Shown: one piece after another, positions 1-64,000 of the stretch
How the letters are laid out: the number at the start of each line of letters is the position of its first letter
Numbering within the stretch: the stretch's first letter is position 1
Assembly: GCA_030447385.1 (NCBI GenBank)
Contig: JAUJOY010000002.1
Span: 578,081 to 642,080, forward strand
DNA from: Mycobacteriales bacterium
Lineage (GTDB): Bacteria; Actinomycetota; Actinomycetes; Mycobacteriales; SCTD01
DNA length: 64,000 bases
Direction: 5' to 3'
Translations under genes and position numbers: made by a program
The notes under the pieces: model-generated
The model's database searches: none
Told to the model about the DNA's origin: nothing
The model's input: the letters and a program-made list of their open reading frames with translations, nothing else

Positions 1-1232
1 ACGGAGACGACGCTCTGCTCCGCCCCGCCGTCGAACGTGATGGTCAACCGGCGGGAGTCGGTCTTGCCGGTCGAGTTGGTGACGGTGACCTTGTGCTGCG
101 CCAGGCTCCCGGCCGGCGCCGTGGCTGGGCTGAGCACGCTCACCGTGTAGCCAGGAGCCGGCTCGCCGACGGGTGTGGGGCTGGTGCCCCAGCGGTTGCG
201 GACGGCGGTCCAGACGGCGGGGTCCTCCCCGCCGCCAGAACGCGGCGGCGGCCAGGGCGTGCTTGTCGACCACGGCGAGGCGGGCGGTGACCGACTGCGC
301 GTCGGCGTAGTAGACGGTGTGCGCGCTGCCGCCGCTGGTGTAGCTGAAGGTCGGCTCGGCGGCGGCGCTGTCCCAGGTGCGCGTGGCCCCGAAGCTCGTG
401 AGCCGGCTGGTGACGACGTCGTGGGTGACGCCCTCACCGCGACCGCCGACCCAGTCGTAGCCGTACAGGCTCATCCCGAGCTCGACCTTGGCCGCCGGGA
501 TCTGGGTGACCGCGAAGGCGGCGACGCTGTCGACCCAGCTCAAGGGCGCGATCGGGCCGGCCGGGCTGGTCTCCCACGAGTAGTCGTAGGCCATCAGGCG
601 CACCCGGTCAGCGGCCGCGCCGATGGCTTTGTAGTTCTGGGCCTGCGGGCCGCTCCACGTGCCCGGCTCGGCGGTCTTGGCGTGCACCGCGACGCTGAGC
701 AGCCGGCCCTGGGCGTGCAGGGCTGAGGCGAGCTCGTCGACGAAGGCCGAGAACCGGTCCCGGTCGGCCGCCGCCATGCCCTCGTAGTCCACGTCGATCC
801 CGTCGTAGCCCTTCGCGGCGGCCAGGTCCGTCAGGGCCCGGATGTGGGCCGCCCGGGAGGTCGCGGTCGCCAGCATCGTGCTACGCGTACCGGGTCGAAG
901 TCGTTGGTGATCGTCGGGAGGACCTGCACGCCCTTGCCGCGGATCCCGCTCAGGACGGTCGCGTCCTCCGCCCCCGGGTAACGGCTGATCCCACCAGTGG
1001 TGCTCATCTCGTACCAGAACGGCGACACCGAGGAGTACAGGTCGGCGTTCGCCAGGAACGACTGCAACCCGCGCGCCTGGTCCCAGTAGGGCAGCCACCC
1101 GGTCACCTTGCGCGGGCTCGCCACCGTCTCGGCGGAGGCGGCGGCGGGGGGCCAGCTCAGCACCGAGGCGAGCAGCATCAGAGCCAGCGCCGGCAGACAC
1201 AGGCACCGCGGCCATACGCCGAAGACGGGCAT
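1..1232 (-). pseudogene. Secreted GH18-like glycosyl hydrolase (chitinase/YaaH-type barrel); reading frame broken twice; 3' end beyond window
   Basis: ORF 831-1232 gives a signal peptide plus GWLPYWDQ...SPFWYEM. The continuation with the DGIDVDYE catalytic-type motif (781-804, minus strand) lies in a second frame, switching around 880-900. The FWRRG-EDPAVW barrel end plus an Ig-like tail lies in a third frame, switching at the C-run around 222-231. Confidence 0.65.
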
Positions 1233-1526
1233 GTCCCTTCTGTCGGCACGCGGGGCGGCCGGGTGAAGGGCGTCGACCGGGTAGCGCCCTTACGCGCCCA
1301 GCGAGCCGCCCGGCCTCGTGCAGCGGCACCGCATCGGCCGGGCAACGTGGCGCTCAGTGTGCTTGCTGTCACGTTCCGTCATGTTGAGGCCTGCGGCTCA
1401 AGGGGTGACATCGCGCGGCGTCGGCTACCCCGGTCGCGCCTTCAGAATGCGCTGCTTGCGAAGTTTGCCTGCGCGGAACCGGGCGACGATCTACCGTCGC
1501 GGGAGGTCCGCGGTGAAGGGGACGGC

Positions 1527-2768
1527 ATGGTGCTCGCGCAACGACAGGAGCGGTCAGCAGCCCCCCGAGCCAGTGCCGTGGTCATGGGTGACACCGACCT
1601 GCTGCGGCCACTCGGCATGAGCGGGGTGCGGGCGGCGGTGGTAGCGCCTGCGTCGTCGCCGGCCCATCAATCTCGCTTCGCTGCCGGGCGCATCCCCTGG
1701 TCCGGCGCCTGGGAGGAGTCAGAGGCGCTCGTGGAGGAGCTTCTGCGATTCGCGGAGGACAACTTCGATGAGCCGGTTCCGCTGTTCTACCAGTACGACA
1801 GGCACCTGCTGCTCGTGTCGCGGCACAGGGGACGGCTGGCGGAGCGCTACCGCTTCGTCCTGCCACCTGGGGAACTGGTCGAGGATCTCGTCGACAAGGT
1901 GCGCTTCGAAGCCCTGGCCCGGCGAATGAGTCTGCCTGTCCCGGCGACAACCATCCTGGCCGCCGACCACGACCCGCCAGAACCGGGAAGGCTGAGCTTC
2001 CCGGTGCTGCTCAAGCCGGGGATCCATCTCGGCGACGCCTGGCTGCTGGTGGAACCCGAGGCCAAGGCGGTGCTGGTCCACTCGTGGGAGGAGCTCAGGA
2101 GTCTCTGGCCGCGAGTGCGCGCGTCGGGTGTAGCGATGCTTGCGCAGGAGGTGGTGCCGGGACCCGAGTCGCGCATCGAGAGCTACCACAGCTACGTCGA
2201 TGCGGCCGGTTCGCTTGTTGCGGAGTTCACCGGGAGGAAGATCAGAACTCGGCCGGCCCAGTTCGGCTACACCACAGCTCTGAGCATCACCGAGGCTGAG
2301 GACGTCCGGGTGCTCGGTCGGCAGCTCGTGGCGGCCCTGAACCTGCGGGGGGTGGCAAAGCTGGACTTCAAGCGCACGCCGGACGGATCCCTTCGCCTGC
2401 TCGAGGTCAACCCGCGGTTCAACCTCTGGCACCATCCGGCCGCTGTCGCCGGAGTGAACCTGCCAGCGATGGTCTGGGCAGATCTGACGGGCGGTCCCCG
2501 TCCGCCGTCGTTCCACGCTCGGCCCGGAGTGCGCTGGAGCAATCCATGGCAGGACCAGGCGGCCGCCCGGGAGACCGGGGTAGGTGGCCTGCAGTGGGCC
2601 TGGTGGACGCTGCGCTGCGAGTCCAGGCACGTGGTCTCGCGCGATGACCTTCGGCCTCTCGTCCACGGCATCGGTGTCCGCGGGCGCCGGGCGCTGCTTC
2701 GAGCGTTCGCCCGTCTTCGCCGGCAGGAGAGCCCTGCACCCGCGACCATGACGCTCGGGCAGTCCTGA
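1527..2768 (+). CDS. ATP-grasp domain carboxylate-amine ligase-like protein
   Basis: Lies within ORF 1263-2768. ATG 1527 follows a GGTGAAGGGGA RBS-like stretch. Motif strings FPVLLKP, AQEVVPG, ESYHSYVD and LEVNPRF fit the ATP-grasp fold. High GC3. Confidence 0.65.
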   Translation: MVLAQRQERSAAPRASAVVMGDTDLLRPLGMSGVRAAVVAPASSPAHQSRFAAGRIPWSGAWEESEALVEELLRFAEDNFDEPVPLFYQYDRHLLLVSRHRGRLAERYRFVLPPGELVEDLVDKVRFEALARRMSLPVPATTILAADHDPPEPGRLSFPVLLKPGIHLGDAWLLVEPEAKAVLVHSWEELRSLWPRVRASGVAMLAQEVVPGPESRIESYHSYVDAAGSLVAEFTGRKIRTRPAQFGYTTALSITEAEDVRVLGRQLVAALNLRGVAKLDFKRTPDGSLRLLEVNPRFNLWHHPAAVAGVNLPAMVWADLTGGPRPPSFHARPGVRWSNPWQDQAAARETGVGGLQWAWWTLRCESRHVVSRDDLRPLVHGIGVRGRRALLRAFARLRRQESPAPATMTLGQS

Positions 2769-2777
2769 GAGGCCAGC

Positions 2778-3578
2778 ATGCGCTACGGGCTCATCTCGGA
2801 CGTCCACGCCAACCTCGCTGCGTTGGAGGTGGCGGTGAACGTTCTGGCACGGGAGAGCGTCACCGCGCTCCTGTGTGCCGGTGACATCGTGGGCTACGGC
2901 CCGCAGCCAAACGAGTGCATCGGGCTGCTGGGCGAGGCGCGGGCCACCTGCGTCGCCGGCAACCACGACCTGCTGGCCCTCGGACAGCTCGACGACCGGC
3001 GCAGCGGCACGTTGGCTAAGAGCACATCGGCCTGGACACGCGCCCAGTTGGGATCAGCCGAACGTGACTACCTGGCCGGCCTTCCACTCGTAGCCCACGC
3101 GGCCGGCCTCGTGATGGCGCACGGCTCCACAGACAACCCCGAGAAGTACGTGTGGCCAGGCGCTTCGGCCAACGCGGAGTTGAGGGTGGCCGGCCGGCGG
3201 TGGCCGTCCAGCCACTTCCTGGTTCTCGGTCACACGCATCGCCAGGCCGTCATCGGTCAGACGACCGGGACGCATCGGCTGCGCGGTGACACCACGATCC
3301 TCCTGCCGCCCGCCGAGCGGACCCTGATCAACCCGGGCAGCGTCGGCCAGTCCCGGGAACGGGAGGCGCGTCCACGCGTCCGCTTTGCGCTTCTCGACAC
3401 CGACGGGTGGTGCGTGACCACCTTCAGCCGGGACTACGACGTAGCCGCTACACGCAGCCTGTTGACCGCTCACGGCCTACCCGAGTCGTCACTGCACCTG
3501 CGCCCGACGAACCGGGGTGTTGCCCTCAGGGCGGTACGACGCTCGGCGGTCGCCGTAGCGGGGCGTGGACGTGCCTGA
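2778..3578 (+). CDS. Calcineurin-like metallophosphoesterase
   Basis: Ordered motifs SDVHAN, GDIVGYG, GNHD and GHTH. Confidence 0.8.
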   Translation: MRYGLISDVHANLAALEVAVNVLARESVTALLCAGDIVGYGPQPNECIGLLGEARATCVAGNHDLLALGQLDDRRSGTLAKSTSAWTRAQLGSAERDYLAGLPLVAHAAGLVMAHGSTDNPEKYVWPGASANAELRVAGRRWPSSHFLVLGHTHRQAVIGQTTGTHRLRGDTTILLPPAERTLINPGSVGQSREREARPRVRFALLDTDGWCVTTFSRDYDVAATRSLLTAHGLPESSLHLRPTNRGVALRAVRRSAVAVAGRGRA

Positions 3579-4935
3579 CGCACCGATGCCGCAACGGACA
3601 GGGCTCTACCCACGGCTTCTCAGCCACGCGACGCGGTTGCTCGTCGAGCCGGCGCTGCGAGCTCCATACCTGTCGACCGTCGATTGGCTGCATGCCTTCT
3701 ACGGGCTGTCCCCCGACCAGCGGCAGATATGGCAGCGGGCTCGCCTCGACGAGGTCCTCACCCACGCGAGTTCCGACGTACCGCGCTACCGCTCGTGGGC
3801 CGGTTCAGGCAACAGGCTGGCTCTGGAGAGCTTGCCGGTGGTGAGCAAAGACGTTATCCGGCAGGATATGACGTCCTTCCTCTCCGCGGCTCGGCCGTTG
3901 CCGCCATACGTGGCCAAGTGGACGAGCGGGACGACCGGGGAGTGCTGGAGCTATCCGCTCGACCGGCGCGCGTGGACCCAGACCTACGCCGCCTGGCTGT
4001 TCTTCCTGGGGCTCACCGGCTACCACTACGGTGAGCCGCTGGTGGTGCTGGGTCCGCATGGCACCCGCACCCGTGCCCAGTCTCCTCCACTCGACGTGCT
4101 GCGCGAGAAGGCCGAGCGGCGCCACGTAGTACGGGAGGGGGCCGATCTTGGAACCGCGAACTCAGAGCGGCGCGTGCTTGAGGCATCTCGCCGCGCGTCG
4201 GCGCTCTGGTACGGCTATCCGGGCATCCTGGCGGCGATGGCGCGGGCGGTGGCCGATCGGGAGAGCCGGGGGGCGCCCCTTGCGGTAGGTCGGCCGACGG
4301 CGATCGTCACCAGTGGTGAGATGCTCCACCCTGGGTGGCGGCTGCAGATCGAGCAGGCTTTCGGGGCGCCTGTTTACGATCAGTACGGCTGCAACGACGG
4401 GGGCGTGCTGACGCAGACGTGCTCCGCCGGTCGGTTCCACGTCGCCGAGAACCTCTCCATCGTCGAGGTTCTCCAGGACGGGCAACCATGTGCGCCTGGT
4501 GTGGAGGGGTCGATCACGGTCACGAACCTGCATGCGTTCGTGCTGCCATTCCTGCGGTACGACACGGGCGACCGCGGCAGCCTGGGTGTTGGCACCTGCC
4601 CGTGCGGGCGCCCTGGACAGACACTTCAGGCGGTGCGTGGACGCGCCTGGCCGTCGGTCCTGCTCCCGGACGGAAGGGAAGTCAACTCGCTCGATCTCAG
4701 TCTTGAGCTGATAGACGCACCCCATGTGCGTCGCATCCAGCTCCTGCAGCGCGATACGAACGAACTGCGCGTGCGCCTGGACGTGTCCCCGGGATTCAGT
4801 GCGGCTGAGGAGGAGCGTATCCGCACATTTATCTCCCGGCAGTGCCAGCACGCGCTGCGCGTGACCGTGCTCACCGACGAGGAGATGGAGCTCACGAGAG
4901 GAGGAAAGCACCCCTTCGTCATCCGCCGGGTATGA
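3565..4935 (+). CDS. Phenylacetate-CoA ligase-like adenylate-forming enzyme (CapK / F390-synthetase family)
   Basis: TSGTTGE AMP-binding motif, YGCNDGG, C-terminal GGKHPFV. Alternative start at ATG 3586. Paralogue remnant at 20948-22339. Confidence 0.7.
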   Translation: MDVPDAPMPQRTGLYPRLLSHATRLLVEPALRAPYLSTVDWLHAFYGLSPDQRQIWQRARLDEVLTHASSDVPRYRSWAGSGNRLALESLPVVSKDVIRQDMTSFLSAARPLPPYVAKWTSGTTGECWSYPLDRRAWTQTYAAWLFFLGLTGYHYGEPLVVLGPHGTRTRAQSPPLDVLREKAERRHVVREGADLGTANSERRVLEASRRASALWYGYPGILAAMARAVADRESRGAPLAVGRPTAIVTSGEMLHPGWRLQIEQAFGAPVYDQYGCNDGGVLTQTCSAGRFHVAENLSIVEVLQDGQPCAPGVEGSITVTNLHAFVLPFLRYDTGDRGSLGVGTCPCGRPGQTLQAVRGRAWPSVLLPDGREVNSLDLSLELIDAPHVRRIQLLQRDTNELRVRLDVSPGFSAAEEERIRTFISRQCQHALRVTVLTDEEMELTRGGKHPFVIRRV

Positions 4936-5157
4936 CCGCGCGGCCAGATCTGGGACCAGGCGCTGCGGGCCAGCTCAGGCGCCTGAGCACGCTCTGTGGC
5001 GATTCGGGGGGTTTCCGAGCATGACGCTCACCCTCTGTTCTTGCTGTCGCGCTCCGCTCCCGCCTTTGCGTTACGACCCGAATCCGCATGTATGGTGTGC
5101 CAACCGCCCGCCTGTCCGCAATGAGGTTCCTCTGTGTGCACCCCCCGCCGGCACGTC

Positions 5158-5895
5158 ATGAAGCGCGCCAGTGCGATCTGCGTGGTCATGGCTGTCACCC
5201 TGCTGGCCGGTCTCACGGGAGCAGCCTCATCATCTGCAGAGGCCGGGCGCACCTACGCCGGCCGCCAGTTGACGGTCAACGAGACGATCAAGATCGCCTA
5301 CGACGCAGGCTTCCGCAGCGAGCGTCAGCTCCTGGTCGTCACATCTATTGCGATCGCGGAGTCATCCCTGTACACCCGCGCCCGCAGATGGCACCCCGAG
5401 TACGGGTACCGGCCGGCCGGCACCGAAGTGGGTGTCGAGGGTCCATCCTCGATGTGGAGCGGGGACCGGCAGGTTCATTCTGATCGAGGCATCTTCCAGA
5501 TCAGCTCTCGCTCCTGGCCCGACTACAGCGACGCGATGACGGACGACCCGGCGCGGGCGGCCCGGTTGGTGATGGCGATCTCCAAGGACGGGACCGATTT
5601 CACCCCCTGGGACGCCTACAAGTCCGGGAGTGCTGAGCGCCACTGGGATGCGTCCTACAACGGCTGGCCGGCCCTTCGCCCGCTGGTCCGGAAGTTCCTG
5701 GCGGTCAGCGGTGAGTCCGGGGCGTCCACGGGCGAGGCGACCGGCATGAGACACCCCGTCGCCGCCGGCGAGACGTTGTTCCGGCTCGCCGTCAGGTACT
5801 ACGGCAACGGGGAGCACTGGACCCGCATCGCCGGCCACAACGGCATCCGCGATCCCGGATCCCTCGAAGTCGGGCAGATCATCTACATTCCCTAG
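5158..5895 (+). CDS. Secreted lytic-transglycosylase-like domain protein with C-terminal LysM
   Basis: Signal peptide from MKRASAI. AIAESS and DRGIFQIS resemble the SLT/goose-lysozyme catalytic region. The C-terminal HPVAAGETLFRLAVRYYG...GQIIYIP is a LysM repeat. Confidence 0.7.
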   Translation: MKRASAICVVMAVTLLAGLTGAASSSAEAGRTYAGRQLTVNETIKIAYDAGFRSERQLLVVTSIAIAESSLYTRARRWHPEYGYRPAGTEVGVEGPSSMWSGDRQVHSDRGIFQISSRSWPDYSDAMTDDPARAARLVMAISKDGTDFTPWDAYKSGSAERHWDASYNGWPALRPLVRKFLAVSGESGASTGEATGMRHPVAAGETLFRLAVRYYGNGEHWTRIAGHNGIRDPGSLEVGQIIYIP

Positions 5896-6037
5896 CCGGC
5901 GTGGCGGCACGATGATCGACGAGGTCGTCATCGTCACTCGCGCACGAGCTGCACGCCGGCCCGGTCGAGCAGCGTGGTCGGTTGCTTCCCACCCCGGCGG
6001 GGCCGCGGGAGTTCCGACGGTCGCTCATCTCCCTGTC

Positions 6038-7942
6038 TCACCCCCTGGCGGGGGAGGTCCAGAAGTCGCGGATCCGCGCCGCGAGCCCGGTCCGCGGGGG
6101 CTCGACGCGCACGTTGACGTCCCGGACGGCCCGAAGCTCGTCCTCGACATCGACGCCGCCGACGTTCCACTTGCCGTCGTCATTCGACTCGAGCTCGACA
6201 CCCGGCGCCCCGGCCACCATGATCTTCGTGGTCGCGTCGCGCGCCAGCGGCTGCGGGACCAGCCGGAGGCGGTAGCTGCGCCCGTCGAGGGGGACGCGGT
6301 AGCGCAGCTCCCAGACCACCGACTCGCCACGGTCCAGCTCGGTGACCGCCCGGATCACAGAGGCGCCCAGCTCACGTGACACTCTGGCCGTCTCGGGCTG
6401 GCCGTCGCGCGTCAGGCTCTGCAGCTCGGCGTCCTTGTCGACGTACATGCTGACCAGCTCGCTGACCCGTCCGGGAACCGTGAAGCCGGCGACGTAGGTG
6501 CCGAGCCCCTCCGGTGCGTTGTTGCTCAGCTCCACTCGCTGCGTCACCTCAGCGGTGCCGTCCAGACCGATCACCGCAGTGACCGCGATCCTGCGGCGTA
6601 CGTAGTAGTCGAGCTTGTTGCCCTCCCCGGGGCCACCACCCCCCAGGTGACCCGGCCCACCCAGGTTGTGGGCCGTCACCATCGACAGGTCCATGTCCCG
6701 GGTGTCGACGGCGCCGGCTGCTCCAGCCGCCACCAGGGAAGCCTGCTCGGCGCGGTCCGCGGACCACAGGGTGAGGTGGCGGCCGGAGACCGCCTTCGAC
6801 AGCCGCCGGCTCAACGGCCCCGGATCGGCCTCTCCGCCGAGGATCCTGCGCAGCGCCCCATCAGCGGCCGCTCGCAGCACCCGGCGCCGCTCCTTCCCGG
6901 TGAACTCGAGGCCCTCGTAGCTCGTGACGTACAGCTCCTCCGCCAGCTCGTCCGACGTCAGCTCGGTGCCGTCCGGTAGCTTCACCGACCCCAGCGCGGC
7001 CGCGATCTGTGCCATGGCCCGAACGTCGAGGGAGAGGACGACGTCGATCTCCCGTCCGAGGGAGCGGCTGGCTACGGCCGCAAGGACGGCGTTGGAGGAG
7101 GGGCCGTCCGGCGACATGTTGGCGTTCTTCCACAGCGTGGTGTTCGCAAGGAAGGGGCCGTACTGCTCGGCGAAGTCCGGGTCGGCCGCCACCCGTTCGG
7201 CCGCTTCCGGCGTGTCCGCGACGTCGACGACATCGCGGAAGGGCTCGAGCTTCAGCCTTCCGCGGTCAGCCGTTCCGGTGGTGAAGGTCGAGATCACTCC
7301 GCCTGTGCCGCGCAGCTCAGCGTTGTTCTGCAGGACCACGAGGACCGTCCGGGGTCGGGTCGCGCCCAGCAGGCCGGGGAGGGCTTCGGTCAGGGCTGCC
7401 GCGCGGCGGGCCTGGATCTCGGCACCGAGCAGCTCGTCCTGCGCTTCCTGCACCCGGCGGGCCACGGGCGCGGGCAGCAGCGTCGGGTCGACCGCAGCCA
7501 GTCGCTGCAGCGGCGGCCCCATGGCCAGTGCCGCGGCGTCGAGCACCTGCTGCAGTTCGCGTACAGCCTCCAGATCGAGTCGCCCGTCCTGGAGCAGCTC
7601 CCGCTCCTCGAGCACCCCGGCGGCGGATCGCGCGCTGCTGACCGTGGCGACGACGCTCTCGGTGACGATCCGAGCCGCCCGCGTCGTCCGTCCCAGCACG
7701 GGGACTGCCTGGGAGAGCAGCGGGCCGGGTTGGCGCAGCATCTGCTCGGCATGCTTGGCCAGCTCCTCCGCCTGCGCCAGGGTTGAGGGATCTGCCGCCG
7801 CTTCCTGGGAGGCCGTCAGCAGTGACCGTGCCCGGGTGAGGTCTCGCGCAGCGAGCGCGCCGGCCACTGCGGCCCACACCAGCACCAGAAGCAGAAATGC
7901 CAGAGCGCCGGCCGCGATGCGCGCAGCCAGGCGGGCAGTCAT
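6038..7942 (-). CDS. DUF4012 domain membrane-anchored protein (common in actinobacterial glycan loci)
   Basis: N-terminal TM helix and a long helical region. The LQNNAELRGTGGVIS signature is typical of DUF4012. Confidence 0.7.
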   Translation of the reverse strand: MTARLAARIAAGALAFLLLVLVWAAVAGALAARDLTRARSLLTASQEAAADPSTLAQAEELAKHAEQMLRQPGPLLSQAVPVLGRTTRAARIVTESVVATVSSARSAAGVLEERELLQDGRLDLEAVRELQQVLDAAALAMGPPLQRLAAVDPTLLPAPVARRVQEAQDELLGAEIQARRAAALTEALPGLLGATRPRTVLVVLQNNAELRGTGGVISTFTTGTADRGRLKLEPFRDVVDVADTPEAAERVAADPDFAEQYGPFLANTTLWKNANMSPDGPSSNAVLAAVASRSLGREIDVVLSLDVRAMAQIAAALGSVKLPDGTELTSDELAEELYVTSYEGLEFTGKERRRVLRAAADGALRRILGGEADPGPLSRRLSKAVSGRHLTLWSADRAEQASLVAAGAAGAVDTRDMDLSMVTAHNLGGPGHLGGGGPGEGNKLDYYVRRRIAVTAVIGLDGTAEVTQRVELSNNAPEGLGTYVAGFTVPGRVSELVSMYVDKDAELQSLTRDGQPETARVSRELGASVIRAVTELDRGESVVWELRYRVPLDGRSYRLRLVPQPLARDATTKIMVAGAPGVELESNDDGKWNVGGVDVEDELRAVRDVNVRVEPPRTGLAARIRDFWTSPARG

Positions 7943-8132
7943 GGCTCCACCCTACGGTCTTCGGGCTGCACCGGCCGGTCGGCGCAGTGACGAACAGTGA
8001 CGACGAAGTGTGCCCGTATGTCCGCTTTAGAGAGATAAACCCGTCATCTTGTGCGTTCTCGGCGCCGTACAGGGGAGAATCCAATCCGGTGCGGAGTCGT
8101 TGTGGCTTCTGAACCGGACTGGAGGGGGTGGC

Positions 8133-9161
8133 ATGCGGGTCGGCGTCGTGGGCTGCGGCTATTGGGGATCAAAGCACGTGCGCGTCCTGTCCATGAACCC
8201 CAGGGTCGAGCAGGTCGTGGTCATCGATCCCCGCAGCGAGCGCCGCCAGGACCTGCTGCGCGCCTTCCCCGCTGCGGCGTCGGCCGGCACTCTGGCAGAG
8301 GCACTGCCCAAGGTAGATGCCGTGATCATCGCGACGCCTCCGTCCTCGCACGCCGAGCTCGCGCTGCGGGCTGTGGCGGCCGGCAAGCACGTCCTGGTCG
8401 AGAAGCCGATGACGACGTCGGTCGTCGACGCCCGCCGTCTGATCGATGCCGCTGCAGCTGCAGGCGTCGTCCTCATGGCCGGCCACACCTTCGAGTACAA
8501 CGCCGCCGTCTGGGCGCTGCGTGACGCGGTGCGCAACGGGGACCTGGGCGCGGTCTACTACCTCGACAGCGCGCGGCTGAACCTCGGCCTCTACCAGAGC
8601 AACATCAACGTCGTGTGGGACCTCGCGCCCCACGACATCTCCATCTTCAACCACATCCTCGGTGCCAGGCCCGACTCGGTGTCCGCCTGGGGGGGTTCGC
8701 ACGCCCACCGCTACCTCGAGGACGTCGCCTACGTGCGCCTCGGCTACAAGGAGCTGGACGTGGCGGCGCAGGTGCACGTGAGCTGGTTGGACCCGTGCAA
8801 GGTGCGCCGGGTCACGGTGGTCGGATCACGCCAGATGGCCGTCTACAACGACATGTCGGGTGACGAGAAGCTGCGCATCTACGACAAGGGCGTCTCGTCG
8901 TCCGGGCATGAGCCGCCCGCCACCGGCGAGGCCATGCACGACATCCCGGTGACCTATCGCTACGGCGGCATCTCTTCGCCTTACCTTCCCGTGCAGGAGC
9001 CCCTGGCCGTGCAGGACCACCACTTCACCGACTGCGTCGCCTCCGGCAGCACACCAGACACCGACGGTGCGAACGGGCTCGCTGTGGTGCAGGTGCTCGT
9101 GGCCAGCGACCTCTCGCTGCGCGAGCGACGCTCCGTCTCGCTCGACGAGGTCGAAGGCTGA
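8133..9161 (+). CDS. Gfo/Idh/MocA family NAD-dependent sugar oxidoreductase (WbpB-like role inferred)
   Basis: MRVGVVGCGYWG Rossmann start preceded by GGAGGGGG; EKP motif (VLVEKPM). Confidence 0.8.
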   Translation: MRVGVVGCGYWGSKHVRVLSMNPRVEQVVVIDPRSERRQDLLRAFPAAASAGTLAEALPKVDAVIIATPPSSHAELALRAVAAGKHVLVEKPMTTSVVDARRLIDAAAAAGVVLMAGHTFEYNAAVWALRDAVRNGDLGAVYYLDSARLNLGLYQSNINVVWDLAPHDISIFNHILGARPDSVSAWGGSHAHRYLEDVAYVRLGYKELDVAAQVHVSWLDPCKVRRVTVVGSRQMAVYNDMSGDEKLRIYDKGVSSSGHEPPATGEAMHDIPVTYRYGGISSPYLPVQEPLAVQDHHFTDCVASGSTPDTDGANGLAVVQVLVASDLSLRERRSVSLDEVEG

Positions 9162-9164
9162 GCT

Positions 9165-10310
9165 GTGACAGATCCGCGGTCCGCCGGTGCTCCCATCCCC
9201 TTCCTTGATCTGGCGGCGAGCCATGAGGAGGTGGCCGAGGAGATAGCGCTGGCCTGGCGGCAGATCGTTGCTGCCTCCACGTTCATCGGCGGCGAGCACG
9301 TGGACCGCTTCGAGCAGGAGTGGGCGACCTACTGCCACAGCCGACATGCCGTAGGGGTGGCCAACGGAACCGATGCCCTGCTGCTGGCTCTGCGCGCCCT
9401 GGGGGTCGGTCCCGGTGACGAGGTCATCCTTCCGGCCAACACCTTCGTGGCCACCGCCGAGGCGGTGGTCCTGGCGGGCGCGGTCCCGCACTTCGTGGAC
9501 GTCGACCCCGACACGCTGCTCATGACGGCCGCGCACGTCGAGGCCGGGCTGACGGACCGCACTGCCGCGGTCATCGCTGTCCACCTGTACGGGCAGATGT
9601 GCGACATGGATGCGCTCGGCCGCACCTGCCGGCGTGCCGGCATCGCTCTTGTGGAGGACGCGGCGCAGGCCCACGGGGCCACGTGGCAGGGGCGGCGCGC
9701 CGGCTCGATCGGGGACGTCGGCTGCTTCAGCTTCTACCCGGGGAAGAACCTGGGCGCGCTGGGCGACGCGGGAGCGGTCGTCACCCAGGACGCGGTGCTC
9801 GCTGAGCGGATCAGGTCCCTGGGGGACCACGGCCGCCGGACCGGTGCAAAGCACCTGCACGACGTCGTCGGCACCAACAGCCGGCTTGACGCGGTGCAGG
9901 CGGCGGCGCTGCGGGTCAAGCTGCGTCACCTCGACGGCTGGAACGCCGTCCGGCGGCGCGCCATGCAGTGGTACGACGAGGTGTTGACCGGACTCGACGC
10001 GGAGCTGGTCCGCGTCTCCCCGCACGCCGAGAGCGTGCACCACATCGCCGCGGTGCTCGTCCCGCGGCGCGAGGCAGTTCGGGCCGCGCTCGCTGGCATG
10101 GGGGTCGCCTCCGGGGTGCACTATCCCGTCCCCTGCCACCTCCAGCAGGCATACGCGGCGTACCGCATCGCCCCGTTGCCGGTGTGCGAGCAGGTGGCTG
10201 ATCAGCTGCTGTCCCTGCCCCTCTTCCCCACGATCACGTACGAGCAGGTCGTCCGGGTAGGTCGGGCCCTCGAGGCGGCGCTGGCTTCCGGGGTGCGCCG
10301 TGCCGGCTGA
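9165..10310 (+). CDS. DegT/DnrJ/EryC1/StrS family sugar aminotransferase
   Basis: GVANGTDAL, FSFYPGKNLGALGDAG (PLP-lysine region) and SLPLFP. Starts 4 nt after the upstream stop. Confidence 0.85.
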   Translation: MTDPRSAGAPIPFLDLAASHEEVAEEIALAWRQIVAASTFIGGEHVDRFEQEWATYCHSRHAVGVANGTDALLLALRALGVGPGDEVILPANTFVATAEAVVLAGAVPHFVDVDPDTLLMTAAHVEAGLTDRTAAVIAVHLYGQMCDMDALGRTCRRAGIALVEDAAQAHGATWQGRRAGSIGDVGCFSFYPGKNLGALGDAGAVVTQDAVLAERIRSLGDHGRRTGAKHLHDVVGTNSRLDAVQAAALRVKLRHLDGWNAVRRRAMQWYDEVLTGLDAELVRVSPHAESVHHIAAVLVPRREAVRAALAGMGVASGVHYPVPCHLQQAYAAYRIAPLPVCEQVADQLLSLPLFPTITYEQVVRVGRALEAALASGVRRAG

Positions 10311-10935
10311 GTGCCTGGGGGCGCAGGACCTGCTGGCCGACGAGGGCGTTCAGGTGGGTTATCCCTGCGACCGGCCGGTTGCCGAACCGCTGCGACTGGG
10401 GCCCTCGGCCCGCCTGCGCAGCGGGACGGTGCTCTACGTCGGCTCGGTGATCGGAGCCCGGTTCAGCACCGGCCACAACGTGGTCATCCGAGAGGAGTCG
10501 ACGCTGGGGGACGACGTGAGCGTCTGGAGCAACAGCGTCGTCGACTACGGCTGCCGCGTCGGGCACCGGGTCAAGATCCACGCTGGTTGCTACGTGGCGC
10601 AGTTCAGCGAGATCGACGACGAGGCATTTCTCGCGCCCGGCGTCTGCTTCGCCAACGACCTGTACCCGGGCTCGGAGGCTTCCGCTGCGGCCATGCGCGG
10701 GCCGCGCGTGGGCGCAGGGGCGCAGCTGGGCGTGAACGTGACGGTCCTGCCCTACGTCCGCATCGGCCCCGGCGCCATCATCGGCGCCGGATCGGTGGTG
10801 GTGCATGACGTCCCGGCGGGCAAGGTGGCCGTCGGCTCGCCGGCTCGAGTGGTCGGAGACGTCCCGGACGCGGCGGCGGTCGAGCAGCGCCTGGCTTCCC
10901 TGCCGGCTGCGCTCGAGGGGATGAGGCCACGATGA
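10300..10935 (+). CDS. Hexapeptide-repeat (left-handed beta-helix) sugar N-acetyltransferase
   Basis: Repeated [LIV]G-x4 hexapeptide pattern. Overlaps both neighbours. Confidence 0.75.
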   Translation: MPAECLGAQDLLADEGVQVGYPCDRPVAEPLRLGPSARLRSGTVLYVGSVIGARFSTGHNVVIREESTLGDDVSVWSNSVVDYGCRVGHRVKIHAGCYVAQFSEIDDEAFLAPGVCFANDLYPGSEASAAAMRGPRVGAGAQLGVNVTVLPYVRIGPGAIIGAGSVVVHDVPAGKVAVGSPARVVGDVPDAAAVEQRLASLPAALEGMRPR

Positions 10936-11729
10936 CCAGGCGGGTCGTGCCGGCCGCGGCCCAGCGCAGGGCGTCCTGGGACACAGCACGCCACGTGGCC
11001 CTGCTGCGTACCGCCCGCGCCGCCCCTGATCTGGCCACGTCGGATCAGGATGCCCAGAGCCCGCAGCGTCCTCGAGGTCACAGGCCTCCTCCGCAGCAGG
11101 GCGGCTACCTGCTCGCCAAGCGCAGCCTCGACATCGCCGTGTCCGCTGTCCTGCTGCTCCTGCTGCTCCCCGCACTCCTGCTGATCGCCGCCGCCGTGCG
11201 GCTGACCAGCCCCGGTCCGTCACTGTTCCGGCAGGTGCGCGTCGGCCGGGACGGGCAGCCGTTCGTGATGCTGAAGTTCCGCTCCATGCGGGTCAACAGC
11301 GACGACGCCGCGCACCGCGCCTACGTGCGGGCCCTGCTGGTCGAGGACGCACCACCGGACGGGGGCCTTCCCGGGGTCTACAAGCTGGCCCGGGATCCGC
11401 GCGTCACGCCCGTCGGCGTGCTGCTGCGCCGGACGAGCCTGGATGAGCTGCCCCAGCTGTTCAACGTGCTCCGGGGCCAGATGTCGCTCGTCGGGCCCAG
11501 GCCTGCCCTGGCGTGGGAAGTGGAGCTGTACGAGCCGGAGCATCGCCGCCGACTGGACGTCCTGCCTGGGCTCACCGGCCTGTGGCAGGTGAGCGGCCGA
11601 AGCACGCTCACCATGAGGGAGGCCCTGGATCTGGACGTCCAGTACGCTGCCAGGTGTGGCTGGTCGCTAGACCTGCGCATCCTGTGCCGTACTCCTGCGG
11701 CGTTGCGAGGCCGCTCCGGTGCCAGATAG
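10932..11729 (+). CDS. Polyprenyl-phosphate sugar-phosphate transferase (bacterial sugar transferase, WbaP/PglC-like)
   Basis: KRSLDIAVSAVLLLLLLP TM hairpin, MLKFRSM, DELPQLFNVLRGQMSLVGPRP. ATGA start/stop overlap with the acetyltransferase. Confidence 0.8.
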   Translation: MTRRVVPAAAQRRASWDTARHVALLRTARAAPDLATSDQDAQSPQRPRGHRPPPQQGGYLLAKRSLDIAVSAVLLLLLLPALLLIAAAVRLTSPGPSLFRQVRVGRDGQPFVMLKFRSMRVNSDDAAHRAYVRALLVEDAPPDGGLPGVYKLARDPRVTPVGVLLRRTSLDELPQLFNVLRGQMSLVGPRPALAWEVELYEPEHRRRLDVLPGLTGLWQVSGRSTLTMREALDLDVQYAARCGWSLDLRILCRTPAALRGRSGAR

Positions 11730-13215
11730 AGCCGGGCCCACGGATCCCCCGGAGGCGGGTGTCGTGTCATCGGCCAGCTGGGCCCCACGACCCGACGTGA
11801 CCCCGCGGGCCGAGGCCAGGGTGCAGGCAACCGAGCCGGAGACCGAGGACGACCAGGAACCCTTCAGCGACATCGGCTGGGAGGCTTCCGGGTGGAATCT
11901 GCTCCCCCCGCCGGTTGAAGGTCCGCCTCCCACCGCGCAGCCGCAGGCTGCCGCGGGGGACAGGCTGGACCATGTGGACCCGCCGTGGGCGGTTGGGCAG
12001 ACCGGGAGTGGTTGGCCGACGCAGACGGGCACCGTAGAGCCCGACAGCCTCGCCGAGGTAGCCGCACCCGCAACGGCGGACCGCGACAACCTGGACCGTG
12101 ACAGTCCAGGCCGATCCGCACCACAGGACGCCGCTCCGCCCCGGGAGGTCCAGCACAGTTTGCCGCTGTCCCACACGAGCACTCGGGACCCCGACCAGCG
12201 GCGCCCAGCTCAGGTAGAGCCTATGTCGACGCAGGCTGTGCGGGCGCCCTTCGAGGTCGATCCGCCGGGAAGAAGCGACCCCACGACGTCGTCGCTGCAG
12301 GAGCCCGGCGTCGCGAGACCCCGCCGCGCCCCCCGGTTCGGGCTGGGCATCCAGTCCTGGTCGGTGCGCCGCCTGGCCATAATGAGCACTCTCGTCCTCG
12401 TGCTCGCCGTGCTCACCGGCTACCTCGCCAGTGCCGTTCAGCCAACCGTCTACGCGGCTCAAGCCGACGTACTCTACGAGGTCACCGGGAGTGCCCAGGA
12501 AGGCGAGCGCCAACTGGCGACCCAGGAGGTGCTGCTCGGCAGCCGCGGGGTCCTCGCGCCCGCCGCAGAGCGCTTCGACGTCCCCCTCCGCGAGCTCACG
12601 CGCTCGCAACGGGTCGAGCAGATCGCGGGCAGCCAGGTTCTTCGGACCGAGGTCCGGAACCAGGATCCCGCTTTGGCTGTGCAGCTGGCGCAAGCCATCG
12701 CGGACAGCTACGTCGGCTCGGTCTCGAGTGGCGAGCTGGACACCGGGGTGGAGCAGGAGCGGCGCCTTCGTGACGAGATCACCGACCTGTCCATCACGGT
12801 GGCGACCGGGCGCGCACGGCTCGAGCAGATCGCCGCTGCCCGGGCGGCCGCGGTGGGTCAGGGGGGCGCCCTCGCGGCCACCCCTGAGGAACGTCAGCTG
12901 CAACTGCAGGACACCGGCCTCTCCCAGCGCATCAGCGCCCTGCAGGCCCAGCTGACAGAGATCCTCGTGGCGCGCGAGAACGCCAACAGTGCGCGAGTCC
13001 TCACGCCGGCCTACCTGCTCGATGAGCCGGTCGGGCCGCGTCCCCTGCGCGCCGCGGCGGCCGGGGCCCTGCTCGGGATCCTCCTGATCGCCGGCCTGCT
13101 CGCGCTGGCCTCCAGGAGGCGCCCCGGGGAGCCTGGAGCCGTGACCCATCGGCGCGAACCGGCCAGCTTCGCAGCCGGAGCCGGCAGGGGCAGCACCGCC
13201 GGGCGGCCTTCTTGA
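11719..13215 (+). CDS. Polysaccharide chain-length determinant-like (Wzz/PCP) protein with Pro-rich N-terminal extension
   Basis: Two TM segments bracket a coiled-coil extracytoplasmic region. No kinase domain. Start uncertain. Confidence 0.5.
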   Translation: MPDRAGPTDPPEAGVVSSASWAPRPDVTPRAEARVQATEPETEDDQEPFSDIGWEASGWNLLPPPVEGPPPTAQPQAAAGDRLDHVDPPWAVGQTGSGWPTQTGTVEPDSLAEVAAPATADRDNLDRDSPGRSAPQDAAPPREVQHSLPLSHTSTRDPDQRRPAQVEPMSTQAVRAPFEVDPPGRSDPTTSSLQEPGVARPRRAPRFGLGIQSWSVRRLAIMSTLVLVLAVLTGYLASAVQPTVYAAQADVLYEVTGSAQEGERQLATQEVLLGSRGVLAPAAERFDVPLRELTRSQRVEQIAGSQVLRTEVRNQDPALAVQLAQAIADSYVGSVSSGELDTGVEQERRLRDEITDLSITVATGRARLEQIAAARAAAVGQGGALAATPEERQLQLQDTGLSQRISALQAQLTEILVARENANSARVLTPAYLLDEPVGPRPLRAAAAGALLGILLIAGLLALASRRRPGEPGAVTHRREPASFAAGAGRGSTAGRPS

Positions 13216-14714
13216 GCGTCGCAGCGCCGTACCGCTCGGCAGGCTCCCCGGAGACCGTGCGAGCTGCCACCTCCACCGACACAGCAGTGGCCGCTTCGCG
13301 CCCGTCCGGGTCGCCGACGGTCGGCATACTCGCCACCGCCTGCGTCGCCGGGCTGCTGGCCGCATGGTCGCCCCTGCTGTCGGTCGCTCTCGGCTTCGTC
13401 CTGCTGCTCGTCGCGATCGTCGCCGTTCGCCCAGTCGTCGGGACCTACCTCGTCCTGGGGCTGACGCCCCTGCTGGCCGGCATGGATCGCGGAGTGCTGG
13501 TTCCGCTGCTGCGCCCCAATGAGGCTCTGGCGGCGTTCGTCGGCGGGATCCTCATCGTCCGCGTCGTGGTTCTCTGGCTGCGCGGCCGTCGCTGGCGGCC
13601 GAGGGTGCGCCGCATCGACCTGGCGCTGCTCCTGCTCGCGTTCACCTCCTCGGTCCTGCCCGTCCTGTGGCTGGCTGCCCGGGGCGCAGACCTGACGGGC
13701 GACGACCTCCAGTACTCCGTCATGTTGTGGAAGTACTTCTTCCTGTACCTGCTCGTCCGCTGCACCGTGCGCACGGGGCGCGCGGTCGAACGGTGTCTGT
13801 GGATCGTCCTGCTCACCGCAGCGATGGTGGCCGCGGTCGCCATCCTGCAGTCTCTGCAGGTGCCCGGCGTCCTGTCGTTGGTCTCGACCTTCTACGCCCC
13901 GTTCGGCGACCAGGGCGCGGTGACCAACCAGCGCGGCACGTCCACCCTGGCGTCCTCGATCGCAGTCGGTGACGTCATGGCCTACTCCTTGGCCATCGGC
14001 CTCGGCTGGTTGCTGACCGGAGGCCGGCATCGGGGACTCCTCGTCGCCCTGTGTATCCTGCTCGTGCTCGGCGGGCTCGGGTCCGGGCAGTTCTCCGGCG
14101 TGATCGCGCTGGTTGTTGCGGTGGGCGCCGTCGGCTTCATCACCGGCCGGCTGCGGCGGGCTGCGGTGGCAGCCGTGCCTGCGGCCGCCGTGGGAGCGCT
14201 GCTGCTGCGGCCTGTCATCGAGCGACGGCTCGAGGGCTTCTCCTCCCGAGAGGGCCTGCCGAGCAGCTGGGTCGGCCGCTTGGAGAACCTCCAGACGTTC
14301 TTCTGGCCGGAGCTCTTCTCCAACTTCAACTTCCTGCTGGGTGTGCGCCCGTCGGCCCGAGTTCCCGCCCCGGAGACCTGGCGCGACTTCGTCTGGATCG
14401 AGAGCGGGCACACGTGGTTGCTCTGGTCGGGCGGAGTTCCGCTGTTCCTGGCCTTCTTCTACTTCCTGTGGACCGCCCTGCGCGACGTCGGCAGGGTCGC
14501 GCGCCAGCGCACGGACGCCATCGGGACGGCGGCGGTGGGGTGCTTCGCCGCGCTGTGCGTGCTCGGGGTGCTCATGACCCTTGACCTTCACCTTACGCTG
14601 CGTGGCTCCGCCGACCTGCTCTTCCCCCTGCTGGCACTGGCCCTGACGCGGCCCGAGTCTTCTTCAGCGAGCGGCAGAGCCGTCGTCTCGAGGCCCGTAG
14701 CCGCGCCGGTGTGA
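13212..14714 (+). CDS. O-antigen polymerase/ligase-like (Wzy family) polytopic membrane protein
   Basis: About 10-12 hydrophobic helices with one large loop. Start overlaps the upstream stop. Confidence 0.55.
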   Translation: MSVAAPYRSAGSPETVRAATSTDTAVAASRPSGSPTVGILATACVAGLLAAWSPLLSVALGFVLLLVAIVAVRPVVGTYLVLGLTPLLAGMDRGVLVPLLRPNEALAAFVGGILIVRVVVLWLRGRRWRPRVRRIDLALLLLAFTSSVLPVLWLAARGADLTGDDLQYSVMLWKYFFLYLLVRCTVRTGRAVERCLWIVLLTAAMVAAVAILQSLQVPGVLSLVSTFYAPFGDQGAVTNQRGTSTLASSIAVGDVMAYSLAIGLGWLLTGGRHRGLLVALCILLVLGGLGSGQFSGVIALVVAVGAVGFITGRLRRAAVAAVPAAAVGALLLRPVIERRLEGFSSREGLPSSWVGRLENLQTFFWPELFSNFNFLLGVRPSARVPAPETWRDFVWIESGHTWLLWSGGVPLFLAFFYFLWTALRDVGRVARQRTDAIGTAAVGCFAALCVLGVLMTLDLHLTLRGSADLLFPLLALALTRPESSSASGRAVVSRPVAAPV

Positions 14715-15922
14715 GCGGACGCCGCGCGGACCGGCGGCGCAGGGTGCTCATCCTGCTGGAGAACCTGCCGCTGGAGAAGGACCCGAGGGTGCGCCGCGAG
14801 TGCACCGCACTGCTCGCAGCCGGGTATGCCGTGTCCGTCGTCTGCCCAGCCGGTTCCGGCACCGGCCTCGACGGCCTGCAGGCGGTGTCCCTGCATGCCT
14901 ACCCGCCTCCGCCGGAGGCCCGCGGCCCGTGGGGGTTCGTCTACGAGTTCGGCTACTCGTGGGTCATGACCGCCATGCTCACACTCAGGGCGTTCCTGGT
15001 CGAGGGCTTCGCCGTCATCCAGGGCTGCAACCCGCCCGACACGGCTTTCGCCATCGCGTGGCCGTACCGGCTGATCGGCATCCCCTACGTCTTCGACCAC
15101 CACGATCTCAGTCCTGAAGTATTCACGGCGAAGTACGGCAAGACCTCCGGGCGGGTGCTCGAGGCGCTCCTGATGCTGGAGCGGGCGACCTACCGCACGG
15201 CTGACCACGTCATCGCCACCAACGACGCCTTCCGCCAGGTGGCGATGGAGCGCGGCAACAAGAGCGCCCAGCAGATCACCGTTGTGCGCAACGGTCCGGA
15301 GCTGTCGAAGGCTGTCCGGCGGGAGCCGCGGCCGGAGTTGCGCCGTGGGCGCGCCCACCTGTGCTGCTGGCTCGGCCTGATGTTCGCCGACGACGGGCTG
15401 GAGCTGGCGCTGCAGGCTGTCGCCGAGCTCGTGCACGTCCGCCGTCGGCAGGACTGCCACTTCGCGTTCGTGGGTGACGGTGAGAAGATCACCGCGGTGC
15501 GGGAGCAGGCCCGGCGCCTCGACGTCGAGGACTGGGTGAGCTTTCCAGGCTGGATCCCGTTGCACGACGCCTTCGACTACCTGTCGACTGCCGACCTGGG
15601 GCTCTCTCCCAACCCGAAGAGCCCACGGCTGGATGTCTCGACGAGCATGAAGGTCATGGAGTACATGGCGTTCGACCTGCCTGTCGTGGCCTTCGACGTC
15701 GACGAGACCCGCTACTCAGCTGGAGACGCAGCCGTCTACGCGACCGGCAACGACCCGAGCGAGTACGCCCGGCTGATCGACGAGCTGCTCGACGACCCTG
15801 CGCAGCGCGCACGCATGGGGCTGGCCGGCCGCGCCAGGGTCGAGGACGGCCTGGCGTGGGATCACCAGCGGCTCGCCTACGTCAAGGTGTACGAACGACT
15901 GATCGGGCACCCCACAGGCTGA
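14711..15922 (+). CDS. GT4 family glycosyltransferase
   Basis: GTGA overlap with the upstream gene. GT-B layout with a C-terminal E-x7-E-like region (MKVMEYMAFDLPVVA). Confidence 0.8.
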   Translation: MSGRRADRRRRVLILLENLPLEKDPRVRRECTALLAAGYAVSVVCPAGSGTGLDGLQAVSLHAYPPPPEARGPWGFVYEFGYSWVMTAMLTLRAFLVEGFAVIQGCNPPDTAFAIAWPYRLIGIPYVFDHHDLSPEVFTAKYGKTSGRVLEALLMLERATYRTADHVIATNDAFRQVAMERGNKSAQQITVVRNGPELSKAVRREPRPELRRGRAHLCCWLGLMFADDGLELALQAVAELVHVRRRQDCHFAFVGDGEKITAVREQARRLDVEDWVSFPGWIPLHDAFDYLSTADLGLSPNPKSPRLDVSTSMKVMEYMAFDLPVVAFDVDETRYSAGDAAVYATGNDPSEYARLIDELLDDPAQRARMGLAGRARVEDGLAWDHQRLAYVKVYERLIGHPTG

Positions 15923-16108
15923 GCGGTTGACGGCCTTCCGCTCCGCGCGGGTTCGGCGGAGCTGCCGCGGTCACGTCGCGGTCGGGCGCCGGCGCAGTTG
16001 CGCCGGAGCCTTCAGTGCCGGCCGGGGATTCCCGAAGACACGAGGAGCGGCGCCCGGTCCTGGCGCCCAGACCTGCGCTGCTGCGCGGTGCCTTCCTGAG
16101 GAGCTCCG

Positions 16109-18426
16109 ATGTTCTCCGTACGCTCAAACGACCTGTGGTCTACCGGCGCGGCCCGGGCCGCAGCGGTGTTGGTCGCTCTGGCTCTGATGCTCACCGCCCT
16201 ACCGGCTCTGGCCACACCAGCATCCGCAGCCCCGGTTCTTCAGCTGTCAGCCTCCAGCGGCCCATCTGGTTCCGCTGTCACCGTATCCGGCAACGGCTAC
16301 CCCAAGCGGTCGAGCGGAAGCGTCGTCGTCGGAACCGCCACCTTGGCGAAGTTCAGGACCTCGCCTCAGGGCAGATTCTCGGTGAGCACCAGCATCCCGA
16401 CGACTGCTACGGGAAGGGTGACGGTGATCGGCGTCGTCGGCGTGGCCAGCGCCTCCGCGTTCTTCGACGTCATCAGCCCGGAGCCGGTGGTGGAGCCGGT
16501 GGTGGAGCCGGTGGTGGAGCCGGTGGTGGAGCCGGTGGTGGAGCCGGTGGGTCGGGTGGCGCCGCGTCGGGTGGTGGGGGTGCAGGGTCCTAGTGGGGTG
16601 GGTTCGTCGTATGTGGTGGTGACCTGGGATCGCAGTGATGTGGCGGCGTCGGGTTATGAGGTGTCTCGGGACGGTGTGCTGGTCGGGTCGGTGTCGGTGT
16701 CGGGGGATGCTTGGGATGATCTGGATTTCGTTGATGGGTCGGTGCCGGGGTCGCGCGGTTATGACTATCGGGTGCGGGCGAGGTTCGGCGATGGTTCGTG
16801 GAGTGCTTGGTCGTCACCGGCTCGGGTGTTCGTGAGGTCGGATGCGGATCTGGGGTCGGGGCGGGTGTTCTTGGTTGATGGCTTCGGCGGTTCTGATCGT
16901 GAGCGGGTGCAGGCTGCGGTGAATGCGGCGGTGTCGGCTGGTGGTGGGGTGGTGCAGTTCGGGGCGCGGACGTATGCGCTGGATGCGCCGGTGGAGGTGA
17001 CAGCGGCGGACAATGTGGTGTTGCGGGGGCGGGGATGGAGCGCACGTTCGTGCAGCCCTCGTTCGCGGGGGAGTCGGCGACGTGTGGGTCGGGGGGCCGG
17101 TTGATCGGGTTCACCGGGAAGCGGACGACGTTGGCGGCGAAGCTGACCTCGCCGGTGGCGGTGGGGGACCGGGTGTTGCGGGTGGACTCGACCAGTGGTT
17201 TCGCGGTGGGTCGCCGGCTGGTGCTGTTCGAGCCGTCGCCGGTCAGTGATGGCTCTCCGTTTGACTATGCCGCTGCCGGTGTGGTGCAGGATCCGGGGAC
17301 AGGTCGGGATGAGCGGCATCGTTGGGATGCCTCGCAGATCGTGGCGGTGGACAGCACGGCCAAGACGGTGACGCTCAAGGACGCGTTGTCGCAGTCGTTC
17401 AGCACTGCGGTGCCGTTGGTGTGGCTGGAGAAGGGCAATGGCAACGGGTTGGAGTCGATGACCGTGCAGGGTCGTTCGGCGAGCGAGACCACGCACTACC
17501 GCCTGGTCGACCTCAACCATCAGGGCGGGTTCCGGATGGCGGAGGTGCAGGGTCGTTGGGCGAACCGCAACTATGTGCGGGCCAATGGCTACGACATCTC
17601 GGTGGTGGGGTTCCGCGGTCCGTTGGGTGACCCGGGGGGCACTGACGGGACGTGCAAGTACAAGTTCAGCGTGTGGCGCTCGGCGAACTTCACCTTCGTC
17701 AACGGGGTGATGGGGGAGCAGACGCACAGCCAGAACACCTCGTTCATCACCACCCAGCGCGCTCAGCGCACGCTGGTGCGCAACTCGGTCTTCCACGGCA
17801 ACCGCACCTACGCGTTCAACGAGCACGGCCTGGGCTCACGGCACTACGTGTTCGAGAACAACTACGTCGCGGTCGGTGCGCTGGCCAAGGCCGGGGTGTT
17901 CGTGGGCAACAGCTCGTGGGGCTTCTCCGGCGCCGGGATCATCCGTAACAACACGTTCTCCGGCAACAGCCGCGACATCGCGATGCAGGAGAACGGCTAC
18001 GAGATCCGGATCCTGGACAACACCATGCGCGGCACCATCGACCGGGTCGTGACCGGCTATGGCTGGGGCGCTCCGTTCACCGCTCCCGCCCTGCACGGGT
18101 CACTGCGCTGGACCATCAGCGGCAACCGCATCGAGGGCGCCAAGAAGGACGGCATCGTGCTGGGTGAAGCCACCAGCCCCTGGTACCCCTACGGCGGCGT
18201 CAAGGACCTGGTCATCACCGGCAACCACCTCGACGTGCCCGGAACCGCGATCCACCTGGCCGGCACCAGCACCACCACCAACCGCCTCCAGGTCAGCAAC
18301 AACACCGGCACCAACCGCTACCTCAAGCCACCCCTGACAACAGGCAGCCTGTGGACCGGCAACGCCGACAACATCACCTACGGCTCACCCACCGCCGTCC
18401 CCTGGACCCAACCCTACTTCCCCTGA
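16109..18426 (+). pseudogene. Secreted Ig-like + FN3-like + right-handed beta-helix (pectate-lyase-fold) protein, split by a 1-nt frame change
   Basis: Signal peptide, Ig/IPT-like module (SGPSGSAVTVSGNGY), (PVVE)5 linker and FN3-like module. The beta-helix begins GGVVQFGARTYAL...NVVLRG, and the frame changes inside G-runs at 17025-17034 before MERTFVQP. Repeated NN-x-F/I-x-GN turns run to the stop at 18426. Confidence 0.6.
16481..16552 (+). repeat. 12-bp in-frame tandem repeat gagccggtggtg (five perfect units plus one partial; PVVE linker)
   Basis: Read directly from the sequence. Confidence 0.95.
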
Positions 18427-18442
18427 CCCCCCCGCCGCCTCC
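16505..18442. repeat. Direct repeat copy 1 (about 1.94 kb)
   Basis: Translations in several frames are identical to those of 19069-21004 (offsets 2562-2564). Confidence 0.9.
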
Positions 18443-18622
18443 TGAGGACGTCGTCCCCTGCCCGGCGGGGTGACGGTCTGCGTCGGACTGTGGTGGCTCG
18501 CCTCAAGATGGGAAGCGACGATGCCGAACAGGTGGGAGATCTCACCCTCACGTCATGGGTATGAGCAGGCGGACCACCTGGAAGCGGGCGGCCGCCGGAC
18601 AAGAGCAGTGGAGGAGCAGCGG

Positions 18623-20989
18623 ATGCCTGGTCAACCGGTTCGCCGTGCCAGAGCTGCTGCTGGCCTGCTCGCGCTGCTGCTGATGTGTGTCGGGGCGCTC
18701 GGGGCCTTGGAGATCCGCCCGACCAGTGCGGCCGAAACCGCAGTGCCCCGGCTCGCGCTGACCCCTCCTCAGCCGCGGCGGGCACATCGGTGCTCGCCAC
18801 CGGAACCGGCTTCGAGGCCGGCATGGTGGGCGTAGTGAGCATCCTCGAGCAGAAACCTCCTCGACACGCTACGACTCCCCGGACGGCTCGGTCGGCATCA
18901 GCGCGCACAGCGTGAACGCGCGGCAGCCTGGCCACCTTCCTGACCGGTGCCGAGGGCGGCTTCAGCGTCACCGTGACGATGCCCACTGGACTGACCGGCA
19001 GTGCGACCCTGCGGGCTGCGACGCCTGGCGGGGCTGCACAGGCGAGCTTCACCGTGCAGAGCGTGCCTCCGCCGGTGGTGGAGCCGGTGGTGGAGCCGGT
19101 GGTGGAGCCGGTGGGTCGGGTGGCGCCGCGTCGGGTGGTGGGGGTGCAGGGTCCTAGTGGGGTGGGTTCGTCGTATGTGGTGGTGACCTGGGATCGCAGT
19201 GATGTGGCGGCGTCGGGTTATGAGGTGTCTCGGGACGGTGTGCTGGTCGGGTCGGTGTCGGTGTCGGGGGATGCTTGGGATGATCTGGATTTCGTTGATG
19301 GGTCGGTGCCGGGGTCGCGCGGTTATGACTATCGGGTGCGGGCGAGGTTCGGCGATGGTTCGTGGAGTGCTTGGTCGTCACCGGCTCGGGTGTTCGTGAG
19401 GTCGGATGCGGATCTGGGGTCGGGGCGGGTGTCTTGGTTGATGGCTTCGGCGGTTCTGATCGTGAGCGGGTGCAGGCTGCGGTGAATGCGGCGGTGTCGG
19501 CTGGTGGTGGGGTGGTGCAGTTCGGGGCGCGGACGTATGCGCTGGATGCGCCGGTGGAGGTGACAGCGGCGGACAATGTGGTGTTGCGGGGGCGGGGATG
19601 GAGCGCACGTTCGTGCAGCCCTCGTTCGCGGGGGAGTCGGCGACGTGTGGGTCGGGGGGCCGGTTGATCGGGTTCACCGGGAAGCGGACGACGTTGGCGG
19701 CGAAGCTGACCTCGCCGGTGGCGGTGGGGGACCGGGTGTTGCGGGTGGACTCGACCAGTGGTTTCGCGGTGGGTCGCCGGCTGGTGCTGTTCGAGCCGTC
19801 GCCGGTCAGTGATGGCTCTCCGTTTGACTATGCCGCTGCCGGTGTGGTGCAGGATCCGGGGACAGGTCGGGATGAGCGGCATCGTTGGGATGCCTCGCAG
19901 ATCGTGGCGGTGGACAGCACGGCCAAGACGGTGACGCTCAAGGACGCGTTGTCGCAGTCGTTCAGCACTGCGGTGCCGTTGGTGTGGCTGGAGAAGGGCA
20001 ATGGCAACGGGTTGGAGTCGATGACCGTGCAGGGTCGTTCGGCGAGCGAGACCACGCACTACCGCCTGGTCGACCTCAACCATCAGGGCGGGTTCCGGAT
20101 GGCGGAGGTGCAGGGTCGTTGGGCGAACCGCAACTATGTGCGGGCCAATGGCTACGACATCTCGGTGGTGGGGTTCCGCGGTCCGTTGGGTGACCCGGGG
20201 GCACTGACGGGACGTGCAAGTACAAGTTCAGCGTGTGGCGCTCGGCGAACTTCACCTTCGTCAACGGGGTGATGGGGGAGCAGACGCACAGCCAGAACAC
20301 CTCGTTCATCACCACCCAGCGCGCTCAGCGCACGCTGGTGCGCAACTCGGTCTTCCACGGCAACCGCACCTACGCGTTCAACGAGCACGGCCTGGGCTCA
20401 CGGCACTACGTGTTCGAGAACAACTACGTCGCGGTCGGTGCGCTGGCCAAGGCCGGGGTGTTCGTGGGCAACATACTCGTGGGGCTTCTCCGGCGCCGGG
20501 ATCATCCGTAACAACACGTTCTCCGGCAACAGCCGCGACATCGCGATGCAGGAGAACGGCTACGAGATCCGGATCCTGGACAACACCATGCGCGGCACCA
20601 TCGACCGGGTCGTGACCGGCTATGGCTGGGGCGCTCCGTTCACCGCTCCCGCCCTGCACGGGTCACTGCGCTGGACCATCAGCGGCAACCGCATCGAGGG
20701 CGCCAAGAAGGACGGCATCGTGCTGGGTGAAGCCACCAGCCCCTGGTACCCCTACGGCGGCGTCAAGGACCTGGTCATCACCGGCAACCACCTCGACGTG
20801 CCCGGAACCGCGATCCACCTGGCCGGCACCAGCACCACCACCAACCGCCTCCAGGTCAGCAACAACACCGGCACCAACCGCTACCTCAAGCCACCCCTGA
20901 CAACAGGCAGCCTGTGGACCGGCAACGCCGACAACATCACCTACGGCTCACCCACCGCCGTCCCCTGGACCCAACCCTACTTCCCCTGA
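18623..20989 (+). pseudogene. Decayed paralogue of the beta-helix protein (multiple frameshifts and one in-frame stop)
   Basis: GGAGGAG RBS plus ATG 18623 and a signal peptide. A diverged Ig-like module is spread over three frames with TGA at 18913-18915. The 3' 1.9 kb is near-identical to 16505-18442 but has extra indels near 19440, 20197-20201 and 20473-20475. Confidence 0.65.
19069..19116 (+). repeat. Same 12-bp tandem repeat, shorter array (two perfect units plus partial flanks)
   Basis: Read directly from the sequence. Confidence 0.95.
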
Positions 20990-21004
20990 CCCCCCCGCCG
21001 CCTC
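19069..21004. repeat. Direct repeat copy 2 (about 1.94 kb)
   Basis: Same as copy 1 apart from three small indels. It ends 16 bp after the shared stop codon. Confidence 0.9.
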
Positions 21005-22339
21005 GTCGTAGGTACGGAGCACCACGCGATGCTTGCCGGCACGGGTCCGCAGGATGGGCTCCGAGGTCGCCAGCTCCACCACGACCCGTGAGCCGCACCG
21101 GTCACGGAAGTAGCCCCGCAACAGCTGGGTCTCGCCCTCGGACAACTTGCCGTCCACCTCGAGCCGCACCGTGATCCGGTCAGGCGCTTCCTGCACGACC
21201 TGCCACAGGCGCACGTTCGGGCAACGCTTGAAGACAGCCCCGAAAGCGAGGGCGGACAGCTCGCGACCGTCTGGCAGCAGGATGCGGTCCCCCTGCCGCC
21301 CGGCGATCCGCTGCAGGGTCGTGCCGGGGCGCCCGCACGGACAAGCACCTTCCACTGCAGTGGCACGATCACCCACCTGGTAGCGCAGGAAGGGCAGGAC
21401 ACGGGTGTGCAGGTTCGTCACCGTGATCTCCCCTCGGCTCCCGGGGGGCAGCGTCTGCCATGATCGTCGAGCACCTCGACGATGGACAGGTTGTCGGCCA
21501 CGTGGAACCGGTCAGCGGTGCAGGTCTGCGCCAGCACCCCACCGTCGTTGCAGCCGTACTCGTCAGCGACGCGCACCCCGAACGCGGTCTCGATCTGCGT
21601 GCGCCACTCCGGCAGGAGGACCTCGAACTGGACAGGATCGCCTTGGGCGGCCGGACCCGCCGACCCTCCTTCAGGACGGCGGCTGCCATGGCCGCCAAGG
21701 TCCCGGCGTAGCCGTACCAGAGGGCGGCACGTGCGTCCGAGGCGAGTCGGGCACGGTGGAGGCTGGTGGCGTGGTCGACGTCGAGGCCGGCGGTCGTGGT
21801 GACCCTGCGCTCGAGGCGGTACCGCAGCGAGGTCTTCCAGCCGGTGCCCCCGGGGCCAGCGACTGCGGCGTGCCGACGAGCACGACGCGCTCACCGTACC
21901 GATAGCCCAGATCTTCTCGGAAGCGCAGCGCAGCGCCGTAGATCTGGCCCCAGCCGTCCTTCCCGAGCGGGTAGCGCCAGGGATCACCCGTGGTGCCGCC
22001 CGTGTGCTTGAGGATGTGGGGAATCTGCTGCCAGTCCTGGCTGAGGAACGCCGACATCGACGGGCGGATCCGGGCCTTGTCCACGACCGGCAGATCCTGC
22101 AGATCGACACTGTTGCGCCCCGCGAGCAGCTCTCGGTAGAAGGGCACGTTGCGCCGGGCATGGTCCACCACGGCAGCGAGCCGCTGCTCCTGCCACTCCG
22201 TCCGGCGCTCACCCGGCCAGGTGTCGAACTCCCGTAGCCATCGGGCGGTGCTGAGGTAGCGCGCCCCGACCGTCGGCTCGATCAGCCGGCGGGTGGTCAT
22301 GCCCAGCAGTGGGACGTACAGGTCGTCGAGGTTCAACAT
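20948..22339 (-). pseudogene. Second CapK-like adenylate-forming enzyme, three frameshifts and altered 3' end
   Basis: Homologous along its full length to the 3565-4935 product (HTGGTTGD, YGCNDGG, VTNLH..LPFLRY, CPCGR). It is spread over three frames, with switches near 21847-21851, about 21620-21635 and 21430-21433. The last 20 codons read into the 1.94-kb repeat. Confidence 0.7.
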
Positions 22340-24075
22340 CAGGCCGACCCACTGCGTCGGCCGAGAGCTCCTTGCGGAGCAGGGCGAGCTCGGGAGATCT
22401 CCACAGGACGTGAACCGCCAGGTAGGCGAGCGTCCCGACGAGTGCCGACAGCAGCAGCGACGTCACCGCCGCGATGCCGTCCCACGGAACCGCGGGCACA
22501 TGCACCGCCGCGACATATGCCGGACCGGCCATGACCGCAGAGGCGACGACCGCGCGGAGGACCGGTGGCCAGCGCGCGAGCCCCCGGGCGGAAGCCCCTT
22601 GCGAACGCTGCGCCCCAGCACGGCCGCGCCCGCCGCACTGCCCAGGGTCACCGACAGGCCTAGCACGACCAGCACAGCTGCTCCCTCGACCATGGCGAGC
22701 GCAAGGGCGATCCCGCCAGCAGCCACGATGCACTTCACCAGCATCGCGCGTAAAGGCGCCTGAGCGTCGTGTCTGGCGTACGAAGCGTAGGTGCCCACGA
22801 CGAACGAGCTCTCCGCGACGACTCCCGCGGCCAACGCGACGAGGGAGAGGGCGATGAGCTCGATGCCCTCCGGTGTCGCCATCTCGCCGAGTGCGGCTGC
22901 TCGCGCCAGGGGGAAGGCCAGCACGGCGTAGGCCACTCCGGCCGGGATCACGAAGAACATGGCGAGGGATGCGCCGCGGGCCAGCTCGTCGCGGAACTGC
23001 CCGCCAGCGTTCCGGTGGTGGGTGCGGGACAGCCGCGGCAGCATCGCCGTGGCCACCGGGCGTGCGCAGGCGGCGACGGGCAGGTGGAAGAAGCTCAGGG
23101 CCAGGTGGAAGGCGACCACGCCGCCCGGCACCCGGTTGGCGACAACGAGAACCCCCAGCACCCGCAACGAGTTGAGGCCGGCGTACCCGAGTGAGGGCAC
23201 CGCCCGCCGGAGCACCCGTCGTACCTCGGCGTCACGCCAGCCGGCGCGGGGCCGCAACAGGACGCCGACCCGTCGTGCCCCCCACCACTGCACACCCGCA
23301 TGCAGAGCGACGGAGGCAGTGGTGCCGGCACCGAGGAGGATGAGCTGACCCAAACCAACCTCCGCCACGTCTGCGCCGGTGCCGAACAGCACGGCGACCA
23401 GTGCCATCGTCGCGATGACCCCGAGGCTCTCGAACGCGGGAGCGGCGGCGGCAAGGGCGAACCTGCCGTGAGCGTTCTGCACGGCCGCGCCGGTTGCCGC
23501 GACGCCGTAGAGGACCACCTGCGGCATGAGCAGGAGGAGCAGGACCCCACCGACCCTGCGCTGGTCGGCCGCCACGGCGGCGTCGTCGACACCCACAGTG
23601 AGCACTCGCATGATCAGGGGAGCCGCCAGCATGAGGCCGGCGGTCACCGCGGTGAAGCCGAGCAGCACCACCCCCAGGAACCCCCGGCAGTCCGGGCGAG
23701 GGCACCCGCGTCGCCATCGTCCACGTGTCGAACGAGCGAGGGGACGAGCAGGGAGGTGAACAGCGCACCGGTCAGGAACTCGTAGGTCAGGTTGGGCACC
23801 AGGTTCGCGGCCTGGAAGACGTTGCCGAAATAGGTCGGCCCCAGGACGGCCGCAACCGTCAGCAGCCGCAACAGGCCGACGAGGCGGCTGACCAGGGTCC
23901 AGAGCGCCACGGAGGCCGACTCGCGCGCCAGCCCGTCCGGCAGAGAGGCCTGGGCAGAGGCGGGCGCCCCCCTGGCGGGTTCGCTGCCAGCCCCAGCGCT
24001 CACCTCGACCGGAGCCGCCAGGAGAGCAGGATCCGGGCTGTGCCGGGCGTCATCGGTCGCGAAGACGCCGGCCAT
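22339..24075 (-). pseudogene. MurJ/MviN-family (MOP) flippase-like protein, at least two frameshifts
   Basis: The N-terminal LVSRLVGLLRLLTVAAVLGPTYFGNVFQAANLVPNL fits the MurJ signature. The frame changes at the C-run 23681-23685 and again around 22590-22630. The likely stop TGA overlaps the ATG at 22339. Confidence 0.6.
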
Positions 24076-24156
24076 CCGGTGTCGTCAAGCGCATCTAGGC
24101 GCCGGCCCCACGGCGCAGCGGACGACAACTGCGGGGCCTGGCTCGTGCGGCTGAGA

Positions 24157-24480
24157 TCAGGCAGTAGCAGGCGTGCGCCGACGACCAGCCACCACGAGCG
24201 CGGTGCCACCGGCCAGCGTGCCTGCACCGAGCAGGCTCAGCAGGACGATGTCCCCACCGGTGAAGGGGAGCGTGTTCGGAGTGGTCCGGCCGGAGACGGT
24301 GCCGGCCCCCTGGTTGCCGGCCCCCTGGTTGACCTGTTCGTCCTGCACCCCGCCGATCGGGGTGCAGGTCCGGGCGTAGGCTTCACAGGCAACCTCCTGG
24401 GCGGAGGCCGCGGGAACACCGGCGAAGCCGACGACACCCAGGACAACGGCACCAGTGGCGAGGCGAGCGGTACGGCGCAT
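24157..24480 (-). CDS. Small LPXTG-anchored cell-wall protein
   Basis: Signal peptide, LPFTGG motif, hydrophobic segment and RRR tail. Confidence 0.7.
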   Translation of the reverse strand: MRRTARLATGAVVLGVVGFAGVPAASAQEVACEAYARTCTPIGGVQDEQVNQGAGNQGAGTVSGRTTPNTLPFTGGDIVLLSLLGAGTLAGGTALVVAGRRRTPATA

Positions 24481-24588
24481 GAGGTTCTCCCAGATGGTTA
24501 CGTGCTGTTACGCCGCACCGTACCACTAGGGACCCGTCTGAACCGCCCGAGATGTCGGAACTTCATCACCCGACCGGGTGAACTTTGC

Positions 24589-25461
24589 TCAGTCGAGGAT
24601 GTCCGGGTTGTCCCGGCGGATCCGCTCCCAGATCGGCTGGAACTGGAACCACCCGGCGAGCTCGAACCCGACCTGCCCGCGGGTGGCCTCGGCCTCGATC
24701 GGATCGATCCGGATCGGGGCGCTGCCGAGCCCGGCAGCCGCCGAGTAGGCCATCAGCTGGGACTGGCAGGTCCGCTCGAGGGTCAGGAACCACCACGCGG
24801 CGCTGTCCACGCTCTCCCCGACGGTCAGCATCCCGTGGTTGCGCAGGATGACGGCCTTGTGCGGGCCGAGGGCGCGGCCGATCCGCGCGCCCTCCTCACT
24901 GTCGAGCACCACGCCCCGGTAGTCGGCGTAGACGCCCACGTCGTCGTAGAAGGCGCACGAGTCCTGCGTCAGGGGCTCGATCGTCATGTCCAGGCTTGAC
25001 AACGTCTTGCCGTACGGCCCGTGCGCGTGAGCGGCGGCCACCACCTCCGGACGAGCGGCGTGCACGGCGCAGTGGATGGCGACGGCAGCACCGTTGACGG
25101 CGCGGGAGCCCTCCACGACGGTCCCGGTGTGGTCCACCCGCACCAGGTCGCTGCTCCTGATCATGCTGAAGTGCATGCCGAACGGGTTCACCCAGAAGGA
25201 GTCGGGGAACTCCGGATCACGCACCGTGACGTGCCCGGCCACCCCCTCGTCCAGGCCGGCCTTGGAGAACATCCGGAACGCTGCCGCCAGCTTGGCCTTG
25301 CGGTGCGCTCGCTCCTGCTCGACGGACGCGAAGGTCTCCGGGAGGGGGAGGTAGAGGCCGGCGCCCACGGACAAGGCCATCGGGCTGCCGGTCTCGGCCT
25401 TCGTCACCAGCTCGTTCGCGTGCTGGGCAGCGACCTCGGCGGGCTGCTCGGTGATGCTCAC
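24589..25461 (-). CDS. Class II aldolase/adducin family protein
   Basis: GHVTVRD, HCAVHAARPEV and AAAHAHGPYG metal-binding His pattern. Confidence 0.75.
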   Translation of the reverse strand: MSITEQPAEVAAQHANELVTKAETGSPMALSVGAGLYLPLPETFASVEQERAHRKAKLAAAFRMFSKAGLDEGVAGHVTVRDPEFPDSFWVNPFGMHFSMIRSSDLVRVDHTGTVVEGSRAVNGAAVAIHCAVHAARPEVVAAAHAHGPYGKTLSSLDMTIEPLTQDSCAFYDDVGVYADYRGVVLDSEEGARIGRALGPHKAVILRNHGMLTVGESVDSAAWWFLTLERTCQSQLMAYSAAAGLGSAPIRIDPIEAEATRGQVGFELAGWFQFQPIWERIRRDNPDILD

Positions 25462-25547
25462 GAAGGCTCCTCCCGTGGCCGGAGCCGGCCGTGCGACCGC
25501 TTCCAGGTCCTGCCAGTGTGCCCCGGGCCGGCGCCGACGTCACCGGG

Positions 25548-26438
25548 TCAGCCCGCCTGCCGGGCTGCCTCGACGGCGGCCCGCTGGTGCGGCAGCGGGT
25601 CCTCAGGTCCGGGAACCCGCTCGGGCCACGGCAGCGGGGTGCCGCCGAACGCCGGGCACAGGGACTGGTGGTCACACCACTCGCACAGCCGGCTCGGCCG
25701 GGGCAGGAACTCCCGCCGCTGCGTGGCGCGCTCGATGGCCTCCCAGAGTGCGAGCAGCTTGCGCTCCGTGGCCCTCAGGTCGGCCTCATCGGGGGAGTAG
25801 CGCAGGATCTCCCGGTCGCCCAGGTACATCAGCTGCAGGACGCGCGGGAGCACGCCGCGGGTGCGCCACAGGACCAGCGCGTAGAACTTCATCTGGAACA
25901 GCGCCTTGCCCTCGAACATCTCCCCGGGCGCTCGACCGGTCTTGTAGTCGACGACGCGCAGGTCGCCGGACGGGGCGAGGTCCAGCCGGTCGACGATGCC
26001 GCGCAGCCGCAGCCCTCCGGCCAGGACCACCTCGACGAGCTGCTCCCGCTCGGCGGGCTCGAGCCGCGTCGGGTCCTCCAGCGTGAAGTAGCCGGCGAGC
26101 AGCTCCCGCGCTTCACCCAGCCAGGCCCTCCGCTCGGCCTCGTCGGTGAACAGCCCGGCCACCTCCGGCTCGGCCGCGACCAGCCGCTCCCACTCCGGCT
26201 GAAGCAGCGCGACCGCCGCGTCCAGCGTGCGCCCCGCGGCGGGCAGGTCGTACAGCCGCTCGAGGACCGAGTGCACCACGGTGCCGCGGGTAGCGGCGGG
26301 TGACGGAGCGGACGGCAGCCGGTCGATGGTGCGGTAGCGGAACAGCAGCGGGCAGGTCATGAAGTCGCCGGCCCGCGAGGGGGACAGGGAGCCCAGCACC
26401 GGCAGCGGCAGGTCCACGGGAGCGGTCGGTGCGGTCAT
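25548..26438 (-). CDS. RecB-family (PD-D/ExK) nuclease with C-terminal Cys cluster
   Basis: SPSRAGDFMTCPLLFRYR, VDYKTG, CEWCDHQSLC. Confidence 0.7.
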   Translation of the reverse strand: MTAPTAPVDLPLPVLGSLSPSRAGDFMTCPLLFRYRTIDRLPSAPSPAATRGTVVHSVLERLYDLPAAGRTLDAAVALLQPEWERLVAAEPEVAGLFTDEAERRAWLGEARELLAGYFTLEDPTRLEPAEREQLVEVVLAGGLRLRGIVDRLDLAPSGDLRVVDYKTGRAPGEMFEGKALFQMKFYALVLWRTRGVLPRVLQLMYLGDREILRYSPDEADLRATERKLLALWEAIERATQRREFLPRPSRLCEWCDHQSLCPAFGGTPLPWPERVPGPEDPLPHQRAAVEAARQAG

Positions 26439-26550
26439 GACGGCAGGCTAGGTCGCCCGTGCGACAGTCTCGGGCTCCCACGCCGGGCCTGGGCACGCCG
26501 GTCCCGGGGCGGCCCCGTCGAGCGGCCCCGAGAGTCGTACTGTCCGACGC

Positions 26551-27690
26551 ATGTCCTCCGGTGGGTCGCAGGCGAAGGGGCGCGTGGCCCGCCAGACCCA
26601 CGTCGGCATCCCCCCCAGCCTGGTCGAGGAGGAGCACGGCCGCGAGGCCTTCGCCGGACCGGTCAGCCACCTCTACCGGAGCCAGCCCCCGACGGCGTGG
26701 GTGGAGGTGGACGGCCCGCTGCGACCGCTCGCGCTGGACCTCAACGGGCTGACGCCGGGGGACGCCGCCGACCCCGAGGCCGGCCGGGCGCTGGTGCTGG
26801 CCAACGAGGACCTGCGGGTGGAGGTCAGCCGACTGGCTGCTCCGATGCCTTTCGCCTACCGCAACGGCGACGCCGACGAGGTCGTCTTCGTGCACCAGGG
26901 CAGCGGCGTGCTGCAGACCGACTACGGCCCGCTCGTGTTCACCGCGCAGGACTACCTCGTCCTGCCGCGGGGCACCGCCCACCGCTTCGTGCCCGCAGAG
27001 CCCTGCTTCCTCTACGTCGTCAGCTCGGTGGCGCCGGCGAGCCGCCCGGACTTCGGGCTGCTCGGACGCCACGCCGTCGTCGACCCGCGGGTGCTCGTGA
27101 CGCCCGAGCCGTACGCCGAGCCGCCCGAGGACTGGGCCGCTGACGCCGACGGGCGCTGGCGCCTCCGGGTGCGGCGGCGGGGGCAGTGGACGACGTTCCG
27201 CTACCCGCACAACCCGTTCAACGCGGTGGGCTGGGCGGGCGACCTGTCGCCGTACCGGCTCTCGGTGCGCGACATCCGCCCGGTGACGGCGCCGGGCTTC
27301 CACCTGCCGCCGAGCGTCCACACGACGTTCCGCTGCGGCGCGTTCGACATCGCCACCTTCGTGCCGCGGCCTTTCGAGACCGACCCGGAGGCACTGCGGG
27401 TGCCGTTCTTCCACGCCAACGTCGACAACGACGAGGTGATCTTCTACAGCCGCGGGCACTTCTTCAGCCGCAAGGGGATCGGGCAGGGCTGGCTGACGCT
27501 GCACCCCGCGGGGGTGCAGCACGGCCCGCAGCCGGGCGCCGCGGAGTCCGCCGCCGCGCTCGAGGGGACCAGCGAGGTGGCCGTGATGATCGAGTGCCGC
27601 GACCCGCTGACCGTGGACGACGGGGCCGCCGCGTGTGAGGACCCCGCCTACACCACCTCGTGGGCCCGCGGCCTGGGGCTGCTCGACTGA
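26551..27690 (+). CDS. Homogentisate 1,2-dioxygenase-family cupin protein
   Basis: FFHANVDNDEVIF...LTLHPAGVQHGPQPG resembles the HGD C-terminal signature. A convergent FAH-family neighbour is present. TACTGT sits 7 nt before the ATG, suggesting a leaderless transcript. Confidence 0.6.
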   Translation: MSSGGSQAKGRVARQTHVGIPPSLVEEEHGREAFAGPVSHLYRSQPPTAWVEVDGPLRPLALDLNGLTPGDAADPEAGRALVLANEDLRVEVSRLAAPMPFAYRNGDADEVVFVHQGSGVLQTDYGPLVFTAQDYLVLPRGTAHRFVPAEPCFLYVVSSVAPASRPDFGLLGRHAVVDPRVLVTPEPYAEPPEDWAADADGRWRLRVRRRGQWTTFRYPHNPFNAVGWAGDLSPYRLSVRDIRPVTAPGFHLPPSVHTTFRCGAFDIATFVPRPFETDPEALRVPFFHANVDNDEVIFYSRGHFFSRKGIGQGWLTLHPAGVQHGPQPGAAESAAALEGTSEVAVMIECRDPLTVDDGAAACEDPAYTTSWARGLGLLD

Positions 27691-27710
27691 GCGCTGCGAG
27701 CGACGGCGCC

Positions 27711-28643
27711 TCAGTGCCGCCGCACGACCCGGTTGGTCACCTCCCCGAGGCCGTCGACCCGCAGCGTCACCCGCACGTCAGGGCCGATCCAGCGGTCCAG
27801 GTCGAGGCCGCATCCGCCGCCGAACGTCCCGGAGCCCAGCACGTCCGTGGGATAGAGGTCCTCGTCCCGCGAGGCCCACGCGAGCATCTCGGCGAAGGTC
27901 CATCGCCGGCCCGCCGTGGAGCCGGTCGCCCACGCCTCCCCGTCCACGAGGACCTGCATGAGGTGCGCCTGCTCGGGCGACCACTCGTCCGGGGTCACCA
28001 GCCAGGGCCCGAGCGTGGTCGCGAAGTCCTTGCCCTTGGCCGGGCCGAGCCAGCAGGTCATCTCCTCGCGCTGCACGTCGCGCGCCGACCAGTCGTTCAT
28101 GATCGTGTAGCCGAAGACGGACCCTTCCGCCGCGCCGAGGTCCAGGTCGCGGCCGCGGCGCCCGACCACCGCGGCGACTTCGCACTCGAAGTCCATCTGC
28201 TCGGTGTACGACGGCCAGGGCACCAGGTCACCCGGCCCCACGACCGAACGTCGGTTGCCCTTGTAGAACACCGGGATGCGGTCCCAGGCCGGCGGCACAG
28301 GAGCACCCCTGCGCCGCGCACCGCGCTGCACGTGGTCGGGGAAGGTGAGGAAGTCGCGCAGCGAGTTCGGTTCCCGCAGCGGGGCCAGCAGGCGTACGTC
28401 CTCCGCGCGCAGCCAGGCCGCGCCGCCGCGCGGTGCGGACCGCACGAGCTCGGTCACCCGGGCCTGAGTCGCGGGTCCTGACTCCACCAGGTCGACCAGG
28501 TCAGGAGGCGTGATCGTGCCCTGGAGCTCCCCCCAGACGCCGACGTCGAGGACAGCGGCGCGGACGCCGCTGGAGCGCCCGTTCACCGCACCGAGCCGCG
28601 GGAGGCCGCCCCGAGGGACGGTCGTGAAGGAGCACCAGCGCAC
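27711..28643 (-). CDS. Fumarylacetoacetate hydrolase (FAH) family protein
   Basis: GTG 28643 is preceded by GGAGG. MRWCSF-type N-terminus; FECEVAAVVG, MNDWSARD, GTFGGG. Confidence 0.75.
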   Translation of the reverse strand: MRWCSFTTVPRGGLPRLGAVNGRSSGVRAAVLDVGVWGELQGTITPPDLVDLVESGPATQARVTELVRSAPRGGAAWLRAEDVRLLAPLREPNSLRDFLTFPDHVQRGARRRGAPVPPAWDRIPVFYKGNRRSVVGPGDLVPWPSYTEQMDFECEVAAVVGRRGRDLDLGAAEGSVFGYTIMNDWSARDVQREEMTCWLGPAKGKDFATTLGPWLVTPDEWSPEQAHLMQVLVDGEAWATGSTAGRRWTFAEMLAWASRDEDLYPTDVLGSGTFGGGCGLDLDRWIGPDVRVTLRVDGLGEVTNRVVRRH

Positions 28644-28707
28644 GGTCGGGAACCTCCGGGAGGAAGTGGGCGGGAGGCATCGTGGCAGAGGTGGGACGGT
28701 TGCCGTC

Positions 28708-29070
28708 GTGGAGGGAGCGCAGGTGGAGGACCCCGTGCTCGCCGCCGTGCTCTCGGCACTGGCCGGCCCCCGGACCGGGGACGCGGTGGCCGCCGTCGGC
28801 GTCGGACCGATGGTCGTGCGGTCGCTGCTGGCGGCCTCCCAGACCGAGGAGCTGGTGGACGCCGACGCCCGGGTCGTGGTCGCCGGGGCGGCGTTCGACG
28901 TCCCGACCGCCCTCCTCCGGCTGGCCCCGGGCGGGCGGCTGGTGGCGGTCGCCGCCGACGCCGGCGCGGCCGGGCGGGTGGCTGCCGCGGCCGGGCTGGA
29001 GATGCGCTCGGTGCAACCGATCGGCCGGAGGGTCGCGTGGTCGGCCATGCGTCCCGACCGTGGCGACTAG
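28708..29070 (+). CDS. Small hypothetical protein with methyltransferase-fold-like remnants
   Basis: Very high third-position GC. VGVGPM and LRLAPGGRLVAV strings. Start uncertain. Confidence 0.35.
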   Translation: MEGAQVEDPVLAAVLSALAGPRTGDAVAAVGVGPMVVRSLLAASQTEELVDADARVVVAGAAFDVPTALLRLAPGGRLVAVAADAGAAGRVAAAAGLEMRSVQPIGRRVAWSAMRPDRGD

Positions 29071-29079
29071 GTTCGGGCC

Positions 29080-30213
29080 GTGACTGCTCCGGCTCCCGAC
29101 GCCCTGCTGGGGCGCGGCAGCCTGCGGGTGGGCCGGGTGCTCGGGGTCCCGATCTTCGTCTCCCGGAGCTGGCTGCTGTTCGCCGCCTTCATCCTGATCA
29201 GCTTCGGCCCCAGCCTGGCCTCGGACTACGGCACCACCCGCGGCTACATCGCCGCCGGCGCCTTCGCCGTCCTGCTGCTGATCAGCGTGCTGCTGCACGA
29301 GATCGGCCACTGCGTCGTCGCGCGCGCCTTCGACCTGCCGGTCCGCAGCATCACGGTCACCTTCCTCGCCGGGCTCACCGAGATCACCGAGCCACCGCAG
29401 ACTCCCGCCCGCGAGTCCGCCGTCGCCGTCGTCGGGCCGCTCGTGTCCCTGCTGCTGGGCGGGCTCGGGTGGGCCAGTCTCCAGCTGTTCGAGCCGGGCT
29501 CCCTGCCGTACCTGCTGTGCGCCATCGTGGCGATCTCCAACGCCCTCGTGGCCGGCTTCAACCTGCTGCCCGGCCTGCCGCTCGACGGCGGACGGGTGCT
29601 GCGGGCCGCCATCTGGAAGGCGACCGGCGATCCGGGCCGCTCCACCCGGACCGCCGCCTGGGCCGGCCGGGTCGTGGCTGTGGTGGTGGTGCCGGGCCTG
29701 CTGCTGGGGGTCCTGCCCGCCGTCGGCCTGAGCGAGGCGAGCCTGGGCACCGTCGTGTTCACCGGGCTGATCGCGGCCTTCATCTACGCGGGCGCGACTG
29801 CGTCCCTGCAGCGGGCGCGGCTGGTCGAACGGCTGCCTCAGGTGACGATCGCCTCCCTGGCCCGCCCCGCCCTGGCCGTGCCGGCCGACCTCCCGCTCGC
29901 CGAGGCCGTACGCCGGGCGCAGGCGGCCGACGTACGCGCCGTCGTGGTGATGGACTCCAACGGCGAGCCGGAGTCGGTCGTCAGCGAGGCGGCCGTGCTC
30001 GCGACCCCGGAGGACCGCCGCCCCTGGGTGGCGGTGAGCACGGTGGCCCGCCACCTCGCCGACGGGATGGTGCTGGAGCCCTCCCTCGCCGGGGAGGCGC
30101 TCCTGGACGCGATGCGCCGGGTGCCCGCGTCGGAGTACGTCGTGCACGACCGGGCGAGCGGGGCCGTGCGCGTGCTGGCGACGGAGGACGTCGTCGCGGT
30201 CGTCACCCCGTAG
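29080..30213 (+). CDS. M50 site-2 protease family zinc metalloprotease with C-terminal CBS-like region
   Basis: HEIGHCVVA and NLLPGLPLDGGRVL motifs, with multiple TM helices. Confidence 0.8.
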   Translation: MTAPAPDALLGRGSLRVGRVLGVPIFVSRSWLLFAAFILISFGPSLASDYGTTRGYIAAGAFAVLLLISVLLHEIGHCVVARAFDLPVRSITVTFLAGLTEITEPPQTPARESAVAVVGPLVSLLLGGLGWASLQLFEPGSLPYLLCAIVAISNALVAGFNLLPGLPLDGGRVLRAAIWKATGDPGRSTRTAAWAGRVVAVVVVPGLLLGVLPAVGLSEASLGTVVFTGLIAAFIYAGATASLQRARLVERLPQVTIASLARPALAVPADLPLAEAVRRAQAADVRAVVVMDSNGEPESVVSEAAVLATPEDRRPWVAVSTVARHLADGMVLEPSLAGEALLDAMRRVPASEYVVHDRASGAVRVLATEDVVAVVTP

Positions 30214-30216
30214 CCT

Positions 30217-31128
30217 GTGCTGCTCGTGACTCCAGGAGCGGACCGGCGCCGGGGGCCGCTGCGCGCGGGCGACCAGGTGCAGCTGACCGACCCCAAGGGC
30301 CGGATGCACACGATCACCCTCGAGCCGGCGCGGCAGTTCCACACCCACAAGGGGATCCTCGAGCACGACAGCCTGCTCGGCGGCCCCGAGGGCGTCGTCG
30401 TGATGATCGGCGGAACCGCCTACCTCGCGCTGCGCCCCCTGCTCAGCGACTACGTGCTGTCGATGCCGCGTGGTGCGCAGGTGGTCTATCCGAAGGACGC
30501 CGGCTCGATCGTGCAGATGGCCGACATCTTCCCCGGCGCGCACGTCGTCGAGGCGGGCGTCGGATCGGGCGCGCTGTCGATGTCGCTGCTCAGGGCGGTG
30601 GGGGAGTCGGGGCGTCTCACGTCGTACGAGCGGCGGGCGGAGTTCGCGGAGATCGCCGTCGCCAACGTCGAGCGCTTCTTCGGCGGACCGCACCCGGCCT
30701 GGACGGTGAAGGTGGGCGACCTCGTGACGGCCCTGAACGAGACCGACGTCGACCGGGTCGTGCTCGACATGCTGGCTCCGTGGGAGGTGGTCGACGCGGT
30801 GTCCGCTGCCCTGCGGCCCGGCGGGCTGGTGTGCTGCTACCTCGCGACGACGACCCAGCTGTCGGCCACCGTGGAGACGCTGCGCTCGCACGGCACCTTC
30901 ACCGAGCCGCAGTCGTGGGAGTCGCTGGTGCGCGGCTGGCACGTCGAGGGGCTCGCCGTCCGGCCCGAGCACCGGATGGTCGGGCACACCGGCTTCCTGT
31001 GCACCGCCCGCCGGCTGGCCGACGGCGTGCAGCCACCGGTACGCCGCAGGCGGCCCAGCAAGGGAGCACCCGCAGAGCCCGGCGCCTCGCCGGAGCGGGC
31101 CGAGCCGCTGCGCCCCGAGCTGCCCTAG
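30217..31128 (+). CDS. trmI: tRNA (adenine58-N1)-methyltransferase
   Basis: [12 protein letters not shown]...FHTHKG N-domain and [14 protein letters not shown] motif. Conserved position upstream of arc. Confidence 0.85.
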
Positions 31129-31270
31129 GGCTTCGCCGGTGCCGGCCGGGGAAGGTCGTCCCCCCGCCGCGCGACCCGCTGTTGTCCGGGTAAGGGGGGC
31201 GCGAACGGGCTCGACGTACATAGGATGCGACCAGTACGGCAGTCTCCCTCGGATCAGGGTGGTGAGGTAC

Positions 31271-33046
31271 GTGGCAGGAGCGCGCGGAAGCGCCTCGGGC
31301 GACGACGCCCAGGCCAGGAAGAACCTCGAGCTCGCGGAGCTCACGGCGCAGATCGGCTACCTCGAGCAGGAGGTCGCGGTCCTGCGGCGCAAGCTGTCGG
31401 ACACCCCGATGCAGGTGCGGGTCCTCGAGGAGTCCCTCGCCCAGGCGCGCGCCAGCCTGGCCGGCGTCAGCGGCCAGAACGACCGCCTCGTCGGCACGCT
31501 GCGCGAGGCGCGCGCCCAGATCGTCGCCCTCAAGGAGGAGGTCGAGCGGCTGGCCCTGCCGCCCAGCGGCTACGGCATCTTCCTGTCGAGGCACGACGAC
31601 GGCACCGTCGACATCTTCACCGGCGGCCGCAAGCTCCGGGTGACCGTGAGCCCGACCGTCGAGGTCGACGACCTCCAGCGCGGCCAGGAGGTCATGCTCA
31701 ACGAGACGCTCAACGTCGTCCTGGCCCTGGCCTTCGAGCGTCAGGGCGAGGTCGTGCTGCTCAAGGAGCTGCTCGAGGGCGGCGACCGCGCGCTGGTGAT
31801 CGGGCAGACCGACCAGGAGCGGGTCGTGATGCTCGCCGAGTCCCTTGCCGACTCGCCGCTCAAGGCGGGCGACTCGCTGCTGCTCGAGACCCGCAGCGGC
31901 TACGTCTACGAGCGCATCCCGAAGTCCGAGGTCGAGGAGCTGGTCCTCGAGGAGGTGCCCGACATCGACTACGGCGACATCGGCGGCCTCGCCGCGCAGA
32001 TCGAGCAGATCCGGGACGCCGTCGAGCTGCCGTTCCTGCACAAGGAGCTGTTCAAGGAGCACCAGCTGCGTCCGCCGAAGGGCGTGCTGCTCTACGGGCC
32101 CCCCGGGTGTGGGAAGACGCTCATCGCCAAGGCCGTCGCGAACAGCCTGGCCAAGAAGGTGGCGCTGGTCACCGGCAAGCCGGACGGTCGGGCCTTCTTC
32201 CTCAACATCAAGGGTCCGGAGCTGCTCAACAAGTACGTCGGCGAGACCGAGCGGCACATCCGCCTGGTCTTCCAGCGGGCCCGGGAGAAGGCCTCGGAGG
32301 GCACCCCGGTCATCGTCTTCTTCGACGAGATGGACTCCATCTTCCGCACCCGCGGGTCCGGCATCTCCTCCGACGTCGAGACCACGATCGTGCCGCAGCT
32401 GCTGTCGGAGATCGACGGGGTCGAGACGCTCGAGAACGTCGTCGTGATCGGCGCCTCCAACCGCGAGGACATGATCGACCCGGCGATCCTGCGGCCGGGT
32501 CGGCTGGACGTGAAGATCAAGATCGAGCGCCCGGACGCCGAGGCGGCGAAGGACATCTTCGGCAAGTACATCCGTACCGACCTGCCCCTGCACGAGGACG
32601 ACCTGGCAGAGCACGACGGGTCCCGGGAGGCGACGGTCGCGGCGATGATCCAGCGCACCGTGGAGCGCATCTACACCGAGGACGAGGACAACCGCTTCCT
32701 CGAGGTCACCTACGCCAACGGCGACAAGGAGGTCCTGTACTTCAAGGACTTCAACTCCGGCGCCATGATCGAGAACATCGTGGCGCGGGCCAAGAAGATG
32801 GCGATCAAGGACTTCCTCGAGACCGGCGGCAAGGGGTTGCGGTTGCAGCACCTGATGACCGCGTGCATCGACGAGTTCAAGGAGAACGAGGACCTGCCCA
32901 ACACGACCAACCCCGACGACTGGGCCCGGATCTCGGGCAAGAAGGGGGAGCGGATCGTCTACATCCGCACCCTGGTCACCAGCGCGAAGGGCTCGGAGAC
33001 CGGCCGGTCCATCGACACCGTCGCCAACACCGGGCAGTACCTCTAG
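31271..33046 (+). CDS. arc: Proteasome-associated AAA ATPase ARC/Mpa
   Basis: Coiled-coil N-terminus, [18 protein letters not shown]-terminal GQYL. GTG 31271 follows GGTGAGG; start approximate. Confidence 0.9.
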
Positions 33047-33066
33047 CCGCGACCTAGGGTGGCCTC

Positions 33067-34602
33067 ATGACCACGCGGCGCGTGATGGGGATCGAGACCG
33101 AGTACGGCGTGTCCATCCCCGGCCAGCCGGCGAGCGGTGCGATGGCCGCCTCCAGCCAGGTCGTCAACGGCTACGCGAGCGGCATGGCGGACGGCCCGGC
33201 CCGCGGGCGCCGCACGAGGTGGGACTTCGAGGAGGAGAACCCGCTCCGCGACGCGCGCGGGTTCGACGTCGGTCCCGCCGGGTCCGACCACCTCGCCGGT
33301 GAGCCGGATGACGAACTCGGTCTGGCCAACGTCATCCTGACCAACGGCGCCCGCCTCTACGTGGACCACGCGCACCCGGAGTACTCCTCGCCGGAGGTGA
33401 CCAACCCGCGCGACGCGGTGCTGTGGGACAAGGCGGGCGAGCGGGTCATGGCCCTGGCGGCGGAGCGCGCGCTGACGGTGCCAGGCACCTCCCGGATCCT
33501 GCTGTACAAGAACAACACCGACAACAAGGGCGCCTCCTACGGGACGCACGAGAACTACCTGATGGCCAGGCGGACCCCGTTCGCGGACATCGTGCGCCAC
33601 CTGACCCCCTTCTTCGTCAGCCGCCAGGTGGTGACCGGGGCCGGCCGGGTGGGGATCGGCCAGGACGGACGTGGTGACGGGTTCCAGCTCAGCCAGCGGG
33701 CGGACTACTTCGAGGTCGAGGTCGGCCTGGAGACCACGCTGAAGCGCCCCATCATCAACACCCGCGACGAGCCGCACGCCGACCCCGACAAGTACCGGCG
33801 CCTGCACGTGATCCTCGGTGACGCCAACCTGGCCGAGATCTCCACCTACCTCAAGGTCGGCACGACCGCCCTGGTCCTGTCGATGATCGAGGACGGCTGG
33901 TTGAGCCAGAACGGCATCGACCTGGGCGTGCTGTTCCCGGTCGCCTCGCTGCAAGCCGTCTCGCACGACCCCGCCCTGCGCACCACGATCGAGCTCCGCA
34001 ACGGCCGCCGGCTCACGGCGGTGCAGCTGCAGATGGAATACCTCGAGCAGGCCCGCAAGCACGTCGAGGACCGGCTCGGGAGTGACGCCGACGCCGTCAC
34101 GCTCGACGTGCTCGCCCGCTGGGAGTCCGTGCTCGACCGCCTCACCTCGGACCCGATGTCCTTGGCGGGCGAGCTCGACTGGGTCGCCAAGCTGTCGCTG
34201 CTCGAAGGCTTCCGCGAGCGCGAGAAGCTCGGATGGAACGCGCCGAAGCTGCACCTGGTCGACCTGCAGTACGCCGACGTGCGCCCCGAGAAGGGGCTCT
34301 ACAACCGGCTCGTCGCTCGCGGGCGGATGCAGCGCCTCGTGCGCGAGGACGAGGTGGCGCGGGCGGTCTTCGCGCCGCCGGAGGACACGCGCGCGTACTT
34401 CCGCGGCACCTGCCTCGCGCGCTACCCGACCGAGGTGGCCGCCGCCTCCTGGGACTCGGTCATCTTCGACCTGGGCCGGGAGTCGCTGCAGCGCGTGCCG
34501 ACGCTGGAGCCGCTGCGCGGCACGAAGGCCCATGTGGGAGGGCTCCTGGAGTCCTCGACGAGCGCCGCCCAGCTCGTCGAGAGCCTGTCCCGCCGGCGGT
34601 AG
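33067..34602 (+). CDS. dop: Pup deamidase/depupylase Dop
   Basis: [10 protein letters not shown] start, and position between arc and pup. Confidence 0.9.
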
Positions 34603-34615
34603 CCCCCAGTCGCGC

Positions 34616-35545
34616 TCAGCCGCGGCGCAGCCTGTCCAGCGTGCTCCGGGCCGCCTCCGCCTCGTCCTGCGCCCGCTGGACGGCCTGCAGCGCCTCGTCG
34701 TGCTCCTCCTGCGCCCGCTCCAGGGCGGCCCGGGCCGCGGTCCGCTCCTGCTCGGCCGCGTCGAGCACTGTCCGCGCTCTGCCGGCCGCCGTCTCCGCAG
34801 CGCGGAGGGCCGAGGACGCGGCCGCAAGCCGGCGGGTCCGCGTCTGCGAGGCGCGTACGGCGTCGTCGAGGCCTCCGGCGGTGCGGTGGGCGGCCACCTC
34901 CGCGGCGCGGACCGCCTCGAGCCGCTCCACCTCGAGCCGCTCCGCCTCGAGCGGCTTCGCCTCGAGCCGCTCCGCCTCGAGCGGCTTCGCCTCCGGCGCC
35001 GCCGCCTGCCGGCGATCCGGCGTCGGGGTCTTCCCTCCCGGGTGGCTCCTCGTCTGCTGTCCGGCGTGCGCCGCGACCGCGCCGGCGAGGTCCACCGCCC
35101 CGAAGCCCGCGTAGGACAGCGGCCGGATCAGCCGCCGGGAGCGGACCGCCTCCGCGCTGGCGGGGTCGGCAAGGGCAGCCTCCAGGGTGCCGGCGACCTC
35201 CTCGCGTACCGCTGCGGTGACCGGGCGTCCGGCGGCGGAGGCGGCTGTGTCGGTCACCGCCTCGACGAGCTGGCGGCGCTGTGCCCCGAGCGCGCGCAGG
35301 TCCTCCGCCCGACCGCTGGCCTGCGCCTTCGCGAGCGCAGGACCGAGCGCCAGCAGCGAGTCGAGCAGGTCCCCCTGCTCGGCGGCGAGGCGGTTGACCA
35401 GCCATGCCGACACCGACGGCTTGCGCAAGCCGGCGATGGCCTTCGCGCCCGCCGCGTCTCCCTGTCCCTTCAACGATTTCGCCGAGCGGTCCCGCGCGGC
35501 GATGAACTCCTCGGGAGGGAGCTGGTACAGCGTCTCGGCGTCCAT
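34616..35545 (-). CDS. Hypothetical Ala/Arg/Glu-rich coiled-coil protein, antisense between dop and pup
   Basis: 309-aa ORF with a plausible globular N-terminus (MDAETLYQLPPEEFIAARD...) and an internal EAKPLEAERL repeat. Confidence 0.55.
   Translation of the reverse strand: MDAETLYQLPPEEFIAARDRSAKSLKGQGDAAGAKAIAGLRKPSVSAWLVNRLAAEQGDLLDSLLALGPALAKAQASGRAEDLRALGAQRRQLVEAVTDTAASAAGRPVTAAVREEVAGTLEAALADPASAEAVRSRRLIRPLSYAGFGAVDLAGAVAAHAGQQTRSHPGGKTPTPDRRQAAAPEAKPLEAERLEAKPLEAERLEVERLEAVRAAEVAAHRTAGGLDDAVRASQTRTRRLAAASSALRAAETAAGRARTVLDAAEQERTAARAALERAQEEHDEALQAVQRAQDEAEAARSTLDRLRRG
34916..34990 (-). repeat. 15-bp in-frame tandem repeat x5 (perfect 30-bp duplication 34931-34960 / 34961-34990)
   Basis: ctcgagccgctccgc / ctcgagcggcttcgc units, read directly. 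Confidence 0.9.
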
Positions 35546-35663
35546 GCCCGCACCTTGCCCTGCCGGACCCTGCAGCGGGCGTCGGGGCGCCCGAACGCGG
35601 ATGCAGATCGGGTCGCGCGGATAGGGTCGAGGCAGGAAGCGGACGAGGACAGGGAGCGCAGCG

Positions 35664-35873
35664 ATGGCAACCAGGGACAGCGGCGGTCAGGACCGGGCGA
35701 GCCGGCGCAGCGAGGAGACCGAGGAGGTCGCCGCCGAGGAGGCCAGTGACGTCCAGGAGCGGGTCGGCAAGCTGACCGACGACGTGGACGCCCTGCTGGA
35801 CGACATCGACGAGGCGCTCGAGACCAACGCCGAGGACTTCGTGAAGGCGTTCGTGCAGAAGGGCGGGCAGTAG
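35664..35873 (+). CDS. pup: Prokaryotic ubiquitin-like protein Pup
   Basis: Acidic 69-aa protein ending FVQKGGQ. Confidence 0.95.
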
Positions 35874-36012
35874 CCGGCTGCCGAGCCGACCGGCCCACCC
35901 GGGGACGCGGCAGGGCCGTGGTGTGCTGTGCTGCTGCCGCACCTGTACAGCCGGCCGCCGCCGCGGTCCCGCGGCACGGTGAGCCGGCGAGCGAGAATGG
36001 GGAGATCACCAC

Positions 36013-36834
36013 ATGGCACGGGACGCAGGACTGCACGGGCGGCTGCCTGCGCACTTCACCGCGCCGGGGAGCGCGTCGTTCACCGAGTTTCTCGGCCGCG
36101 TGGCGCCTGAGCTGCTGCCGATGAACCGGGCGCTGCCTCCCGGTGTTCTCGACGTCCCCCACGGCACGACGATCGTTGCCGTCGTGCACGCCAGCGGCGT
36201 GATCATGGCCGGGGACCGCCGGGCCACCACCGGCAACGTCATCGCCCAGCGCGACATCGAGAAGGTCTTCCCCGCCGACGACTACTCGGTCGTGGGCATC
36301 GCCGGGGCCGCCGGGATCGCGGTGGAGATGGTGCGCCTGTTCCAGATGGAGCTCGAGCACTACGAGAAGATGGAGGGCCACGTGCTGTCCCTGGACGGCA
36401 AGGCCAACCGGCTGTCGGCGATGATCCGGGGCAACCTCGCGATGGCGATGCAGGGGCTGGCTGTCGTCCCGCTGTTCGCCGGTTTCGACCTCGACGGCTC
36501 GGTGGGCCGCATCTTCTCCTACGACGTCACCGGTGGCCGCTACGAGGAGCACTCCTTCCACGCGGTGGGCTCGGGCAGCAGCTTCGCGCGCAGCGCGATG
36601 AAGAAGCGCTACCGGGACGGCGTCTCGGAGGCTGAGGGCGTCAAGCTCGCCGTCGACGCCCTCTACGACGCGGCTGACGACGACTCAGCCACCGGCGGTC
36701 CCGACCTGACCCGCCGGATCTGGCCGGTGGTCATGAGCGTCACGGACGTCGGGGGCCGGCGGCTGCCCGACGACGAGGTTGCCGGCGTCGTCGAGACGGT
36801 CGTGGCCGAGCGCATGGTCCACCCGGGCGGCTGA
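36013..36834 (+). CDS. prcB: 20S proteasome beta subunit
   Basis: Propeptide followed by HG/TTIVA (Thr1 site). Confidence 0.9.
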
Positions 36835-36931
36835 GCGCCCCTTCCGCCGGCCGGCCCAGCCGCCCCGACGCTCGCCGTCCCACTGGTCCGAAGACCCCGA
36901 CAGCCCCACCCGCAGGTCCGAGGAGGCCCCG

Positions 36932-37639
36932 ATGACGCAGCCCTTCTACGTCTCACCCGAGCAGGTGATGAAGGACAAGAGCGACTACGCCCGCAAGGGG
37001 ATCGCGCGGGGCCGCTCCGTCCTGACCCTGGCGTACGGCGACGGCATCCTGTTCGTGGGGGAGAACCCCAGCAACGCGCTGCACAAGATCAGCGAGATCT
37101 ACGACCGGATCGCCTTCGCCGCGGTCGGCAAGTACAACGAGTTCGAGAACCTGCGGCTGGCGGGGGTGCGCTACGCCGACCTGCGGGGCTACCAGTACGA
37201 CCGGCGTGACGTCACGAGCCGGGGCCTCGCCAACGCCTACGCGCAGACGCTCGGCACCATCTTCACCGAGTCGGGCAAGCCGTACGAGGTGGAGCTCGTC
37301 GTCGCGGAGGTCGGCGAGCGGACGGCGGACGACCAGCTCTACCGACTCACCTACGACGGCTCCGTAGCGGAGGAGCACGGCTTCGTCGTGATGGGCGGCA
37401 ACAGCGAGCCGATTAGCAACTACGTCAAGGAGCGGCACGACCCCGGGGCTGCCCTGGACGTCGTGCTCCAGCTCGGCGTCACGGCGCTGTCGCAAGGCCC
37501 GGACGGCACCAGCCGCACCATCTCCGCCGACGACCTGGAGGCGGCCGTGCTGGATCGCACCCGCCCCCGGCGGGCCTTCCAGCGACTGGTCGGCGCGCGC
37601 CTCGAGCGACTGCTCGGGGTCGAGGCGCCGTCAGCATGA
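36932..37639 (+). CDS. prcA: 20S proteasome alpha subunit
   Basis: [16 protein letters not shown] start after a GAGGAGG RBS. Confidence 0.9.
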
Positions 37640-38202
37640 GGCGCTGCGGCGTGTCGCTGCGCATCGTGGGGTCCCTGGCTGCCGGCGGACTCTGCCTGTC
37701 CGCCTGTGGCGGCTCAGGCGACGACAAGGCGGCTTCGGACCGCCCGACTCCGGGCCCGGCATCGCCAGCGACCTGCCCGATCTCGGCGGTCGAGGTCGCG
37801 CCGCCGCCCGGGGCGAGCACCGAGCTCGCCGCCAAGCCGGTGGTGCCTCCCGCCACCGGGCCGCCGCCGGCCCAGCTGCAGTACGCCGACCTTGCGGAGG
37901 GCACGGGCGCCGAGGCGGTCCCCGGCAGCCAGGTCGAGGTCAAGTACGTCGGCGCGTTCTACGAGACCGGCCAGGAGTTCGACTCCTCCTGGAGCCGCGG
38001 CGCCAACTCGACCCTGCCGTTCGGCATCTGCCAGCGGGGGGTCATCCCCGGGTTCGCCGTCGGCCCCACCGGGATGAAGGTCGGCGGACGGCGGACCATC
38101 ACCATCCCGAGCGAGCTGGGCTACGGCGCCCAGGGCTCACCCCCCAAGATCCCGCCCGGCGCCACCCTCGTGTTCGTCGTCGACCTCGTGAGGGTGCGGT
38201 AG
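37636..38202 (+). CDS. FKBP-type peptidyl-prolyl isomerase lipoprotein
   Basis: ATGA overlap with prcA, LSAC lipobox, and C-terminal FKBP core ([17 protein letters not shown]...[10 protein letters not shown]). Confidence 0.85.
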
Positions 38203-38273
38203 CGCCGCCGCCGCCCGTTCCGCCTCGTTTTGCGCGCGCCGCGCGGGGCATCGGTGGAAGCGGAGGTGGGTCC

Positions 38274-38711
38274 GTGCCGAAGACCACAGGAGACGGACAG
38301 CCAAAGCGGGACGAGCTGCCGTCCACCCTGCAGCGCTCACCGTCGAAGGCGCAGCGCACCTTCGCCAAGACCTACGACTCGGCAGCCGAGACCTACGACG
38401 GGAACGAGGAGCGGGCCTCGCGCACCGCCTACGCCGCCCTCAAGCACTCCTTCGAGAAGGTGGGCGACCACTGGGAGCCCAAGAAGTCGAAGGGGCCGAG
38501 CGACGAGCGCAGCGCGCGCAGCGGCCCCGCGGCGCGAGACAGCAGGATCCCCACCGCGGGCGGTGTGGACGCCAACGCGAGCAAGAAGCACCTGTACGAG
38601 ATCGCGCAGCGCCTGGACGTCCCCGGGCGCTCCGCCATGAGCAAGGCCGAGCTCGTGACGGCGATCGGCCGCGCCAACGACCGCGCCACCGCCCGGGCCC
38701 GGCGGGACTGA
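38274..38711 (+). CDS. ChaB-like domain protein with C-terminal Rho-N/SAP-like helix-extended-helix
   Basis: DELPSTLQRSP...AYAALKHSFEKVGDHW, then KHLYEIAQRLDVPGRSAMSKAELVTAI. Confidence 0.55.
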   Translation: MPKTTGDGQPKRDELPSTLQRSPSKAQRTFAKTYDSAAETYDGNEERASRTAYAALKHSFEKVGDHWEPKKSKGPSDERSARSGPAARDSRIPTAGGVDANASKKHLYEIAQRLDVPGRSAMSKAELVTAIGRANDRATARARRD

Positions 38712-38736
38712 CCGGCCTCGCGGCCCGAGCCGGACG

Positions 38737-39396
38737 CTAGCGGTCGGCGCGCAGCACCCGCAGGATGTCGGCCTCGTCGCTGATCACGCCCGTCACCCCC
38801 AGCGCGAGGACCTCCTCGAGCGCTCCCGGGTCGTTGACCGGCCAGGTCATCACCACCTCGACCCGCTCGTGCAGCTCGGCGACCAGCGCACGGCTCAGCA
38901 GCGACCGGTGCAGGCTCACGCCGTAGGGCGGTTCGGCCCGGCGCACCCGCATCCGCAGCTGCTGCATCTCAGCGCGGTTGCGCGCCGACAGGACCGGAGA
39001 AGCCCACGACTGCCCGAAGAAGGGGCGCACGCCCGGCCACCACCGCGAGCAGACGAGCATCGGCTGGTCCGGTAGCCGCTCGTGCATCAGCCGCGCGACG
39101 TGCACGCCCACGGTCCCGGGCCCCTTCAGGTCGACCATCAGCTGGACCGGCTCGGCCAGGGCATCGAGGGCGTCCAGGAGCTGGACCAGCTCGAGCCGGG
39201 GAAGCGATGCAGCCGGGATCAGCTCCCACTTCTCCCAGAGCCACGGCAGCGGGCCGAGCGACTTCTCGTGCCGGACCTCCAGCCGCCCGCCGTAGGCGTG
39301 GACGTCGGCCTCGAAGACGTCGGCACCCACCTCGGCCGCAGCCTGCAGCGCAGGCAGGGAGTTGCCCGCACGGTGCGCGATCGCGAGCACCCTCAC
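38737..39396 (-). CDS. Glycerophosphodiester phosphodiesterase-like protein
   Basis: IAHRAGN, FEADVH and EVRHEK strings. GTG start chosen downstream of the neighbour's stop. Confidence 0.5.
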   Translation of the reverse strand: MRVLAIAHRAGNSLPALQAAAEVGADVFEADVHAYGGRLEVRHEKSLGPLPWLWEKWELIPAASLPRLELVQLLDALDALAEPVQLMVDLKGPGTVGVHVARLMHERLPDQPMLVCSRWWPGVRPFFGQSWASPVLSARNRAEMQQLRMRVRRAEPPYGVSLHRSLLSRALVAELHERVEVVMTWPVNDPGALEEVLALGVTGVISDEADILRVLRADR

Positions 39397-39406
39397 CCGG
39401 GAGGGA

Positions 39407-40276
39407 TCACGCGGTGGCCGTACTGCCCGATGCGGGTCCCGCCTCGAAGCTCTCCTCGGCGGGGCGGCGCTGACCGGGCAGGTTCGGCACCGTCCCGGAG
39501 GCACCCGGGCAGGGCGGTGCAGCGGCCGCGCTGTCGGCGCCCTCGCCCGCGGTGCCCCGCTTCTCGATCCACAAGGCGATTGTCCAACCCGCGAGCCCGA
39601 ACGCCGCGCCGACCAGGACGTCGAGGACGTAGTGGTTGGCGGTCACGATGGTGGCCGCCGCCATCAGCATCGGCATCAGGCATCCGATCATGCGGATCAG
39701 CCAGGTCGTGGCGACGGCGACGAGAGCCATGCCGACCAGCAGGTCCCAGCCGACGTGCAGGCTCGGCATCGCGGCGTACTGGTTGACGAAGGCCGGTGGT
39801 TGAAGGACACGGTAGGAGTTGGAGGACTCGGTGATCGTGTCGACGAACCCCAGCCCGGCCAGCCGTGGCGGCGCGACGGGGTAGGTCGTGTAGACGCACA
39901 GGCCCAGCGCACCGGAGGCGATCATCGCGTTGCGCAGGCGCCGGAAGACCACGCGGTTGTGGGTGGCGAGCCACAGCAGCGTCGCCACGATGACGGGCCA
40001 GTGGCCCCAGATGTAGATCCAGTTGGCCACGGTGGTGACCGCATCGAGGTCCACGAGCGCGCTCTGGACGCCCTTCTCGACGTCCAGGCCGAGCGTCTTC
40101 TCCAGGCCCAGGATGTCGAGCGCGTGCTCGCGCGCCCTGTCCGGCGCACCGGCCGTCAGCCCCCGCACCCCGAAGTAGACGACGACGCCCGTCAGGACGA
40201 CCGCGACGTCCACGCCGACGACGTGCAGTCGGGTGCGCACCCCCGTGCGCACCCTCTGCGTGAGATCCCTGTCCAT
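39407..40276 (-). CDS. PAP2_C / inositolphosphotransferase-like polytopic membrane protein
   Basis: Six or so TM helices with the YAAMPSLHVGW motif. Confidence 0.55.
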   Translation of the reverse strand: MDRDLTQRVRTGVRTRLHVVGVDVAVVLTGVVVYFGVRGLTAGAPDRAREHALDILGLEKTLGLDVEKGVQSALVDLDAVTTVANWIYIWGHWPVIVATLLWLATHNRVVFRRLRNAMIASGALGLCVYTTYPVAPPRLAGLGFVDTITESSNSYRVLQPPAFVNQYAAMPSLHVGWDLLVGMALVAVATTWLIRMIGCLMPMLMAAATIVTANHYVLDVLVGAAFGLAGWTIALWIEKRGTAGEGADSAAAAPPCPGASGTVPNLPGQRRPAEESFEAGPASGSTATA

Positions 40277-40334
40277 GTCGCACCACCCCCAGCAAGGCCA
40301 GTGTGACTCATCCCGAAGCCGGTGAACAGCCGTT

Positions 40335-41213
40335 TCAGCAGGCTGGAGCCGCCGCGGAGCTGCGGGACGTGAGGCGCCTGGCCAGGAGCAGGCTCACCCC
40401 TCCGAGCAGCAGCGCGGGCAACCAGGCCACCACCGCCTTCAGCGCCACCGCGCCCAGCGCCGCCTGCCACGGCAGCCCGAGCCCCGCCAGCGCCACGACC
40501 AGCGCACCGTCGCGCGGGCTGGCGCCGTGGGGGCCGGGTACGGCTCCGGCCAGCTGGCTGGCACCGAACGCCCCCAGCAGGGCCAACGGCCCGAGGGTGT
40601 GCCCGGTGGCAGCGACAGCTCCCAGCAGCAGTAGGCAGATGGAGAGCTGGTAGGCCGCGGAGAGCGCGATCCCCAACGCCACCTTGCGCGGCGCGGGAAG
40701 GCGGCGGTGCGGCACCAGGTCCGGCCGTCGCCTGCCCACGAGAAGCGCGACGGCCACGGCGACCGCAGCGACCGCCAGAGCGCTGAGCAGCATCCTGGCG
40801 GGAAGGGCGGTGGCCGAGAACCCGACGAAGGCGGCGAGCCCCAGCGCGCCGACCAACCGGTCCAGGCCGGCTTCGGCCACCGCGTCGGGGGTGGTCATCC
40901 CCGTACCGGTCAGCCGGCGTACGCGCCACGCGTCGGCCCCGACGTGCCCCGGGGTCAGGAGCCCGCACAGCTCCGCCTCGGCGTAGGCCCTGATGTGCCA
41001 GCGGCGGGAGCGGCCGCTCTCGGACAGCGCGTGCCACCGCAGGGGGCAGAGCAGGTACTTGCCCACGATCCAGGGCGCGAGCCCCAGCACCACCGGCAGC
41101 CAGGACAGGCGGGGGAGGGTCGGCAGGGTCAGCAGAGGAACCGCGACGGCCACCACCACGGTGGCGGACGCGAGCAGGACCCGCCGGCGCCCGTGCAGCA
41201 GCGAGATCGGCAC
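40335..41213 (-). CDS. UPF0104 (lysyl-PG synthase TM-region-like / flippase-like) membrane protein
   Basis: Polytopic, with GKYLLCPLRWHAL and LTPGHVGADAWR strings. Confidence 0.5.
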   Translation of the reverse strand: MPISLLHGRRRVLLASATVVVAVAVPLLTLPTLPRLSWLPVVLGLAPWIVGKYLLCPLRWHALSESGRSRRWHIRAYAEAELCGLLTPGHVGADAWRVRRLTGTGMTTPDAVAEAGLDRLVGALGLAAFVGFSATALPARMLLSALAVAAVAVAVALLVGRRRPDLVPHRRLPAPRKVALGIALSAAYQLSICLLLLGAVAATGHTLGPLALLGAFGASQLAGAVPGPHGASPRDGALVVALAGLGLPWQAALGAVALKAVVAWLPALLLGGVSLLLARRLTSRSSAAAPAC

Positions 41214-41359
41214 GTTCCTCCTCTGTCGGTCTCGCGAGATGTGTCGGCGGGAGAGGTCGCTGCCTTCATCCCTCAGACAGGTGTTGCCCGGTTACGCGGA
41301 CGTCGACTCCTGGACTGTCCCAATCTGCGCCGTTTGGTCGACCGAGGGCGGCAGGGGGC

Positions 41360-42217
41360 TCAGGGTCGGACCTGGACCTGAAGCCGCGCTCCCTGCTGAC
41401 GCACGCGGTAGGACAGCTGTGGCGAGGTGGCCGGCCCCCGCGCGACGCTGCCGTCGGTCAGCCGGAAGGCGCTCCCGTGCCAGGGGCAGATCAGGCAGCC
41501 GTCGTGAACCTCACCCTCGTCGAGCGGGGCCCCGTAGTGACTGCACACCGCTCCCATCGCGTAGACCGACCCGCCACGCCGCGTGAGCACGATCTCCTGG
41601 CCCTCGACCTCGATCCGCAGCAGCGCCCCCTCCTGGACGTCGGCGTCGGCGGCGGCGTCGGTCCAGCCGCGGGGCTGCTTCTGCTCGTCGGCGTTGCGGT
41701 TCATGCCGACCCCCTGGCTGTACGACAGGTGGCCTCCCAGGTACCCGCCCACCGCCATGGTCGCTGCTCCGGCCAGGGCCAGCCTGCGGCCGCGGGTGTC
41801 GTCGCCGCGGCGGCGGGCCAGCCAGCTCGTGCCGAACAGCACCGTCGTGGCGACGTTGGCCAGCGCGTGCACGAGACCCACCCGCTTGGGGCTCTCGAAC
41901 TCGCCGAGCTCGGACCAGTCGGCCAGGCCGGCGGCAGCCGTGGGTGCGACCACGAGCACGCCGGCACCGACCAGCCTCCGGGCGGCGCGCTCGGATCCCC
42001 GCCCACCTGTCAGGTCGAGAAGGAGCGCCCCGGACCACATCCCGATCGGCACCGCCACGAGCAGCGGGTGCAGGGGGTGTCCCAGCCACCGGCCGTGCAG
42101 GGCGTCCTTGACCCTGCCCTGCGGGAGCACTGCCGTGACCACTCCCGTGGCCGCCTTCGTCACCGGGTCCAGCGCCTTCGCGCGCTCGAGCTTGCCCGCC
42201 AGGGTCGACCACCACAT
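41360..42217 (-). CDS. DUF2231-like membrane domain fused to Rieske 2Fe-2S domain
   Basis: ATG 42217 follows GAGGAGG. Four TM helices. C-terminal CSHYG...CPWHGS Rieske ligand pattern. Confidence 0.7.
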   Translation of the reverse strand: MWWSTLAGKLERAKALDPVTKAATGVVTAVLPQGRVKDALHGRWLGHPLHPLLVAVPIGMWSGALLLDLTGGRGSERAARRLVGAGVLVVAPTAAAGLADWSELGEFESPKRVGLVHALANVATTVLFGTSWLARRRGDDTRGRRLALAGAATMAVGGYLGGHLSYSQGVGMNRNADEQKQPRGWTDAAADADVQEGALLRIEVEGQEIVLTRRGGSVYAMGAVCSHYGAPLDEGEVHDGCLICPWHGSAFRLTDGSVARGPATSPQLSYRVRQQGARLQVQVRP

Positions 42218-42355
42218 GTGTCCTCCTCGGGCACGAACGCCAGTGCTGGCATCACCCTGCCGCATCGAGGGAAACATCCCGGAAGCGCCCCGCCGAGGGG
42301 CAGGTGCGCGCGTTGCGCCCTTGGGAATCGCCAGCCGATGGGGCAGGCTGCGCGC

Positions 42356-43129
42356 ATGCGCATCGGACTGTCGGGCAAGGGTGGTGTGGGCAAGTCGACG
42401 ATCTCGGCTGTGCTGTCTCGGAGCCTGGGCCGCTCAGGCCACCAGGTGGTCGCGGTGGACTGCGACTCCGATCCCAACCTCGGGGTCAGCATCGGGCTCG
42501 GGGAGCAGGGCGCGGAGCGCATCCGCTCGATCCTGGACCAGTCCGGCGCGCAGCGGCACGTGCCGACCGACCTCTCGCCCAGCGAGCTCCTGGACCGCTA
42601 CGGCTACGCCGCGCCGGACAACGTGACGGTGATGCTGGCTGCCCGCTCGGAGAAGGCGGGCTCCGGTTGAACGGGCAGCGCCCACGTCACGGTCCGTGAC
42701 TTCATCGACAACGCGAACCGCACCCTGCCCGACGCCATGGTGGTCGCCGACATGGAAGCGGGCCTGGAGCACCTGTCCTGGGCCGGGGGGACCCTGCGCT
42801 ACGCCGACCTGCTGCTCGTGGTCCTCCAGCCGACGGGAAAGGTGATGCTGACGGCGGACCGCATGCATCGCCTTGCCGTCGACCTCGGGATCGCCGACAT
42901 CGCCTTCGTCGGCAACCGCGCGGGTGAGGCCGACCGCCAGCGGCTCGAGGACTTCGCGGCCGAGCGGGGTCGCGAGCTTCTCGCGATCATCCCCGAGGAC
43001 GAGGCGGTGCTGCACGCCGACCAGCAGGGCGTGTGCGTGCTGGACTACGCACCGCAGTCTCCGGCGGTGCGCGCCATCCAGGGGCTGGCCGAGAAGATCG
43101 ACGCCAAGGCCCGGCACGCCCGGTCCTAG
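42356..43129 (+). CDS. CooC/MinD-type P-loop ATPase interrupted by in-frame TGA (42668-42670)
   Basis: GKGGVGKST deviant Walker A in the upstream part and ADMEAGLEHL in the downstream part, both in the same frame. The second part has no independent N-terminus. Confidence 0.6.
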
Positions 43130-43175
43130 GCGCCCCGGGTCCCGCGACGTCGCCTCGCCGAGCCGGACCGGACGG

Positions 43176-44420
43176 TCAGCCGCGGGTGGCGCCCGTCAGG
43201 AAGGTCACCAGCCGGGCCACCGCCTCCTCGGAGCGCTTCGTGCTGGGAGCGGCAGCCACAGGTTCGTGATCCGCCGGCATGCCGGCACCGTTCGGCGCCG
43301 CCTCGCTCACGACGGCGAGCGACGGGCCGGACTTGGGTGCCACGAACGACTCGCCCGCCGGAAGGGCCCCCATCAGGGCCTTCTCGTCCGCTGCCGTGAC
43401 CAGGGTCGCCTTCTCGCCCCGCAGGAACAGCACCGGCACGTCGACCTTGGCGGCCAGCGCCGGCGGGTCGATCGAGAAGATGTCCTTGAGGTACTCCTGG
43501 TTGTCCTTCGGGAAGTAGCCGGTCAGCGACGGCGGGATCGTCGCCGGCAGCGCACCCGTGGCCAGAAGGGTCCCGACGGTCGCGCGCAGTCCGGGTACGT
43601 CGCCGTGCGGAGCCCCGGCGAAGTCGTCGGCAAGAACCTCCAGCAGCGGCCGCCCGGGGGCGGAGATCAGAGCCAGGCCACGGATGCGCGGCTCGCTGGC
43701 CGCGAGCTGCATGGCGGCCAGGCCCCCCTCCTCGTGGCCGATCACGGCAAGGCGCTTGGGGTCGACCTCGGAGCGCTCGGCGAGGAAGCTCACCGCGGCG
43801 CCCGCGTCAGCGACGATGTCCTCGAACCGCAGGGGCGTCCCCGCTGGGAGCTGGCTGCGTCCCGTACCCCGCTTGTCGTAGCGCAGTGTCACGACGCCTT
43901 CCTTGACCAGAGCCTCGCTCAGATCACGGTAGAGCGTGTCGGGGGTCCCGCCCCGCGTGGCCACGCCGTCGCGGGTCGTCGGCCCGAGGCCGTTCAGGAT
44001 GACCACCCCGGCCAGACCTGCCTGCGGTGCGGCCCGGTCCGGCAGCGTGAGCGTGCCGGAGATGCCGACGTCCCCGGCCCCGTCGAACTGCACGCCACGG
44101 CTCTGGACCCCGTCCGCCGCGAGCACCGAGCGGCGGGAGGTCTCAGACCCACCGCTTCCCGTCAGGGACGTCACGGCCACCATCGCCAGCAGCACGGCGA
44201 CGGTCACTCCCGCGACGGGGAGCAGCCAGGCGGGCCGTCCGCGCGGGCTGTTGCGGCCGAGCTGCTCGGTGCAGGCGGTGCACTTGATGCCGACGCTCGT
44301 CGGCACCATGCAGTCCCGGCAGATCGAGGACGAGCACCGTGTGCAGGTCGCCACCGCAGGCTTGCGCGAGTGGCGGCCGCAGGTCCTGCTCGCCTTCTCG
44401 GTGGTGGACGCGGAAGCCAT
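43176..44420 (-). CDS. Zinc-ribbon (B-box-like) - TM - alpha/beta-hydrolase-fold protein lacking the nucleophile Ser
   Basis: CGRH-x8-CTRC-x4-CRDC-x8-KCTAC, one TM helix, and a hydrolase fold with GHEEGG in place of GHSxGG. The ATG overlaps the ftsH stop by 1 nt. Confidence 0.65.
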   Translation of the reverse strand: MASASTTEKASRTCGRHSRKPAVATCTRCSSSICRDCMVPTSVGIKCTACTEQLGRNSPRGRPAWLLPVAGVTVAVLLAMVAVTSLTGSGGSETSRRSVLAADGVQSRGVQFDGAGDVGISGTLTLPDRAAPQAGLAGVVILNGLGPTTRDGVATRGGTPDTLYRDLSEALVKEGVVTLRYDKRGTGRSQLPAGTPLRFEDIVADAGAAVSFLAERSEVDPKRLAVIGHEEGGLAAMQLAASEPRIRGLALISAPGRPLLEVLADDFAGAPHGDVPGLRATVGTLLATGALPATIPPSLTGYFPKDNQEYLKDIFSIDPPALAAKVDVPVLFLRGEKATLVTAADEKALMGALPAGESFVAPKSGPSLAVVSEAAPNGAGMPADHEPVAAAPSTKRSEEAVARLVTFLTGATRG

Positions 44421-46339
44421 CAGCTGCTGACGGCGGCGGTGACCGGCTGAGCGCCGCCGACGGGGAGCAGGAGGGCGTCCAGAACCTCGCCCTCGAGGGT
44501 CTCGGCTTCCATCAGCGCCGTGGCCAGCGCCTCGAGCACGGAGCGCTGCTCGACGAGGACGGCGCGGGCGCGTTCTGCGGAGTCGGCAAGCACCTGCTGC
44601 ACCTCGGCGTCGATCTCCGAGGCGATGCGCTCGGAGAACGCCTGCGTCATGAGCCCCTCCTTCAACGCCGCGTTCTGCAGGGACTGGGCGGTGAACGCGC
44701 CGAGCCGCGTGCCCATGCCGAACTCGGTGACCATGCGCCGCGCCAGCTGGATGGCCGCGTCGAGGTCGCCGGTGGCGCCGGTGGACAGCTCACCCGTGAC
44801 GAGCTCCTCCGCCGCCCGCCCGCCGAGGAGGGCAGCGATCCGATCGAGCAGCTGCGCGCGGGTGATGGAGGTCTGGTCGCCCTCGCTGACCCACCAGGTG
44901 AAGCCGCCGCCGTGGCCGCGCGCCACGATCGAGAGCTTGCCGACCCGGTCGGTGCCCGACAGCGCCGTGGCCACGATGGCGTGACCCGACTCGTGGAAGG
45001 CGATGCGGTGGCGGTCCTGCGGCGACAGGATCCGGGTCTTGCGCTCCGGCCCGGCCACGAGCCGCTCGATCGCCTCGGAGAAGTGGGACTGCTCGATGAT
45101 GGTCGCGCCGCGACGAGCGGCAAGCAGCGCCGCCTCGTTGACGACGTTGGCCAGGTCGGCGCCGGAGAAGCCGGCGGTCCGCTTGGCCACCTCGTCGATG
45201 TTGACATTGTCCGCGAGCGGCTTGCCGCGCGTGTGGATGCCCAGGATGCCCTTGCGGCCGTTGACGTCCGGCCGCTCGACAGCGACCCGCCGGTCGAACC
45301 GGCCCGGGCGCATCAGGGCGGAGTCGAGGATGTCGGGGCGGTTCGTCGCCGCCAGGACGACGACCCCGATCCCGGACTCGAAGCCGTCCATCTCCACCAG
45401 CAGCTGGTTCAGGGTGGCCTCGCGCTCGTCGGTGCCGCCCATCGAGTGGGTGCTGCGGCCACGACCGACTGCGTCGAGCTCATCGATGAAGACGATGCAG
45501 GGCGCAGCGGCCTTGGCCACCTTGAAGAAGTCGCGGATGCGGGCAGCGCCGACACCGACGAAGATCTCGACGAAGTCTGAGCCCGAGATGGAGAAGAAGG
45601 GCACCTCCGACTCCCCTGCGAGGCCGCGCGCGAGAAGCGTCTTGCCGCATCCGGGTGGGCCGGTGAGCAGGATGCCCTTCGGGACCGATGCGCCCATGGC
45701 GAGGAACCGGTCCGGGTTCGAGAGGTAGTCCCGGATCTCGACGAGCTCCTCGATGGCCTCGTCCACGCCGGCGACGTCCGAGAAGGTGATCTTGGCCTCC
45801 CCGGTCTCCATGCGCTTGCCCCGGGAGCGGCTGAACGCCGAGAAGCCGTCGCTGCCGCGGCCGAAGGCCAGGAACAGGATGAACAGGCCGTCGATGATGA
45901 TCAGGGCGGGCAGCAGGAGGCTGACCGGGGTGACCAGGTTCTTCAGCGGCTGCTGCTTGACCGAGTAGGCCACACCCGCGTCCTCCAGCGCGCTCGTGAG
46001 GCGCGCGAAGATGGTCTCGTTGCCCCCCGAGTAGGCGACCCAGTACTGCCCCTCGTCGTAGGTGCCCACCATCCGGTTGTCGGTCTCGAGGATCGTCGCG
46101 TCCTGGATCCGGCCCTGGCGCAGCAGCGTCGTGAACTCGTCGATGCGCAGCTCCTTCCCGGGGCTGCGCGGGTTCGACAGGTACAGCACGAGGATGTAGA
46201 AGCCGACCAGCAGCGGAAGGGCGAGGATGCAGAGGGTCAACGCCCTCTTGCGGTTGTCGCGCTTCGGGTCGTCGTCGGTGTCCTCCGTGCCGGCCGAGCC
46301 GTCCTTGTCCCGCTTGCGGGCGCTACCGAGCATGGCCAT
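44420..46339 (-). CDS. ftsH: FtsH-family AAA+ zinc metalloprotease
   Basis: Two TM helices, [46 protein letters not shown]. Confidence 0.9.
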
Positions 46340-46357
46340 GGAGCTCCTTCGGTCTTC

Positions 46358-47734
46358 TCACGGTTGGAAACGTTCAGTGCAGCTCTGGGCGATCGGAGGC
46401 TTTCCGGGTGACGCCGCATCACCGGCGGCCACCAGGACGCTGCCATCCTTCAGCAGCACCGACGCCTGCTCGCTGCGAGGGCAGGCCATGTCGCCGGCCG
46501 GTAGCCACTCCCCGATGGCGCCGGCCTCGAAGTCGAAGATCTCGGCGCTGGTGAGGGAGCTGCGAGCACCGCGTTGCACGGACTCCCCTCCCACGACGAA
46601 CACCCGTCCGTCGTTCAGCCGCGTTGCCGTGTGCCCGGTACGCGTACTGCCCATCGGGCCGACCGTGCTCCAGGTGCCGGCCCTCGAGTCGAACAGCTCC
46701 GCCGTCGCGAGGGAGATGTCCCCGGCGTCGCCTCCGGACCCTCCGCTCAGGAGGACCGCGTTGTCGCCGAGCAAGACCGCCGCGTGGTTGGTCCGGGCCC
46801 CGTTGAGGTTGCTGGACCCGACGAAGGCCTTCGCCGCCGGGTCGTAGATCTCGGTCGAGGCGAGGGGCTTCTCACTTCCGCCGGCCGCTGCCGGGCCGAG
46901 CCCGCCGGCCACGACCACCCGTCCGTCCCGCAGTCGGGTGGCGGTGTGCTCGAAGCGTCCGGTTGCCATGGAACCGGTCGACGACCAGGTCCCGGTCTTG
47001 GGGTCGAAGAGCTCTGCGGTCGGGGCTGCGGGGATCGGCTGCCCGCCCGTGGCATCCAGCGTGCTGCCCCCGGCCACCAGCACCTGGCCGCTGTTGAGCA
47101 GCGTCAGGGAGTGGCCCAACCGGGCAGCGCCCATAGGCTGCACGGCAGACCACGTGCGGGTCGCTGGGTCGTACACCTCGGCAGATGCCAGCAGCACTCC
47201 GTTAGCCAGGCCCCCGGCCACGAGGACCCGACCGTCGTTGAGCAGGGCCGCCTGATGACCGCGCCGGGGTTGCGCCAGCGGGCCGACCTCCTGCCAGGCC
47301 TGCGCGCCAGGAGTCAGGACCTCGGTGGCCCCTATCGCCAAGGCACCGACACCGCCGCCGGCGACGACCACGCTGCCGTCGCCGAGTACGAGTGCCGTCG
47401 CCGTTCCGCGGATGGCCGAGAGATCGGGGGCGTCGGTCCACACGCCGACCGGCGCGGCCGCGACCTGATCGGCCGGGTCGCTCGACGACGGCCGAAGCGC
47501 CAGGATGGCCACGAGCAGGCCGATGGCCACCAGGGCCCCGCCGATCAGGAGCAGAGGCGTGCGCGACCTCTGGGCCGCGACGCTGGGGCCCGGGACGGGG
47601 GCTGCGCACGTCGCGCACTTCAGGCCTACCTCGGTGCGGTTCATGCACTTCGGGCACAGCGGCTGGCCGCAGTCGACGCAGGTGAGCCTGGTCGCCTCAC
47701 CGTGCGCCTCGCAGCTGCGTGTCTGTGTTGCCAT
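46358..47734 (-). CDS. Zinc-ribbon (B-box-like) - TM - Kelch-repeat beta-propeller protein
   Basis: CEAH-x7-CVDC-x4-CPKC-x8-KCATC, one TM helix, then six or so repeats of the type TW....M...R.GH....L.DGRV.V.GG. Confidence 0.7.
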   Translation of the reverse strand: MATQTRSCEAHGEATRLTCVDCGQPLCPKCMNRTEVGLKCATCAAPVPGPSVAAQRSRTPLLLIGGALVAIGLLVAILALRPSSSDPADQVAAAPVGVWTDAPDLSAIRGTATALVLGDGSVVVAGGGVGALAIGATEVLTPGAQAWQEVGPLAQPRRGHQAALLNDGRVLVAGGLANGVLLASAEVYDPATRTWSAVQPMGAARLGHSLTLLNSGQVLVAGGSTLDATGGQPIPAAPTAELFDPKTGTWSSTGSMATGRFEHTATRLRDGRVVVAGGLGPAAAGGSEKPLASTEIYDPAAKAFVGSSNLNGARTNHAAVLLGDNAVLLSGGSGGDAGDISLATAELFDSRAGTWSTVGPMGSTRTGHTATRLNDGRVFVVGGESVQRGARSSLTSAEIFDFEAGAIGEWLPAGDMACPRSEQASVLLKDGSVLVAAGDAASPGKPPIAQSCTERFQP

Positions 47735-48145
47735 CTCTCGCTTTCCGCGGTGCGCCGGGCGGGCGGTATGACCCGAAGGTCGCTTCCCACCGGATATTAG
47801 TCACGGGTGTGTCCGTCATGCTCTGACGCCTGCCGCCCAGCGACGGCTGCCGCCCGGTGCCTCGTCCGGCTGAGCGCCCGCGGTCCAGGTCGAGCGATGC
47901 CTGGGCACGCTTCCGAGGCGGAGGTGGAGCATCCCCTGACGACCTCCCGCCGGTCGGCGCGCATACCAGCGGCGGGGGCTCAGAAGGCCGGTTCACAGCC
48001 TCGACGAGAACGTCAGGCGTCACACCGAAGAAGCTGTCGTCGTGCAACAACGGGCGACCATCGATATCCGCAGTCAGCGCGAATGTCGAAAGCCTAGTGC
48101 TGTCAGGGGGCTATATGTCAGCGCACTATCAGCAGAGCGCAGTTA

Positions 48146-48174
48146 TTGCCCCTCGGCGGCGGCTCCTTCATAGT
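48146..48174 (+). promoter_or_regulatory. Candidate promoter (TTGCCC-17-CATAGT) upstream of surface-protein gene A
   Basis: The hexamers and the flanking tattgcccc string are conserved at the equivalent position upstream of copy B, although the surrounding sequence has diverged. Confidence 0.25.
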
Positions 48175-48277
48175 CGTGTGCAGGTACGACCCCGGTGCTC
48201 GCTGTTTCGCGCGGCCCCGGATTCGCAGGCGCTGGAGTGCGCAGTCGGCGCCACACCACGGACTAGGAGATTTGCTG

Positions 48278-48868
48278 ATGATCGGCAAGAGGTCCCTCTC
48301 GGTGGCGTTCAGCGCCGCTGTGGCAGGCATGGTTCTGTTCGCCGGCGTCGCCTACGCCTGCACCAACCTGGCGACGCTCAACCTGAGCACCGCGAGCGGC
48401 AGCGTCGGTGACACCGTCACCGTCACCGGCTCCTCGTTCCGCACCCCGGCCAAGGCCACCGATGCGGTGATGCCGGTGTCGCTGAGCTGGAACGGCGCCG
48501 ACGGCCCGGTCCTGGCGCAGACCGTGCCGGACGCCGCGGGCAACATCTCCGCCACCTTCACCGTGCCCGAGGGTCAGGCCGGGTACTACGTGATCCTGGC
48601 CAAGCAGCTCGACGCCAAGGGTGTGGACGCCTACGGCACCCCGGCCCGCGCGGCGTTCCAGATCCTGGGCGCCAACGGTGAGTCCGTGGTGACCCCGCAG
48701 ACCAGCCAGACCCCCGCGGTCAGCGAGGGCAACGGCGCGGGCATCCTGGCCCTGACCGTCGGTCTGGGTGCGCTGGGCCTGAGCCTGTTCGCCGCGGGCT
48801 TCACCGCCTTCGCCCGCCAGGCCCGCCGCCAGGAGGTCCCGGCCACGGCCAAGGTGCGCAACAACTAG
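48278..48868 (+). CDS. Tail-anchored secreted Ig-like surface protein, copy A
   Basis: Signal peptide ending AYA/C, Ig/IPT-like module (SGSVGDTVTVTGSSF), and a C-terminal TM helix with a basic tail. Confidence 0.7.
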   Translation: MIGKRSLSVAFSAAVAGMVLFAGVAYACTNLATLNLSTASGSVGDTVTVTGSSFRTPAKATDAVMPVSLSWNGADGPVLAQTVPDAAGNISATFTVPEGQAGYYVILAKQLDAKGVDAYGTPARAAFQILGANGESVVTPQTSQTPAVSEGNGAGILALTVGLGALGLSLFAAGFTAFARQARRQEVPATAKVRNN

Positions 48869-48900
48869 CCTGCATCACCTCCCACCTCGCGGTGGGACCG

Positions 48901-48936
48901 CCACAACGGGCGCCCCTGCCGGGGCGCCCGTTGTGG
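48901..48936. terminator. 16-bp perfect stem / 4-nt loop hairpin between convergent genes
   Basis: ccacaacgggcgcccc tgcc ggggcgcccgttgtgg, preceded by a smaller cccacc/ggtggg hairpin. No U-tract. Confidence 0.55.
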
Positions 48937-48961
48937 TGTGTACCGATCGCACCGTCCAGCG

Positions 48962-49822
48962 TCAGCCGCGGGTGGAACCCCCGGTCGCCGACGCCGGTGG
49001 GACCTCGACACAGCCCGCATCCGCACCGAGCAGCCGCAGCCCGGCGCGGTCACCGATGCCGAACTCGGCCGTGGGCGACGTGTGTCCGCCCAGTTCCGGA
49101 TACATCAACTGCGCCCGGCCGCTGACGTGTCCCAGGCCGACGACATGACCGAGCTCGTGAAGGATCACGCGACCTCTGGTGACGCCGGCACCGAATCCGT
49201 CCGGCAGTGTGGCTCCGGTATTGCGGTCGATGACCGCGTCGACGTTCAGCTCGAGGACCCCGCTGACGAGGACGTCACCGGCGCGGAGCGGCCGACTGCG
49301 ACCGAGCACGATCACGTCGTCCCCGACCGGGTCCGGGCCCTCTCCCAGACCTAGCTCGGACCAGCCGACGAGAATCGGGGCCCAGCGCTGCCCGTACCGC
49401 TCGGGCTGGTAGGGCCGGCGCGCGATGACCGGCTGCTCGTCCGAGCGTCCCTCTTCGACGAAGGGGATGCCGCTCGCCTCGGACAGCCGCGCGAAGGCCG
49501 CCCGTACGTCCTCGACGCCGCCCGGCGGTGCCAGGGACGCGTTGAGCACGTAGGGGACCGGGGCACATGGGTTGAACCGGGCCGGGAAGCAGCCGTTCTC
49601 ACCGGCCGCGAACAGGAACGTGTAGCCGGTGGCCGGCAGCTGCCTGCGCTCACCGTGGGAAGCACTGCCGATGCGTCCCTCGGCGGGACAGGCCGCCGAA
49701 GGAGGCTCCGGGTCGAGGCGCTCGTCGTCGCCTCCGCCCGCGCGCACCGCGGCTGACAGGGCCACGGCGCCTGCGAGTGCCACTGCGCCCAGTGCCGCAG
49801 CCCGGCCGGAGGGCTTTGTCAC
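48962..49822 (-). CDS. Secreted metzincin (matrixin/M10-like) zinc metalloprotease
   Basis: Signal/TM N-terminus, HELGHVVGLGH, then a Met-turn (QLMYP). Confidence 0.75.
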   Translation of the reverse strand: MTKPSGRAAALGAVALAGAVALSAAVRAGGGDDERLDPEPPSAACPAEGRIGSASHGERRQLPATGYTFLFAAGENGCFPARFNPCAPVPYVLNASLAPPGGVEDVRAAFARLSEASGIPFVEEGRSDEQPVIARRPYQPERYGQRWAPILVGWSELGLGEGPDPVGDDVIVLGRSRPLRAGDVLVSGVLELNVDAVIDRNTGATLPDGFGAGVTRGRVILHELGHVVGLGHVSGRAQLMYPELGGHTSPTAEFGIGDRAGLRLLGADAGCVEVPPASATGGSTRG

Positions 49823-49920
49823 GATCGGGATCCCGACGTCACGGCCGCGCCAGACGGGAGAGGGTCACGAAGACCCCCACCCGTCTGGTTGTGCGTCATG
49901 GCAGTACGTGGCAGCGGCTC

Positions 49921-51750
49921 CTAGACAGTGCGCACGCCCGCCGCGGTCTCGCGTCGACGCACGAGCAGGGCCAGCAGGACGAACAGCAAGCCGACCACCA
50001 GCAGACCGATGACTCCCGCGAGCACGTACTTCAAGGTGCTCGACGTACCGGACTCCAGCTCCTCGAACTGCACGGCCGACATGAAGATGTCCTGGCCCTG
50101 GGTCACGGAGTCGAACATCCGGGTGTCGTCCCAGGCAACGAGTGCGTAGGCCTCGGTCGAGGCGATCCCCGGTGGGCCGTTCAGGTCGAAGTTCTGGGCG
50201 AACACCCCGATGCGGCGGTCGATCGACCTGTCGCTGATCCGGACGTTCTTCGACCAGCTGGCGCCGTTGTCGGACGAGTGCGCGTAGTAGACGTCGTTGC
50301 TGGTGATGCCGGGATCAGCCCGGGTGTCGAACCAGGCCACGTCCAGGCGACCGTCCGGCGCGATGCTCAGGTTGGGAAGGCCGCTGAAGAAGAGTTGCTT
50401 CGGGTCGTCGTCGTTGACCACCATCGGCTCGCTCCAGGTCTGTCCCCGGTCCGTCGATCGACGGTAGAAGACGTCCGCCTCACTGGCGACCTCCGGCGTC
50501 CGGGAGCCCTCGTAGACGAGGTGCAGGGTGCCGTTCTCCCCGCCTTGCGGGCTCCAGACGAGGTCCAGGCCGCCGAAGTTGTTGACGTTGTCCTTGGCGA
50601 ACGGAGTGATCTGGAAGACCTCGGTGGTCTTGCCCTGGTCGGAGGTTCGGGTGATGAAGTGAGCGGGCCGGGTCGTCCCCTTGATGTTCTGGTAGCTCGT
50701 GACCCATGCGGCGTAGGCGGTTCCCTTGTCGTCCACGGCCAACGAGGGGTTGCTGCCTCCGAAGTTCACCTGCTGGTCAGGACTCGAGGCGGGAGAACCG
50801 GGCGGTGGTGGACCGGACGCGGAGGGAGAGGGCCGCGGTGATGGAGAGGGGGAGGCGAGAGGAGACGCCGGCGCCCCTTCGTTCGGCGCAACGGGCGACG
50901 CGCTTGCGGAGGCCGTCGGGGACGCGGCAGCCGAGGCGTTCGGGGACGCAGCAGGGGAGACCCCAGGGGAGGCCCCCGGGGATGCGGCGGCGGCAGGCGC
51001 CGCGGAAGGAGTGGGGGGTACCACGACCTTGAGGGCCTCGGCGCGCACCGCTGGGTCGGCGAACTTCTGGCCGACGAGGTTGATCGGCTCCGAGAAGGTG
51101 GCCCCGCCATCGGTGGACACCGACATGACCGGGATGTTGGGCTTCCGGTTCGGGTCGGTGAGCCGGTTCTGCTGCCGCCAGCTGACGTAGAGCACGTCCT
51201 GCTCACCGCTGGTGTCCACGACGAAACCGGAGATCGGGCGGTTCGGCTCCTGCTTCTCGCCGGTCAGGCCACGGGTGTCCCGGACGATGGTCGTCTGCCA
51301 CGTCTTGCCCATGTCCTCGGAGCGTCCGACCAGCACGCTGCGGTTGGCCGCATCCTGGGTGTCCCAGCCGGCGAGGGCGTAGTAGAGCCGCTTGTCGGAC
51401 CCGAAGGCGAGCTTGCCCTGGATGGTGTGGCTGTTCGTCATCAGGCACAGCGGGTAGTTGTCCGGCGAGGGGGACGACTCGAGCGGCTCCCAGGTCTGAC
51501 CCCCGTCGAAGGACTGCATCGTCCCGCAGACCTGGGTGCGCAGGTCGACAGCCGACGCGAGGATGTGCAGCGGGTCTTCCGGGTCGACGGCGAAGTCCGG
51601 CACGCCGTAGGTCCGTGCGGGGGAGAGGTTGAACTTGGTGGCCTGGACCGGTGCGGTCACCTGCACCCGTTCCTGCGCCAGCACCTGCGTCTGGACCGGG
51701 GCCAGCGTCGCCGCCAGCAGGACACATGCCGCCACAGTCCGCTTCTTCAT
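49921..51750 (-). CDS. BNR/Asp-box repeat beta-propeller protein with C-terminal TM anchor
   Basis: Signal peptide from MKKRTVAAC. Six S-x-D-x-G-x-T-W-type boxes (SFDGGQTW, SEDMGKTW, STDGGATF, TSDQGKTT, STDRGQTW, SSDNGASW). An internal Pro/Ala/Ser-rich insert of about 85 aa. TM plus RRRE tail. Confidence 0.75.
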   Translation of the reverse strand: MKKRTVAACVLLAATLAPVQTQVLAQERVQVTAPVQATKFNLSPARTYGVPDFAVDPEDPLHILASAVDLRTQVCGTMQSFDGGQTWEPLESSPSPDNYPLCLMTNSHTIQGKLAFGSDKRLYYALAGWDTQDAANRSVLVGRSEDMGKTWQTTIVRDTRGLTGEKQEPNRPISGFVVDTSGEQDVLYVSWRQQNRLTDPNRKPNIPVMSVSTDGGATFSEPINLVGQKFADPAVRAEALKVVVPPTPSAAPAAAASPGASPGVSPAASPNASAAASPTASASASPVAPNEGAPASPLASPSPSPRPSPSASGPPPPGSPASSPDQQVNFGGSNPSLAVDDKGTAYAAWVTSYQNIKGTTRPAHFITRTSDQGKTTEVFQITPFAKDNVNNFGGLDLVWSPQGGENGTLHLVYEGSRTPEVASEADVFYRRSTDRGQTWSEPMVVNDDDPKQLFFSGLPNLSIAPDGRLDVAWFDTRADPGITSNDVYYAHSSDNGASWSKNVRISDRSIDRRIGVFAQNFDLNGPPGIASTEAYALVAWDDTRMFDSVTQGQDIFMSAVQFEELESGTSSTLKYVLAGVIGLLVVGLLFVLLALLVRRRETAAGVRTV

Positions 51751-51938
51751 CGTGTAAGTCCCCAGAGGTAGGTCATCCTGGCCGTCCGGACGGACCACCA
51801 GGTAGGTCGGGCGAGGGCTAGCGCCGAGCGCCGCTCGGCTTTCGGGCATGCGGGCGACCAGCCCGTCCGGCGCCCGCTGTCCGGGCTCCTCGCGCGCCGG
51901 GCGGGCCGGGGCATGGTCGTGCGGGTGGCGCTGGTCGG

Positions 51939-51967
51939 CTGCGCGGGCCTCCCACAGGCCCGCGCAG
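51939..51967 (-). terminator. 11-bp stem / 7-nt loop hairpin 23 nt downstream of the 51990 stop
   Basis: ctgcgcgggcc tcccaca ggcccgcgcag. Confidence 0.45.
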
Positions 51968-51989
51968 CTGCCTGCTCTGCTGGTCGGTC

Positions 51990-52574
51990 CTACTTAGCGA
52001 CTGGTGCGGTCTCCGGCTGCGGCCGCCGACGGGTGCTGAAGTAGACACCGGCACCGGCGATGAACAGCGCCACACCCGCGACCCCCACCCCGGCCAGCAC
52101 GAGGGAGCCGGTGCTGACCGGATCGCTCTCCGTCAGGCCCACCGGCCTGTCAGCCGCACCCGCGTTCAGGGGAGCCCCCAGCACCGGGGCACCTCCTGTG
52201 CCCTCGACGCTGACCAGCGCCCGGCTCGGGATGATCGCGAACTTCCCGTCAGCCGACTGCTGGGTCCCGATGAGGACGTAGTTCCCAGGGGCTGTCCCCG
52301 CCGGGATGGTGACCGTGGCATCCAGTCGGTCGCTGACCGGGTCAGGCTGGAAGGTGCCGAGGATCGGCCCGTCGAGGGCGTTGAAGCGCACGACCACCGG
52401 CAGGTCGCCGTTCCAGGAGATGCCGCTGACCTTGACCGAGCTGCCGGCCGGCACACTGCGGGGTTCGGCGGCGAGGGTGGGACCCGCGACGCAGGCCCAC
52501 GCCGCAGCGGCGAACAGCATCACAGCGGCGCCGGTGGCGGCTCCGAGAGTCACGAACTTGCTTTGGCTTCTCAT
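51990..52574 (-). CDS. Tail-anchored secreted Ig-like surface protein, diverged paralogue
   Basis: Signal peptide ending AWA/C, PAGSSVKVSGISW module, and C-terminal TM with RRR tail. Same architecture as 48278-48868. Confidence 0.7.
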   Translation of the reverse strand: MRSQSKFVTLGAATGAAVMLFAAAAWACVAGPTLAAEPRSVPAGSSVKVSGISWNGDLPVVVRFNALDGPILGTFQPDPVSDRLDATVTIPAGTAPGNYVLIGTQQSADGKFAIIPSRALVSVEGTGGAPVLGAPLNAGAADRPVGLTESDPVSTGSLVLAGVGVAGVALFIAGAGVYFSTRRRPQPETAPVAK

Positions 52575-52943
52575 TGTCTACGACCTTCCGAGCGACAGGC
52601 GCTCAATCTGGCTGGCAGTGCGAACACGTTCCAGACGGTGCACTCCATCGTCAGGACGACGTATTCCCGATGAATACCACATTTCTTCGCCGAGGGGCAC
52701 CAGGAGTGACGTGGACGCAAGGCCGCCTCCCGACTGTGCGGGCAGCGGGTCAGCCGACGACAGGCAGGATTGCGCAGCCGGAACCCGCTGTGCAGCAGGA
52801 AGTTCGCACCGCGACGACACGGGTTCCGCTGCACGCACAGCCAGCCGCGGGCGGTCCGGTGCCCACCAGCTTCCGTGATGATTGCCGAAAGCTGAAGGAT
52901 TCTGGCCATTGCTCGTCAGAACACTACAGTCCGGGCACATCTA

Positions 52944-52971
52944 TTGCCCCGGGCCACGGCACCCTGACAAT
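52944..52971 (+). promoter_or_regulatory. Candidate promoter (TTGCCC-16-GACAAT) upstream of surface-protein gene B
   Basis: See the matching element at 48146-48174. Confidence 0.25.
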
Positions 52972-53068
52972 GTGGCGGGCGGTAAGCCGCTCGTGCAGAT
53001 CTTCCGCCGGCGGTCCCACTGCACGCTGAGGCTTCCGCCCCGGCGTTCCACGATCCGGAGGCACGCTG

Positions 53069-53659
53069 ATGATCGGCAAGAGGTCCCTCTCGGTGGCGTT
53101 CAGCGCCGCTGTGGCAGGCATGGTTCTGTTCGCCGGCGTCGCCTACGCCTGCACCAACCTGGCGACGCTCAACCTGAGCACCGCGAGCGGCAGCGTCGGT
53201 GACACCGTCACCGTCACCGGCTCCTCGTTCCGCACCCCGGCCAAGGCCACCGATGCGGTGATGCCGGTGTCGCTGAGCTGGAACGGCGCCGACGGCCCGG
53301 TCCTGGCGCAGACCGTGCCGGACGCCGCGGGCAACATCTCCGCCACCTTCACCGTGCCCGAGGGTCAGGCCGGGTACTACGTGATCCTGGCCAAGCAGCT
53401 CGACGCCAAGGGTGTGGACGCCTACGGCACCCCGGCCCGCGCGGCGTTCCAGATCCTGGGCGCCAACGGTGAGTCCGTGGTGACCCCGCAGACCAGCCAG
53501 ACCCCCGCGGTCAGCGAGGGCAACGGCGCGGGCATCCTGGCCCTGACCGTCGGTCTGGGTGCGCTGGGCCTGAGCCTGTTCGCCGCGGGCTTCACCGCCT
53601 TCGCCCGCCAGGCCCGCCGCCAGGAGGTCCCGGCCACGGCCAAGGTGCGCAACAACTAG
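53069..53659 (+). CDS. Tail-anchored secreted Ig-like surface protein, copy B (identical protein to copy A)
   Basis: The 196-aa translation is identical to 48278-48868. Confidence 0.7.
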   Translation: MIGKRSLSVAFSAAVAGMVLFAGVAYACTNLATLNLSTASGSVGDTVTVTGSSFRTPAKATDAVMPVSLSWNGADGPVLAQTVPDAAGNISATFTVPEGQAGYYVILAKQLDAKGVDAYGTPARAAFQILGANGESVVTPQTSQTPAVSEGNGAGILALTVGLGALGLSLFAAGFTAFARQARRQEVPATAKVRNN

Positions 53660-53691
53660 CCTGCATCACCTCCCACCTCGCGGTGGGACCG

Positions 53692-53727
53692 CCACAACGG
53701 GCGCCCCTGCCGGGGCGTCCGTTGTGG
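53692..53727 (+). terminator. Hairpin, copy of 48901-48936 with one G-U wobble
   Basis: ccacaacgggcgcccc tgcc ggggcgtccgttgtgg. Confidence 0.5.
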
Positions 53728-53784
53728 CGCGCCCGGAACCGGTCCGGATCTCGTCACGTCGTCCCTGTCGGAGGCAGAACACCC

Positions 53785-55437
53785 ATGAGCGAGCATCCAC
53801 AGGCGGTACGGCGGACCCGCTGGGTTCTGGTGTCCGCCCTCACCCTGCTCGCCAGTGGCTGCTCCGGGAACGCGGAGCCACGGCCCCCGGCTCCGATCGC
53901 GAGGGCCGCCGAGCAGCAGCTGCGCGTCGCGGTCGGCGACGACGAGTTCCTGCAGGGCAACCCGCCCGTCGCCAACCTCGGTCTTTTGGCCGAGGGCCTC
54001 AACCCGGGCATCTTCGAGACGCTCACCGTGCTCACGCCGAGTTTCGGGCTCCGGCCCGGTCTCGCGGTGCGATGGCGTGCCGAGTCGCCCACCGAGTGGC
54101 GGTTCGAGCTCCGGCCGGAGGTTCGCTTCCACGACGGCTCACCTCTGACGGCTGCTGCCGTCGTGCAGTCCCTGCGCCGCGTCACCGGCGGCACGAACGA
54201 CACGCCCCGCGGAGAGGTGGCGCTGCGTCCGACCCGTCCTCGCGGCCTGGAACCGGACTCGGCGACGGCGCTCGAGGACCTGGTCGTGCGCATCGTCCTG
54301 TCCGAGCCGAACCTTCGGCTCGCCGAGCAGCTGGCGGGGCCCCGTACCGCCGTCTCGGCGGTGGGGACAGTCCCCGGCGACGGGAAGACGCGGGAGACCA
54401 CGCCGATCGGCACCGGCCCCTTTCGCTTCTCGAGCTACCGCCCGGGAGTCGACCTCGAGGTTCAGGCCTTCCCGGACCACTGGGACGGGCCGCCGGAGCT
54501 CGAGGGGATCACCTTCCGGTTCGGGCCGGAGAAGGACGCCAGCCTGCTGCTCGCCACGGGCAAGGTCGACGCGGTGGGTTACGTCGCGGCCGACGTGCTG
54601 GCCAACGTGAAGGACGGGGAGGACCGGCAGGTGCTGTCGACCCCCGCCAGGGCCACCTTCCTGCTCCTCAACCGCGAAGGGGTGGCGGAGTGGTCCACGT
54701 TGAAGGAGGACCCTGTGCGTGCGGCGGTGGCGCAGGCCATCGACCGAAGCGCGATAGCGGAGAAGGCGTGGCCGGGCCACGGCAGGCCGAGCAGCTCCCT
54801 CATCCCGCCGATCGTGCTGGGTTCGGCGGCGGAGAGCGTACGGCTGGCCCGGCCCGACCCTGCGGCCGCGGGGAAGCTGCTCGACCAGGCGGGGTGGCGG
54901 CCGGGCGCGGACGGGATGCGGGCGCGGAACGGGCGCCCGCTGGTGCTCGACATCCTCGTACGCCAGCCCGGGGAGGGTCTGCCGGCGGCGGCAGCTCTCC
55001 TGCGCGACCAGCTGCGCACAGTCGGGATCGGGACGTCCACCGTCGTCGGGCTCCCCGGAGACCCCACCCCGCTTCAGCGCGTCAACTCGGCGTCCTTCGA
55101 CCTGTTCCTGGATTTGCGTGGGCAGGACGACGCCAACCCGTGCGCGCTGTGTCGGTTCTTCTCCATCCGCCCAGGTGCCGACCTCCAGGTGGCCGGGGTG
55201 GTGGGCGGGGGACCGAAGGCCGACGCGCTGTTCGACCAGGTGCACTCCGCGCCCTCGATCGACTCCGCCCGGCGCGTGGCGGCCGACCTGATGCAGGTGG
55301 CTGTGGTCGAGGAGAACGTCGCTGTGCCGCTGGCCGCGTTGTCCAACGTGTGGCTGCTGTCACCTCAGGTGGAGGGCTTCGAAGCAGCGGCGATCGGTGG
55401 CACCCAGCAGTGGCATCGGGTCTTCCGGTCCCGGTGA
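53785..55437 (+). CDS. ABC-type family-5 (peptide/nickel) solute-binding lipoprotein, no adjacent permease or ATPase
   Basis: GGAGG RBS, LASGC lipobox, WRFELRPEVRFHDGSPLTAAAV typical of SBP_bac_5. Confidence 0.75.
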   Translation: MSEHPQAVRRTRWVLVSALTLLASGCSGNAEPRPPAPIARAAEQQLRVAVGDDEFLQGNPPVANLGLLAEGLNPGIFETLTVLTPSFGLRPGLAVRWRAESPTEWRFELRPEVRFHDGSPLTAAAVVQSLRRVTGGTNDTPRGEVALRPTRPRGLEPDSATALEDLVVRIVLSEPNLRLAEQLAGPRTAVSAVGTVPGDGKTRETTPIGTGPFRFSSYRPGVDLEVQAFPDHWDGPPELEGITFRFGPEKDASLLLATGKVDAVGYVAADVLANVKDGEDRQVLSTPARATFLLLNREGVAEWSTLKEDPVRAAVAQAIDRSAIAEKAWPGHGRPSSSLIPPIVLGSAAESVRLARPDPAAAGKLLDQAGWRPGADGMRARNGRPLVLDILVRQPGEGLPAAAALLRDQLRTVGIGTSTVVGLPGDPTPLQRVNSASFDLFLDLRGQDDANPCALCRFFSIRPGADLQVAGVVGGGPKADALFDQVHSAPSIDSARRVAADLMQVAVVEENVAVPLAALSNVWLLSPQVEGFEAAAIGGTQQWHRVFRSR

Positions 55438-55462
55438 CCCGCGACCCGCGCTGGCCCGCGAG

Positions 55463-55930
55463 CTAGGGCTGGGCCCCGACGCGGCTGGGCGCGGCGGTGC
55501 GAGCCCGGAAGAGCAGGCACCAGCCGACACCGAGCAGCAGCACTGCCAGCCCTGGCGTGCTGTGGTGCAGCGTCGCCCCCCAGGGCGCCTCGCCGCGGGT
55601 GGCCTGCAGGACCAGGGGAAGGTGCGTCGCGTCCATCCAGAGGCCCGCCACCAGGATGACCAGCCCTACACCGAACAGCGGTCCCATCGTGGTCGCGCGG
55701 CGCCCGATCAGCAGCGCGAGCAAGGAGACCACGATGACCAGCGTCCCAGGCACCACGTGGTCGACGAACTCCAGCTGGTCGCCGCGGGGGCCGAGCTCGA
55801 GACGAGGTCCGCCGTACCGGGGCAGCAGCGCCCACGTACCGACCAGGACTCCGAGACCCGCCAGCATCGGGACGGCGGCCAGGCGCCGCCGGGCCAGCGC
55901 CGCATCGGGTGCACTCGTGCTCTTGGTCAT
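55463..55930 (-). CDS. Small four-TM membrane protein
   Basis: Hydrophobic segments. ATGA overlap with the upstream BNR gene. Confidence 0.5.
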   Translation of the reverse strand: MTKSTSAPDAALARRRLAAVPMLAGLGVLVGTWALLPRYGGPRLELGPRGDQLEFVDHVVPGTLVIVVSLLALLIGRRATTMGPLFGVGLVILVAGLWMDATHLPLVLQATRGEAPWGATLHHSTPGLAVLLLGVGWCLLFRARTAAPSRVGAQP

Positions 55931-57459
55931 GCCTCGGCTCCTGTCGGCTGCGTGCGCGGTCGCGCCTGCTTGCGTATCAGCGTAAGGACGGCCACCACCG
56001 CAACCAGGCCGGACAGCAGGATCAGGACGGGGGCCGTACGGCTCAGCGGGCCTCCCGAGCCGAGCGTCACCGTCGCCGCGAAGACGTCCTGTCGGCCGGT
56101 GTTCACGTCGCCCAGCCGCGTGTCGGTCCAGCTGGCGAGTGCTTCCCTCTCGGTGCTCACCAGGCCGAGCCGGGTGCCGAAGTCGGTGCCGTACTCCGGC
56201 CCGAAGGTGGGACCGACGGCCGAGCTGAACGGCTGCGAGGACACCCGCACGTTGGTGAACGTGTCGCGGCCGTTGTCGGACGAGGCGAGGTAAACCTCCG
56301 TCTGCACATCGGCGGGATCGCCGCGGCGGTCGTAGAACAGCACATCCACCCGGCCGTCGGGCGCAACAGCGACGCGCGGGAGGTACTGGCTCGTGCCGTC
56401 TGCCATGGCGTTGTCGTTCACCCTCGTGGCATCGGACCAGGTGCCCCCGCCGTCCTCCGAGCGGCGCAGGAAGACGTCTTCGTTGCCGTTGCGGCCGTCG
56501 GCCCAGGCGACGGAGAGGGAACCGTCCGGGCCGGCCGCGAGCGAGGGGTAGTCCGGCAGGAAGACGAGGAAGCGGCGCGCGGGGACGAAGTTCGACTCGA
56601 TCTCCACGCCCTGGCCGAAGGTCCTGCCGCCGTCGGTGGACCGGGTGACCACCAGCGCGTACGGGTCCTCGGCTACCGGTCCCTGCAGCCCGCCGAAGTT
56701 GCGCCGGTCGTTCTTGAAGTCCTGGTAGAGGACGACGACGTCGCCACCGGAGTCGATGACCGGACTGGCCGCGCCGACCCGCTCGCGGGAGGCATCGCTG
56801 ACCGCCACCGGAGTGGAGAAGGTGCGTCCGCCGTCCCCCGACCGAGCGGTGACGACGCGGGCCGGGCCGACCAGCTGGTTGAGGCCCACAGCCTCGGCGT
56901 CCAGCCAGACGAGGTGGACGCTGCCAGCGTCGTCCACCACGACGCGCGGTTGGAAGGAGAGCTCACCGGCGACGCGGACAGGCTGCTCGAGGGTGCGACC
57001 ACCATCTGTGGAGCGAGCGAGCCAGAGGGCCGCCGGCGTGTTGCCGCGCCCCTGCAGAGAGAGGTAGACGACGTACAAGGTGCCGTCCGGCCCGAAGGCG
57101 ACGTCGGCCGCGAAGGGGCAGGGCTTCTGCTCGGGCGAGGCGGCACACGGCTCGGTGCCGGCGGGCAGGGGGAGCGAGGTCGGCTGCCAGGTGGCACCAC
57201 CGTCCGCGCTCCACTCGAGCAGCGCGGAAAAGCCCGGCCGGTCGATGCGGTGCGCGACGACGGCGCGACGGCGATCGTCCGGATCGGTCGCCACGGTCGG
57301 AGAGTTGTTCACCGAGATGACGCCCGGCGGGTTCACGAGGACGTTGGCGCCGACGGTGGTCTCGCCCCCGGTCCGGTAGAGCGTCGCCGCCGCCACGAGC
57401 GCGGCCACCAACCCGAGGCACATCGCCGCGAGACCCACCGCGGTCTTCCGGTCTGTCAT
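55927..57459 (-). CDS. BNR/Asp-box repeat beta-propeller protein with N- and C-terminal TM segments
   Basis: SADGGATW, STDGGRTL, SGDGGRTF, STDGGRTF, SEDGGGTW, SSDNGRDT. Start taken at MTDRKTAVG. Confidence 0.75.
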   Translation of the reverse strand: MTDRKTAVGLAAMCLGLVAALVAAATLYRTGGETTVGANVLVNPPGVISVNNSPTVATDPDDRRRAVVAHRIDRPGFSALLEWSADGGATWQPTSLPLPAGTEPCAASPEQKPCPFAADVAFGPDGTLYVVYLSLQGRGNTPAALWLARSTDGGRTLEQPVRVAGELSFQPRVVVDDAGSVHLVWLDAEAVGLNQLVGPARVVTARSGDGGRTFSTPVAVSDASRERVGAASPVIDSGGDVVVLYQDFKNDRRNFGGLQGPVAEDPYALVVTRSTDGGRTFGQGVEIESNFVPARRFLVFLPDYPSLAAGPDGSLSVAWADGRNGNEDVFLRRSEDGGGTWSDATRVNDNAMADGTSQYLPRVAVAPDGRVDVLFYDRRGDPADVQTEVYLASSDNGRDTFTNVRVSSQPFSSAVGPTFGPEYGTDFGTRLGLVSTEREALASWTDTRLGDVNTGRQDVFAATVTLGSGGPLSRTAPVLILLSGLVAVVAVLTLIRKQARPRTQPTGAEA

Positions 57460-57646
57460 CGGCGCAGATACTAGGTGCAGGGGTGCCGGCAGAGCGCTAG
57501 ATGCGCTGTGCACCTAGTGATCTCGTGCTCCTGGCTTCGATATGCTCCGTGACCAGCGAGAACCGGAAGCGAGGAGCCACAGGGTGATGTCGACCCGGCG
57601 TGACGGGCGAACCGCGGGCCGACCGGATGCCTCGGGCGGCGGGGTG

Positions 57647-58453
57647 ATGCAGATGCGGCGGACCAACGGCGGTGCCCTGCGGGTGGGTGTCGTCGGCAGC
57701 GGCGGAGTCGGCAAGTCGATGATCTCGGCGAGCCTGGCGCGCATCCTCGCGCGGCGCGGACGTTCCGTGCTCGCTGTGGATCTCGACCCCAATCCCGGGC
57801 TGGCGTACAGCCTCGGCCTGGCTCCCAACGACGACGGGCTGCCGGCGGAGAGCACGGTGCGCGTGGAGAAGGGCGGCCTGTACGGCTGGGCCCCGGCGCC
57901 GGAGGTGGACCTCACGACAGCGGCCCTGACGCTGAGCCGGGTGGCGCCCGATGGTGTGCGCTACCTGAGCCCCGGGAAGATCGATGCCTCCGGGGACGCC
58001 AAGGGCGAGGTCAAGAGGTGCCTGGGCACGGTCCGCCAGATGGTGGACCTCCTAGAGGCCCCCTGGGACGTCGTGGCGGACCTCGAGGCGGGGACCACGA
58101 CGCCCTACGAGGGCTACGCGCGGTTCGCCGACACGATGGTCGTCGTGGCCAGTGGTGCCTGGCGATCGTGCGTGGCCGCGCGTCGGCTGCTGGCGCTGTT
58201 CCCCGACATGCCCGCGGTGGTGGTGGCCACCAAGTCGACACCCGGAGCAAGCGACGCGTCCCGCTGGGGACTGCCCGTACGACACACCATCCCGTTCGAC
58301 CCCGACGTCCTCGAGGCCGAGCGCCACGGTCGTGCTCCGATCGACGTCTGCCCTGATGGTCCCGCTCTGTCGGCAGTGGCAGCACTGGCCGACCTGCTCC
58401 TGGAGACCCGCCCCATGACAGTGTCCGCTCCCCGCGCCGCGGCCCACCGATGA
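57647..58453 (+). CDS. CooC/MinD-type ATPase homologue with degenerate Walker A (signature Lys replaced)
   Basis: VVGSGGVGKS instead of xKGGxGK[ST]; VADLEAG switch region. Start approximate. Confidence 0.6.
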   Translation: MQMRRTNGGALRVGVVGSGGVGKSMISASLARILARRGRSVLAVDLDPNPGLAYSLGLAPNDDGLPAESTVRVEKGGLYGWAPAPEVDLTTAALTLSRVAPDGVRYLSPGKIDASGDAKGEVKRCLGTVRQMVDLLEAPWDVVADLEAGTTTPYEGYARFADTMVVVASGAWRSCVAARRLLALFPDMPAVVVATKSTPGASDASRWGLPVRHTIPFDPDVLEAERHGRAPIDVCPDGPALSAVAALADLLLETRPMTVSAPRAAAHR

Positions 58454-59226
58454 AGATCGTCGTCACCGGGAAGGGAGGCGCCGGCAAGACCACGATCTCC
58501 GGCGCGCTCGCCCGGCTGCTCGCTCGCGGTGGCCATCGCGTCGTCGCGCTCGACTGCGACCCGAGCCCGGGGCTCGGCATTTCCCTGGGGCTCGGTCCGG
58601 AGGCGACCGAGGCCGCGCCTGCCGTCCTGAACAGCCTCGTCGCCCTGGGGCACACCCACAACGACCCGGACCCGGACCCGGAGGACCTGCTCACCCGGTT
58701 CGGGGTCGACGGCCCGGACGGGGTGCGCCTGCTCGTGGGTGGCAAGGTGGAGCAGCTCGCAGGGGCGTGCGTCTGCTGTGGCTCGCACAGCACGACCCGC
58801 AAGCTGTTCAGCAACCTGCCGCATGAAGGCCGGGTGGTGCTGGCCGACCTGGAGGCCGGGCTGAACGACCTGATCTGGGCCTCACCGAAGGCCGACGACA
58901 TCGTGATCGCCCTGGCCGAGCCGAGCGCCAAGGGCTTCGAGATCGCTCGCCGCGCCTGCGAGCTGGCGGAGACGATGGGGGTCGGTCAGCGCATCGTCGT
59001 GGCCAACCGGGCCAACGGGGCTGACGTGGAGACGCTGTCCGAGCTCACCGGGCTGGCCGCCGTGGCCGTCCCGGACGATCCCGCCGTCGCGCAGGCCGAC
59101 CGCGAGGGGCTGGCCCCGATCGACGTCGACCCGCAGTCGCCGGCGCTGCTCGCCATCGCCTCCCTGGCTGAGCAGCTGGGGCTCGTGCCGGCGCTGGCGG
59201 CAGCGCAGCCCGAACGACGAGGGTGA
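58450..59226 (+). CDS. CooC/MinD-type P-loop ATPase with C-x-C-C motif
   Basis: ATGA overlap; VTGKGGAGKTT, GACVCCGSHS, LADLEAGLNDL. Confidence 0.7.
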   Translation: MKIVVTGKGGAGKTTISGALARLLARGGHRVVALDCDPSPGLGISLGLGPEATEAAPAVLNSLVALGHTHNDPDPDPEDLLTRFGVDGPDGVRLLVGGKVEQLAGACVCCGSHSTTRKLFSNLPHEGRVVLADLEAGLNDLIWASPKADDIVIALAEPSAKGFEIARRACELAETMGVGQRIVVANRANGADVETLSELTGLAAVAVPDDPAVAQADREGLAPIDVDPQSPALLAIASLAEQLGLVPALAAAQPERRG

Positions 59227-60920
59227 CCCTCACCGGTCCGGCGAGCGGCCGGCTCCCTGCCAGGACCGGCAGCATCACGTTCCCCCACGCGGCGGCCTTC
59301 TGGCTCGGGACCGCCGCGGTAACGGTGGGCGTGCTGCTGCATCTGCCCATGTACCTCAGCGGCAGCGACATGGGCTACCTGCTCGTGGGGATGCCGATCG
59401 ACCGGCCGATGATGGCGGGGATGGCGCTGATCGTCGCGGGGCTGGCCGCCACCGCGTACGGCCTGCTGCCGCCGTTGTCACGCCAGCGACCCGAGGCGGC
59501 GTTCCTGCGGGTGAAGACCCTCGACGACGCCGCGCTCTCCCGGGCCCACCTCGGCCTGCTGCTGGTGCTCGCGGCCGCGGTCACCATCGATGTCATGAAG
59601 CCGGTGACGCTCGGCTTCGTGGTCCCGGGCATGGGCAAGGAGTACGGCCTGCAGTCGGCGCTGAACCCGACGGGAGGTCTCCCGGTAGCGCTCCTGCCCC
59701 TGGCCGGGATCACGGGCACGGTGCTGGGCTCCCTGGTGTGGGGCTGGCTCGGCGACCGGATCGGCCGTCGACCCGCCATCCTGCTGGCCGGGATCATCTT
59801 CATCGCGACGTCCATCTGCGGGTCGATGCCGAGCTTCAGCCTGAACCTGCTCATGTGCTTCATCATGGGGCTCGGCGCCGGCGGCATGCTGCCGATCACC
59901 TTCGCGCTGATGGCAGAGGCTGTCCCCGCGCGACATCGCGGCTGGCTGATGGTGCTCATCGGCGGGGATGTCGCGGGTGCCTACATCCTCGTGAGCTGGC
60001 TGGCGGCCGAGCTCACCCCGACCTACTCGTGGCGGATCCTGTGGCTCCTCGGGCTTCCCACGGGCGTGCTGCTGCTCCTGCTCAACCGGTGGATCCCGGA
60101 GTCTCCCCGCTACCTCATCCAGAACGGACGTGACGCCGAGGCGCGCGCCGTGCTGTCCCGCTACGGCGCCACCGTGGTGGTGGAGCAGCACCACGAGCTC
60201 ACGGTCGAGGAAGGCGTGCGCAGCGGCTGGGGGCAGCTCTTCGCAAAGCCCTTCGGGGGACTGGCCCTCGTCGTCGGCCTCTTCGGTCTGGGCGTCGGGT
60301 TGGTCACCTTCGGCTTTCAGCTGTGGATCCCGTCCAACCTGCAGAAGCTGGGTTTCTCAGAGGTCACCTCGGCCACCATCCTTCGTGACTCGGCCCTGCT
60401 CGGACTGCCCGCCACCTTCGTCATCGCCTGGCTCTACGGGTTCTGGAGCAGCCGGAAGACGATGATCCTGCTTGCCCTCGTCACAGCAGGTTCCCTGCTC
60501 TGCTTCGTCGTCCTCGGCGACGCCGTGGTGGAGAACCGGACACGGCTCTACCTGCTGCTGATCCTGCCGATCACCGGGATCAGCTCCATCCTCGCGGTGC
60601 TCCTGGCGTACGCCTCGGAGAGCTTTCCGACCCGGGTGCGCTCGCGCGGCGCGGGCCTCGCGGCAGGGGCCAGCAAGCTGGGCGGCGTGGGTGTCATCGC
60701 CCTGGTGGTGGCGGGCACAGCGCCTCCCTCGATCGCCAGCACGGCTCTGCTGGGGGCGGTCCCGCTGCTGCTCGCTGCACTGGCCATGGCGGTGTACGGC
60801 GTGGAGACGCACCGGCGCCGGCTCGAGGACATCACCGCCGAGGAGCTGCGCCTTCACCGTGCGCCGGAAGGAAGATGGGTCGCCGCAGCGAGCCAGGGCG
60901 ACAGTGCCGAAAGCCCGTGA
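59223..60920 (+). CDS. MFS transporter with N-terminal extension
   Basis: GTGA overlap; GWLGDRIGRRPAIL (motif A). About 14 helices. Confidence 0.75.
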   Translation: MTLTGPASGRLPARTGSITFPHAAAFWLGTAAVTVGVLLHLPMYLSGSDMGYLLVGMPIDRPMMAGMALIVAGLAATAYGLLPPLSRQRPEAAFLRVKTLDDAALSRAHLGLLLVLAAAVTIDVMKPVTLGFVVPGMGKEYGLQSALNPTGGLPVALLPLAGITGTVLGSLVWGWLGDRIGRRPAILLAGIIFIATSICGSMPSFSLNLLMCFIMGLGAGGMLPITFALMAEAVPARHRGWLMVLIGGDVAGAYILVSWLAAELTPTYSWRILWLLGLPTGVLLLLLNRWIPESPRYLIQNGRDAEARAVLSRYGATVVVEQHHELTVEEGVRSGWGQLFAKPFGGLALVVGLFGLGVGLVTFGFQLWIPSNLQKLGFSEVTSATILRDSALLGLPATFVIAWLYGFWSSRKTMILLALVTAGSLLCFVVLGDAVVENRTRLYLLLILPITGISSILAVLLAYASESFPTRVRSRGAGLAAGASKLGGVGVIALVVAGTAPPSIASTALLGAVPLLLAALAMAVYGVETHRRRLEDITAEELRLHRAPEGRWVAAASQGDSAESP

Positions 60921-60932
60921 AATCATGCCGCT

Positions 60933-61898
60933 ATGTCCTCCCCGAACCGGATCGGCGGGACCGTGGACTCTGACCGGATGAGCGCCCCCGAGCTGGCGAA
61001 GGTGGCGCCGGCACCGGCCGCGCCGCCGTCGTCGCTGCGCCGCAACGTGCCGGCGGCCCTCGGCCTGCTCGGGCTGCTCGCGAGCGCCCTGATCGGCGGG
61101 AACGTCCTCGGGCTGCGTGAGCGCCTCCTGGGGTCGGAGACACCGGTTGAACGCCCCGCCGCGGTCAGTCGCGCCAGTGAAGCAGCGGGTGCCGTGCCCG
61201 CGGCCAGCGCACCGCCCACGCAGACCGTCCTGCGCTCCCAGCCCTGGTGGCAGCGCGTGACCACGCTGGAGGGCACCGGGTCGCAGCCCGCCGCCCCCTT
61301 CGCCGTCGGGTCCGATGCCATCCAGTGGCGGGTCGAATCGACGTGCCAGACCGGGCGCCTGCTCGCCCGTCTGCCCGGTGCTTCGCGTCCGGTGCTGGAC
61401 ACCGCCTGCCCGGCGACGCCGACCGGCTACGGCACCCGCAAGGGCAGCGTGATGCTCGACGTCACCGCGGACGGCCCGTGGCAGATGCGCGTGGACCAGC
61501 AGGTCGACGTCCCCCTGGTCGAGCCGCCGCTGCCGGCGATGACCGCGCCTGGCGCGGTGAAGGTGGCCACCGGGTCCGTCTACCGCGTGGACCAGGTGGG
61601 GATGGGGACGGCGACGGTCTACCGCCTGCCTGACGGCAGCCACGCCCTGCGGCTCGACGACTTCTTCGTCACGCCCAACACCGACCTGGAGCTCCAGCTG
61701 AGCCCCCTCGAGGCCCCGCGGACGACCGAGGAGGTGACCAACGCCCGGTCGGGCACCATCGCGGCGCTCGACGTGACGGCCGGCGCCATGAACTTTCCGG
61801 TGCCGCCGGAGATCGACCCCGCGAAGTTTCGCTCCCTGGTCATCTGGTGCGAGCTCACCCGCAACGCCTACGCCGCGGTGAGCCTGAAGCCGGTATGA
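60933..61898 (+). CDS. Membrane-anchored DM13 domain protein
   Basis: N-terminal TM helix. The C-terminal ...HALRLDDFFVTPNTDLELQL...FRSLVIWCELTRNAYAAVSL fits the DM13 pattern. Confidence 0.6.
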   Translation: MSSPNRIGGTVDSDRMSAPELAKVAPAPAAPPSSLRRNVPAALGLLGLLASALIGGNVLGLRERLLGSETPVERPAAVSRASEAAGAVPAASAPPTQTVLRSQPWWQRVTTLEGTGSQPAAPFAVGSDAIQWRVESTCQTGRLLARLPGASRPVLDTACPATPTGYGTRKGSVMLDVTADGPWQMRVDQQVDVPLVEPPLPAMTAPGAVKVATGSVYRVDQVGMGTATVYRLPDGSHALRLDDFFVTPNTDLELQLSPLEAPRTTEEVTNARSGTIAALDVTAGAMNFPVPPEIDPAKFRSLVIWCELTRNAYAAVSLKPV

Positions 61899-63043
61899 CC
61901 ACGACAGCGAGCATCACGTCCTCACCCCCCACTGGCCCCACCCTCACGTGGCGGGGCGAGGTCATCCCGGTCGTGCTGCCCTCGCCCCGCGATCCGCGGC
62001 TGAAGCTGTCCGCGGTCATCATGACGCTGCACGTGCTCGGTCAGACCCTGCTCGACTTCAAGGTCTCGATCGCCCAGATCGTGGTCACCATCGCCTTCTG
62101 CGCGCTCATCGAGGCAGCAGTCACGTTCCGCAACGCGCGCAGGCTCGTGTGGCCGGCGAGCGGAATCCTGACCGGCAGCAGCGTGGTCTTCATCCTTCGG
62201 GCCTCGGGCACCCAGCACGGCGACTGGTGGAGCCTGAACGGCATCGAGTTCTTCCTGCTGGCCGGGCTCATCGCACTGCTGTCCAAGCACCTCATCCGTC
62301 CGCAGGGCCGCCACCTGTTCAACCCGTCCAACGTCGGGATCGTGTGGTGCCTGCTCGTGATCGGCCCCAACCACGTCTTCGCGCAGTACCTGTGGTGGGG
62401 GCCGAACACGCTCGGCGTCGTCTTGGCGTACGCCGTCATCATCGCCGGGGCACTGTGGATCCTCAGGGCCGTGCGGATGATCCCGATGGCGGTCTCGTTC
62501 CTCGTCACGTTCGCCGTGCTGATCGGGATCCTCGCGGCGATGGGCAACAGCTTCATCGCCATCTGGCACGTCGGCCCGATCAGCGGGTTGTCCTACTGGG
62601 CCACCATCGCCCTCTCGCCCGAGACACTCGTCTTCGTCTTCTTCATGATGTCCGACCCGCAGACAGCGCCCAAGGCAGCCCGCGGACGGATCATCTACGG
62701 TGCCGCGACGGCCATGGTCGCTGCCGCGCTGATCTCCGTGCAGCCGGCTGAGTTCGGCATCAAGGTGGCTATTCTCAGCAGCCTGACCGTGGTGTGCGCG
62801 CTGGTCCCGCTGATCGAGGCAGCCGCGCGCCGCATGCAGGTGCCCGTGGTTGCGGGCGGAGCGGAGCGGCGTGCCGACGCGGTTCCGCTGGCCACCCGCT
62901 GGGCAGCGGCCGTCCGCCGCCCGGCCGTGCTGGCTGCGCTCATCATCGCCGTGGCTGCCCCGGTCGACACGGCCGTGCTGGCCGGCAACGAGCAGGTGAT
63001 CCTCATCGAGCGGGGGCAGGCCGGCCCGCTCAATGCGCAGTGA
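61895..63043 (+). CDS. RnfD/NqrB-superfamily-like polytopic membrane protein
   Basis: ATGA overlap; HLFNPSN and FFMMSDPQT strings resemble RnfD/NqrB conserved segments. Confidence 0.5.
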   Translation: MTTTASITSSPPTGPTLTWRGEVIPVVLPSPRDPRLKLSAVIMTLHVLGQTLLDFKVSIAQIVVTIAFCALIEAAVTFRNARRLVWPASGILTGSSVVFILRASGTQHGDWWSLNGIEFFLLAGLIALLSKHLIRPQGRHLFNPSNVGIVWCLLVIGPNHVFAQYLWWGPNTLGVVLAYAVIIAGALWILRAVRMIPMAVSFLVTFAVLIGILAAMGNSFIAIWHVGPISGLSYWATIALSPETLVFVFFMMSDPQTAPKAARGRIIYGAATAMVAAALISVQPAEFGIKVAILSSLTVVCALVPLIEAAARRMQVPVVAGGAERRADAVPLATRWAAAVRRPAVLAALIIAVAAPVDTAVLAGNEQVILIERGQAGPLNAQ

Positions 63044-63163
63044 CTTTCGGCTGGCCCGGACCGGATCGGGTAGGGCTGTGCCCGCAGAACCTACGGCCGC
63101 CCCGCACGTAATGCCGTCGTCCCTTCGTACCGAGTCCCTCCAGAAACCAAGGAGCTCCTTGAC

Positions 63164-63772
63164 ATGCGCCCCTCCCTGAACCGGGTCCGGACCTCCCGCA
63201 GCGCCGTGCTGGCCGCGGCTGCCCTCCTCGCGCTGACGCTGTCCGCCTGCGGAGGAGACGAGGGCAGCGGCGCGACCAGTGGTTCCAACAGCAGGAGCAC
63301 AGCGGTAGGAGCGGTCGACAAGCAGCACAACGACGCCGACATCGCCTTCGTGAAGGAGATGACGCCGCACCACGAGAGCGCGGTGGCGATGTCCGAGCTG
63401 GCGCGGGACCGGTCGGACAACCCGGCAGTCACGGCGCTCGCCACCCGGATCGCCGGTGCCCAGGAGCCGGAGATCGCGCAGATGCGGAAGATGGCCAAGG
63501 CATGGGGTGTGGATCTGGGAGCCGGCCACTCCAGCGGCTCGCACACGGGCATGGACATGACCGGCGCCACGACGCTGGAACCCCTGAAGGGGCCGGCCTT
63601 CGACCGCGCCTTCCTCACCGAGATGATCGCCCACCACGAGTCGGCGCTGCCGATGTCGAAGGCAGTGCTCGATCAGGGCGCCAACCCGCAGGCCAAGGTC
63701 CTGGCGCAGCAGATCGTCGCGACGCAGACCGCCGAGATCGCCGAGATGAAGCAGCTGCTCACGACGGTCTGA
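63164..63772 (+). CDS. DUF305 family lipoprotein (duplicated HH-motif four-helix unit)
   Basis: LSAC lipobox. D-x-x-F-x-x-M-x-x-HH-x-x-A occurs twice. Confidence 0.75.
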   Translation: MRPSLNRVRTSRSAVLAAAALLALTLSACGGDEGSGATSGSNSRSTAVGAVDKQHNDADIAFVKEMTPHHESAVAMSELARDRSDNPAVTALATRIAGAQEPEIAQMRKMAKAWGVDLGAGHSSGSHTGMDMTGATTLEPLKGPAFDRAFLTEMIAHHESALPMSKAVLDQGANPQAKVLAQQIVATQTAEIAEMKQLLTTV

Positions 63773-63956
63773 GCAGTCCGGGGGTCGGGCGCCCGGAAGG
63801 AGGAGCTGGCCGCCGAGCGCCGCGCTGCCCCTCCGGGAACGTCCCACGCTGCCGGACGTGGTTGGCTGACCGGGACCCCTGATCTGTCCACAGGAAGGCG
63901 ACCATGGCGACGACGCGGCAGCGCTGCCGGTCGCAGGCGCACGGCGGAACTGCCTG

Positions 63957-64000
63957 ATGGAGCGCCGGATCATGGGGATCGAGAACGAGTACGGCGTGAC
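63957..64000 (+). CDS. pafA: Pup-protein ligase PafA, first 14 codons only
   Basis: MERRIMGIENEYGV matches the PafA/Dop N-terminal signature, and Dop is already present at 33067. Confidence 0.7.
   Translation, partial: MERRIMGIENEYGV

Follow-up and report, generated by a model that had tools for sequence, protein, structure and literature searches.

Probable concerted evolution of the 3′ parts of two adjacent beta-helix genes in a predicted polysaccharide locus of an uncultured actinobacterium

In the window, the whole 64,000-nt stretch of DNA that was analyzed, two adjacent paralogous genes (G1 and G2) share a near-identical 3′ part and differ in their 5′ modules. The best joint explanation, which we consider probable on the basis of sequence comparison, is that the 3′ parts have been homogenized by recombination, and that the genes are intact and the indels that disrupt them in the assembly are mostly consensus errors. 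Judged from gene content, the setting is a predicted cell-surface or exopolysaccharide (EPS) biosynthesis locus of an uncultured high-GC actinobacterium. The locus encodes enzymes typical of amino-uronic-acid sugar synthesis (a GFO oxidoreductase, a DegT aminotransferase, and a hexapeptide acetyltransferase). The conserved left neighbor of G1 is a GT4 glycosyltransferase gene on the forward strand (14711–15922; Pfam Glyco_trans_1_4/Glyco_trans_4_4; the exact protein is in a public collection), which occupies the same position in the comparison sequences L003, L004, and L005.

Repeat search and gapped local alignment place copy 1 of the repeat (W1) at 16507–18441 and copy 2 (W2) at 19071–21004, both on the forward strand. 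The copies are 99.8% identical over 1.94 kb, which far exceeds what could arise by chance, and consist of four exact blocks of 361, 765, 277, and 530 nt (the 100%-identical blocks were reproduced by the repeat search) separated by shifts in offset from 2564 to 2563, 2562, and 2563 nt. The copies differ only by three 1-nt indels, one of them next to a substitution, and each indel breaks the reading frame of copy 2 within a conserved motif: a 1-nt deletion, TT>T, at 19431–19432 (16868–16869 in copy 1) in GRVF(L/V)VD; G6>G5 at 20197–20201 (G6 at 17634–17639 in copy 1) in GDPGGTDG; and AG>ATA at 20473–20475 (AG at 17911–17912), a 1-nt insertion plus the substitution, in GNSSWGF. The first-pass annotation had reported a near-identical direct repeat at 16505–18442 and 19069–21004 with a period of ∼2563 bp and three small changes in copy 2; its coordinates are within 2 nt of the alignment, its period agrees with the offset of 2562–2564 nt, and exactly these changes and no others were found. 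Edges of the repeat are abrupt, with identity switching within a few nucleotides at 16507/19071 and 18441/21004. On the right, the repeat extends 15 nt beyond the stop codons (TGA at 18424–18426 and 20987–20989). The left edge is within a perfect 12-nt tandem array, (GGAGCCGGTGGT)n, that encodes a Pro-Val-Val-Glu (PVVE) linker and has 5.9 units in G1 (16480–16550, forward strand; TRF, 100% matches) and 3.7 units in G2 (19071–19114; TRF), with which copy 2 opens, so the left end can be placed only to within multiples of 12 nt.

Each copy forms the 3′ 1.94 kb of its gene and encodes the linker, an FN3-like domain, and a right-handed beta-helix. Gene G1 (16109–18426, forward strand) was delimited by ORFs, a GC3 phase switch, and frame-restored homology, and encodes a signal peptide, an Ig-like module, the (PVVE)n linker, the FN3-like domain, and the beta-helix. 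As sequenced, G1 is split into two ORFs (16109–17104 and 17035–18426) because of one frameshift, and with one base restored its product of 772 aa aligns over its full length with homologues of 760–769 aa. Its paralogue G2 (18624–20989, forward strand), delimited by translations and a frame-corrected alignment with its counterpart in a relative, is in at least five ORF pieces. The unique segment between the copies (18442–19070, forward strand) covers the intergenic spacer (18427–18623) and the G2-specific 5′ part (18624–19070), which encodes a signal peptide and an Ig-like module. The 5′ parts of the two genes are barely alignable (nucleotide identity of ∼0.5) and their Ig-like modules are 42% identical over 45 aa only, in line with their earlier description as clearly diverged. 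Across the family, N-terminal modules vary: some homologues lack one, and DUF1349 or long Thr/Pro linkers occur in others. Searches of JGI metagenome contigs and of a set of 5.8 billion proteins found neither a relative of the G2 5′ module nor a third haplotype, and a promoter and terminator scan of 15.8–21.3 kb found no sites. The spacer preceding G2 was also considered as an allele of the GT4–G1 junction, as might be seen if strain alleles were assembled in tandem, and was rejected with a local alignment score no better than that of shuffled sequence.

The relative L005 (MAG GCA_030446855.1) has the same G1–G2 order, with counterparts of W1 and W2 that we designate R1 and R2, and a left flank that is ∼99.7% identical to that of the window; its spacer between G1 and G2 is different and carries a DDE transposase fragment. 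Over the repeat, sequences group by genome. In a four-way profile of 150-nt windows, identity is 1.00 between W1 and W2 and between R1 and R2, whereas every W–R pair is at 0.83–0.97, and overall W and R are ∼92% identical (∼8% different; dS of 0.23). Conversely, the 5′ modules group by orthology, with 98–99% identity for W1–R1 and 63–84% for W2–R2 (dS of 0.87, dN/dS of 0.22). Because paralogues are closer within a genome than are orthologues between genomes, and the 5′ flanks show the opposite, the pattern points to concerted evolution and supports gene conversion. The orthologous grouping of the 5′ flanks implies that the duplication is older than the split of the two haplotypes. A plain recent segmental duplication is at odds with a G2 5′ module that is itself old and has an orthologue in the other genome. 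The first-pass annotation had proposed old paralogues overwritten by either gene conversion or segmental duplication; the comparison upholds conversion and sets aside plain recent duplication. A comparison of copy number in related genomes, which it had suggested, revealed the two-copy state in L005 as well, with R1 and R2 identical at the substitution level.

Tract boundaries also differ between the two genomes. W1 and R1 have three mismatches before 16550 and 160 after it, so that divergence begins just past the 12-nt linker array (the first mismatch after the array is at 16562). Tract edges in the relative are likewise abrupt (L005 11800/15413 and 13692/17303), and the left boundary is shifted by ∼36 nt from one genome to the other, as independent events would produce. 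A scan of genome contigs found only two further relatives, which are distant and single-copy.

Both assemblies are derived from metagenomes, probably from related samples and pipelines, and are therefore not fully independent witnesses. This bears on the possibility that the second copy, or its perfect identity, was made by the assembler or polisher, whether from a collapsed repeat used twice, from strain alleles placed in tandem, or from short-read polishing that homogenized diverged copies. The source shows long-read-type errors and was evidently assembled from a metagenome. The sequence of L005 was scaffolded from k=55 contigs, with N gaps between them (a sister record bears the title "opera_contig"), and seems to be chimeric in part: an R-type cassette gives way to W-type sequence across a single N, a probable haplotype join exactly 55 nt before the repeat end, so both haplotypes occur together in one scaffold. 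We nevertheless regard such an artifact as unlikely. The two copies carry different indels, indicating that a separate consensus was called for each and that no single contig was pasted in twice, and the G2 5′ module belongs to a real gene that is under selection and orthologous in both haplotypes, and that must have its own 3′ part. Moreover, the G1–G2 order recurs with a different, IS-fragment-bearing spacer in a gap-free stretch of L005, and clean erasure of ∼150 substitutions by polishing in two separate assemblies is improbable. The earlier remark that the layout is a classic site for assembly error is apt for base-level errors; the two-copy layout, however, recurs in a second assembly, where the spacer differs.

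Under the preferred explanation, homologous recombination between G1 and G2 would repeatedly overwrite the 3′ 1.94 kb of one gene with that of the other, through nonreciprocal gene conversion or through cycles of unequal exchange with the same effect. The conversion tract would stop on the left in the linker array, where homology ends, and on the right ∼15 nt past the stop codon. Concerted evolution would be the outcome: within a genome the predicted catalytic parts match exactly, and between the two locus haplotypes they are ∼8% apart, while the 5′ modules evolve independently. PVVE-type linker units, which are of the G1 type, are present in G2 of the window and absent from G2 of the relative, suggesting that the last event in the window copied G1 onto G2. 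Between haplotypes, dS is ∼0.23–0.27 for the 3′ parts and for the downstream CapK-like and MurJ-like genes versus 0.03 for the left flank, and the 3′ parts fall in a strain-variable block together with these two genes. In the living cell, G1 and G2 are probably both intact and their repeat copies the same.

As sequenced, neither G1 nor G2 is an intact ORF. One frameshift site is common to both copies, at 17025–17029 in copy 1 (GGGG-GCGGGG, with one base missing inside an L-R-G-A-G motif) and at 19588–19592 in copy 2, within an identical alignment block on the same strand. The motif is invariant in homologues; in the relative, R2 is intact at this site (GGGGCGCGGGG) and R1 has the deletion. In total, G2 has at least seven frameshifts, ∼3 of them in its 5′ part. 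The CapK_C-like gene, which is convergent with G2 (20981–22336, reverse strand), has three (C5>C4 at 21429, CC>C at 21623, and C6>C5 at 21846), as seen in tblastn HSPs in three frames and in indel lists against L005 and against the 99.5%-identical L006. The MurJ-like flippase gene (22362–23910, reverse strand) has two or three (+GA at 22363–22364, C6>C5 at 22580, and C6>C5 at 23680), for a total of 5–6 in these two genes. The shared frameshift, the seven or more in G2, and those in the CapK-like and MurJ-like genes were missed in the first-pass annotation, as was the lack of an intact ORF in either G1 or G2.

Nearly all frameshifts at the locus are 1-nt losses in G/C runs, and most indels are such losses in runs of 5–6. 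Indels outnumber substitutions in each comparison: 3:1 for W1 and W2, 5:0 for R1 and R2, and 6:5 in 3 kb for the window and the 99.5%-identical L006 (pooled, 14:6; P ∼2e-10 if indels are 10% of real changes). Lesions are not common to W2 and R2, nor to R1 and R2, and dN/dS is indicative of purifying selection in the repeat (0.18), CapK (0.21), MurJ (0.16), and the G2 5′ part (0.22). The excess of indels, the lesions not shared with the relative, and purifying selection together suggest that the copy-distinguishing indels, the shared frameshift, and the frameshifts in the G2 5′ part and in CapK and MurJ are most likely uncorrected long-read consensus errors. The three copy-2 changes would then probably be sequencing errors rather than divergence, although AG>ATA is not a homopolymer error and counts against this reading. 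For the lesion common to W1, W2, and R1, a genuine mutation that conversion then spread is another possible origin. Indels cluster at 16–27 kb and are not window-wide, a distribution that fits a region that is hard to polish and would fit local gene decay too. Programmed frameshifting or phase variation was rejected given many lesions per gene, short runs, and lesions not shared between assemblies; long homopolymer or short-repeat tracts of the kind expected in a phase-variable contingency locus were not found, the tracts being 2–6 nt and one change being outside any repeat.

Under decay, the frameshifts would be genuine: this strain would be losing a polysaccharide module in which G1, G2, and the CapK-like and MurJ-like genes have become pseudogenes, and conversion would have carried the shared frameshift from one copy to the other. 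At least 13 frameshifts in four adjacent genes (16.1–23.9 kb), flanks that are gap-free relative to L005 (4.7–16 and 27–40 kb), and the lesion shared by W1, W2, and R1 are in line with this, but we judge it improbable: an indel to substitution ratio of ∼1 or higher, made up almost only of 1-nt losses in G/C runs, is unlike natural decay, dN/dS is ∼0.2 in all four genes, and in L006 a near-identical copy of the CapK-like and MurJ-like genes has an open reading frame. The relative also has different indels of its own in other genes, such as those for a PDDEXK protein and for a 379-aa protein at 26551–27690, indicating noise in both assemblies over this region. Least credible, and in our view very improbable, is an origin without conversion, in which a very recent tandem duplication of G1 was followed by replacement of the 5′ end of the new copy by a foreign signal-peptide/Ig module: variable N-terminal modules in the family and the IS fragment between the copies of the relative are compatible with it, but the same rare two-step event would have had to bring the same orthologous G2 5′ module (W2–R2 dS as above) to the same place separately in two haplotypes, when conversion accounts for the pattern with one ordinary process.

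Products of G1 and G2 are predicted to be secreted beta-helix proteins of the capsule/EPS-depolymerase type (putative lyase, hydrolase, or epimerase). Pfam scores for Beta_helix (34.6 bits, threshold of 25.9) and NosD (28.4 bits, threshold of 23.6) exceed thresholds, and homologues score alike. An AF2 model made from an alignment of 36 sequences (pLDDT of 95.4, pTM of 0.94) replaced one from seven sequences (pLDDT of 60), and its fold matches, with those in Pfam, bear out the beta-helix portion described earlier. The FN3 portion is better called FN3-like: Pfam fn3 is below threshold (13.6 vs. 25 bits), with support from a profile match to the Fn3-like 3mpc (E of 2e-5) and a TM-score of 0.69, normalized to the target, against the FN3-like modules of CbhA. 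All 49 PDB matches at E ≤ 1e-3 (Foldseek) are described as polysaccharide-active enzymes or phage tail proteins, mostly of known beta-helix types, with the sole exception of an FN3-module match (3pe9). Best among them are Klebsiella phage and K1 capsule depolymerases, phage tailspikes, a GH28 exopolygalacturonase, and AlgE epimerases.

In the model, the predicted fold is closest to capsule/EPS depolymerases, namely Klebsiella phage K64-1 S2-4 (9k4a), the K1-capsule lyase (7w1c, 7w1d), Acinetobacter phage AP22 gp54 (4y9v), and Pseudomonas phage LKA1 gp49 (4ru4), at E of 4e-11 to 1e-10 and a probability of 1.0, with TM-scores of only 0.34–0.51 and sequence identities of 12–15%. Like these enzymes, G1 and G2 have a surface-polysaccharide context, on which their products may act. 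Unlike phage depolymerases, they are chromosomal genes in a biosynthesis locus rather than parts of a phage tail, and their products have a signal peptide and presumably do not form a trimeric tailspike. AlgE-type mannuronan C5-epimerases (2pyg, 5lw3, 8xfq) and the GH28 exopolygalacturonase 2uve match the fold at E of 1e-8 to 1e-10. The latter has an N-terminal FN3 domain and thus the same FN3-plus-beta-helix order, and the former share a context with a locus encoding amino-uronic-acid sugar enzymes. The significant profile match to AlgE-type epimerases (E of 4e-8) covers only the beta-helix N-cap (∼55 residues; query 159–216); a second stretch is not significant, and the catalytic region has no significant alignment to that of AlgE/AlgG. 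The catalytic motif of AlgE is YGFDPHE, and a conserved TYAFNEHG was considered as its counterpart and is not supported by the profile alignment.

Bacterial paralogues that evolve in concert by gene conversion include tufA/tufB and rRNA operons. Surveys of prokaryotes address gene conversion between paralogues (PMC6053082), and gene-conversion hotspots are described in antigen families of M. tuberculosis (PMC13061034). Homogenization of G1 and G2 would be a known, ordinary kind of event: as in known cases, paralogues are closer within a genome than are orthologues between genomes, edges are sharp where homology ends, and both copies are under purifying selection. The genes differ from known cases in that only a part (linker, FN3-like domain, and beta-helix) is homogenized while the 5′ targeting modules stay distinct, in that the copies lie next to each other as direct repeats at a distance of 2.56 kb, and in that the homogenized part sits in a strain-variable polysaccharide cassette.

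The locus is also a caution that long-read or hybrid metagenome assemblies keep homopolymer indel errors in exact repeats and strain-variable loci, where intact genes are then mistaken for pseudogenes and identical repeats seem to have diverged slightly; four genes at this locus would otherwise be annotated as pseudogenes. For the organism, it offers a clean example of partial-gene concerted evolution in an uncultured actinobacterium, backed by a comparison of two haplotypes, in which two predicted secreted polysaccharide-active enzymes have the same predicted catalytic body and different N-terminal modules, and in which the homogenized part covaries with strain-specific polysaccharide genes. 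More tentatively, and with less chance of being right than wrong by a good measure, the 3′ parts and the CapK-like and MurJ-like genes may be a swappable, serotype-like cassette, with the G1 5′ module in the conserved flank and the PVVE array as the recombination joint for domain-level exchange, and conversion may match both enzymes to the polysaccharide of the cassette. If so, homogenization of G1 and G2 would be selected rather than incidental, and would keep two enzymes with different Ig-like targeting modules matched to that polysaccharide.

Gapped local alignment of the window, which has a G+C content of ~70%, recovers direct repeats at 16507-18441 (W1) and 19071-21004 (W2), the 3' parts of two tandem paralogous genes for secreted beta-helix proteins, G1 (16109-18426) and G2 (18624-20989). 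W1 and W2 are identical over four blocks (361, 765, 277, and 530 nt), and between the blocks W2 differs by a 1-nt deletion (TT>T, 19431), G6>G5 (20197-20201), and AG>ATA (20473-5), and by nothing else. The first-pass annotation had described this repeat and three changes in its second copy; its coordinates hold to within 2 nt and all three changes are present. The left edge of the repeat lies inside a perfect 12-nt tandem array coding for Pro-Val-Val-Glu (5.9 units at 16480-16550 in G1 and 3.7 units at 19071-19114 in G2), and the right edge is 15 nt beyond the stop codons of both genes.

A cluster mate (≥90% identity) of the GT4 glycosyltransferase encoded in the window is on a 488-kb contig of metagenome-assembled genome GCA_030446855.1. 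The check for copy state in a related genome found two copies in the corresponding locus of this relative (L005), which has the same G1-G2 pair separated by a longer spacer with a DDE_Tnp_1_4 fragment inside. L005 is ~99.7% identical to the window across 4745-16550, and 160 of the 197 mismatches in 13.7 kb are beyond 16550. In a four-way alignment with the repeat copies of the relative (R1 and R2), W1 equals W2 and R1 equals R2 along the same 1.9 kb, whereas all W-R comparisons range from 83% to 97% identity. The 5' parts group in the opposite manner (W1-R1, 98-99%; W2-R2, 63-84%; W1-W2, ~50%). Grouping by genome in the repeat and by gene in the 5' parts is the standard signature of concerted evolution. 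On these alignments, homogenization must have occurred after the two haplotypes (W-type and R-type) split, and separately in each. The proposal in the first-pass annotation that gene conversion overwrote parts of old paralogs is thus supported, with the repeat pairing by genome and the 5' modules by orthology.

The left boundary of identity is not the same in both genomes. The G2 linker has three G1-type PVVE units in the window and is PAPEPVAEPVPVPVVPVV in the relative, where identity of R2 with R1 begins ~36 nt further 3'. The differing boundaries fit independent homogenization events, and the window event is suggested to have had a direction from G1 to G2. The spacer in L005 (13693-14930) has a truncated transposase of 149 aa (14099-14548, − strand) that covers profile positions 33-173 of 435; the spacer of the window is only 182 nt and is unrelated.

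Nei-Gojobori estimates between haplotypes place the divergence of the homogenized part at the same level as that of the adjoining variable genes: dS is 0.23 for the repeat (3' 1.9 kb; dN/dS 0.18), 0.26 for the CapK-like gene (dN/dS 0.21), and 0.265 for the MurJ-like gene (dN/dS 0.16). The G2 5' part has a dS of 0.87 (dN/dS 0.22) and the G1 5' part a dS of 0.027, with 0 nonsynonymous differences and dN/dS not estimable. All of these are selected genes now, or were until very recently.

As sequenced, the genes are interrupted. GC3 phase and ORFs indicate that the coding frame of W1 changes from frame 2 (16109-17104) to frame 1 (17035-18426) at 17025-29 (GGGG-GCGGGG). One base added at this site yields a G1 protein of 772 aa that matches homologs of 760-769 aa along 97-98% of its sequence and regains an L-R-G-A-G motif invariant in them. 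The lesion is also in W2 because the site falls within an identical block, and the three changes private to W2 each disrupt a conserved motif (GRVF(L/V)VD, GDPGGTDG, and GNSSWGF). G2 starts at ATG 18624 (+ strand), and its 5' part, with ~3 further shifts, is readable only after frame correction against the relative. Therefore, G1 has one frameshift and G2 has at least seven.

In the window, the reading frames of the CapK-like and MurJ-like genes are interrupted as well, each gene having tblastn HSPs in three frames; both are open in L006, a stretch further along the same contig of the relative that is 99.5% identical to window 20950-34928. At 20950-23910, the window differs from L006 by six indels (C5>C4, CC>C, C6>C5, +GA, C6>C5, and C6>C5) and just five substitutions. 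Five indels, located in homopolymer or dinucleotide runs, and no substitutions separate R1 from R2; three indels and one substitution separate W1 from W2. The pooled ratio, 14 indels to six substitutions, has a probability of ~2e-10 if indels make up 10% of genuine changes. Nor are the lesions common to all copies. R2 has an intact GGGGCGCGGGG where a base is missing in W1, W2, and R1, its 5' part is a single ORF save for a 2-nt deletion of its own, and the relative has its own errors where the window is intact (in the PDDEXK gene and in the gene of a 379-aa protein, the latter at 26551-27690). Window and relative align with no gaps over 27044-40058 and over most of the left flank. We infer that the assemblies are of hybrid or long-read metagenome type and that incompletely polished long reads supplied the sequence of the repeat and of the strain-variable region. 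The frameshifts in all four genes and the small differences between W1 and W2 are probably sequencing errors; a real W1/W2 difference at a low level (<1%) is possible. Each of the two downstream genes (CapK_C-like and MurJ-like; 20981-23910, − strand) has two to three frameshifts, almost all of them 1-nt losses in C5/C6 runs. Farther along, 24307-24416 has a dense cluster of mismatches and 6-nt and 2-nt indels relative to L006, inside or beside a small ORF homologous to a 104-aa protein of L003, a locus of a more distant relative, and appears to be a local hypervariable patch.

That the repeat itself is an assembly artifact is improbable. W1 and W2 have different indels and are therefore not one contig used twice, the 5' module of G2 is under selection and requires a 3' part, G2 is not preceded by an allele of the GT4-G1 junction, and the G1-G2 layout is found again where a second assembly has no gaps. 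The contig of the relative is a scaffold: one isolated N occurs at L006:1860, and 15850-15949 is a gap of 100 Ns, the two sides of which share 55 nt when placed on the window (34874-34928). A sister record is titled "opera_contig". L006 1862-1916 is 100% identical to the final 55 nt of the window repeat; a single N precedes it, and W-type CapK and MurJ come next, R-type CapK and MurJ being already present in L005. The relative has either two real cassettes or a scaffold that joins two co-occurring strain haplotypes, and its succession of R-type and W-type cassettes may be such a join and not a real double cassette. The length of L006 1862-1916 equals the contig overlap at the 100-N gap, and these matching 55-nt lengths suggest that a de Bruijn graph branched precisely where the repeat ends on the right.

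Pfam Beta_helix and NosD both score above threshold for the G1 protein. With a 36-sequence alignment as input, AlphaFold modeled the FN3-like and beta-helix part at pLDDT 95.4. The best PDB matches of the model in Foldseek are Klebsiella phage and K1-capsule depolymerases, phage tailspikes with polysaccharide lyase or hydrolase activity, an FN3-bearing GH28 exopolygalacturonase, and AlgE mannuronan epimerases. Because sequence-profile similarity to AlgE is significant for the N-cap only, the product of G1 and G2 is classed as a predicted polysaccharide-active beta-helix enzyme and not as an epimerase. The motif T-Y-A-F-N-E-H-G-L-G-S-R (G1 residues ~566-578; window ~17805-17843) is nearly invariant across the family and is a candidate active-site loop; no significant alignment with the AlgE catalytic motif was found. 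N-termini are modular throughout the family, and those of G1 and G2 are 42% identical over 45 aa. The signal-peptide/Ig-like module of G2 (window 18624-19070; L005 ~14927-15322) shows purifying selection when the two haplotypes are compared and had no detectable relatives in JGI metagenome contigs or in a collection of 5.8 billion proteins.

Upstream of G1 are, in order, genes for a GFO/IDH/MocA oxidoreductase, a DegT aminotransferase, a hexapeptide acetyltransferase, an initiating sugar transferase, two ~500-aa proteins without significant family match, and the GT4 glycosyltransferase. Downstream, CapK_C-like and MurJ-like flippase genes are convergent with G2. A second, intact CapK-like ORF (3604-4926, + strand) had no match in a Pfam scan and is 43% identical over 437 aa to the CapK_C protein of L003. 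A Pup-proteasome gene set at ~29080-37640 (+ strand), labeled from Pfam labels of 99.5-99.8%-identical L006 genes (M50 peptidase, TrmI-like methyltransferase, AAA ATPase, Pup ligase family, Pup, and two proteasome subunits), supports an actinobacterial origin. The first three upstream genes form a trio at 8031-10935 (+ strand), and such a trio is typical of the synthesis of 2,3-diacetamido-uronic-acid sugars (WbpB/E/D-like), which hints at an acidic amino-sugar polymer as the product of the locus. Two loci of more distant relatives (L003 and L004; 76% amino acid identity) have one beta-helix gene between GT4 and CapK, and two still more distant relatives likewise have a single match. Concerted evolution by gene conversion is a well-known process (PMC6053082, PMC13061034), and G1 and G2 are probably a new instance of it.

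What the first reader, a model, noticed from the sequence alone, without database searches (positions are those of the whole stretch)
42356..43129. In-frame TGA in a CooC/MinD-type ATPase falls on the first Cys of the C-x-C metal-site motif of its paralogue
The P-loop half (42356-42667) and the switch/C-terminal half (42671-43129) are in the same frame, separated only by TGA at 42668-42670. A gap-free alignment anchored on the conserved P-x-x-LL-x-R-x-G-x-x-x-PD-x-V stretch gives ...EKAGSG*TGSAH.. against ..EQLAGACVCCGSH.. of the 58450 paralogue. The stop therefore sits on the first Cys. TGA is one substitution from TGC/TGT. Two readings are possible: a Cys-to-stop nonsense mutation (pseudogene or split protein) or a selenocysteine codon at a metal ligand position. 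A small perfect hairpin gtcacg-gtc-cgtgac lies 18 nt downstream and is enclosed by a GGGCAG/CTGCCC pairing. Two points count against Sec: the second Cys of the motif is Gly here, and Sec use is uncommon in Actinomycetota.
Basis: partly seen in the sequence, partly recalled or inferred. Interest (0 to 1): 0.6.

Follow-up and report, generated by a model that had tools for sequence, protein, structure and literature searches.

The report
Selenocysteine-containing CooC-type metal-chaperone ATPase
The in-frame TGA is almost certainly not a mutation: it appears to encode selenocysteine at the metal-binding residue of a CooC-type chaperone ATPase, a widespread selenoprotein family missing from current inventories and routinely annotated as two broken genes.

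Summary
Window 42356-43129 (+) is one 257-codon CooC/MinD-type ATPase gene interrupted only by TGA at 42668-42670.

The TGA is conserved. It sits at the same codon in 76 of 81 orthologues from species-level genomes and is never TAA or TAG. The other five carry TGC (Cys). The site aligns with Cys112 of the Cys112-x-Cys114 Ni/Zn site of CooC1 (PDB 3KJE).

A hairpin follows the TGA. It starts 15 nt downstream and has a 5-bp stem and a G-U loop. It pairs in 76 of 76 TGA genes, covaries at two pairs, forces the rare Arg codon CGT (69 of 70, against 5.5% elsewhere), and is broken in all six Cys forms examined. It meets three of the four published bacterial SECIS criteria outright.

Both halves are under purifying selection, and there is no conserved restart codon. 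TGA is the normal stop in this genome. Five independent assemblies show the same TGA.

A distant U-x-C clade lies in group-1h-type [NiFe]-hydrogenase/hypCDEF clusters where hypB would be expected. This suggests a nickel-insertion role. The client of the window's U-T-G clade is unknown.

The family is absent from a 2026 list of 119 selenoprotein families and from NCBIfam.

Main gap: selA, selB, selC and selD were not shown for this genome.

The parts
42356..43129 (+). Complete gene for a 257-residue CooC/MinD-type P-loop ATPase. It is read through the TGA at codon 105 and ends at the TAG at 43127-43129.
   Evidence: Translation. Pfam CbiA and Fer4_NifH. Best solved relative is CooC1, PDB 3KJE, E = 7e-19. 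75 orthologous gene models of 251-268 codons. dN/dS is below 1 on both sides of the TGA.
42374..42397 (+). Deviant Walker A / P-loop, GKGGVGKS (residues 7-14).
   Evidence: Read directly from the sequence. Matches the CooC1 motif GKGGVGKTT (PMC6006190).
42668..42670 (+). In-frame TGA, proposed selenocysteine codon (U105). It is homologous to the metal ligand Cys112 of CooC1.
   Evidence: TGA in 76 of 81 orthologues and TGC in 5, never TAA or TAG. Aligned to Cys112. The same TGA is present in five independent assemblies.
42673..42683 (+). Small proximal hairpin GGGC-AGC-GCCC. It is only partly conserved, and whether it belongs to the element is uncertain.
   Evidence: Predicted in the minimum-free-energy fold. 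75.7% of cells pair across the orthologues, and pair 9-13 is broken in about half of them.
42683..42685 (+). His110 codon (U+5). This His is conserved in both Sec and Cys forms and is a candidate second metal ligand.
   Evidence: His in 69 of 70 TGA genes and 5 of 5 Cys forms in the loci. Most Cys-form representatives read C-x-C-x-x-H. The ligand role is inferred.
42686..42700 (+). SECIS-like hairpin: stem GUCAC(G)/(C)GUGAC with apical loop GUC. The conserved 5-bp core is 42686-42690 paired with 42696-42700.
   Evidence: The RNAalifold consensus is exactly this stem. All 380 cells pair. Covariation: U-A/C-G/U-G at pair 20-32 and C-G/U-A at pair 21-31. Loop G is invariant and loop U is present in 75 of 76. 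Arg codon CGT in 69 of 70 against 5.5% background. The stem is broken in all six Cys forms. The spacing from the UGA to the loop is 20-21 nt, within the published 16-37 nt (PMC13188914).
42749..42772 (+). Invariant DMEAGLEH motif (residues 132-139), the switch II-like region of the ATPase.
   Evidence: Invariant columns A131-L140 in alignment A1. Aligned with CooC1 DMGAGIEH.
57542..58453 (+). MinD-like paralogue lacking the C-x-C motif. It is the first gene of a two-gene module and overlaps the next gene by 4 nt.
   Evidence: Pfam CbiA. 35% identical to L089 7235-7933, which sits in a hydrogenase cluster.
58450..59226 (+).
   Evidence: 38% identical to the Sec gene. All 120 best database relatives are full length, not truncated at the motif. 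Its Dormibacteria homologue reads U-P-U-C.

Best explanation
The TGA at 42668-42670 is a selenocysteine codon. The mRNA hairpin at 42686-42700, with a 5-6 bp stem and a G-U apical loop starting 15 nt after the UGA, acts as a bacterial SECIS. It recruits SelB carrying Sec-tRNA(Sec), so the ribosome inserts Sec and continues to the TAG at 43127. The product is a single 257-residue CooC-type (MinD/NifH-class) ATPase.

The Sec occupies the position of Cys112, the first ligand of the dimer-interface Ni/Zn site of CooC1. By analogy with CooC1, two protomers would dimerise in a nucleotide-dependent way. They would bind one metal ion between their Sec residues, together with the conserved His five residues downstream and, in the U-x-C clade, the second Cys. 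ATP hydrolysis would then release the metal to a client apo-enzyme.

For the related U-x-C clade the client is most likely a group-1h-type [NiFe]-hydrogenase, with the protein standing in for HypB. For the window's own U-T-G clade the client is not identified. Nickel delivery to a hydrogenase or another Ni enzyme encoded elsewhere is the best guess.

What is shown: the conserved TGA, the Sec/Cys pairing, the SECIS-like covarying hairpin, the intact selected reading frame, the homology to CooC, and the hydrogenase linkage of the sister clade. What is inferred: actual Sec insertion, metal binding, nickel specificity and the client enzyme.
For: (1) The TGA is conserved in 76 of 81 orthologues from different species-level genomes spanning several phyla. 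The other 5 have TGC, and none has TAA or TAG.

(2) At least 104 of the 120 best database hits are C-terminal fragments of 141-151 aa that start just after this codon. Gene callers therefore split the gene in a great many genomes.

(3) The site aligns with Cys112 of the CooC1 metal site (PMC6006190).

(4) All 380 cells of the hairpin stem pair, compensatory changes occur at two pairs, and the spacing is constant.

(5) Synonymous sites are constrained. Arg +9 is CGT in 69 of 70 TGA genes against 5.5% background. Val +6 is GTC in 58 of 58 against 48%. Given the peptide and the background codon usage, the chance of forming the stem is about 0.03 per sequence.

(6) The hairpin is lost in all six Cys forms. 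This includes P0017, which keeps the identical peptide HATVRG but uses the codons CGG and GGG.

(7) The element fits the published bSECIS model on loop size, stem length, loop G[U] and UGA-to-loop spacing. The 40-nt fold has a minimum free energy of -13.4 kcal/mol (PMC13188914).

(8) dN/dS is about 0.19 upstream and 0.18 downstream of the TGA against L001, and dS is reduced just after the TGA.

(9) There is no conserved restart codon.

(10) TGA is the ordinary stop in this genome, ending 20 of 28 window genes and 34 of 73 terminators of the same gene family.

(11) The same TGA is present in five independent assemblies.

(12) A tRNA-SeC lies 5 kb from the orthologue in L046. selABCD are reported as universal in the acidimicrobiial order Actinomarinales (bioRxiv 10.64898/2026.04.03.716425).

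(13) 9 of 12 U-x-C clade loci have [NiFe]-hydrogenase and/or hypCDEF genes nearby. In L079 and L080 the gene is directly upstream of hypF-C-D-E. No HypB homologue is detected. The large subunit best matches 5AA5 HofG at E = 6e-147.
Against: - No selA, selB, selD or tRNA-Sec was found in the 64-kb window or in about 1.1 Mb of flanks, apart from the tRNA-SeC in L046. Sec-decoding capacity is therefore not demonstrated for this genome.
- Every carrier is an uncultured MAG, and there is no protein-level evidence.
- The stem is short, and its thermodynamic signal in single sequences is modest. The z-score is -1.4 for 40 nt. The hairpin alone folds at -7.3 kcal/mol, just short of the -7.5 criterion.
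- No Rfam SECIS model matches.
- The window's clade lacks the second Cys of the CooC motif.
- The window's clade has no hydrogenase, CODH or other Ni-enzyme gene within reach. Its function is extrapolated from relatives that are 39-45% identical.
Confidence: 0.87

Rival explanations
1. Cys-to-stop nonsense mutation. The gene is a pseudogene in this organism.
For: TGA is one substitution from TGC or TGT. Annotation pipelines call two fragments. A few orthologues do look damaged: L029 has an extra stop and L064 a frameshift.
Against: The same TGA is present in 76 species-level genomes across several phyla. Both halves are under purifying selection in frame. A covarying hairpin is tied to the TGA state. 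In the NJ tree, Sec forms occupy all major clades and Cys forms are scattered within them.
Confidence: 0.01
2. A genuine split gene. Translation stops at the TGA and the C-terminal half is made separately by reinitiation, giving two polypeptides that assemble into one ATPase.
For: Both halves are conserved. In about a third of orthologues a GTG lies 8 codons after the TGA, and gene callers use it as a start.
Against: The first in-frame start after the TGA varies from 1 to 28 codons downstream. In the window it is 23 codons downstream, which would delete the conserved TGSAHVTVRDF segment. The residues between the TGA and any restart are conserved at the protein level. Cys-form orthologues are single chains. 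The hairpin has a SECIS-type loop and spacing rather than a ribosome-binding site.
Confidence: 0.03
3. Programmed stop-codon read-through stimulated by the hairpin. A standard amino acid (Trp, Cys or Arg from a near-cognate tRNA) is inserted rather than Sec, in genomes without Sec machinery.
For: Sec machinery has not been shown in this genome. Downstream hairpins can promote read-through (general knowledge).
Against: The codon alternates only with Cys codons, at a metal-ligand position. The hairpin matches the bacterial SECIS consensus, including the loop G-U (PMC13188914). A tRNA-SeC lies close to one orthologue. Related Acidimicrobiia carry selABCD (bioRxiv 10.64898/2026.04.03.716425). Efficient near-cognate read-through conserved across several phyla has no precedent in bacteria (own knowledge).
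Confidence: 0.07
4. TGA is reassigned as a sense codon (genetic code 4 or 25) in these organisms.
For: One JGI protein, P0010, shows Trp at the site, as if it had been translated with code 4.
Against: TGA terminates 20 of 28 clearly coding ORFs in the window and 34 of 73 orthologues of this same gene. No other ORF in the window needs TGA read-through. These are high-GC Actinomycetota.
Confidence: 0.005
5. Sequencing or assembly error at a TGC codon.
For: It is a single-base difference, and the source is a MAG.
Against: The TGA is identical in five independent assemblies from different samples, one of them 94% identical at the DNA level, and in 75 other genomes.
Confidence: 0.005

Closest known systems
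CooC1 of Carboxydothermus hydrogenoformans (PDB 3KJE/3KJI), the Ni-insertion ATPase for anaerobic CO dehydrogenase
   Same: It is the best solved relative by sequence (E = 7e-19 over residues 1-225) and shares the fold (TM 0.73). It has the same deviant Walker A and the same DMxAGxEH motif. The metal-binding loop is at the same place, and the window's U105 aligns with Cys112.
   Different: Only about 24% identical. The first ligand is Sec instead of Cys. The second ligand, Cys114, is Gly in the window's clade. A conserved His follows at +5. No CODH (cooS) gene is nearby, and the sister clade sits with [NiFe]-hydrogenase genes instead.
HypB, the Ni-insertion NTPase of [NiFe]-hydrogenase maturation (GTPase type); ATPase-type Mrp/MinD HypB of Thermococcales recalled from memory
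   Same: In L079 and L080 the U-x-C clade gene sits directly upstream of hypF-hypC-hypD-hypE, next to the hydrogenase structural genes and the maturation protease, and no HypB is detected there. Like HypB it is a SIMIBI-class dimerising NTPase with Cys/His metal ligands at the interface.
   Different: There is no detectable sequence similarity to E. coli HypB. It is an ATPase of the MinD/CooC branch, not a G3E GTPase. It contains Sec. The functional replacement is inferred from gene order only.
CobW-related selenoprotein (NF041053, UxxC) in the 2026 selenoprotein inventory
   Same: It is a P-loop NTPase metallochaperone family in which a metal-motif Cys is replaced by Sec (PMC13188914, Table 1).
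   Different: It belongs to a different NTPase family (G3E/COG0523 GTPase), has a different motif (UxxC against U-x-G or U-x-C), and is not homologous at the level tested here.
Bacterial SECIS elements (the consensus model of Zhang and Gladyshev, as summarised in PMC13188914)
   Same: The hairpin lies inside the ORF immediately 3' of the UGA. It has a small apical loop with G-U in the first positions, a 5-6 bp upper stem, and 20-21 nt between the UGA and the loop.
   Different: It is very short and nearly invariant in sequence across phyla. No bulged U or lower stem could be shown to be conserved. No Rfam model detects it.
[NiFeSe]-hydrogenases
   Same: They show that Sec is used in nature as a nickel ligand (PMC13188914).
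   Different: There the Sec is in the enzyme's active site. Here it would be in the delivery chaperone. The associated hydrogenases have Cys (DPCMPC), not Sec.

Membership tests
Bacterial selenoprotein gene (UGA-Sec with an intragenic SECIS) | An in-frame UGA flanked on both sides by conserved coding sequence in one frame | tested here: met
   dN/dS is below 1 on both sides.
Bacterial selenoprotein gene (UGA-Sec with an intragenic SECIS) | Homologues with Cys aligned to the UGA (a Sec/Cys pair), and UGA-containing homologues in other organisms | tested here: met
   76 TGA and 5 TGC at the same codon. Full-length Cys proteins P0001-P0009, P0011, P0013 and P0017.
Bacterial selenoprotein gene (UGA-Sec with an intragenic SECIS) | A bSECIS: 3-9 nt apical loop, 4-16 bp upper stem, G in the first two loop positions, 16-37 nt from UGA to loop, MFE of -7.5 kcal/mol or lower (PMC13188914) | tested here: met
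   The loop is GUC (or CGUGC in some orthologues) and the stem is 5-6 bp. The spacing is 20-21 nt. The MFE is -13.4 kcal/mol for 40 nt but only -7.3 for the hairpin alone. Covariation and codon bias support selection at the RNA level.
Bacterial selenoprotein gene (UGA-Sec with an intragenic SECIS) | The genome encodes selA, selB, selC (tRNA-Sec) and selD | tested here: inconclusive
   None were found in the window or in about 1.1 Mb of flanks, apart from a tRNA-SeC in L046. The rest of the genome could not be reached with these tools. Lineage-level support comes from bioRxiv 10.64898/2026.04.03.716425.
Bacterial selenoprotein gene (UGA-Sec with an intragenic SECIS) | Selenium is actually incorporated at the UGA (75Se labelling or mass spectrometry) | not testable with these tools
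   This needs an experiment.
CooC family (Ni-insertion ATPase of CODH; MinD/NifH class) | A deviant Walker A, GKGGxGK[ST], and the MinD/NifH fold | tested here: met
   GKGGVGKS at residues 7-14. Pfam CbiA and Fer4_NifH. The model of orthologue P0001 has pLDDT 86 and matches CooC1, MinD and NifH at TM 0.65-0.75.
CooC family (Ni-insertion ATPase of CODH; MinD/NifH class) | A strictly conserved C-x-C metal-binding motif at the dimer interface (Cys112 and Cys114) | tested here: not met
   The window has U-T-G: the first ligand is Sec and the second is Gly. The distant clade has U-x-C. The motif position is conserved, but its composition is not.
CooC family (Ni-insertion ATPase of CODH; MinD/NifH class) | Genomic and functional association with an anaerobic Ni-CODH (cooS/acsA) | tested here: not met
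   No CODH gene was seen among the annotated ORFs of the window or among the conserved neighbour clusters of the loci. CODH was not searched for with a dedicated probe.
CooC family (Ni-insertion ATPase of CODH; MinD/NifH class) | Nucleotide-dependent dimerisation and Ni/Zn binding | not testable with these tools
   This needs biochemistry.
HypB-type Ni-insertion factor of [NiFe]-hydrogenase (functional class) | Encoded within hyp or hydrogenase gene clusters | tested here: inconclusive
   Met for 9 of 12 loci of the U-x-C clade and for L089. Not met for the window or for any of the 68 close-clade loci.
HypB-type Ni-insertion factor of [NiFe]-hydrogenase (functional class) | Homology to the HypB G3E GTPase | tested here: not met
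   E. coli HypB gives no tblastn hit at E of 1e-5 or better in any locus. The protein belongs to the MinD/CooC branch.

The most novel reading that the evidence does not exclude
This is a large, previously unrecognised selenoprotein family: Sec-dependent CooC-type nickel-insertion ATPases. They replace HypB in maturing the oxygen-insensitive, high-affinity (group 1h) [NiFe]-hydrogenases of uncultured soil Acidobacteriota, Armatimonadota, Dormibacterota, Myxococcota and Actinomycetota, and they have a derived U-T-G-x-x-H branch in Acidimicrobiales. If so, atmospheric H2 scavenging, and possibly other Ni enzymes, in these abundant aerobic bacteria would depend on selenium supply. It would also show that a selenolate can serve as a kinetically labile metal hand-off ligand in a chaperone, even in both positions of the motif (U-x-U-C in L089).
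Probability: 0.35. Interest if true: 0.8.

Novelty: new member of a known kind. Interest (0 to 1): 0.68.

Why it matters
**Annotation.** Gene callers split this gene into a 104-aa and a roughly 125-145-aa "hypothetical protein" in many public MAG and metagenome assemblies. Recognising the Sec codon repairs all of them. It adds a family to the prokaryotic selenoproteome that the 2026 inventory of 119 families and NCBIfam release 20 both lack.

**Biology of selenium.** It extends Sec use into aerobic, high-GC Actinomycetota and Acidimicrobiales, where Sec is thought to be uncommon. It also extends Sec use from redox catalysis into metal trafficking.

**Metalloenzyme maturation.** The hydrogenase-linked clade gives a directly testable hypothesis: a Sec-containing MinD/CooC-class ATPase takes over HypB's nickel-insertion role for the hydrogenases responsible for atmospheric H2 uptake. 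If that is right, selenium is a hidden requirement for expressing these enzymes heterologously.

Tried and rejected
- **Rfam.** The gathering-threshold scan of the window and a permissive scan of 42600-42800 gave no SECIS or other credible RNA family. Bacterial SECIS elements are poorly represented in Rfam, so this says little.
- **tRNA-Sec and sel genes.** ARAGORN on the window and on 85 loci, and tblastn with E. coli SelA, SelB and SelD against the window plus all loci, found only one tRNA-SeC (L046) and one weak GTPase hit (L043).
- **Outer helix.** It pairs equally often in the Cys forms and is rarely complete.
- **Thermodynamics.** Single-sequence z-scores are unimpressive, from -0.1 to -2.25. 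The case rests on comparative evidence.
- **Other read-through TGAs in the window.** Seven other positions passed a GC3 filter. The five not already explained as antisense shadows of known genes (the FtsH gene and the paralogue) were translated, and their downstream frames look non-coding.
- **Conserved operon partner in the close clade.** None is universal. Recurrent neighbours are a 260-aa protein with no Pfam match (23 loci), a BNR-like membrane protein (8 loci), and leuCD/leuB synteny.
- **Ni-enzyme, hydrogenase or hyp genes in the window.** None were found.
- **Promoter and terminator scan around the gene.** Nothing was found.
- **Look-up of the window's 130-aa ATG-started C-terminal ORF.** It is not on record. 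The 104-aa N-terminal fragment is on record.
- **Truncated or Sec forms of the 58450 paralogue among close relatives.** None among the 120 best hits.
Full report
**1. What is in the window**

Window 42356-43129 (+) translates as a single 257-codon reading frame. It is interrupted only by TGA at 42668-42670, which is codon 105, and it ends at the TAG at 43127-43129. With the stop masked, the protein is a MinD/ParA/NifH-class P-loop ATPase. Pfam gives CbiA at 8e-17 and Fer4_NifH at 2e-14. It reaches no NCBIfam model's cutoff.

The closest solved structure by sequence is the CO-dehydrogenase nickel-insertion ATPase CooC1 (PDB 3KJE, E = 7e-19). In that alignment the masked codon lies on Cys112 of the Cys112-x-Cys114 motif. 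According to PMC6006190, this motif binds Zn/Ni at the dimer interface. BLASTP against the in-window paralogue alone shifts the register by one residue.

**2. The stop is conserved, not a lesion**

A database search with the read-through protein returned about 15 full-length relatives. They read ...EKAGSG-C-TG[SA]AH..., with Cys at exactly this codon. The search also returned more than a hundred 141-151-aa proteins that begin 8-9 residues after it.

I fetched 80 related loci, one per GTDB species, and read the homologous codon in each. Counting the window, 76 of 81 genes have TGA and 5 have TGC. None has TAA or TAG.

- The close clade is made up of Acidimicrobiales and other Actinomycetota MAGs, 52-81% identical to the window. 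Its motif is G-S-G-U-T-G-x-x-H-V-T-V-R-D-F.
- A distant clade, 39-45% identical, comes from Armatimonadota, Acidobacteriota, Myxococcota, Solirubrobacterales and others. Its motif is G-U-[MT]-C-x-x-H-A-T-V-R.

The window's own allele recurs in five independent assemblies, all with TGA. These are NCBI GCA_030446855.1, three Logan runs and one ENA metagenome. One of them is only 94% identical at the DNA level, yet its N-terminal half encodes the identical protein.

Pairwise dN/dS is about 0.19 upstream and 0.18 downstream of the TGA for the window against L001. Family-wide it is below 1 on both sides.

The first in-frame ATG, GTG or TTG after the TGA falls anywhere from 1 to 28 codons downstream. 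In the window it is 23 codons downstream. There is therefore no conserved restart.

TGA is the usual terminator here. It ends 20 of 28 confident window ORFs and 34 of 73 orthologues of this same gene. A reassigned genetic code is excluded.

**3. A SECIS-like element is tied to the TGA state**

The 48 nt from the TGA onward align without gaps in all 76 TGA genes. RNAalifold predicts one consensus helix, alignment columns 19-23 paired with 29-33, which is window 42686-42690 with 42696-42700. Every one of its 380 cells is paired.

- Pair 20-32 is U-A in 59 sequences, C-G in 12 and U-G in 5.
- Pair 21-31 is C-G in 71 and U-A in 5.
- The loop G is invariant, and the following U is present in 75 of 76.

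The covariation crosses the coding constraints. For example, a synonymous GCC-to-GCU change (Ala) is matched by GGC-to-AGC (Gly to Ser).

Synonymous sites are also pinned.

- The Arg codon inside the 3' arm is CGT in 69 of 70 TGA genes, although CGT makes up only 5.5% of Arg codons elsewhere in the same genes.
- The Val codon in the 5' arm is GTC in 58 of 58, against 48% elsewhere.
- Given the peptide and the background codon usage, the stem would form with a probability of about 0.03 per sequence.

None of the six Cys-form genes examined keeps the stem. The five Cys-form loci pair 48% of cells, which is chance level. The Dormibacteria Cys form P0017 encodes the identical peptide HATVRG with the codons CGG and GGG, which break the helix.

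The element meets the published bacterial SECIS criteria, as given in the legend of Fig. 2A of PMC13188914:

- a loop of 3-9 nt;
- a stem of 4-16 bp;
- G followed by G or U at the start of the loop;
- 16-37 nt between the UGA and the loop (here 20-21 nt);
- a minimum free energy of -7.5 kcal/mol or lower. The 40-nt fold gives -13.4, but the hairpin alone gives -7.3.

Single-sequence z-scores are modest, so the argument is comparative.

**4. Sec machinery**

No sel genes or tRNA-Sec lie in the window or in most flanks. L046 carries a canonical tRNA-SeC with a UCA anticodon and a long variable arm, about 5 kb from its orthologue. A 2026 preprint reports selA, selB, selC and selD in all 84 complete genomes of the acidimicrobiial order Actinomarinales (10.64898/2026.04.03.716425). 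This remains the main untested link for this particular genome.

**5. What the protein probably does**

Cys-form relatives across the wider family nearly all carry G-C-x-C-x-x-H. The ancestral site is therefore the CooC-type C-x-C plus a downstream His.

In an NJ tree, Sec forms occupy all three major clades and Cys forms are scattered within them in at least five places. This suggests an old Sec state with repeated Sec-to-Cys replacement.

Gene neighbourhoods give functional context.

- 9 of 12 U-x-C loci contain [NiFe]-hydrogenase small or large subunit genes and/or hypC, hypD, hypE or hypF.
- In L080 the order is hydS, hydL, maturation protease, a Rieske-like protein, a 130-aa protein, the Sec gene, then hypF, hypC, hypD and hypE.
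- No HypB homologue is detected in these loci.
- The large subunit's best solved relative by far is the actinobacterial-type, oxygen-insensitive hydrogenase HofG (5AA5, E = 6e-147).

I therefore infer a nickel-insertion role analogous to HypB for that clade.

The window's U-T-G clade has no such genes within 10 kb or in the 64-kb window. Its neighbours are a divergent Rieske/DUF2231 membrane protein and a convergent B-box/alpha-beta-hydrolase gene. Its client is unknown. A (Sec + His) x 2 site at the dimer interface is a reasonable but untested model.

An AlphaFold model of the Cys orthologue P0001 has pLDDT 86. It shows the MinD/CooC/NifH fold, with the loop just before the ligand disordered.

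**6. Comparison with what is known, and novelty**

The mechanism, UGA plus an intragenic SECIS, is standard. The protein fold and motif position are CooC-like. It fails strict CooC membership on the C-x-C composition and on CODH linkage.

The most comprehensive published inventory I could read is PMC13188914 (May 2026), with 119 families and subfamilies. It contains no CooC, MinD, ParA or NifH-class ATPase. The nearest entry is a CobW-related UxxC selenoprotein from a different NTPase family.

- The deep-Sep paper does not mention the family.
- NCBIfam release 20 has no model for either clade.
- Full-text searches combining selenocysteine or selenoprotein with CooC, CO-dehydrogenase maturation factor, metallochaperone or hydrogenase maturation found nothing relevant.
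- Public annotations call the pieces "hypothetical protein", "AAA family ATPase" or "CO dehydrogenase maturation factor".

I therefore rate it as a new member of a known kind: a new selenoprotein family, and the Sec form of a known chaperone class. It has above-average interest because of its breadth, its aerobic high-GC hosts and the hydrogenase link.

**7. Extension seen in passing**

In a Dormibacteria hydrogenase cluster (L089), the homologue of the window's second paralogue has two in-frame TGAs. The window's paralogue, 58450-59226, has the motif C-V-C-C. The L089 gene reads G-U-P-U-C, followed by a strong hairpin CCCGAGC-AGUU-GCUCGGG at 19 and 25 nt from the two TGAs.

Its upstream MinD-like partner is homologous to window 57542-58453. 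In Acidimicrobiales this paralogue family appears to be the Cys form throughout: all 120 best hits are full length.

**8. Verdict**

The TGA is a selenocysteine codon with confidence of about 0.87. The pseudogene, split-gene, recoded-genome and sequencing-error readings are each very unlikely. Non-Sec read-through cannot be fully excluded until sel genes or a Sec peptide are shown.

Noticed in passing
L089 7930-8664 (TGA at 8239-8241 and 8245-8247; hairpin 8260-8277): A Dormibacteria CooC-like gene inside a [NiFe]-hydrogenase cluster has two in-frame TGAs, giving the motif G-U-P-U-C. Both Cys of the C-x-C site would be Sec, and a strong AGUU-loop hairpin follows. The gene is 42% identical to the window's Cys paralogue at 58450-59226 (C-V-C-C).
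   Followed up: partly
window 57542-58453 and 58450-59226 (+), then 59223-60920 and 60933-61898: This is a two-gene module of a MinD-like ATPase without the C-x-C motif followed by a CooC-like C-V-C-C ATPase, overlapping by 4 nt. An MFS transporter and a DM13-domain protein follow. The same MinD-like plus CooC-like pair occurs in the L089 hydrogenase cluster. All 120 best database relatives of the second gene are full length.
   Followed up: partly
L046 11354-11448 (-): A tRNA-SeC (anticodon UCA, 95 nt, long variable arm) lies about 5 kb downstream of the Sec-form orthologue. No selA, selB or selD is adjacent.
   Followed up: partly
window 49921-51993 (-), 55927-57513 (-); L023, L028, L037, L046, L050, L051, L053, L073 directly upstream of the gene: Membrane-anchored BNR/sialidase-like beta-propeller proteins of 500-690 aa recur next to CooC-like genes. 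One is divergent from the paralogue pair in the window. In eight loci one sits immediately upstream of the Sec gene on the same strand. The meaning is unknown, and the family is multi-copy in these genomes.
   Followed up: partly
L080 9612-10004 (also L069, L074, L075, L079): A 130-aa protein with no Pfam or NCBIfam match and a His/Cys-rich tail (HGECNFSCEADHDHEGKG) ends 4 nt inside the start of the Sec gene in hydrogenase clusters. It could be a metal-binding partner in a HypA-like role.
   Followed up: no
L007-L022, L026, L030-L036, L039, L068: about 350-1140 nt upstream of the TGA, same strand: A protein of about 260 aa with no Pfam match lies immediately upstream of the Sec gene in 23 Acidimicrobiales loci and is probably co-transcribed with it. 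It is absent from the window.
   Followed up: no
alignment A2 column 18 (window 42685); His codon at U+5: The His codon before the stem is CAT in 70% of TGA genes, against 18% CAT elsewhere. This hints that the U is part of the RNA element. In some distant-clade sequences it extends the stem (AUGCCAC...GUGGCAU).
   Followed up: no
P0010 (JGI protein): It shows Trp at the Sec position (GAGWTGTSHVTVRDF) while keeping the SECIS-encoded peptide. Most likely a TGA was translated under genetic code 4 by the pipeline.
   Followed up: no
L029 about 5700, L064 N-terminus, L041 Walker A: A few orthologues look damaged or atypical. L029 has an additional in-frame stop upstream (YGHC*PDG). L064 has a frameshifted N-terminus. 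L041 has GNGG instead of GKGG in the P-loop. These could be decaying copies or assembly errors.
   Followed up: no
window 48937-53064: The window is about 99.8% identical to GCA_030446855.1 contig JAUJMM010000002.1. It carries about 4.1 kb more between the Sec gene and the paralogue pair, including the BNR gene at 49921-51993, with a short duplicated junction. This points to strain-level structural variation or a different assembly.
   Followed up: partly
window 43176-44420 (-) and about 46358-47734 (L083 14003-15379): Two neighbouring membrane proteins share an N-terminal B-box-type zinc finger fused to different C-terminal domains, an alpha/beta hydrolase and Kelch repeats. They flank ftsH. 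L046 has a similar B-box-Kelch protein.
   Followed up: no
close clade, codon U+2: The residue at the position of CooC1 Cys114 varies by subclade. It is mostly Gly. It is Trp in L026, L031-L034, L036, L038 and L039, and Cys in L048. The second ligand position is evolutionarily labile, whereas the Sec and the His at +5 are fixed.
   Followed up: no

Follow-up and report, generated by a model that had tools for sequence, protein, structure and literature searches.

An actinobacterial FtsH operon encodes two membrane-anchored B-box proteins that are candidate protease partners

Three genes lie tightly packed on the minus strand of the window (the whole 64-kb stretch of DNA that was analysed), in the order Kelch protein, FtsH and alpha/beta-hydrolase-fold protein (Table 1). 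Their open reading frames fall exactly where an earlier note on this DNA had placed them, including the short gap after the Kelch gene and the TGATG overlap (cTGATGg) between the ftsH stop and the gene 3 start. In the public gene call, ftsH begins at an ATG two codons downstream, which gives a product of 637 aa and a gap of 24 nt. The overlap, together with the 18-nt gap and its Shine-Dalgarno sequence, suggests that the three genes are co-expressed as a translationally coupled operon, and the same pattern is also present in relatives. On its upstream side the operon meets a divergent gene, on its downstream side a convergent one. Scanning the upstream intergenic region for a sigma-70 consensus returned no match, a result that is uninformative at 71% G+C.

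Table 1. Features of the operon and its recurrent neighbours (positions in the window).
Feature	Position	Strand	Basis
Gene 1, B-box - TM - 7-bladed Kelch propeller protein, 458 aa	46358..47734	-	ORF list
Gene 1 B-box head, residues 8-43, ligands C8 H11 C19 C22 C27 C30 C40 C43	47606..47713	-	ligand-spacing regex
Gene 1 single TM helix, about residues 61-80, LLLIGGALVAIGLLVAILAL	47495..47554	-	sequence
Kelch-FtsH spacer, 18 nt, Shine-Dalgarno GAAGGAG ahead of ftsH	46340..46357	-	sequence
Gene 2, FtsH, 639 aa	44420..46339	-	ORF list, TIGR01241, Pfam
Gene 3, B-box - TM - alpha/beta-hydrolase-fold protein, 414 aa	43176..44420	-	ORF, Hydrolase_4, zf-B_box
Gene 3 B-box head, residues 14-50, ligands C14 H17 C26 C29 C34 C37 C47 C50	44271..44381	-	ligand-spacing regex
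Gene 3 single TM helix, about residues 64-86	44163..44231	-	sequence; helix 72-85 in model
Upstream intergenic region, common with divergent gene; presumed promoter region	47735..48145	.	ORF layout
M10 (matrixin-like) zinc metallopeptidase, secreted, recurrent neighbour	48962..49822	-	Peptidase_M10, 27 bits vs 24
BNR/Asp-box propeller, secreted, C-terminal TM anchor; recurrent, possible fourth component	49921..51849	-	BNR_2, 3.6e-13

Gene 2 matches TIGR01241 with 696.8 bits (cut-off 600) and carries the Pfam domains M41, AAA, AAA_lid_3 and FtsH_ext; a long charged N-terminal tail is followed by two TM helices, FtsH_ext, the AAA+ domain and M41. The closest relative in the PDB is full-length FtsH (7tdo, 532 bits). 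Walker A (GPPGCGKT), Walker B (IVFIDELD), the pore loop (FVEIFVG), the SRH and HEXXH are all present, and these motifs are kept in the 14 complete orthologues examined, except that the regex failed to match Walker B in three of them and the SRH in one. Judged by its motifs the enzyme is probably catalytically intact, and it belongs to a distinct subfamily marked by GPPGCGKT and a charged N-terminal tail of 30-55 residues. No second ftsH was detected within the window, where the sole other AAA match is an Mpa/ARC ATPase (30737-33046), and neither hpt, tilS nor folE was called in those annotated flanks of related loci that were looked up.

The two flanking proteins carry unrelated ectodomains. 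That of gene 1 is a predicted seven-bladed Kelch propeller (Kelch_4 at 1.6e-34, with five Pfam Kelch families at E values of 1e-18 to 1e-34), in which seven 'DG.V.V.GG' blades are visible and the cysteine pair C418/C452 is invariant across an alignment; full-length orthologues make up more than 120 clusters. The ectodomain of gene 3 matches Hydrolase_4 (4.8e-14, 52.7 bits against 27), and its AF2 model (pLDDT 85) finds PET46, feruloyl esterases and MGL in Foldseek, with E values down to 3e-20 and a target-normalised TM-score of about 0.8. The Kelch, FtsH and hydrolase identities proposed in the earlier note therefore hold, with the correction that the hydrolase fold appears to be catalytically dead. 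Its nucleophile elbow reads GHEEGG (GH[EGDQ][ED]GG across 43 homologues), and none of these 43 has the nucleophile serine, the column being occupied by E, G, D or Q. Profile alignment to the solved esterases MHETase and PET46 replaces Ser with Glu, Asp with Ala or Thr, and His with Pro. An active S33-type serine hydrolase was considered for gene 3 and rejected, both the Ser-Asp-His triad and the G-x-S-x-G elbow being absent. Since the whole catalytic triad is lost, this ectodomain is probably a binding domain and, like the non-enzymatic propeller of gene 1, would serve as a binding fold rather than as an enzyme.

The N-termini of the two proteins are a different matter. Compared by BLASTP over 90 aa, they align at E = 7e-08 with 32% identity, and the similarity runs through the TM segment. 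The ligand patterns are C-x2-H-x7-C-x2-C-x4-C-x2-C-M-x4-VGLKC-x2-C in the Kelch protein and C-x2-H-x8-C-x2-C-x4-C-x2-C-M-x4-VGIKC-x2-C in the hydrolase-fold protein, each head being followed by 15-20 residues and one hydrophobic helix. These matching patterns bear out the view that one common module with a single TM helix has been placed on unrelated ectodomains, and a six-frame search of the window for the ligand spacing found only these two sites. [quoted passage not shown] Both heads score above the gathering threshold of zf-B_box (PF00643; 25.2 and 24.6 bits for genes 1 and 3, against 24.1). Among 146 representatives of the family to which the module belongs, 120 match PF00643. The spacing is B-box1-like, with eight ligands (C-x2-H-x7/8-C-x2-C-x4-C-x2-C-x9-C-x2-C) that fit the pattern C-x2-[CH]-x7-10-C-x2-C-x4-5-C-x2-C-...-[CH]-x2-[CHD]. 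A simple four-ligand zinc ribbon was discarded on account of these eight ligands and the PF00643 match. The best matches of the module profile among PDB sequences (MID1 B-box1, TRIM54, TIF1-beta and TRIM63) are marginal (E 0.004-0.1). An AF2 model of the gene 3 head alone has pLDDT 90, and a fold search of the head gave no significant B-box match. By its ligands the head is predicted to be binuclear and to bind zinc.

Alignment A1 shows no variation at ligands 1-7; at the eighth, at least 90% of its rows have Cys and all the others Asp. Asp, which occupies this position in one Kelch clade, is a substitution typical of B-boxes. The head ligands of gene 1 are kept in an alignment of 40 orthologues, and the gene 3 head is conserved in 32 homologues. 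The head is the most conserved segment of the gene 1 protein, with a mean pairwise identity of 78% (73% without the ligands), while the propeller reaches 63% and the linker and TM helix about 40%; such strong conservation fits a conserved cytoplasmic binding partner. A basic stretch (QRSRTP) stands just ahead of the gene 1 TM helix, and an N-in topology is likely given the positive-inside rule and the need of a Cys-rich zinc module for a reducing cytoplasm.

The same module is widespread (1848 protein clusters), is nearly always N-terminal with a TM helix next to it, and shows the B-box-then-TM arrangement in most of the 146 representatives. Its fusion partners include Kelch, hydrolase, DUF4352 and other outside-facing domains, and also rhomboid proteases: nine of the 146 representatives are Rhomboid fusions, CYRHP-type heads occur as well, and rhomboid proteases of actinobacteria commonly begin with the B-box module. 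Being fused straight to this second family of membrane proteases, the module is therefore more plausibly protease equipment than a degradation tag. Burroughs, Iyer and Aravind reportedly predicted, in Mol Biosyst in 2011, a role for the B-box in the processing or stability of membrane proteins. As that work (PMID 21547297) is summarised in PMC4506424, it proposed that prokaryotic B-boxes work together with membrane-associated peptidases, in a class whose members have an N-terminal cytoplasmic B-box, then a TM segment, and a tie to a membrane protease by fusion (rhomboid) or neighbourhood. Our operon shares each of these features, with FtsH as the neighbour and rhomboid fusions within the family. 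Going by that summary, the general B-box/membrane-peptidase link was thus already predicted in 2011, and the FtsH/B-box-Kelch/B-box-pseudo-hydrolase operon would be a variant of it. The suggestion that no such system had been described calls for qualification: a literature search found nothing experimental, and the broader idea has a precedent.

Three characterised systems invite comparison. YqgP of Bacillus subtilis, a membrane protein whose cytosolic N-terminal domain binds metal, was shown experimentally to be an FtsH adaptor (Began et al., 2020; PMC7231995) and links rhomboid-type architecture to FtsH. It is, however, a multi-pass rhomboid that no ftsH operon encodes, its N-terminal domain is not a B-box and its client (MgtE) is known, whereas the operon proteins cross the membrane once, carry large ectodomains, have no known client and are tied to FtsH by gene neighbourhood. 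HflK and HflC, which assemble with FtsH and modulate substrate access, are likewise single-pass with large extracytoplasmic domains, but they belong to the SPFH-domain proteins and hardly extend into the cytoplasm, whereas Pfam finds no SPFH domain in the operon proteins and their conserved element is cytoplasmic. The eukaryotic TRIM/RBCC proteins share PF00643 by sequence and direct other proteins to degradation; the operon differs in having no RING, coiled coil or ubiquitin system, a membrane anchor, and an AAA+ metalloprotease as the protease.

The layout of zinc head, single TM helix and sensor domain outside the membrane also recalls the ZAS anti-sigma factors that operate with regulated intramembrane proteolysis, and the logic of the operon had been likened to anti-sigma or site-1/site-2 cascades. 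On such a scheme the ectodomain would sense a signal, the protein would be cleaved, and FtsH would free a transcription factor that the zinc head had kept bound. The likeness does not extend to the zinc motif (H-x3-C-x2-C in the anti-sigma domain) and fold; the head matches the B-box, and neither protein matches zf-HC2 or RskA. Nor do the operon and its flanks contain a sigma factor or M50 gene, and no gene for a sigma factor, another DNA-binding partner or a site-2 protease was found in these, elsewhere in the window or at about 45 related loci. We consider a cascade of this kind very improbable and do not retain the analogy. At one related locus (L005), a fragment of an RskA-type anti-sigma gene lies 8 kb off, unrelated to the operon.

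The three-gene operon is conserved in a group of uncultured Actinomycetota, whose loci were read with up to 10 kb of flanking sequence. Where FtsH is at least 69% identical, B-box-Kelch lies immediately upstream in 15 of 15 loci, and B-box-hydrolase lies downstream in all of these except L007 and L008/9; no B-box ORF occurs within 8 kb of a more distant FtsH (0/43 loci). Looked at from the other side, FtsH lies beside B-box-Kelch in 35 of 37 loci with readable flanks (two scans, one of them a Kelch-centred metagenome scan) and near none of 50 Kelch homologues that do not have a B-box, these being counts from a possibly fairly narrow lineage that shared ancestry inflates. The expectation that the module is co-conserved with ftsH in relatives is thus upheld. 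The triad stays grouped even where its order changes, as FtsH-hydrolase-Kelch (L080), as FtsH-hydrolase facing a convergent Kelch-BNR pair (L142), or with a BNR gene separating Kelch from FtsH (L067). In the L068 clade the hydrolase adjoins FtsH as a lipoprotein without a B-box, and the head is therefore not indispensable for its place in the cluster.

Other genes recur around the triad. BNR homologues are near it in most loci, on the same strand and between or beside Kelch and FtsH in L067, L068, L079, L083-85 and L142; M10 homologues (62-72% identity) adjoin the hydrolase gene at L001-4, L011 and L013-15; and genes for Ig-like proteins also recur, in variable order. The whole could accordingly be read as a set of envelope-protein genes (Kelch, pseudo-hydrolase, BNR, M10, Ig-like) for which FtsH provides general quality control, with a B-box that works independently of FtsH, for instance in the oligomerisation of membrane proteins or in their signalling. 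Eukaryotic B-boxes mediate self-association in TRIM proteins, the B-box/TM head is found on many unrelated proteins (the 1848 clusters above), and at least one B-box-hydrolase, the more distant one at L145, has no FtsH within 10 kb. However, none of these neighbours, which come in varying order, is nearly as constant as the tight, coupled pairing of Kelch with FtsH, the 50 Kelch homologues without the B-box have no adjoining FtsH, and the FtsH itself is of a recognisable subfamily rather than a generic copy. We think this account unlikely.

The reading that we favour, at a rough probability of 0.45, makes the B-box proteins dedicated partners of the gene 2 FtsH that would act as adaptors or regulators. 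It is the most likely of those considered, supported by co-occurrence (also where the gene order changes), coupling, head conservation, rhomboid fusions and binding-type ectodomains, as well as by the 2011 proposal and the YqgP precedent. In this model the B-box would sit some 15-20 residues from the inner membrane face, level with substrate entry to the AAA+ ring of FtsH, where it might either dock on FtsH or hold the cytoplasmic peptide of a client. The ectodomain would bind an envelope ligand or protein, possibly the BNR propeller, the M10 peptidase or the Ig-like proteins, so that events outside the membrane might decide what FtsH degrades. The operon thus points to candidate protease partners.

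A serious rival, albeit one that we regard as fairly unlikely, is that the B-box proteins are themselves regulated substrates. The folded head would leave an N-terminal tail of 7-13 residues, too short for FtsH to grip. If zinc were lost or the seven cysteines oxidised, about 60 residues on the cytoplasmic side would unfold and give FtsH something to pull on, so that zinc scarcity or thiol stress would lead to removal of the protein by FtsH. The first ligand indeed lies close to the N-terminus, at residue 8 of almost every complete Kelch orthologue and at residues 6-21 of the hydrolase orthologues, and FtsH, a weak unfoldase, typically depends on a cytosolic tail with about 10-20 unstructured residues to degrade a membrane protein (PMC13039401). 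Co-occurrence and coupling fit a substrate equally well, but stoichiometric co-translation with its own protease is more typical of a complex partner. It would also be odd for a degron to be borne by rhomboid proteases themselves, and non-ligand surface positions of the Kelch head are more conserved than a fold-or-unfold switch requires. On the side of a gated substrate is the gene content of one clade (L008/9 and L063-65), in which the slot after ftsH holds an ArsR-type regulator and a cation-diffusion (Zn/Co-type) efflux pump in place of the hydrolase, which hints at a metal connection.

In the ORF map the three genes lie on the minus strand exactly where the earlier note had placed them (see table). 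The sequence shows the TGATG overlap that it described, at which ftsH ends and the hydrolase gene begins, and the 18-nt gap, containing GAAGGAG, from the Kelch stop to the first ATG of ftsH; the public gene call for ftsH uses an ATG two codons later, giving 637 aa and a 24-nt gap. In the ORF layout the neighbours of this triad are a divergent gene, 411 nt away on the upstream side, and a convergent one, 46 nt away on the downstream side, so the transcription unit comprises the three genes. A scan for promoter and terminator consensus sequences (sigma-70 consensus, uninformative at 71% G+C) returned nothing. Searches of Pfam and NCBIfam bore out the proposed domains: the first product contains Kelch repeats (E = 1.6e-34, Pfam), the second is FtsH (TIGR01241, 697 bits versus a cut-off of 600; FtsH_ext, AAA, lid and M41 domains all present) and the third has a Hydrolase_4 alpha/beta fold (E = 4.8e-14, Pfam). 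Within the 64-kb window there is no second ftsH, and the only other AAA gene encodes the proteasomal ATPase Mpa/ARC, whose presence places the organism in the Actinomycetota with a proteasome system.

Features of the FtsH operon and its surroundings (positions in the window)
Feature	Coordinates	Strand	Details	Source
B-box-Kelch gene	46358-47734	-	458 aa ORF	
ftsH	44420-46339	-	639 aa ORF	
B-box-hydrolase gene	43176-44420	-	414 aa ORF	
Mpa/ARC proteasomal AAA ATPase	30737-33046	+	with OB domains	Pfam
CooC/ParA-like ATPase gene	42356-43129	+	convergent with operon; in-frame TGA at 42668-42670	
Secreted M10 (matrixin-like) zinc metallopeptidase	48962-49822	-	HELGHVVGLGH motif	
BNR/Asp-box propeller	49921-51849	-	signal peptide, C-terminal TM anchor	Pfam
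BNR propeller paralogue	55927-57513	-		
Secreted Ig-like gene, two copies	48146-48868; 53030-53659		C-terminal TM anchor	
663-bp direct duplicate, two copies	48274-48936; 53065-53727		99.85% identity	

By sequence, the N-terminal heads of the two flanking proteins belong to the B-box class of zinc fingers, which is familiar elsewhere from ubiquitin ligases of eukaryotes. Both carry the ligand pattern that had been read from the sequence, and their 90-residue N-termini align with each other (E = 7e-08), confirming that they are the same module; 15-20 residues separate each head from the one hydrophobic helix that comes after it. A regular expression for the ligand spacing, run over the six frames of the window, matched these two heads only. 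The label of zinc ribbon does not hold: with eight ligands spaced C-x2-H-x7/8-C-x2-C-x4-C-x2-C-x9-C-x2-C, the head is by its sequence a binuclear B-box1-like finger and not a four-ligand ribbon. Both heads match PF00643 (B-box zinc finger) at 25.2 and 24.6 bits, barely over the gathering score of 24.1, and the best matches of a 48-head profile among PDB sequences, all marginal (E 0.004-0.1), were the B-box1 of MID1 and the B-boxes of TRIM54, TIF1-beta and TRIM63. The last Cys ligand is replaced by Asp (KCExDA) in a large Kelch clade, a swap typical of B-boxes. At 78% mean pairwise identity (73% without the ligands) the head is the most conserved part of the Kelch protein, ahead of the propeller (63%) and of the linker and TM helix (about 40%); in the hydrolase family the head reaches 60% versus 52% for the fold.

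The head is not confined to this setting. A profile search of 1.84 billion representative proteins returned 1848 clusters at E <= 0.001, and among the best 146 of these the module almost always sits at the N-terminus with a TM helix behind it; in some proteins the B-box is repeated in tandem, two or three times, and there are four to six TM helices. Pfam assigned zf-B_box to 120 of the best 146 representatives, alpha/beta hydrolase to 13, DUF4352 to 12, Kelch and Rhomboid to nine each, PD40 to three and DPPIV_N to two. The abundant head type 'CYRHPxRETGVSCSNCGRPICPDCM' forms the N-terminal end of rhomboid proteases in actinobacteria, and a B-box is listed in an older survey of mycobacterial rhomboids (PMC2989971). 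Because the head is so widespread, the arrangement of one handle on exchangeable ectodomains is a single case of a general architecture. Some proteins among the best 146 of the 1848 have three tandem B-boxes (P0193, P0213, P0278, P0318) and are of two types, one (314-340 aa) continuing into several TM helices and the other (629-673 aa) into a single TM helix with a large ectodomain. Public gene calls often begin at an internal Met or Val, so that the B-box is lost or truncated (L005, 11319-12662; L145, about 2040-3332; P0013, P0031, P0033, P0105, P0112 and others), and the architecture is therefore under-reported in databases.

Co-conservation with FtsH, the check that the earlier note had called for, was found. 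An FtsH-centred scan of species-representative genomes, made with query-specific peptides and taking one locus per MAG, gave 49 FtsH loci; together with loci reached from homologues, 15 loci from about ten MAGs (labelled Acidimicrobiales, Egibacteraceae, Propionibacteriales, Mycobacteriales or Actinomycetota) have an FtsH at least 69% identical. The B-box-Kelch gene is directly upstream of ftsH in all 15 (in L010 the sequence ends at the Kelch position), and the B-box-hydrolase gene is directly downstream except in L007 and L008/9. Where FtsH is <=53% identical, a B-box ORF occurs within 8 kb in 0 of 43 loci. The view from the Kelch side, a metagenome scan covering the Kelch family, gave 80 loci, 29 of them with a B-box. 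Pooling both scans yields 43 B-box-Kelch loci, 37 of which can be read beyond the gene, and FtsH is present in 35 of these 37 (raw counts, uncorrected for kinship). The two exceptions are L066, which ends after an inserted BNR gene where its sibling L067 has FtsH after the same gene, and L085, where the contig stops 450 nt past Kelch. Among Kelch homologues that lack a B-box (<=49% identity), 0 of 50 had FtsH nearby. The triad genes keep together despite changed order: L080 runs FtsH, B-box-hydrolase, B-box-Kelch; L142 has FtsH and B-box-hydrolase opposite a convergent B-box-Kelch and BNR pair; and in L143 FtsH is followed by a B-box-hydrolase with a C-terminal cupredoxin domain. The hydrolase after FtsH in L068 is a lipoprotein without a B-box, no FtsH lies within 10 kb of the more distant B-box-hydrolase of L145, and in L008/9 and L063-65 an ArsR regulator and a cation-diffusion efflux pump stand downstream of ftsH in place of the hydrolase, a variant that may link the system to metals. 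Given these exceptions and variants, the constant core is B-box-Kelch plus FtsH, with the hydrolase as a frequent third member. The ArsR-family/cation-diffusion-facilitator loci belong to the Kelch clade with Asp as the last B-box ligand.

The outward-facing domains appear to be non-catalytic. The hydrolase fold was modelled confidently (pLDDT 85) and resembles PET46, MHETase-like enzymes, feruloyl esterases and monoglyceride lipases. The nucleophile elbow reads GH[E/G/D/Q][E/D]GG in 43 of 43 homologues, and a profile alignment to solved relatives puts Glu at the catalytic Ser, Ala/Thr at the Asp and Pro at the His (G228-G233, about R334-T339 and about G364-L367 in the window protein). Since all three catalytic residues are replaced across the family, we classify this ectodomain, from the alignment, as a pseudo-enzyme, which would be a further example of a bacterial pseudo-enzyme serving as an ectodomain. 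Some homologues (P0035, P0036, P0040; L143, 925-2514) have an extra C-terminal cupredoxin (Copper-bind) domain. The Kelch domain is seven-bladed, and its last blade holds an invariant pair of Cys residues, which fits an oxidising, extracytoplasmic location. We rejected a copper-radical-oxidase reading of Kelch, as the GlxA and Glyoxal_oxid_N matches were weak and far under their cut-offs, and likewise a sialic-acid reading built on a NanM-like Kelch and BNR 'sialidase-like' neighbours (NanM 28 bits versus cut-offs of 256-416).

FtsH is the universal quality-control protease for membrane proteins, yet to our knowledge very few adaptors for it are known, and how it is reached by events on the outer side of the membrane is for the most part unsettled. 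The 14 complete orthologues all keep an unusual Walker A motif (GPPGCGKT), the pore loop FVE[IM]FVG and HEXXH (the Walker B pattern was missed in three and the SRH pattern in one), and they have in common a highly charged N-terminal cytoplasmic tail of 30-55 residues. In the window protein this tail is the N-terminal 33 residues. The main rival to a partnership between FtsH and its neighbours takes the heads to be zinc- or redox-gated degrons, which we think unlikely. It draws on the hint at metals from the ArsR/CDF variant and on the short tail of only 7-13 residues ahead of the first ligand, compared with the free tail of about 10-20 residues that FtsH, a weak unfoldase, usually needs (PMC13039401). 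A looser reading, that this is an envelope gene cluster with a co-expressed protease, seems to us slightly less likely still. Instead we favour, with a probability of about 0.45, a model in which the B-box proteins are partners of FtsH, as adaptors or regulators, because the linkage is strict and tolerates rearrangement, the genes are translationally coupled, non-ligand surface positions of the head are conserved, the ectodomains are non-enzymatic and the same head is built into rhomboids, another membrane protease family. A parallel is offered by YqgP, a membrane protein whose cytosolic N-domain binds metal and which binds FtsH as an adaptor, as shown experimentally (PMC7231995). An anti-sigma-like or site-1/site-2 (regulated intramembrane proteolysis) cascade, the analogy first drawn for this operon, is rejected as highly improbable: sigma factor, zf-HC2 domain and site-2 protease are absent throughout the triad loci. 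The earlier interpretation is thus partly supported: it survives in its shared head and its gene linkage with FtsH and fails in this analogy.

An FtsH operon with candidate trans-acting B-box partners is new and well conserved, and is of a kind already predicted in outline, the 2011 in silico prediction of Burroughs et al., as summarised in PMC4506424, having placed the prokaryotic B-box with membrane-associated peptidases. In our searches of the literature, no experimental study of B-box proteins of bacteria together with FtsH came up. The operon provides a defined, conserved candidate for outside-to-FtsH signalling, with a recognisable FtsH subfamily and one or two candidate partners whose most conserved part is the cytoplasmic B-box. 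Were the heads to bind FtsH, the 2011 prediction would gain an experimental footing, the B-box on actinobacterial rhomboids would be explained, and a transplantable handle to direct membrane proteins to FtsH would be available. A more doubtful proposition makes the B-box/TM head a docking handle of general use to membrane proteases, built into rhomboids and acting in trans on a dedicated FtsH. Outside-facing binding domains that are interchangeable (Kelch, dead hydrolase, others) could then direct AAA+ proteolysis in the cytoplasm with no need of a sigma factor; if true, the system would foreshadow, in bacteria, the later B-box role in eukaryotic TRIM-type degradation targeting.

Several neighbouring genes also recur. 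The BNR propeller is a recurrent fourth member beside Kelch-FtsH, lying on the same strand inside the cluster in L067, L068, L079, L083-85 and L142, and could belong to the system as a fourth component or be a client of it. Homologues of the M10 peptidase adjoin the hydrolase gene in L001-4, L011 and L013-15. The 663-bp duplicate, which spans most of the secreted Ig-like gene, arose by recent duplication or is an artefact of assembly, and other loci also have homologues of the Ig-like protein close to the triad. Finally, the CooC/ParA-like ATPase gene has an in-frame TGA ('EKAGSG*TGSAH'), at which column L011, L015, L059 and L060 have Cys and L061 and L012 also have TGA; a paralogous ATPase type reads 'PGC[PL]*CG' in L085 and L007. 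This TGA probably encodes selenocysteine in a metal-binding Cys motif of the ATPase. A 5-7-bp hairpin 15-18 nt downstream is kept in the TGA-bearing copies and lacking in the Cys-bearing ones; taken alone, its stability is not above that of shuffles, and the window holds no tRNA-Sec gene. In L139, public annotation splits the ATPase gene into two ORFs.

What the first reader, a model, noticed from the sequence alone, without database searches (positions are those of the whole stretch)
48274..53727. Two 663-bp identical gene cassettes flank a 4.1-kb metzincin/BNR/paralogue segment
48274-48936 and 53065-53727 (offset 4791 bp) are identical apart from one c/t difference that I could see, in the hairpin stem. 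Identity starts only 4 nt before the ATG and ends exactly at the foot of the 16-bp terminator hairpin. What has been homogenised is precisely CDS plus terminator, not the promoter. This looks like gene conversion between dispersed paralogues. It also creates an A-B-A structure able to delete or amplify the intervening metzincin, BNR and paralogue genes.
Basis: seen in the sequence. Interest (0 to 1): 0.55.

Follow-up and report, generated by a model that had tools for sequence, protein, structure and literature searches.

The report
Twin genes kept identical by conversion
Two copies of a small, uncharacterised cell-surface protein gene lie 4.8 kb apart and are identical letter for letter, although their promoters and leader regions have drifted apart; this is ordinary gene conversion (as in the duplicated tuf genes), here in a gene family of uncultured actinobacteria where it recurs in several genomes.

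Summary
Window 48274-48936 and 53065-53727 are 662/663 identical, and the flanks fall to random similarity at once. Each copy holds one 196-aa gene (A1 48278-48868, A2 53069-53659) plus a 3' UTR with a strong hairpin. The protein has a signal/TM helix, an Ig-like domain and a C-terminal TM helix, and matches no Pfam or NCBIfam family.

The gene-conversion reading is well supported:
- Both copies have the family's own promoter motif and a ribosome-binding site in register, so A1 is not a promoterless cassette.
- The leader regions are otherwise unalignable, yet 0 of 134 four-fold sites differ.
- A 96%-identical relative carries the A1-type leader with a coding sequence 6% diverged. An 89% relative carries the A2-type flanks. 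Both loci therefore predate the homogenisation.
- In other metagenome-assembled genomes (MAGs), copies at syntenic, orthologous positions are 100% identical within a genome and 93.6% identical between genomes. Partial mosaic tracts occur, with similar edges near the ATG (-16 to -24); their exact runs stop at the stop codon.

The kind is known (tuf, psbA, amoCAB); the family is new. Deletion or amplification of the intervening genes is plausible but not shown. The residual risk is assembly or polishing having homogenised copies that are really only near-identical.

The parts
48274..48936 (+). Repeat copy 1 (663 bp): last 4 nt of the leader, A1 coding sequence, 3' UTR and hairpin
   Evidence: 662/663 identical to 53065-53727 with no indels
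53065..53727 (+). Repeat copy 2 (663 bp)
48278..48868 (+). Gene A1, 196 aa: N-terminal signal/TM helix, invariant Cys28, Ig-like beta-sandwich, C-terminal TM helix. This is the derived locus, beside the Kelch gene and convergent with the metzincin
   Evidence: Translation and GC3 of 0.95. No Pfam or NCBIfam family. AlphaFold model with pLDDT 84-90 over residues 31-130. Only generic Ig-like fold matches. The A1-type leader is conserved in relative L098
53069..53659 (+). Gene A2, identical protein. This is the ancestral (syntenic) locus: divergent from the paralogue and followed by the SBP gene
   Evidence: Same order (paralogue(-) A(+) SBP(+) BNR(-) CbiA CbiA) in L008 and L013; A followed by SBP, BNR(-), CbiA, CbiA also in L001. 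A2-type flanks in L099
48899..48938 (+). 3' hairpin of A1 (18-bp stem, loop TGCC, no U-tract), lying between the convergent A1 and metzincin genes
   Evidence: RNA fold of 48866-48945: -54.4 kcal/mol, z -6.2. Hairpins of the same design follow A in relatives. The canonical terminator scan finds nothing because there is no T-run
53690..53729 (+). 3' hairpin of A2. It differs from the A1 hairpin by two C/T changes (53718, 53728) that keep G-C/G-U pairing
48880..48897 (+). Small first hairpin in the 3' UTR (7-bp stem); same in copy 2 at 53671-53688
48144..48174 (+). Promoter-like element of A1: TATTGC (TTGCCC as the -35), 17-nt spacer, CATAGT; 134 nt before the ATG
   Evidence: The TATTG motif lies 80-175 nt upstream of the gene in 36 of 66 family loci, against 0.008 expected per locus. 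There are only 4 TATTGC in the 64-kb window, two of them here and at A2
52942..52971 (+). Promoter-like element of A2: TATTGC ... GACAAT; 127 nt before the ATG
48175..48273 (+). A1 leader (5' UTR), not alignable with the A2 leader except for the GGAG at 48266-48269
   Evidence: The last 49 nt are 39/49 identical to relative L098
52972..53064 (+). A2 leader (5' UTR). Its last ~20 nt are identical in relative L099
48962..49822 (-). Metzincin (HELGHxxGLGH) in the intervening segment
   Evidence: Pfam PF00413, E 4.8e-6
49921..51849 (-). BNR/sialidase-like propeller protein with a low-complexity linker and a C-terminal TM helix
   Evidence: Pfam BNR_2, BNR, BNR_4
51990..52574 (-). Paralogue of A (194 aa, 31% identity, same architecture), divergent from A2. 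It is too diverged to take part in the conversion
53784..55437 (+). Solute-binding-protein gene downstream of A2 (unique right flank)
   Evidence: Translation. Orthologues carry PF00496 SBP_bac_5
46358..47734 (-). Kelch propeller protein with an N-terminal B-box zinc finger, divergent from A1 (unique left flank)

Best explanation
A1 and A2 are two old, dispersed paralogues of one gene for a small membrane-anchored Ig-like surface protein. Each has its own promoter and leader. Recent RecA-type interlocus gene conversion, most likely repeated over time, copied one onto the other. The copied stretch runs from just upstream of the start codon to the terminator hairpin.

The tract cannot extend further because the flanks have diverged too far to pair. 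The only sequence that stays similar enough to recombine is the part under selection: the coding sequence and the RNA hairpin. The outcome is one protein made from two differently controlled genes.

Shown: the identity, its limits, the homologous but diverged promoters, the age of both loci, and the same behaviour in relatives. Inferred: the recombination mechanism, a weak hint that A2 was the donor, and the benefit (dosage or separate regulation of an identical product). A by-product is a pair of 663-bp direct repeats. These could delete or amplify the metzincin/BNR/paralogue segment by unequal crossing-over; this is also inferred.
For: 1. 662/663 identity with no indels and a sharp drop at both ends. 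At four-fold degenerate sites, 0 of 134 differ between A1 and A2, against 36-52% differing versus orthologues of 74-82% aa identity. Purifying selection alone cannot explain this.

2. A1 is a complete old gene, not an inserted cassette.
- The family promoter motif TATTG(C) lies 80-175 nt upstream in 36 of 66 loci (0.008 expected per locus) and is present before both A1 and A2.
- GGAG is in register in both copies.
- The rest of the two leaders is as dissimilar (local score z about 2.5) as leaders of orthologues from distant MAGs.

3. Both loci predate the homogenisation.
- Contig L098 (protein 96% identical) carries the A1-type leader (39/49 nt). Its coding sequence is 553/588 identical, with 21 of 131 four-fold sites differing.
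- Contig L099 (89%) carries the A2-type ribosome-binding region, downstream flank and SBP gene.
- Contigs L089 and L092 (metzincin 86% and 80%) have an A-type hairpin convergent with the metzincin.
- A2's position is shared with L001, L008 and L013.

4. The family does this elsewhere.
- In MAG CAVYKB, L027 and L028 are 100% identical over 594 nt. In MAG JAHFUP, L021, L023 and L024 are 100% identical. Between the two genomes the figure is 93.6%.
- Yet L027/L023 and L028/L021 are syntenic over 10-12 kb of flank.
- Mosaic tracts occur: L020 versus L027 has 29 differences in the first 277 nt, then 332 identical.
- Exact runs start at -16 to -24 and end at the stop codon to +5, followed by a conserved hairpin.
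- In one JGI sample, two loci (L003, L091) share 62 identical nt of 3' UTR plus hairpin and then diverge.

5. The two hairpin differences are both C/T changes that keep G-C/G-U pairing. The hairpin is therefore constrained as RNA, which explains the residual similarity just past the tract.

6. Composition of the intervening segment (69.5% GC) matches its surroundings.
Against: - No reads are available, so the assembly cannot be checked. In a de Bruijn-graph or heavily polished assembly, two copies that really differ by a few per cent can be written out as identical. The only surviving difference lies 10 nt from the repeat end, which is where such collapse would leave one.
- The identical copies in MAG JAHFUP come from a short-read assembly and carry the same caveat.
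- No genome of the same species was found, so the second copy in the nearest lineage (L098) could not be examined.
- The window pair shows no mosaic, so a single whole-gene replacement and many small conversions cannot be told apart.
- The direction of transfer rests on one base (-4 G shared with the A2 type; L098 has A).
Confidence: 0.85

Rival explanations
1. Assembly or polishing artefact. Two copies exist but are really only about 95-99% identical, and graph collapse or consensus polishing made them identical. In the extreme case, one copy is a mis-join.
For: The one remaining difference sits 10 nt from the repeat end, where graph-based collapse would preserve it. Several relatives' contigs stop at or in this gene, which shows it troubles assemblers. 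A second near-identical repeat in the window differs by homopolymer-length indels, so the sequence is not error-free.
Against: Both junctions on each side are unique, and each is confirmed by separate relatives' contigs: A1-type leader in L098, A2-type flanks in L099. Two loci are therefore real. A MAG with 0.2-0.56-Mb contigs (CAVYKB; contig naming suggests long reads) shows 100% identity between copies on different contigs. Even at a true 97% identity the biological conclusion of recent conversion would stand, because the leaders are unalignable.
Confidence: 0.08
2. Recent duplicative insertion of a promoterless 'coding sequence plus hairpin' cassette into an unrelated site. The mechanism would be integron-like or some other site-specific or illegitimate event, with no earlier paralogue at the A1 site.
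For: The identical block starts 4 nt before the ATG and ends at a hairpin, which looks superficially like a cassette with a 3' recombination site. Deeper relatives L013 and L090 have no A copy between the hydrolase and the metzincin.
Against: A1 has the family-specific promoter motif at the family-typical distance, and a ribosome-binding site in register. Its leader is conserved in L098, whose coding sequence is 6% diverged. The hairpin is a plain 18-bp RNA-type stem whose variants keep G-U pairing, not an attC-like imperfect site. The same edges are seen between copies at loci that are syntenic across species.
Confidence: 0.05
3. Old duplication with identity maintained by purifying selection alone, without sequence exchange.
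For: The protein family is very conserved: 60-96% identity across orders, with many invariant columns.
Against: 0 of 134 four-fold degenerate sites differ, and the non-coding 3' UTR is identical. The same sites differ by 16% from the closest relative and by 36-52% from others.
Confidence: 0.01

Closest known systems
tufA/tufB concerted evolution by RecA-dependent gene conversion (Salmonella and E. coli; recurrent across bacteria). Sources: PMC5485169, PMC6053082
   Same: Two dispersed copies of one gene in different genomic contexts, each with its own upstream region, kept (near-)identical by conversion tracts of a few hundred nt confined to the homologous gene. Paralogues within a genome are closer than syntenic orthologues.
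   Different: tuf encodes a universal, highly expressed translation factor and its copies usually lie in inverted orientation far apart. Here the gene encodes an uncharacterised surface protein, the copies are direct repeats only 4.8 kb apart, and some relatives carry 3-6 copies. RecA dependence is not testable here.
Recurrent concerted evolution of psbA/psbD (cyanobacteria) and amoCAB/hao (Nitrosomonadales). Source: PMC6053082
   Same: Multi-copy genes for membrane-associated proteins, with identical copies at syntenic loci and differing regulation. That survey detected them by the same criterion used here: paralogues cluster by genome while flanks show orthology.
   Different: Those genes have known functions in core energy metabolism. 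The present family has no known function and is so far seen only in uncultured Actinomycetota and a few Dormibacterota-labelled MAGs.
Integron gene cassettes (promoterless ORF plus attC hairpin)
   Same: A unit that begins just before a start codon and ends at an inverted repeat.
   Different: Both copies here have their own conserved promoter and leader. The hairpin is a perfect RNA-type stem conserved as a structure downstream of all family members. No attC-like features were seen. The window was not searched for an integrase.
Actinobacterial hairpin-only ('I-shaped') intrinsic terminators (from my own knowledge of high-GC Gram-positive terminators)
   Same: A long GC-rich stem directly after the gene without a U-tract, placed between convergent genes (A1/metzincin) or before the next gene (A2/SBP).
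   Different: Termination activity is not tested here; the hairpin could equally act as an mRNA-stabilising 3' end.

Membership tests
Interlocus gene conversion / concerted evolution of bacterial paralogues (tuf-type) | Paralogues within a genome are more similar to each other than to orthologues in related genomes, including at synonymous sites | tested here: met
   A1/A2: 0 of 134 four-fold sites differ. Against L098, 21 of 131 differ; against other relatives, 36-52%. CAVYKB and JAHFUP copies are 100% identical within a genome and 93.6% between genomes
Interlocus gene conversion / concerted evolution of bacterial paralogues (tuf-type) | The duplication predates the divergence of the compared genomes (each locus has its own syntenic counterpart elsewhere) | tested here: met
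   A1-type leader in L098; A2-type flanks in L099 and in L001, L008, L013. L027/L023 and L028/L021 are syntenic over 10-12 kb. Caveat: no single relative shows both window loci on one contig
Interlocus gene conversion / concerted evolution of bacterial paralogues (tuf-type) | An abrupt switch from identity to homologous but strongly diverged flanks | tested here: met
   promoter motif and ribosome-binding site retained, the rest unalignable. The hairpin's 3' arm shows C/T changes at the edge
Interlocus gene conversion / concerted evolution of bacterial paralogues (tuf-type) | Mosaic (partial) conversion tracts | tested here: inconclusive
   Not visible in the window pair, where the whole unit is identical. 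Clear in relatives: L020/L027, L042/L050, L042/L045
Interlocus gene conversion / concerted evolution of bacterial paralogues (tuf-type) | Dependence on homologous recombination (RecA) | not testable with these tools
   Needs genetics in a cultured host
Integron gene cassette | Promoterless ORF that depends on an external Pc promoter | tested here: not met
   Family-specific promoter motif and leader upstream of both copies
Integron gene cassette | attC site (imperfect inverted repeat with extrahelical bases and a GTTRRRY core) and a nearby intI integrase | tested here: not met
   The hairpin is a perfect 16-18-bp stem with a 4-nt loop. Its end, GTTGTGG, does not fit GTTRRRY. The window was not searched for an integrase
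Canonical (L-shaped) intrinsic terminator | GC-rich hairpin followed by a U-tract | tested here: not met
   Strong hairpin but no T-run. The consensus scan finds none at these sites. It works like a hairpin-only terminator or stabiliser at most
Any curated protein family for protein A (Pfam-A, NCBIfam, PDB sequences) | Score above the curated cut-off, or a significant sequence match | tested here: not met
   No Pfam hit. NCBIfam gives only sub-threshold hits. The best PDB profile match has E = 0.066. The fold search returns only generic Ig-like domains

The most novel reading that the evidence does not exclude
Protein A is the repeated building block, or a stoichiometric partner, of an undescribed cell-envelope structure of uncultured Actinomycetota. 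It is encoded beside a conserved set of genes: B-box/Kelch, FtsH-like, B-box/hydrolase, BNR-propeller and paired CbiA/MinD-like ATPases. [quoted passage not shown] Selection would favour identical subunits expressed from differently regulated promoters, and the A copies would double as recombination pivots that reshuffle the surrounding envelope genes.
Probability: 0.3. Interest if true: 0.55.

Novelty: new member of a known kind. Interest (0 to 1): 0.33.

Why it matters
On its own this is a clean, well-delimited example of a textbook process, so its value is mostly as a worked case. The tract edges can be read to the base. They sit where homology ends (the ribosome-binding region) and where an RNA hairpin is under structural constraint.

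It matters somewhat more in three ways:
- The same behaviour recurs in distant genomes of an uncharacterised, very conserved, multi-copy surface-protein family. By analogy with known cases (tuf, psbA, amoCAB), this marks the protein as probably abundant or part of a stable complex.
- It warns that these genes will break or be collapsed in short-read MAG assemblies.
- The two diverged leaders give natural tags for measuring how two identical genes are used differently.

Tried and rejected
- **Protein A function.** Pfam and NCBIfam searches gave nothing usable, nor did a PDB profile search. The structure prediction and PDB fold search returned only generic Ig-like domains such as macroglobulin MG, CARDB and CopC/PmoD-like. 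No function is assigned.
- **RNA families.** An Rfam scan of 47000-54500 gave one chance-level hit on the hairpin, E = 0.74.
- **Consensus promoter and terminator scan.** It found no sigma-70-type promoter and no T-tailed terminator at the relevant sites. The promoter motif came from comparing relatives instead.
- **Metagenome scan for close relatives.** Only 4 loci, none with both copies.
- **Contig ends as evidence of repeats.** By my reading of the table, about 17 of 80 genome-scan contigs stop in or within 70 nt of the gene. With many contigs of 2-10 kb this is not clearly above chance, so I do not rely on it.
- **L090.** I first took the 57-aa ORF at its contig end for a second A copy. 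It is the hydrolase C-terminus. Likewise the end ORF of L093 is the SBP C-terminus.
- **Downstream flanks.** The local match (score 34) is a 37-nt GC-rich stretch inside unrelated genes, and I treated it as chance.
- **Integron-cassette idea.** Rejected because both copies have promoters.
- **Literature.** I found no paper on this family.
Full report
**1. The observation**

An ungapped comparison at offset 4791 shows that 48274-48936 and 53065-53727 are identical at 662 of 663 positions with no indels. On both sides the match rate drops at once to the roughly 30% expected for unrelated 71%-GC DNA. The single difference is C 48927 versus T 53718.

Each copy contains one ORF (A1 48278-48868, A2 53069-53659; 196 aa, GC3 0.95), a 30-nt spacer with a small hairpin, and a large hairpin. 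Identity begins 4 nt before the ATG.

Folding as RNA shows the large stem is 18 bp (48899-48938). The base just after the identical block is a second C/T difference. Both differences only exchange G-C for G-U. The hairpin is therefore constrained as RNA, and the true end of the copied tract may lie before 48927. Upstream, GGAG is conserved in register 4 nt outside the block.

**2. What lies there**

Protein A has an N-terminal signal/TM helix ending in an invariant Cys, an Ig-like sandwich (pLDDT 84-90) and a C-terminal TM helix. It matches no Pfam, NCBIfam or PDB sequence family, and its fold matches are generic Ig-like domains.

Between the copies, all on the minus strand, lie a metzincin, a BNR propeller protein with a C-terminal anchor, and a 194-aa paralogue of A (31% identity).

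- To the left: hydrolase, FtsH-like and Kelch genes (minus strand).
- To the right: an SBP gene, a second BNR gene (minus strand), two CbiA-type ATPase genes and an MFS gene.

The GC content of the intervening segment matches its surroundings.

**3. The family**

A has 543 relatives at E <= 0.001 (the 120 listed are 60-96% identical). Almost all come from metagenomes and MAGs labelled Acidimicrobiia/Acidimicrobiales, Actinomycetota, Mycobacteriales, Propionibacteriales or Egibacteraceae, with a few Dormibacterota. No isolate appeared in the lists returned by either the protein search or the genome scan. The exact protein is not in the collection.

The neighbourhood is conserved across these genomes: Kelch-FtsH-hydrolase, A, BNR, and CbiA twice.

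**4. Is A1 a promoterless cassette? No.**

Aligning the upstream regions of relatives reveals a conserved TATTG(C) element followed about 17 nt later by a -10-like hexamer. It lies 80-175 nt before the start codon in 36 of 66 loci, where 0.008 per locus is expected by chance.

Both A1 (48144) and A2 (52942) have it. The 64-kb window holds only four TATTGC in total. Apart from this element and the ribosome-binding site, the two leaders are not alignable. Their local similarity (z about 2.5) is no greater than between leaders of orthologues from distant MAGs. The duplicated unit therefore once included the promoter, and the flanks have since diverged to saturation.

**5. Are both loci older than the identity? 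Yes.**

- A2's context (paralogue divergent upstream; SBP, BNR and two CbiA genes downstream) is shared with L008 and L013, and its downstream part with L001.
- Contig L099 (protein 89% identical) has the A2-type ribosome-binding region, downstream flank and SBP start.
- Contig L098 (96% identical) has the A1-type leader (39 of 49 nt). Its coding sequence differs from the window's at 35 of 588 nt and at 21 of 131 four-fold sites.
- Contigs L089 and L092 (metzincin 86% and 80% identical) carry an A-type hairpin convergent with the metzincin, as at A1.
- Deeper relatives L013 and L090 lack A1.

A1 therefore arose after the split from the L013/L090 lineages, but well before the window's two copies became identical.

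At 134 four-fold sites A1 and A2 show no difference. Orthologues of 74-82% aa identity differ at 36-52% of such sites. Only sequence exchange explains this.

**6. The family does the same elsewhere**

In MAG CAVYKB (contigs of 0.2-0.56 Mb), copies L027 and L028 on different contigs are 100% identical over 594 nt. In MAG JAHFUP, L021, L023 and L024 are 100% identical. Between the two genomes these copies are 93.6% identical. Yet L027 is syntenic with L023, and L028 with L021, over 10-12 kb of flank at 77-86% identity. This is the standard signature of concerted evolution, and the criterion used in PMC6053082.

Partial tracts are also seen. L020 versus L027 has 29 differences in the first 277 nt, followed by 332 identical nt.

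The upstream edge recurs. Exact runs start 16-24 nt before the ATG. Downstream they stop at the stop codon to +5, and a conserved hairpin follows after a variable spacer. In the window, by contrast, identity continues through the 3' UTR to the hairpin. In one JGI sample two different loci (L003, L091) share 62 identical nt of 3' UTR, hairpin and 6 more nt, then become unrelated.

**7. Mechanism**

The best reading is homologous (RecA-type) interlocus gene conversion, as worked out for tufA/tufB. There, tracts of a few hundred nt spread from a break until homology or processivity ends (PMC5485169).

Here the homologous block is the part of the unit that selection keeps similar: the coding sequence and the RNA hairpin. 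The neutral leader and downstream DNA have diverged too far to pair. This explains why the identity runs from just before the ATG to the foot of the hairpin. One base (-4 G in A1 and in A2-type loci, A in L098) hints that A2 was the donor; this is weak evidence. The product is one protein expressed from two promoters in different contexts.

**8. Deletion and amplification**

Direct repeats of 663 bp are adequate substrates for unequal crossing-over, so the A-B-A layout should generate deletions and tandem amplifications of the metzincin/BNR/paralogue segment at low frequency. This is established knowledge, not tested here.

Relatives show much rearrangement around A copies:
- The Kelch-FtsH-hydrolase block is inverted relative to L001, L003 and L013.
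- The SBP gene follows the first A in L091/L093 but the second A in the window.
- Inverted A copies sit at both ends of contig L063.

None of these is a simple deletion or amplification product.

**9. Rivals**

- **Assembly collapse or polishing** cannot be excluded without reads. The lone difference lies 10 nt from the repeat end, where collapse would leave one. Against this, both loci are independently attested by relatives' contigs, and even 97% true identity would still require conversion.
- **Cassette insertion** is contradicted by the promoter and leader evidence.
- **Selection alone** is contradicted by the synonymous sites.

**10. Verdict**

The process is well known. What is new is its occurrence in this uncharacterised family of uncultured actinobacteria, where it recurs in at least two clades. 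Interest is modest.

Noticed in passing
window 16507-18441 and 19071-21004: A second near-identical direct repeat: a 1936-bp alignment at 99.8%. It covers the 3' 1.9 kb of two tandem genes for secreted proteins with PVVE repeats and a right-handed beta-helix domain (PF13229). The repeat starts inside the PVVE repeat and ends 15 nt after the stop codon. The copies differ by one substitution and three single-base indels (two in homopolymer runs) that break the reading frames. These are either sequencing errors or pseudogenisation. It may be another conversion or partial tandem duplication.
   Followed up: partly
window 43176-47734 and 55927-59226; loci L001, L003, L004, L011-L014, L016, L025, L034 and others: A gene neighbourhood conserved across many Actinomycetota MAGs. 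It comprises a Kelch propeller and an alpha/beta hydrolase (each with an N-terminal B-box-type zinc finger), an FtsH-like protease, BNR propellers with a C-terminal TM helix, two adjacent CbiA/MinD-like ATPases, often a metzincin, and protein A. Its function is unknown; it may be an envelope system.
   Followed up: partly
upstream of A genes, e.g. L001, L008, L013, L017, L021, L025, L064 (about 140-200 nt before the ATG): Besides the TATTGC promoter element, many relatives carry CTAGATG-type partial palindromes just upstream, which look like an operator. The window copies have a related GTCAG..CACTA..CAG stretch (48117-48133 and 52913-52929).
   Followed up: no
L028 8965-9557 versus L038 8966-9558; L021 4060-4667 versus L064 2243-2856: The paralogue gene that sits divergently upstream of A is itself 91-95% identical between different loci of one genome, while the DNA between it and A does not align. 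The paralogue family may therefore also evolve in concert.
   Followed up: no
L091, L093 versus window 48274-55437; L013, L090: The SBP gene follows the first A copy (A, SBP, metzincin, BNR, paralogue, A) in two relatives but the second A copy in the window. The Kelch-FtsH-hydrolase block is inverted in the window relative to L001, L003 and L013. No simple recombination between A copies accounts for these differences.
   Followed up: partly
L063 1-498 (-) and 7480-7974 (+): A contig with an A copy truncated by each end, in inverted orientation. This suggests an invertible or repeat-bounded 7-kb segment in that Acidimicrobiales MAG.
   Followed up: no
protein A residues 25-37 (window 48350-48388): The motif A-[FYMW]-A-C-T-N-L-A-T-L-N-L-S directly after the signal helix is nearly invariant across the family, and the only Cys is conserved in the paralogue too. 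It could be an atypical lipobox or an intermolecular link. A protein anchored at both ends would be unusual.
   Followed up: no
window 4293-4629 versus 21311-21648: A 342-bp inverted match at 72% identity between two distant parts of the window.
   Followed up: no
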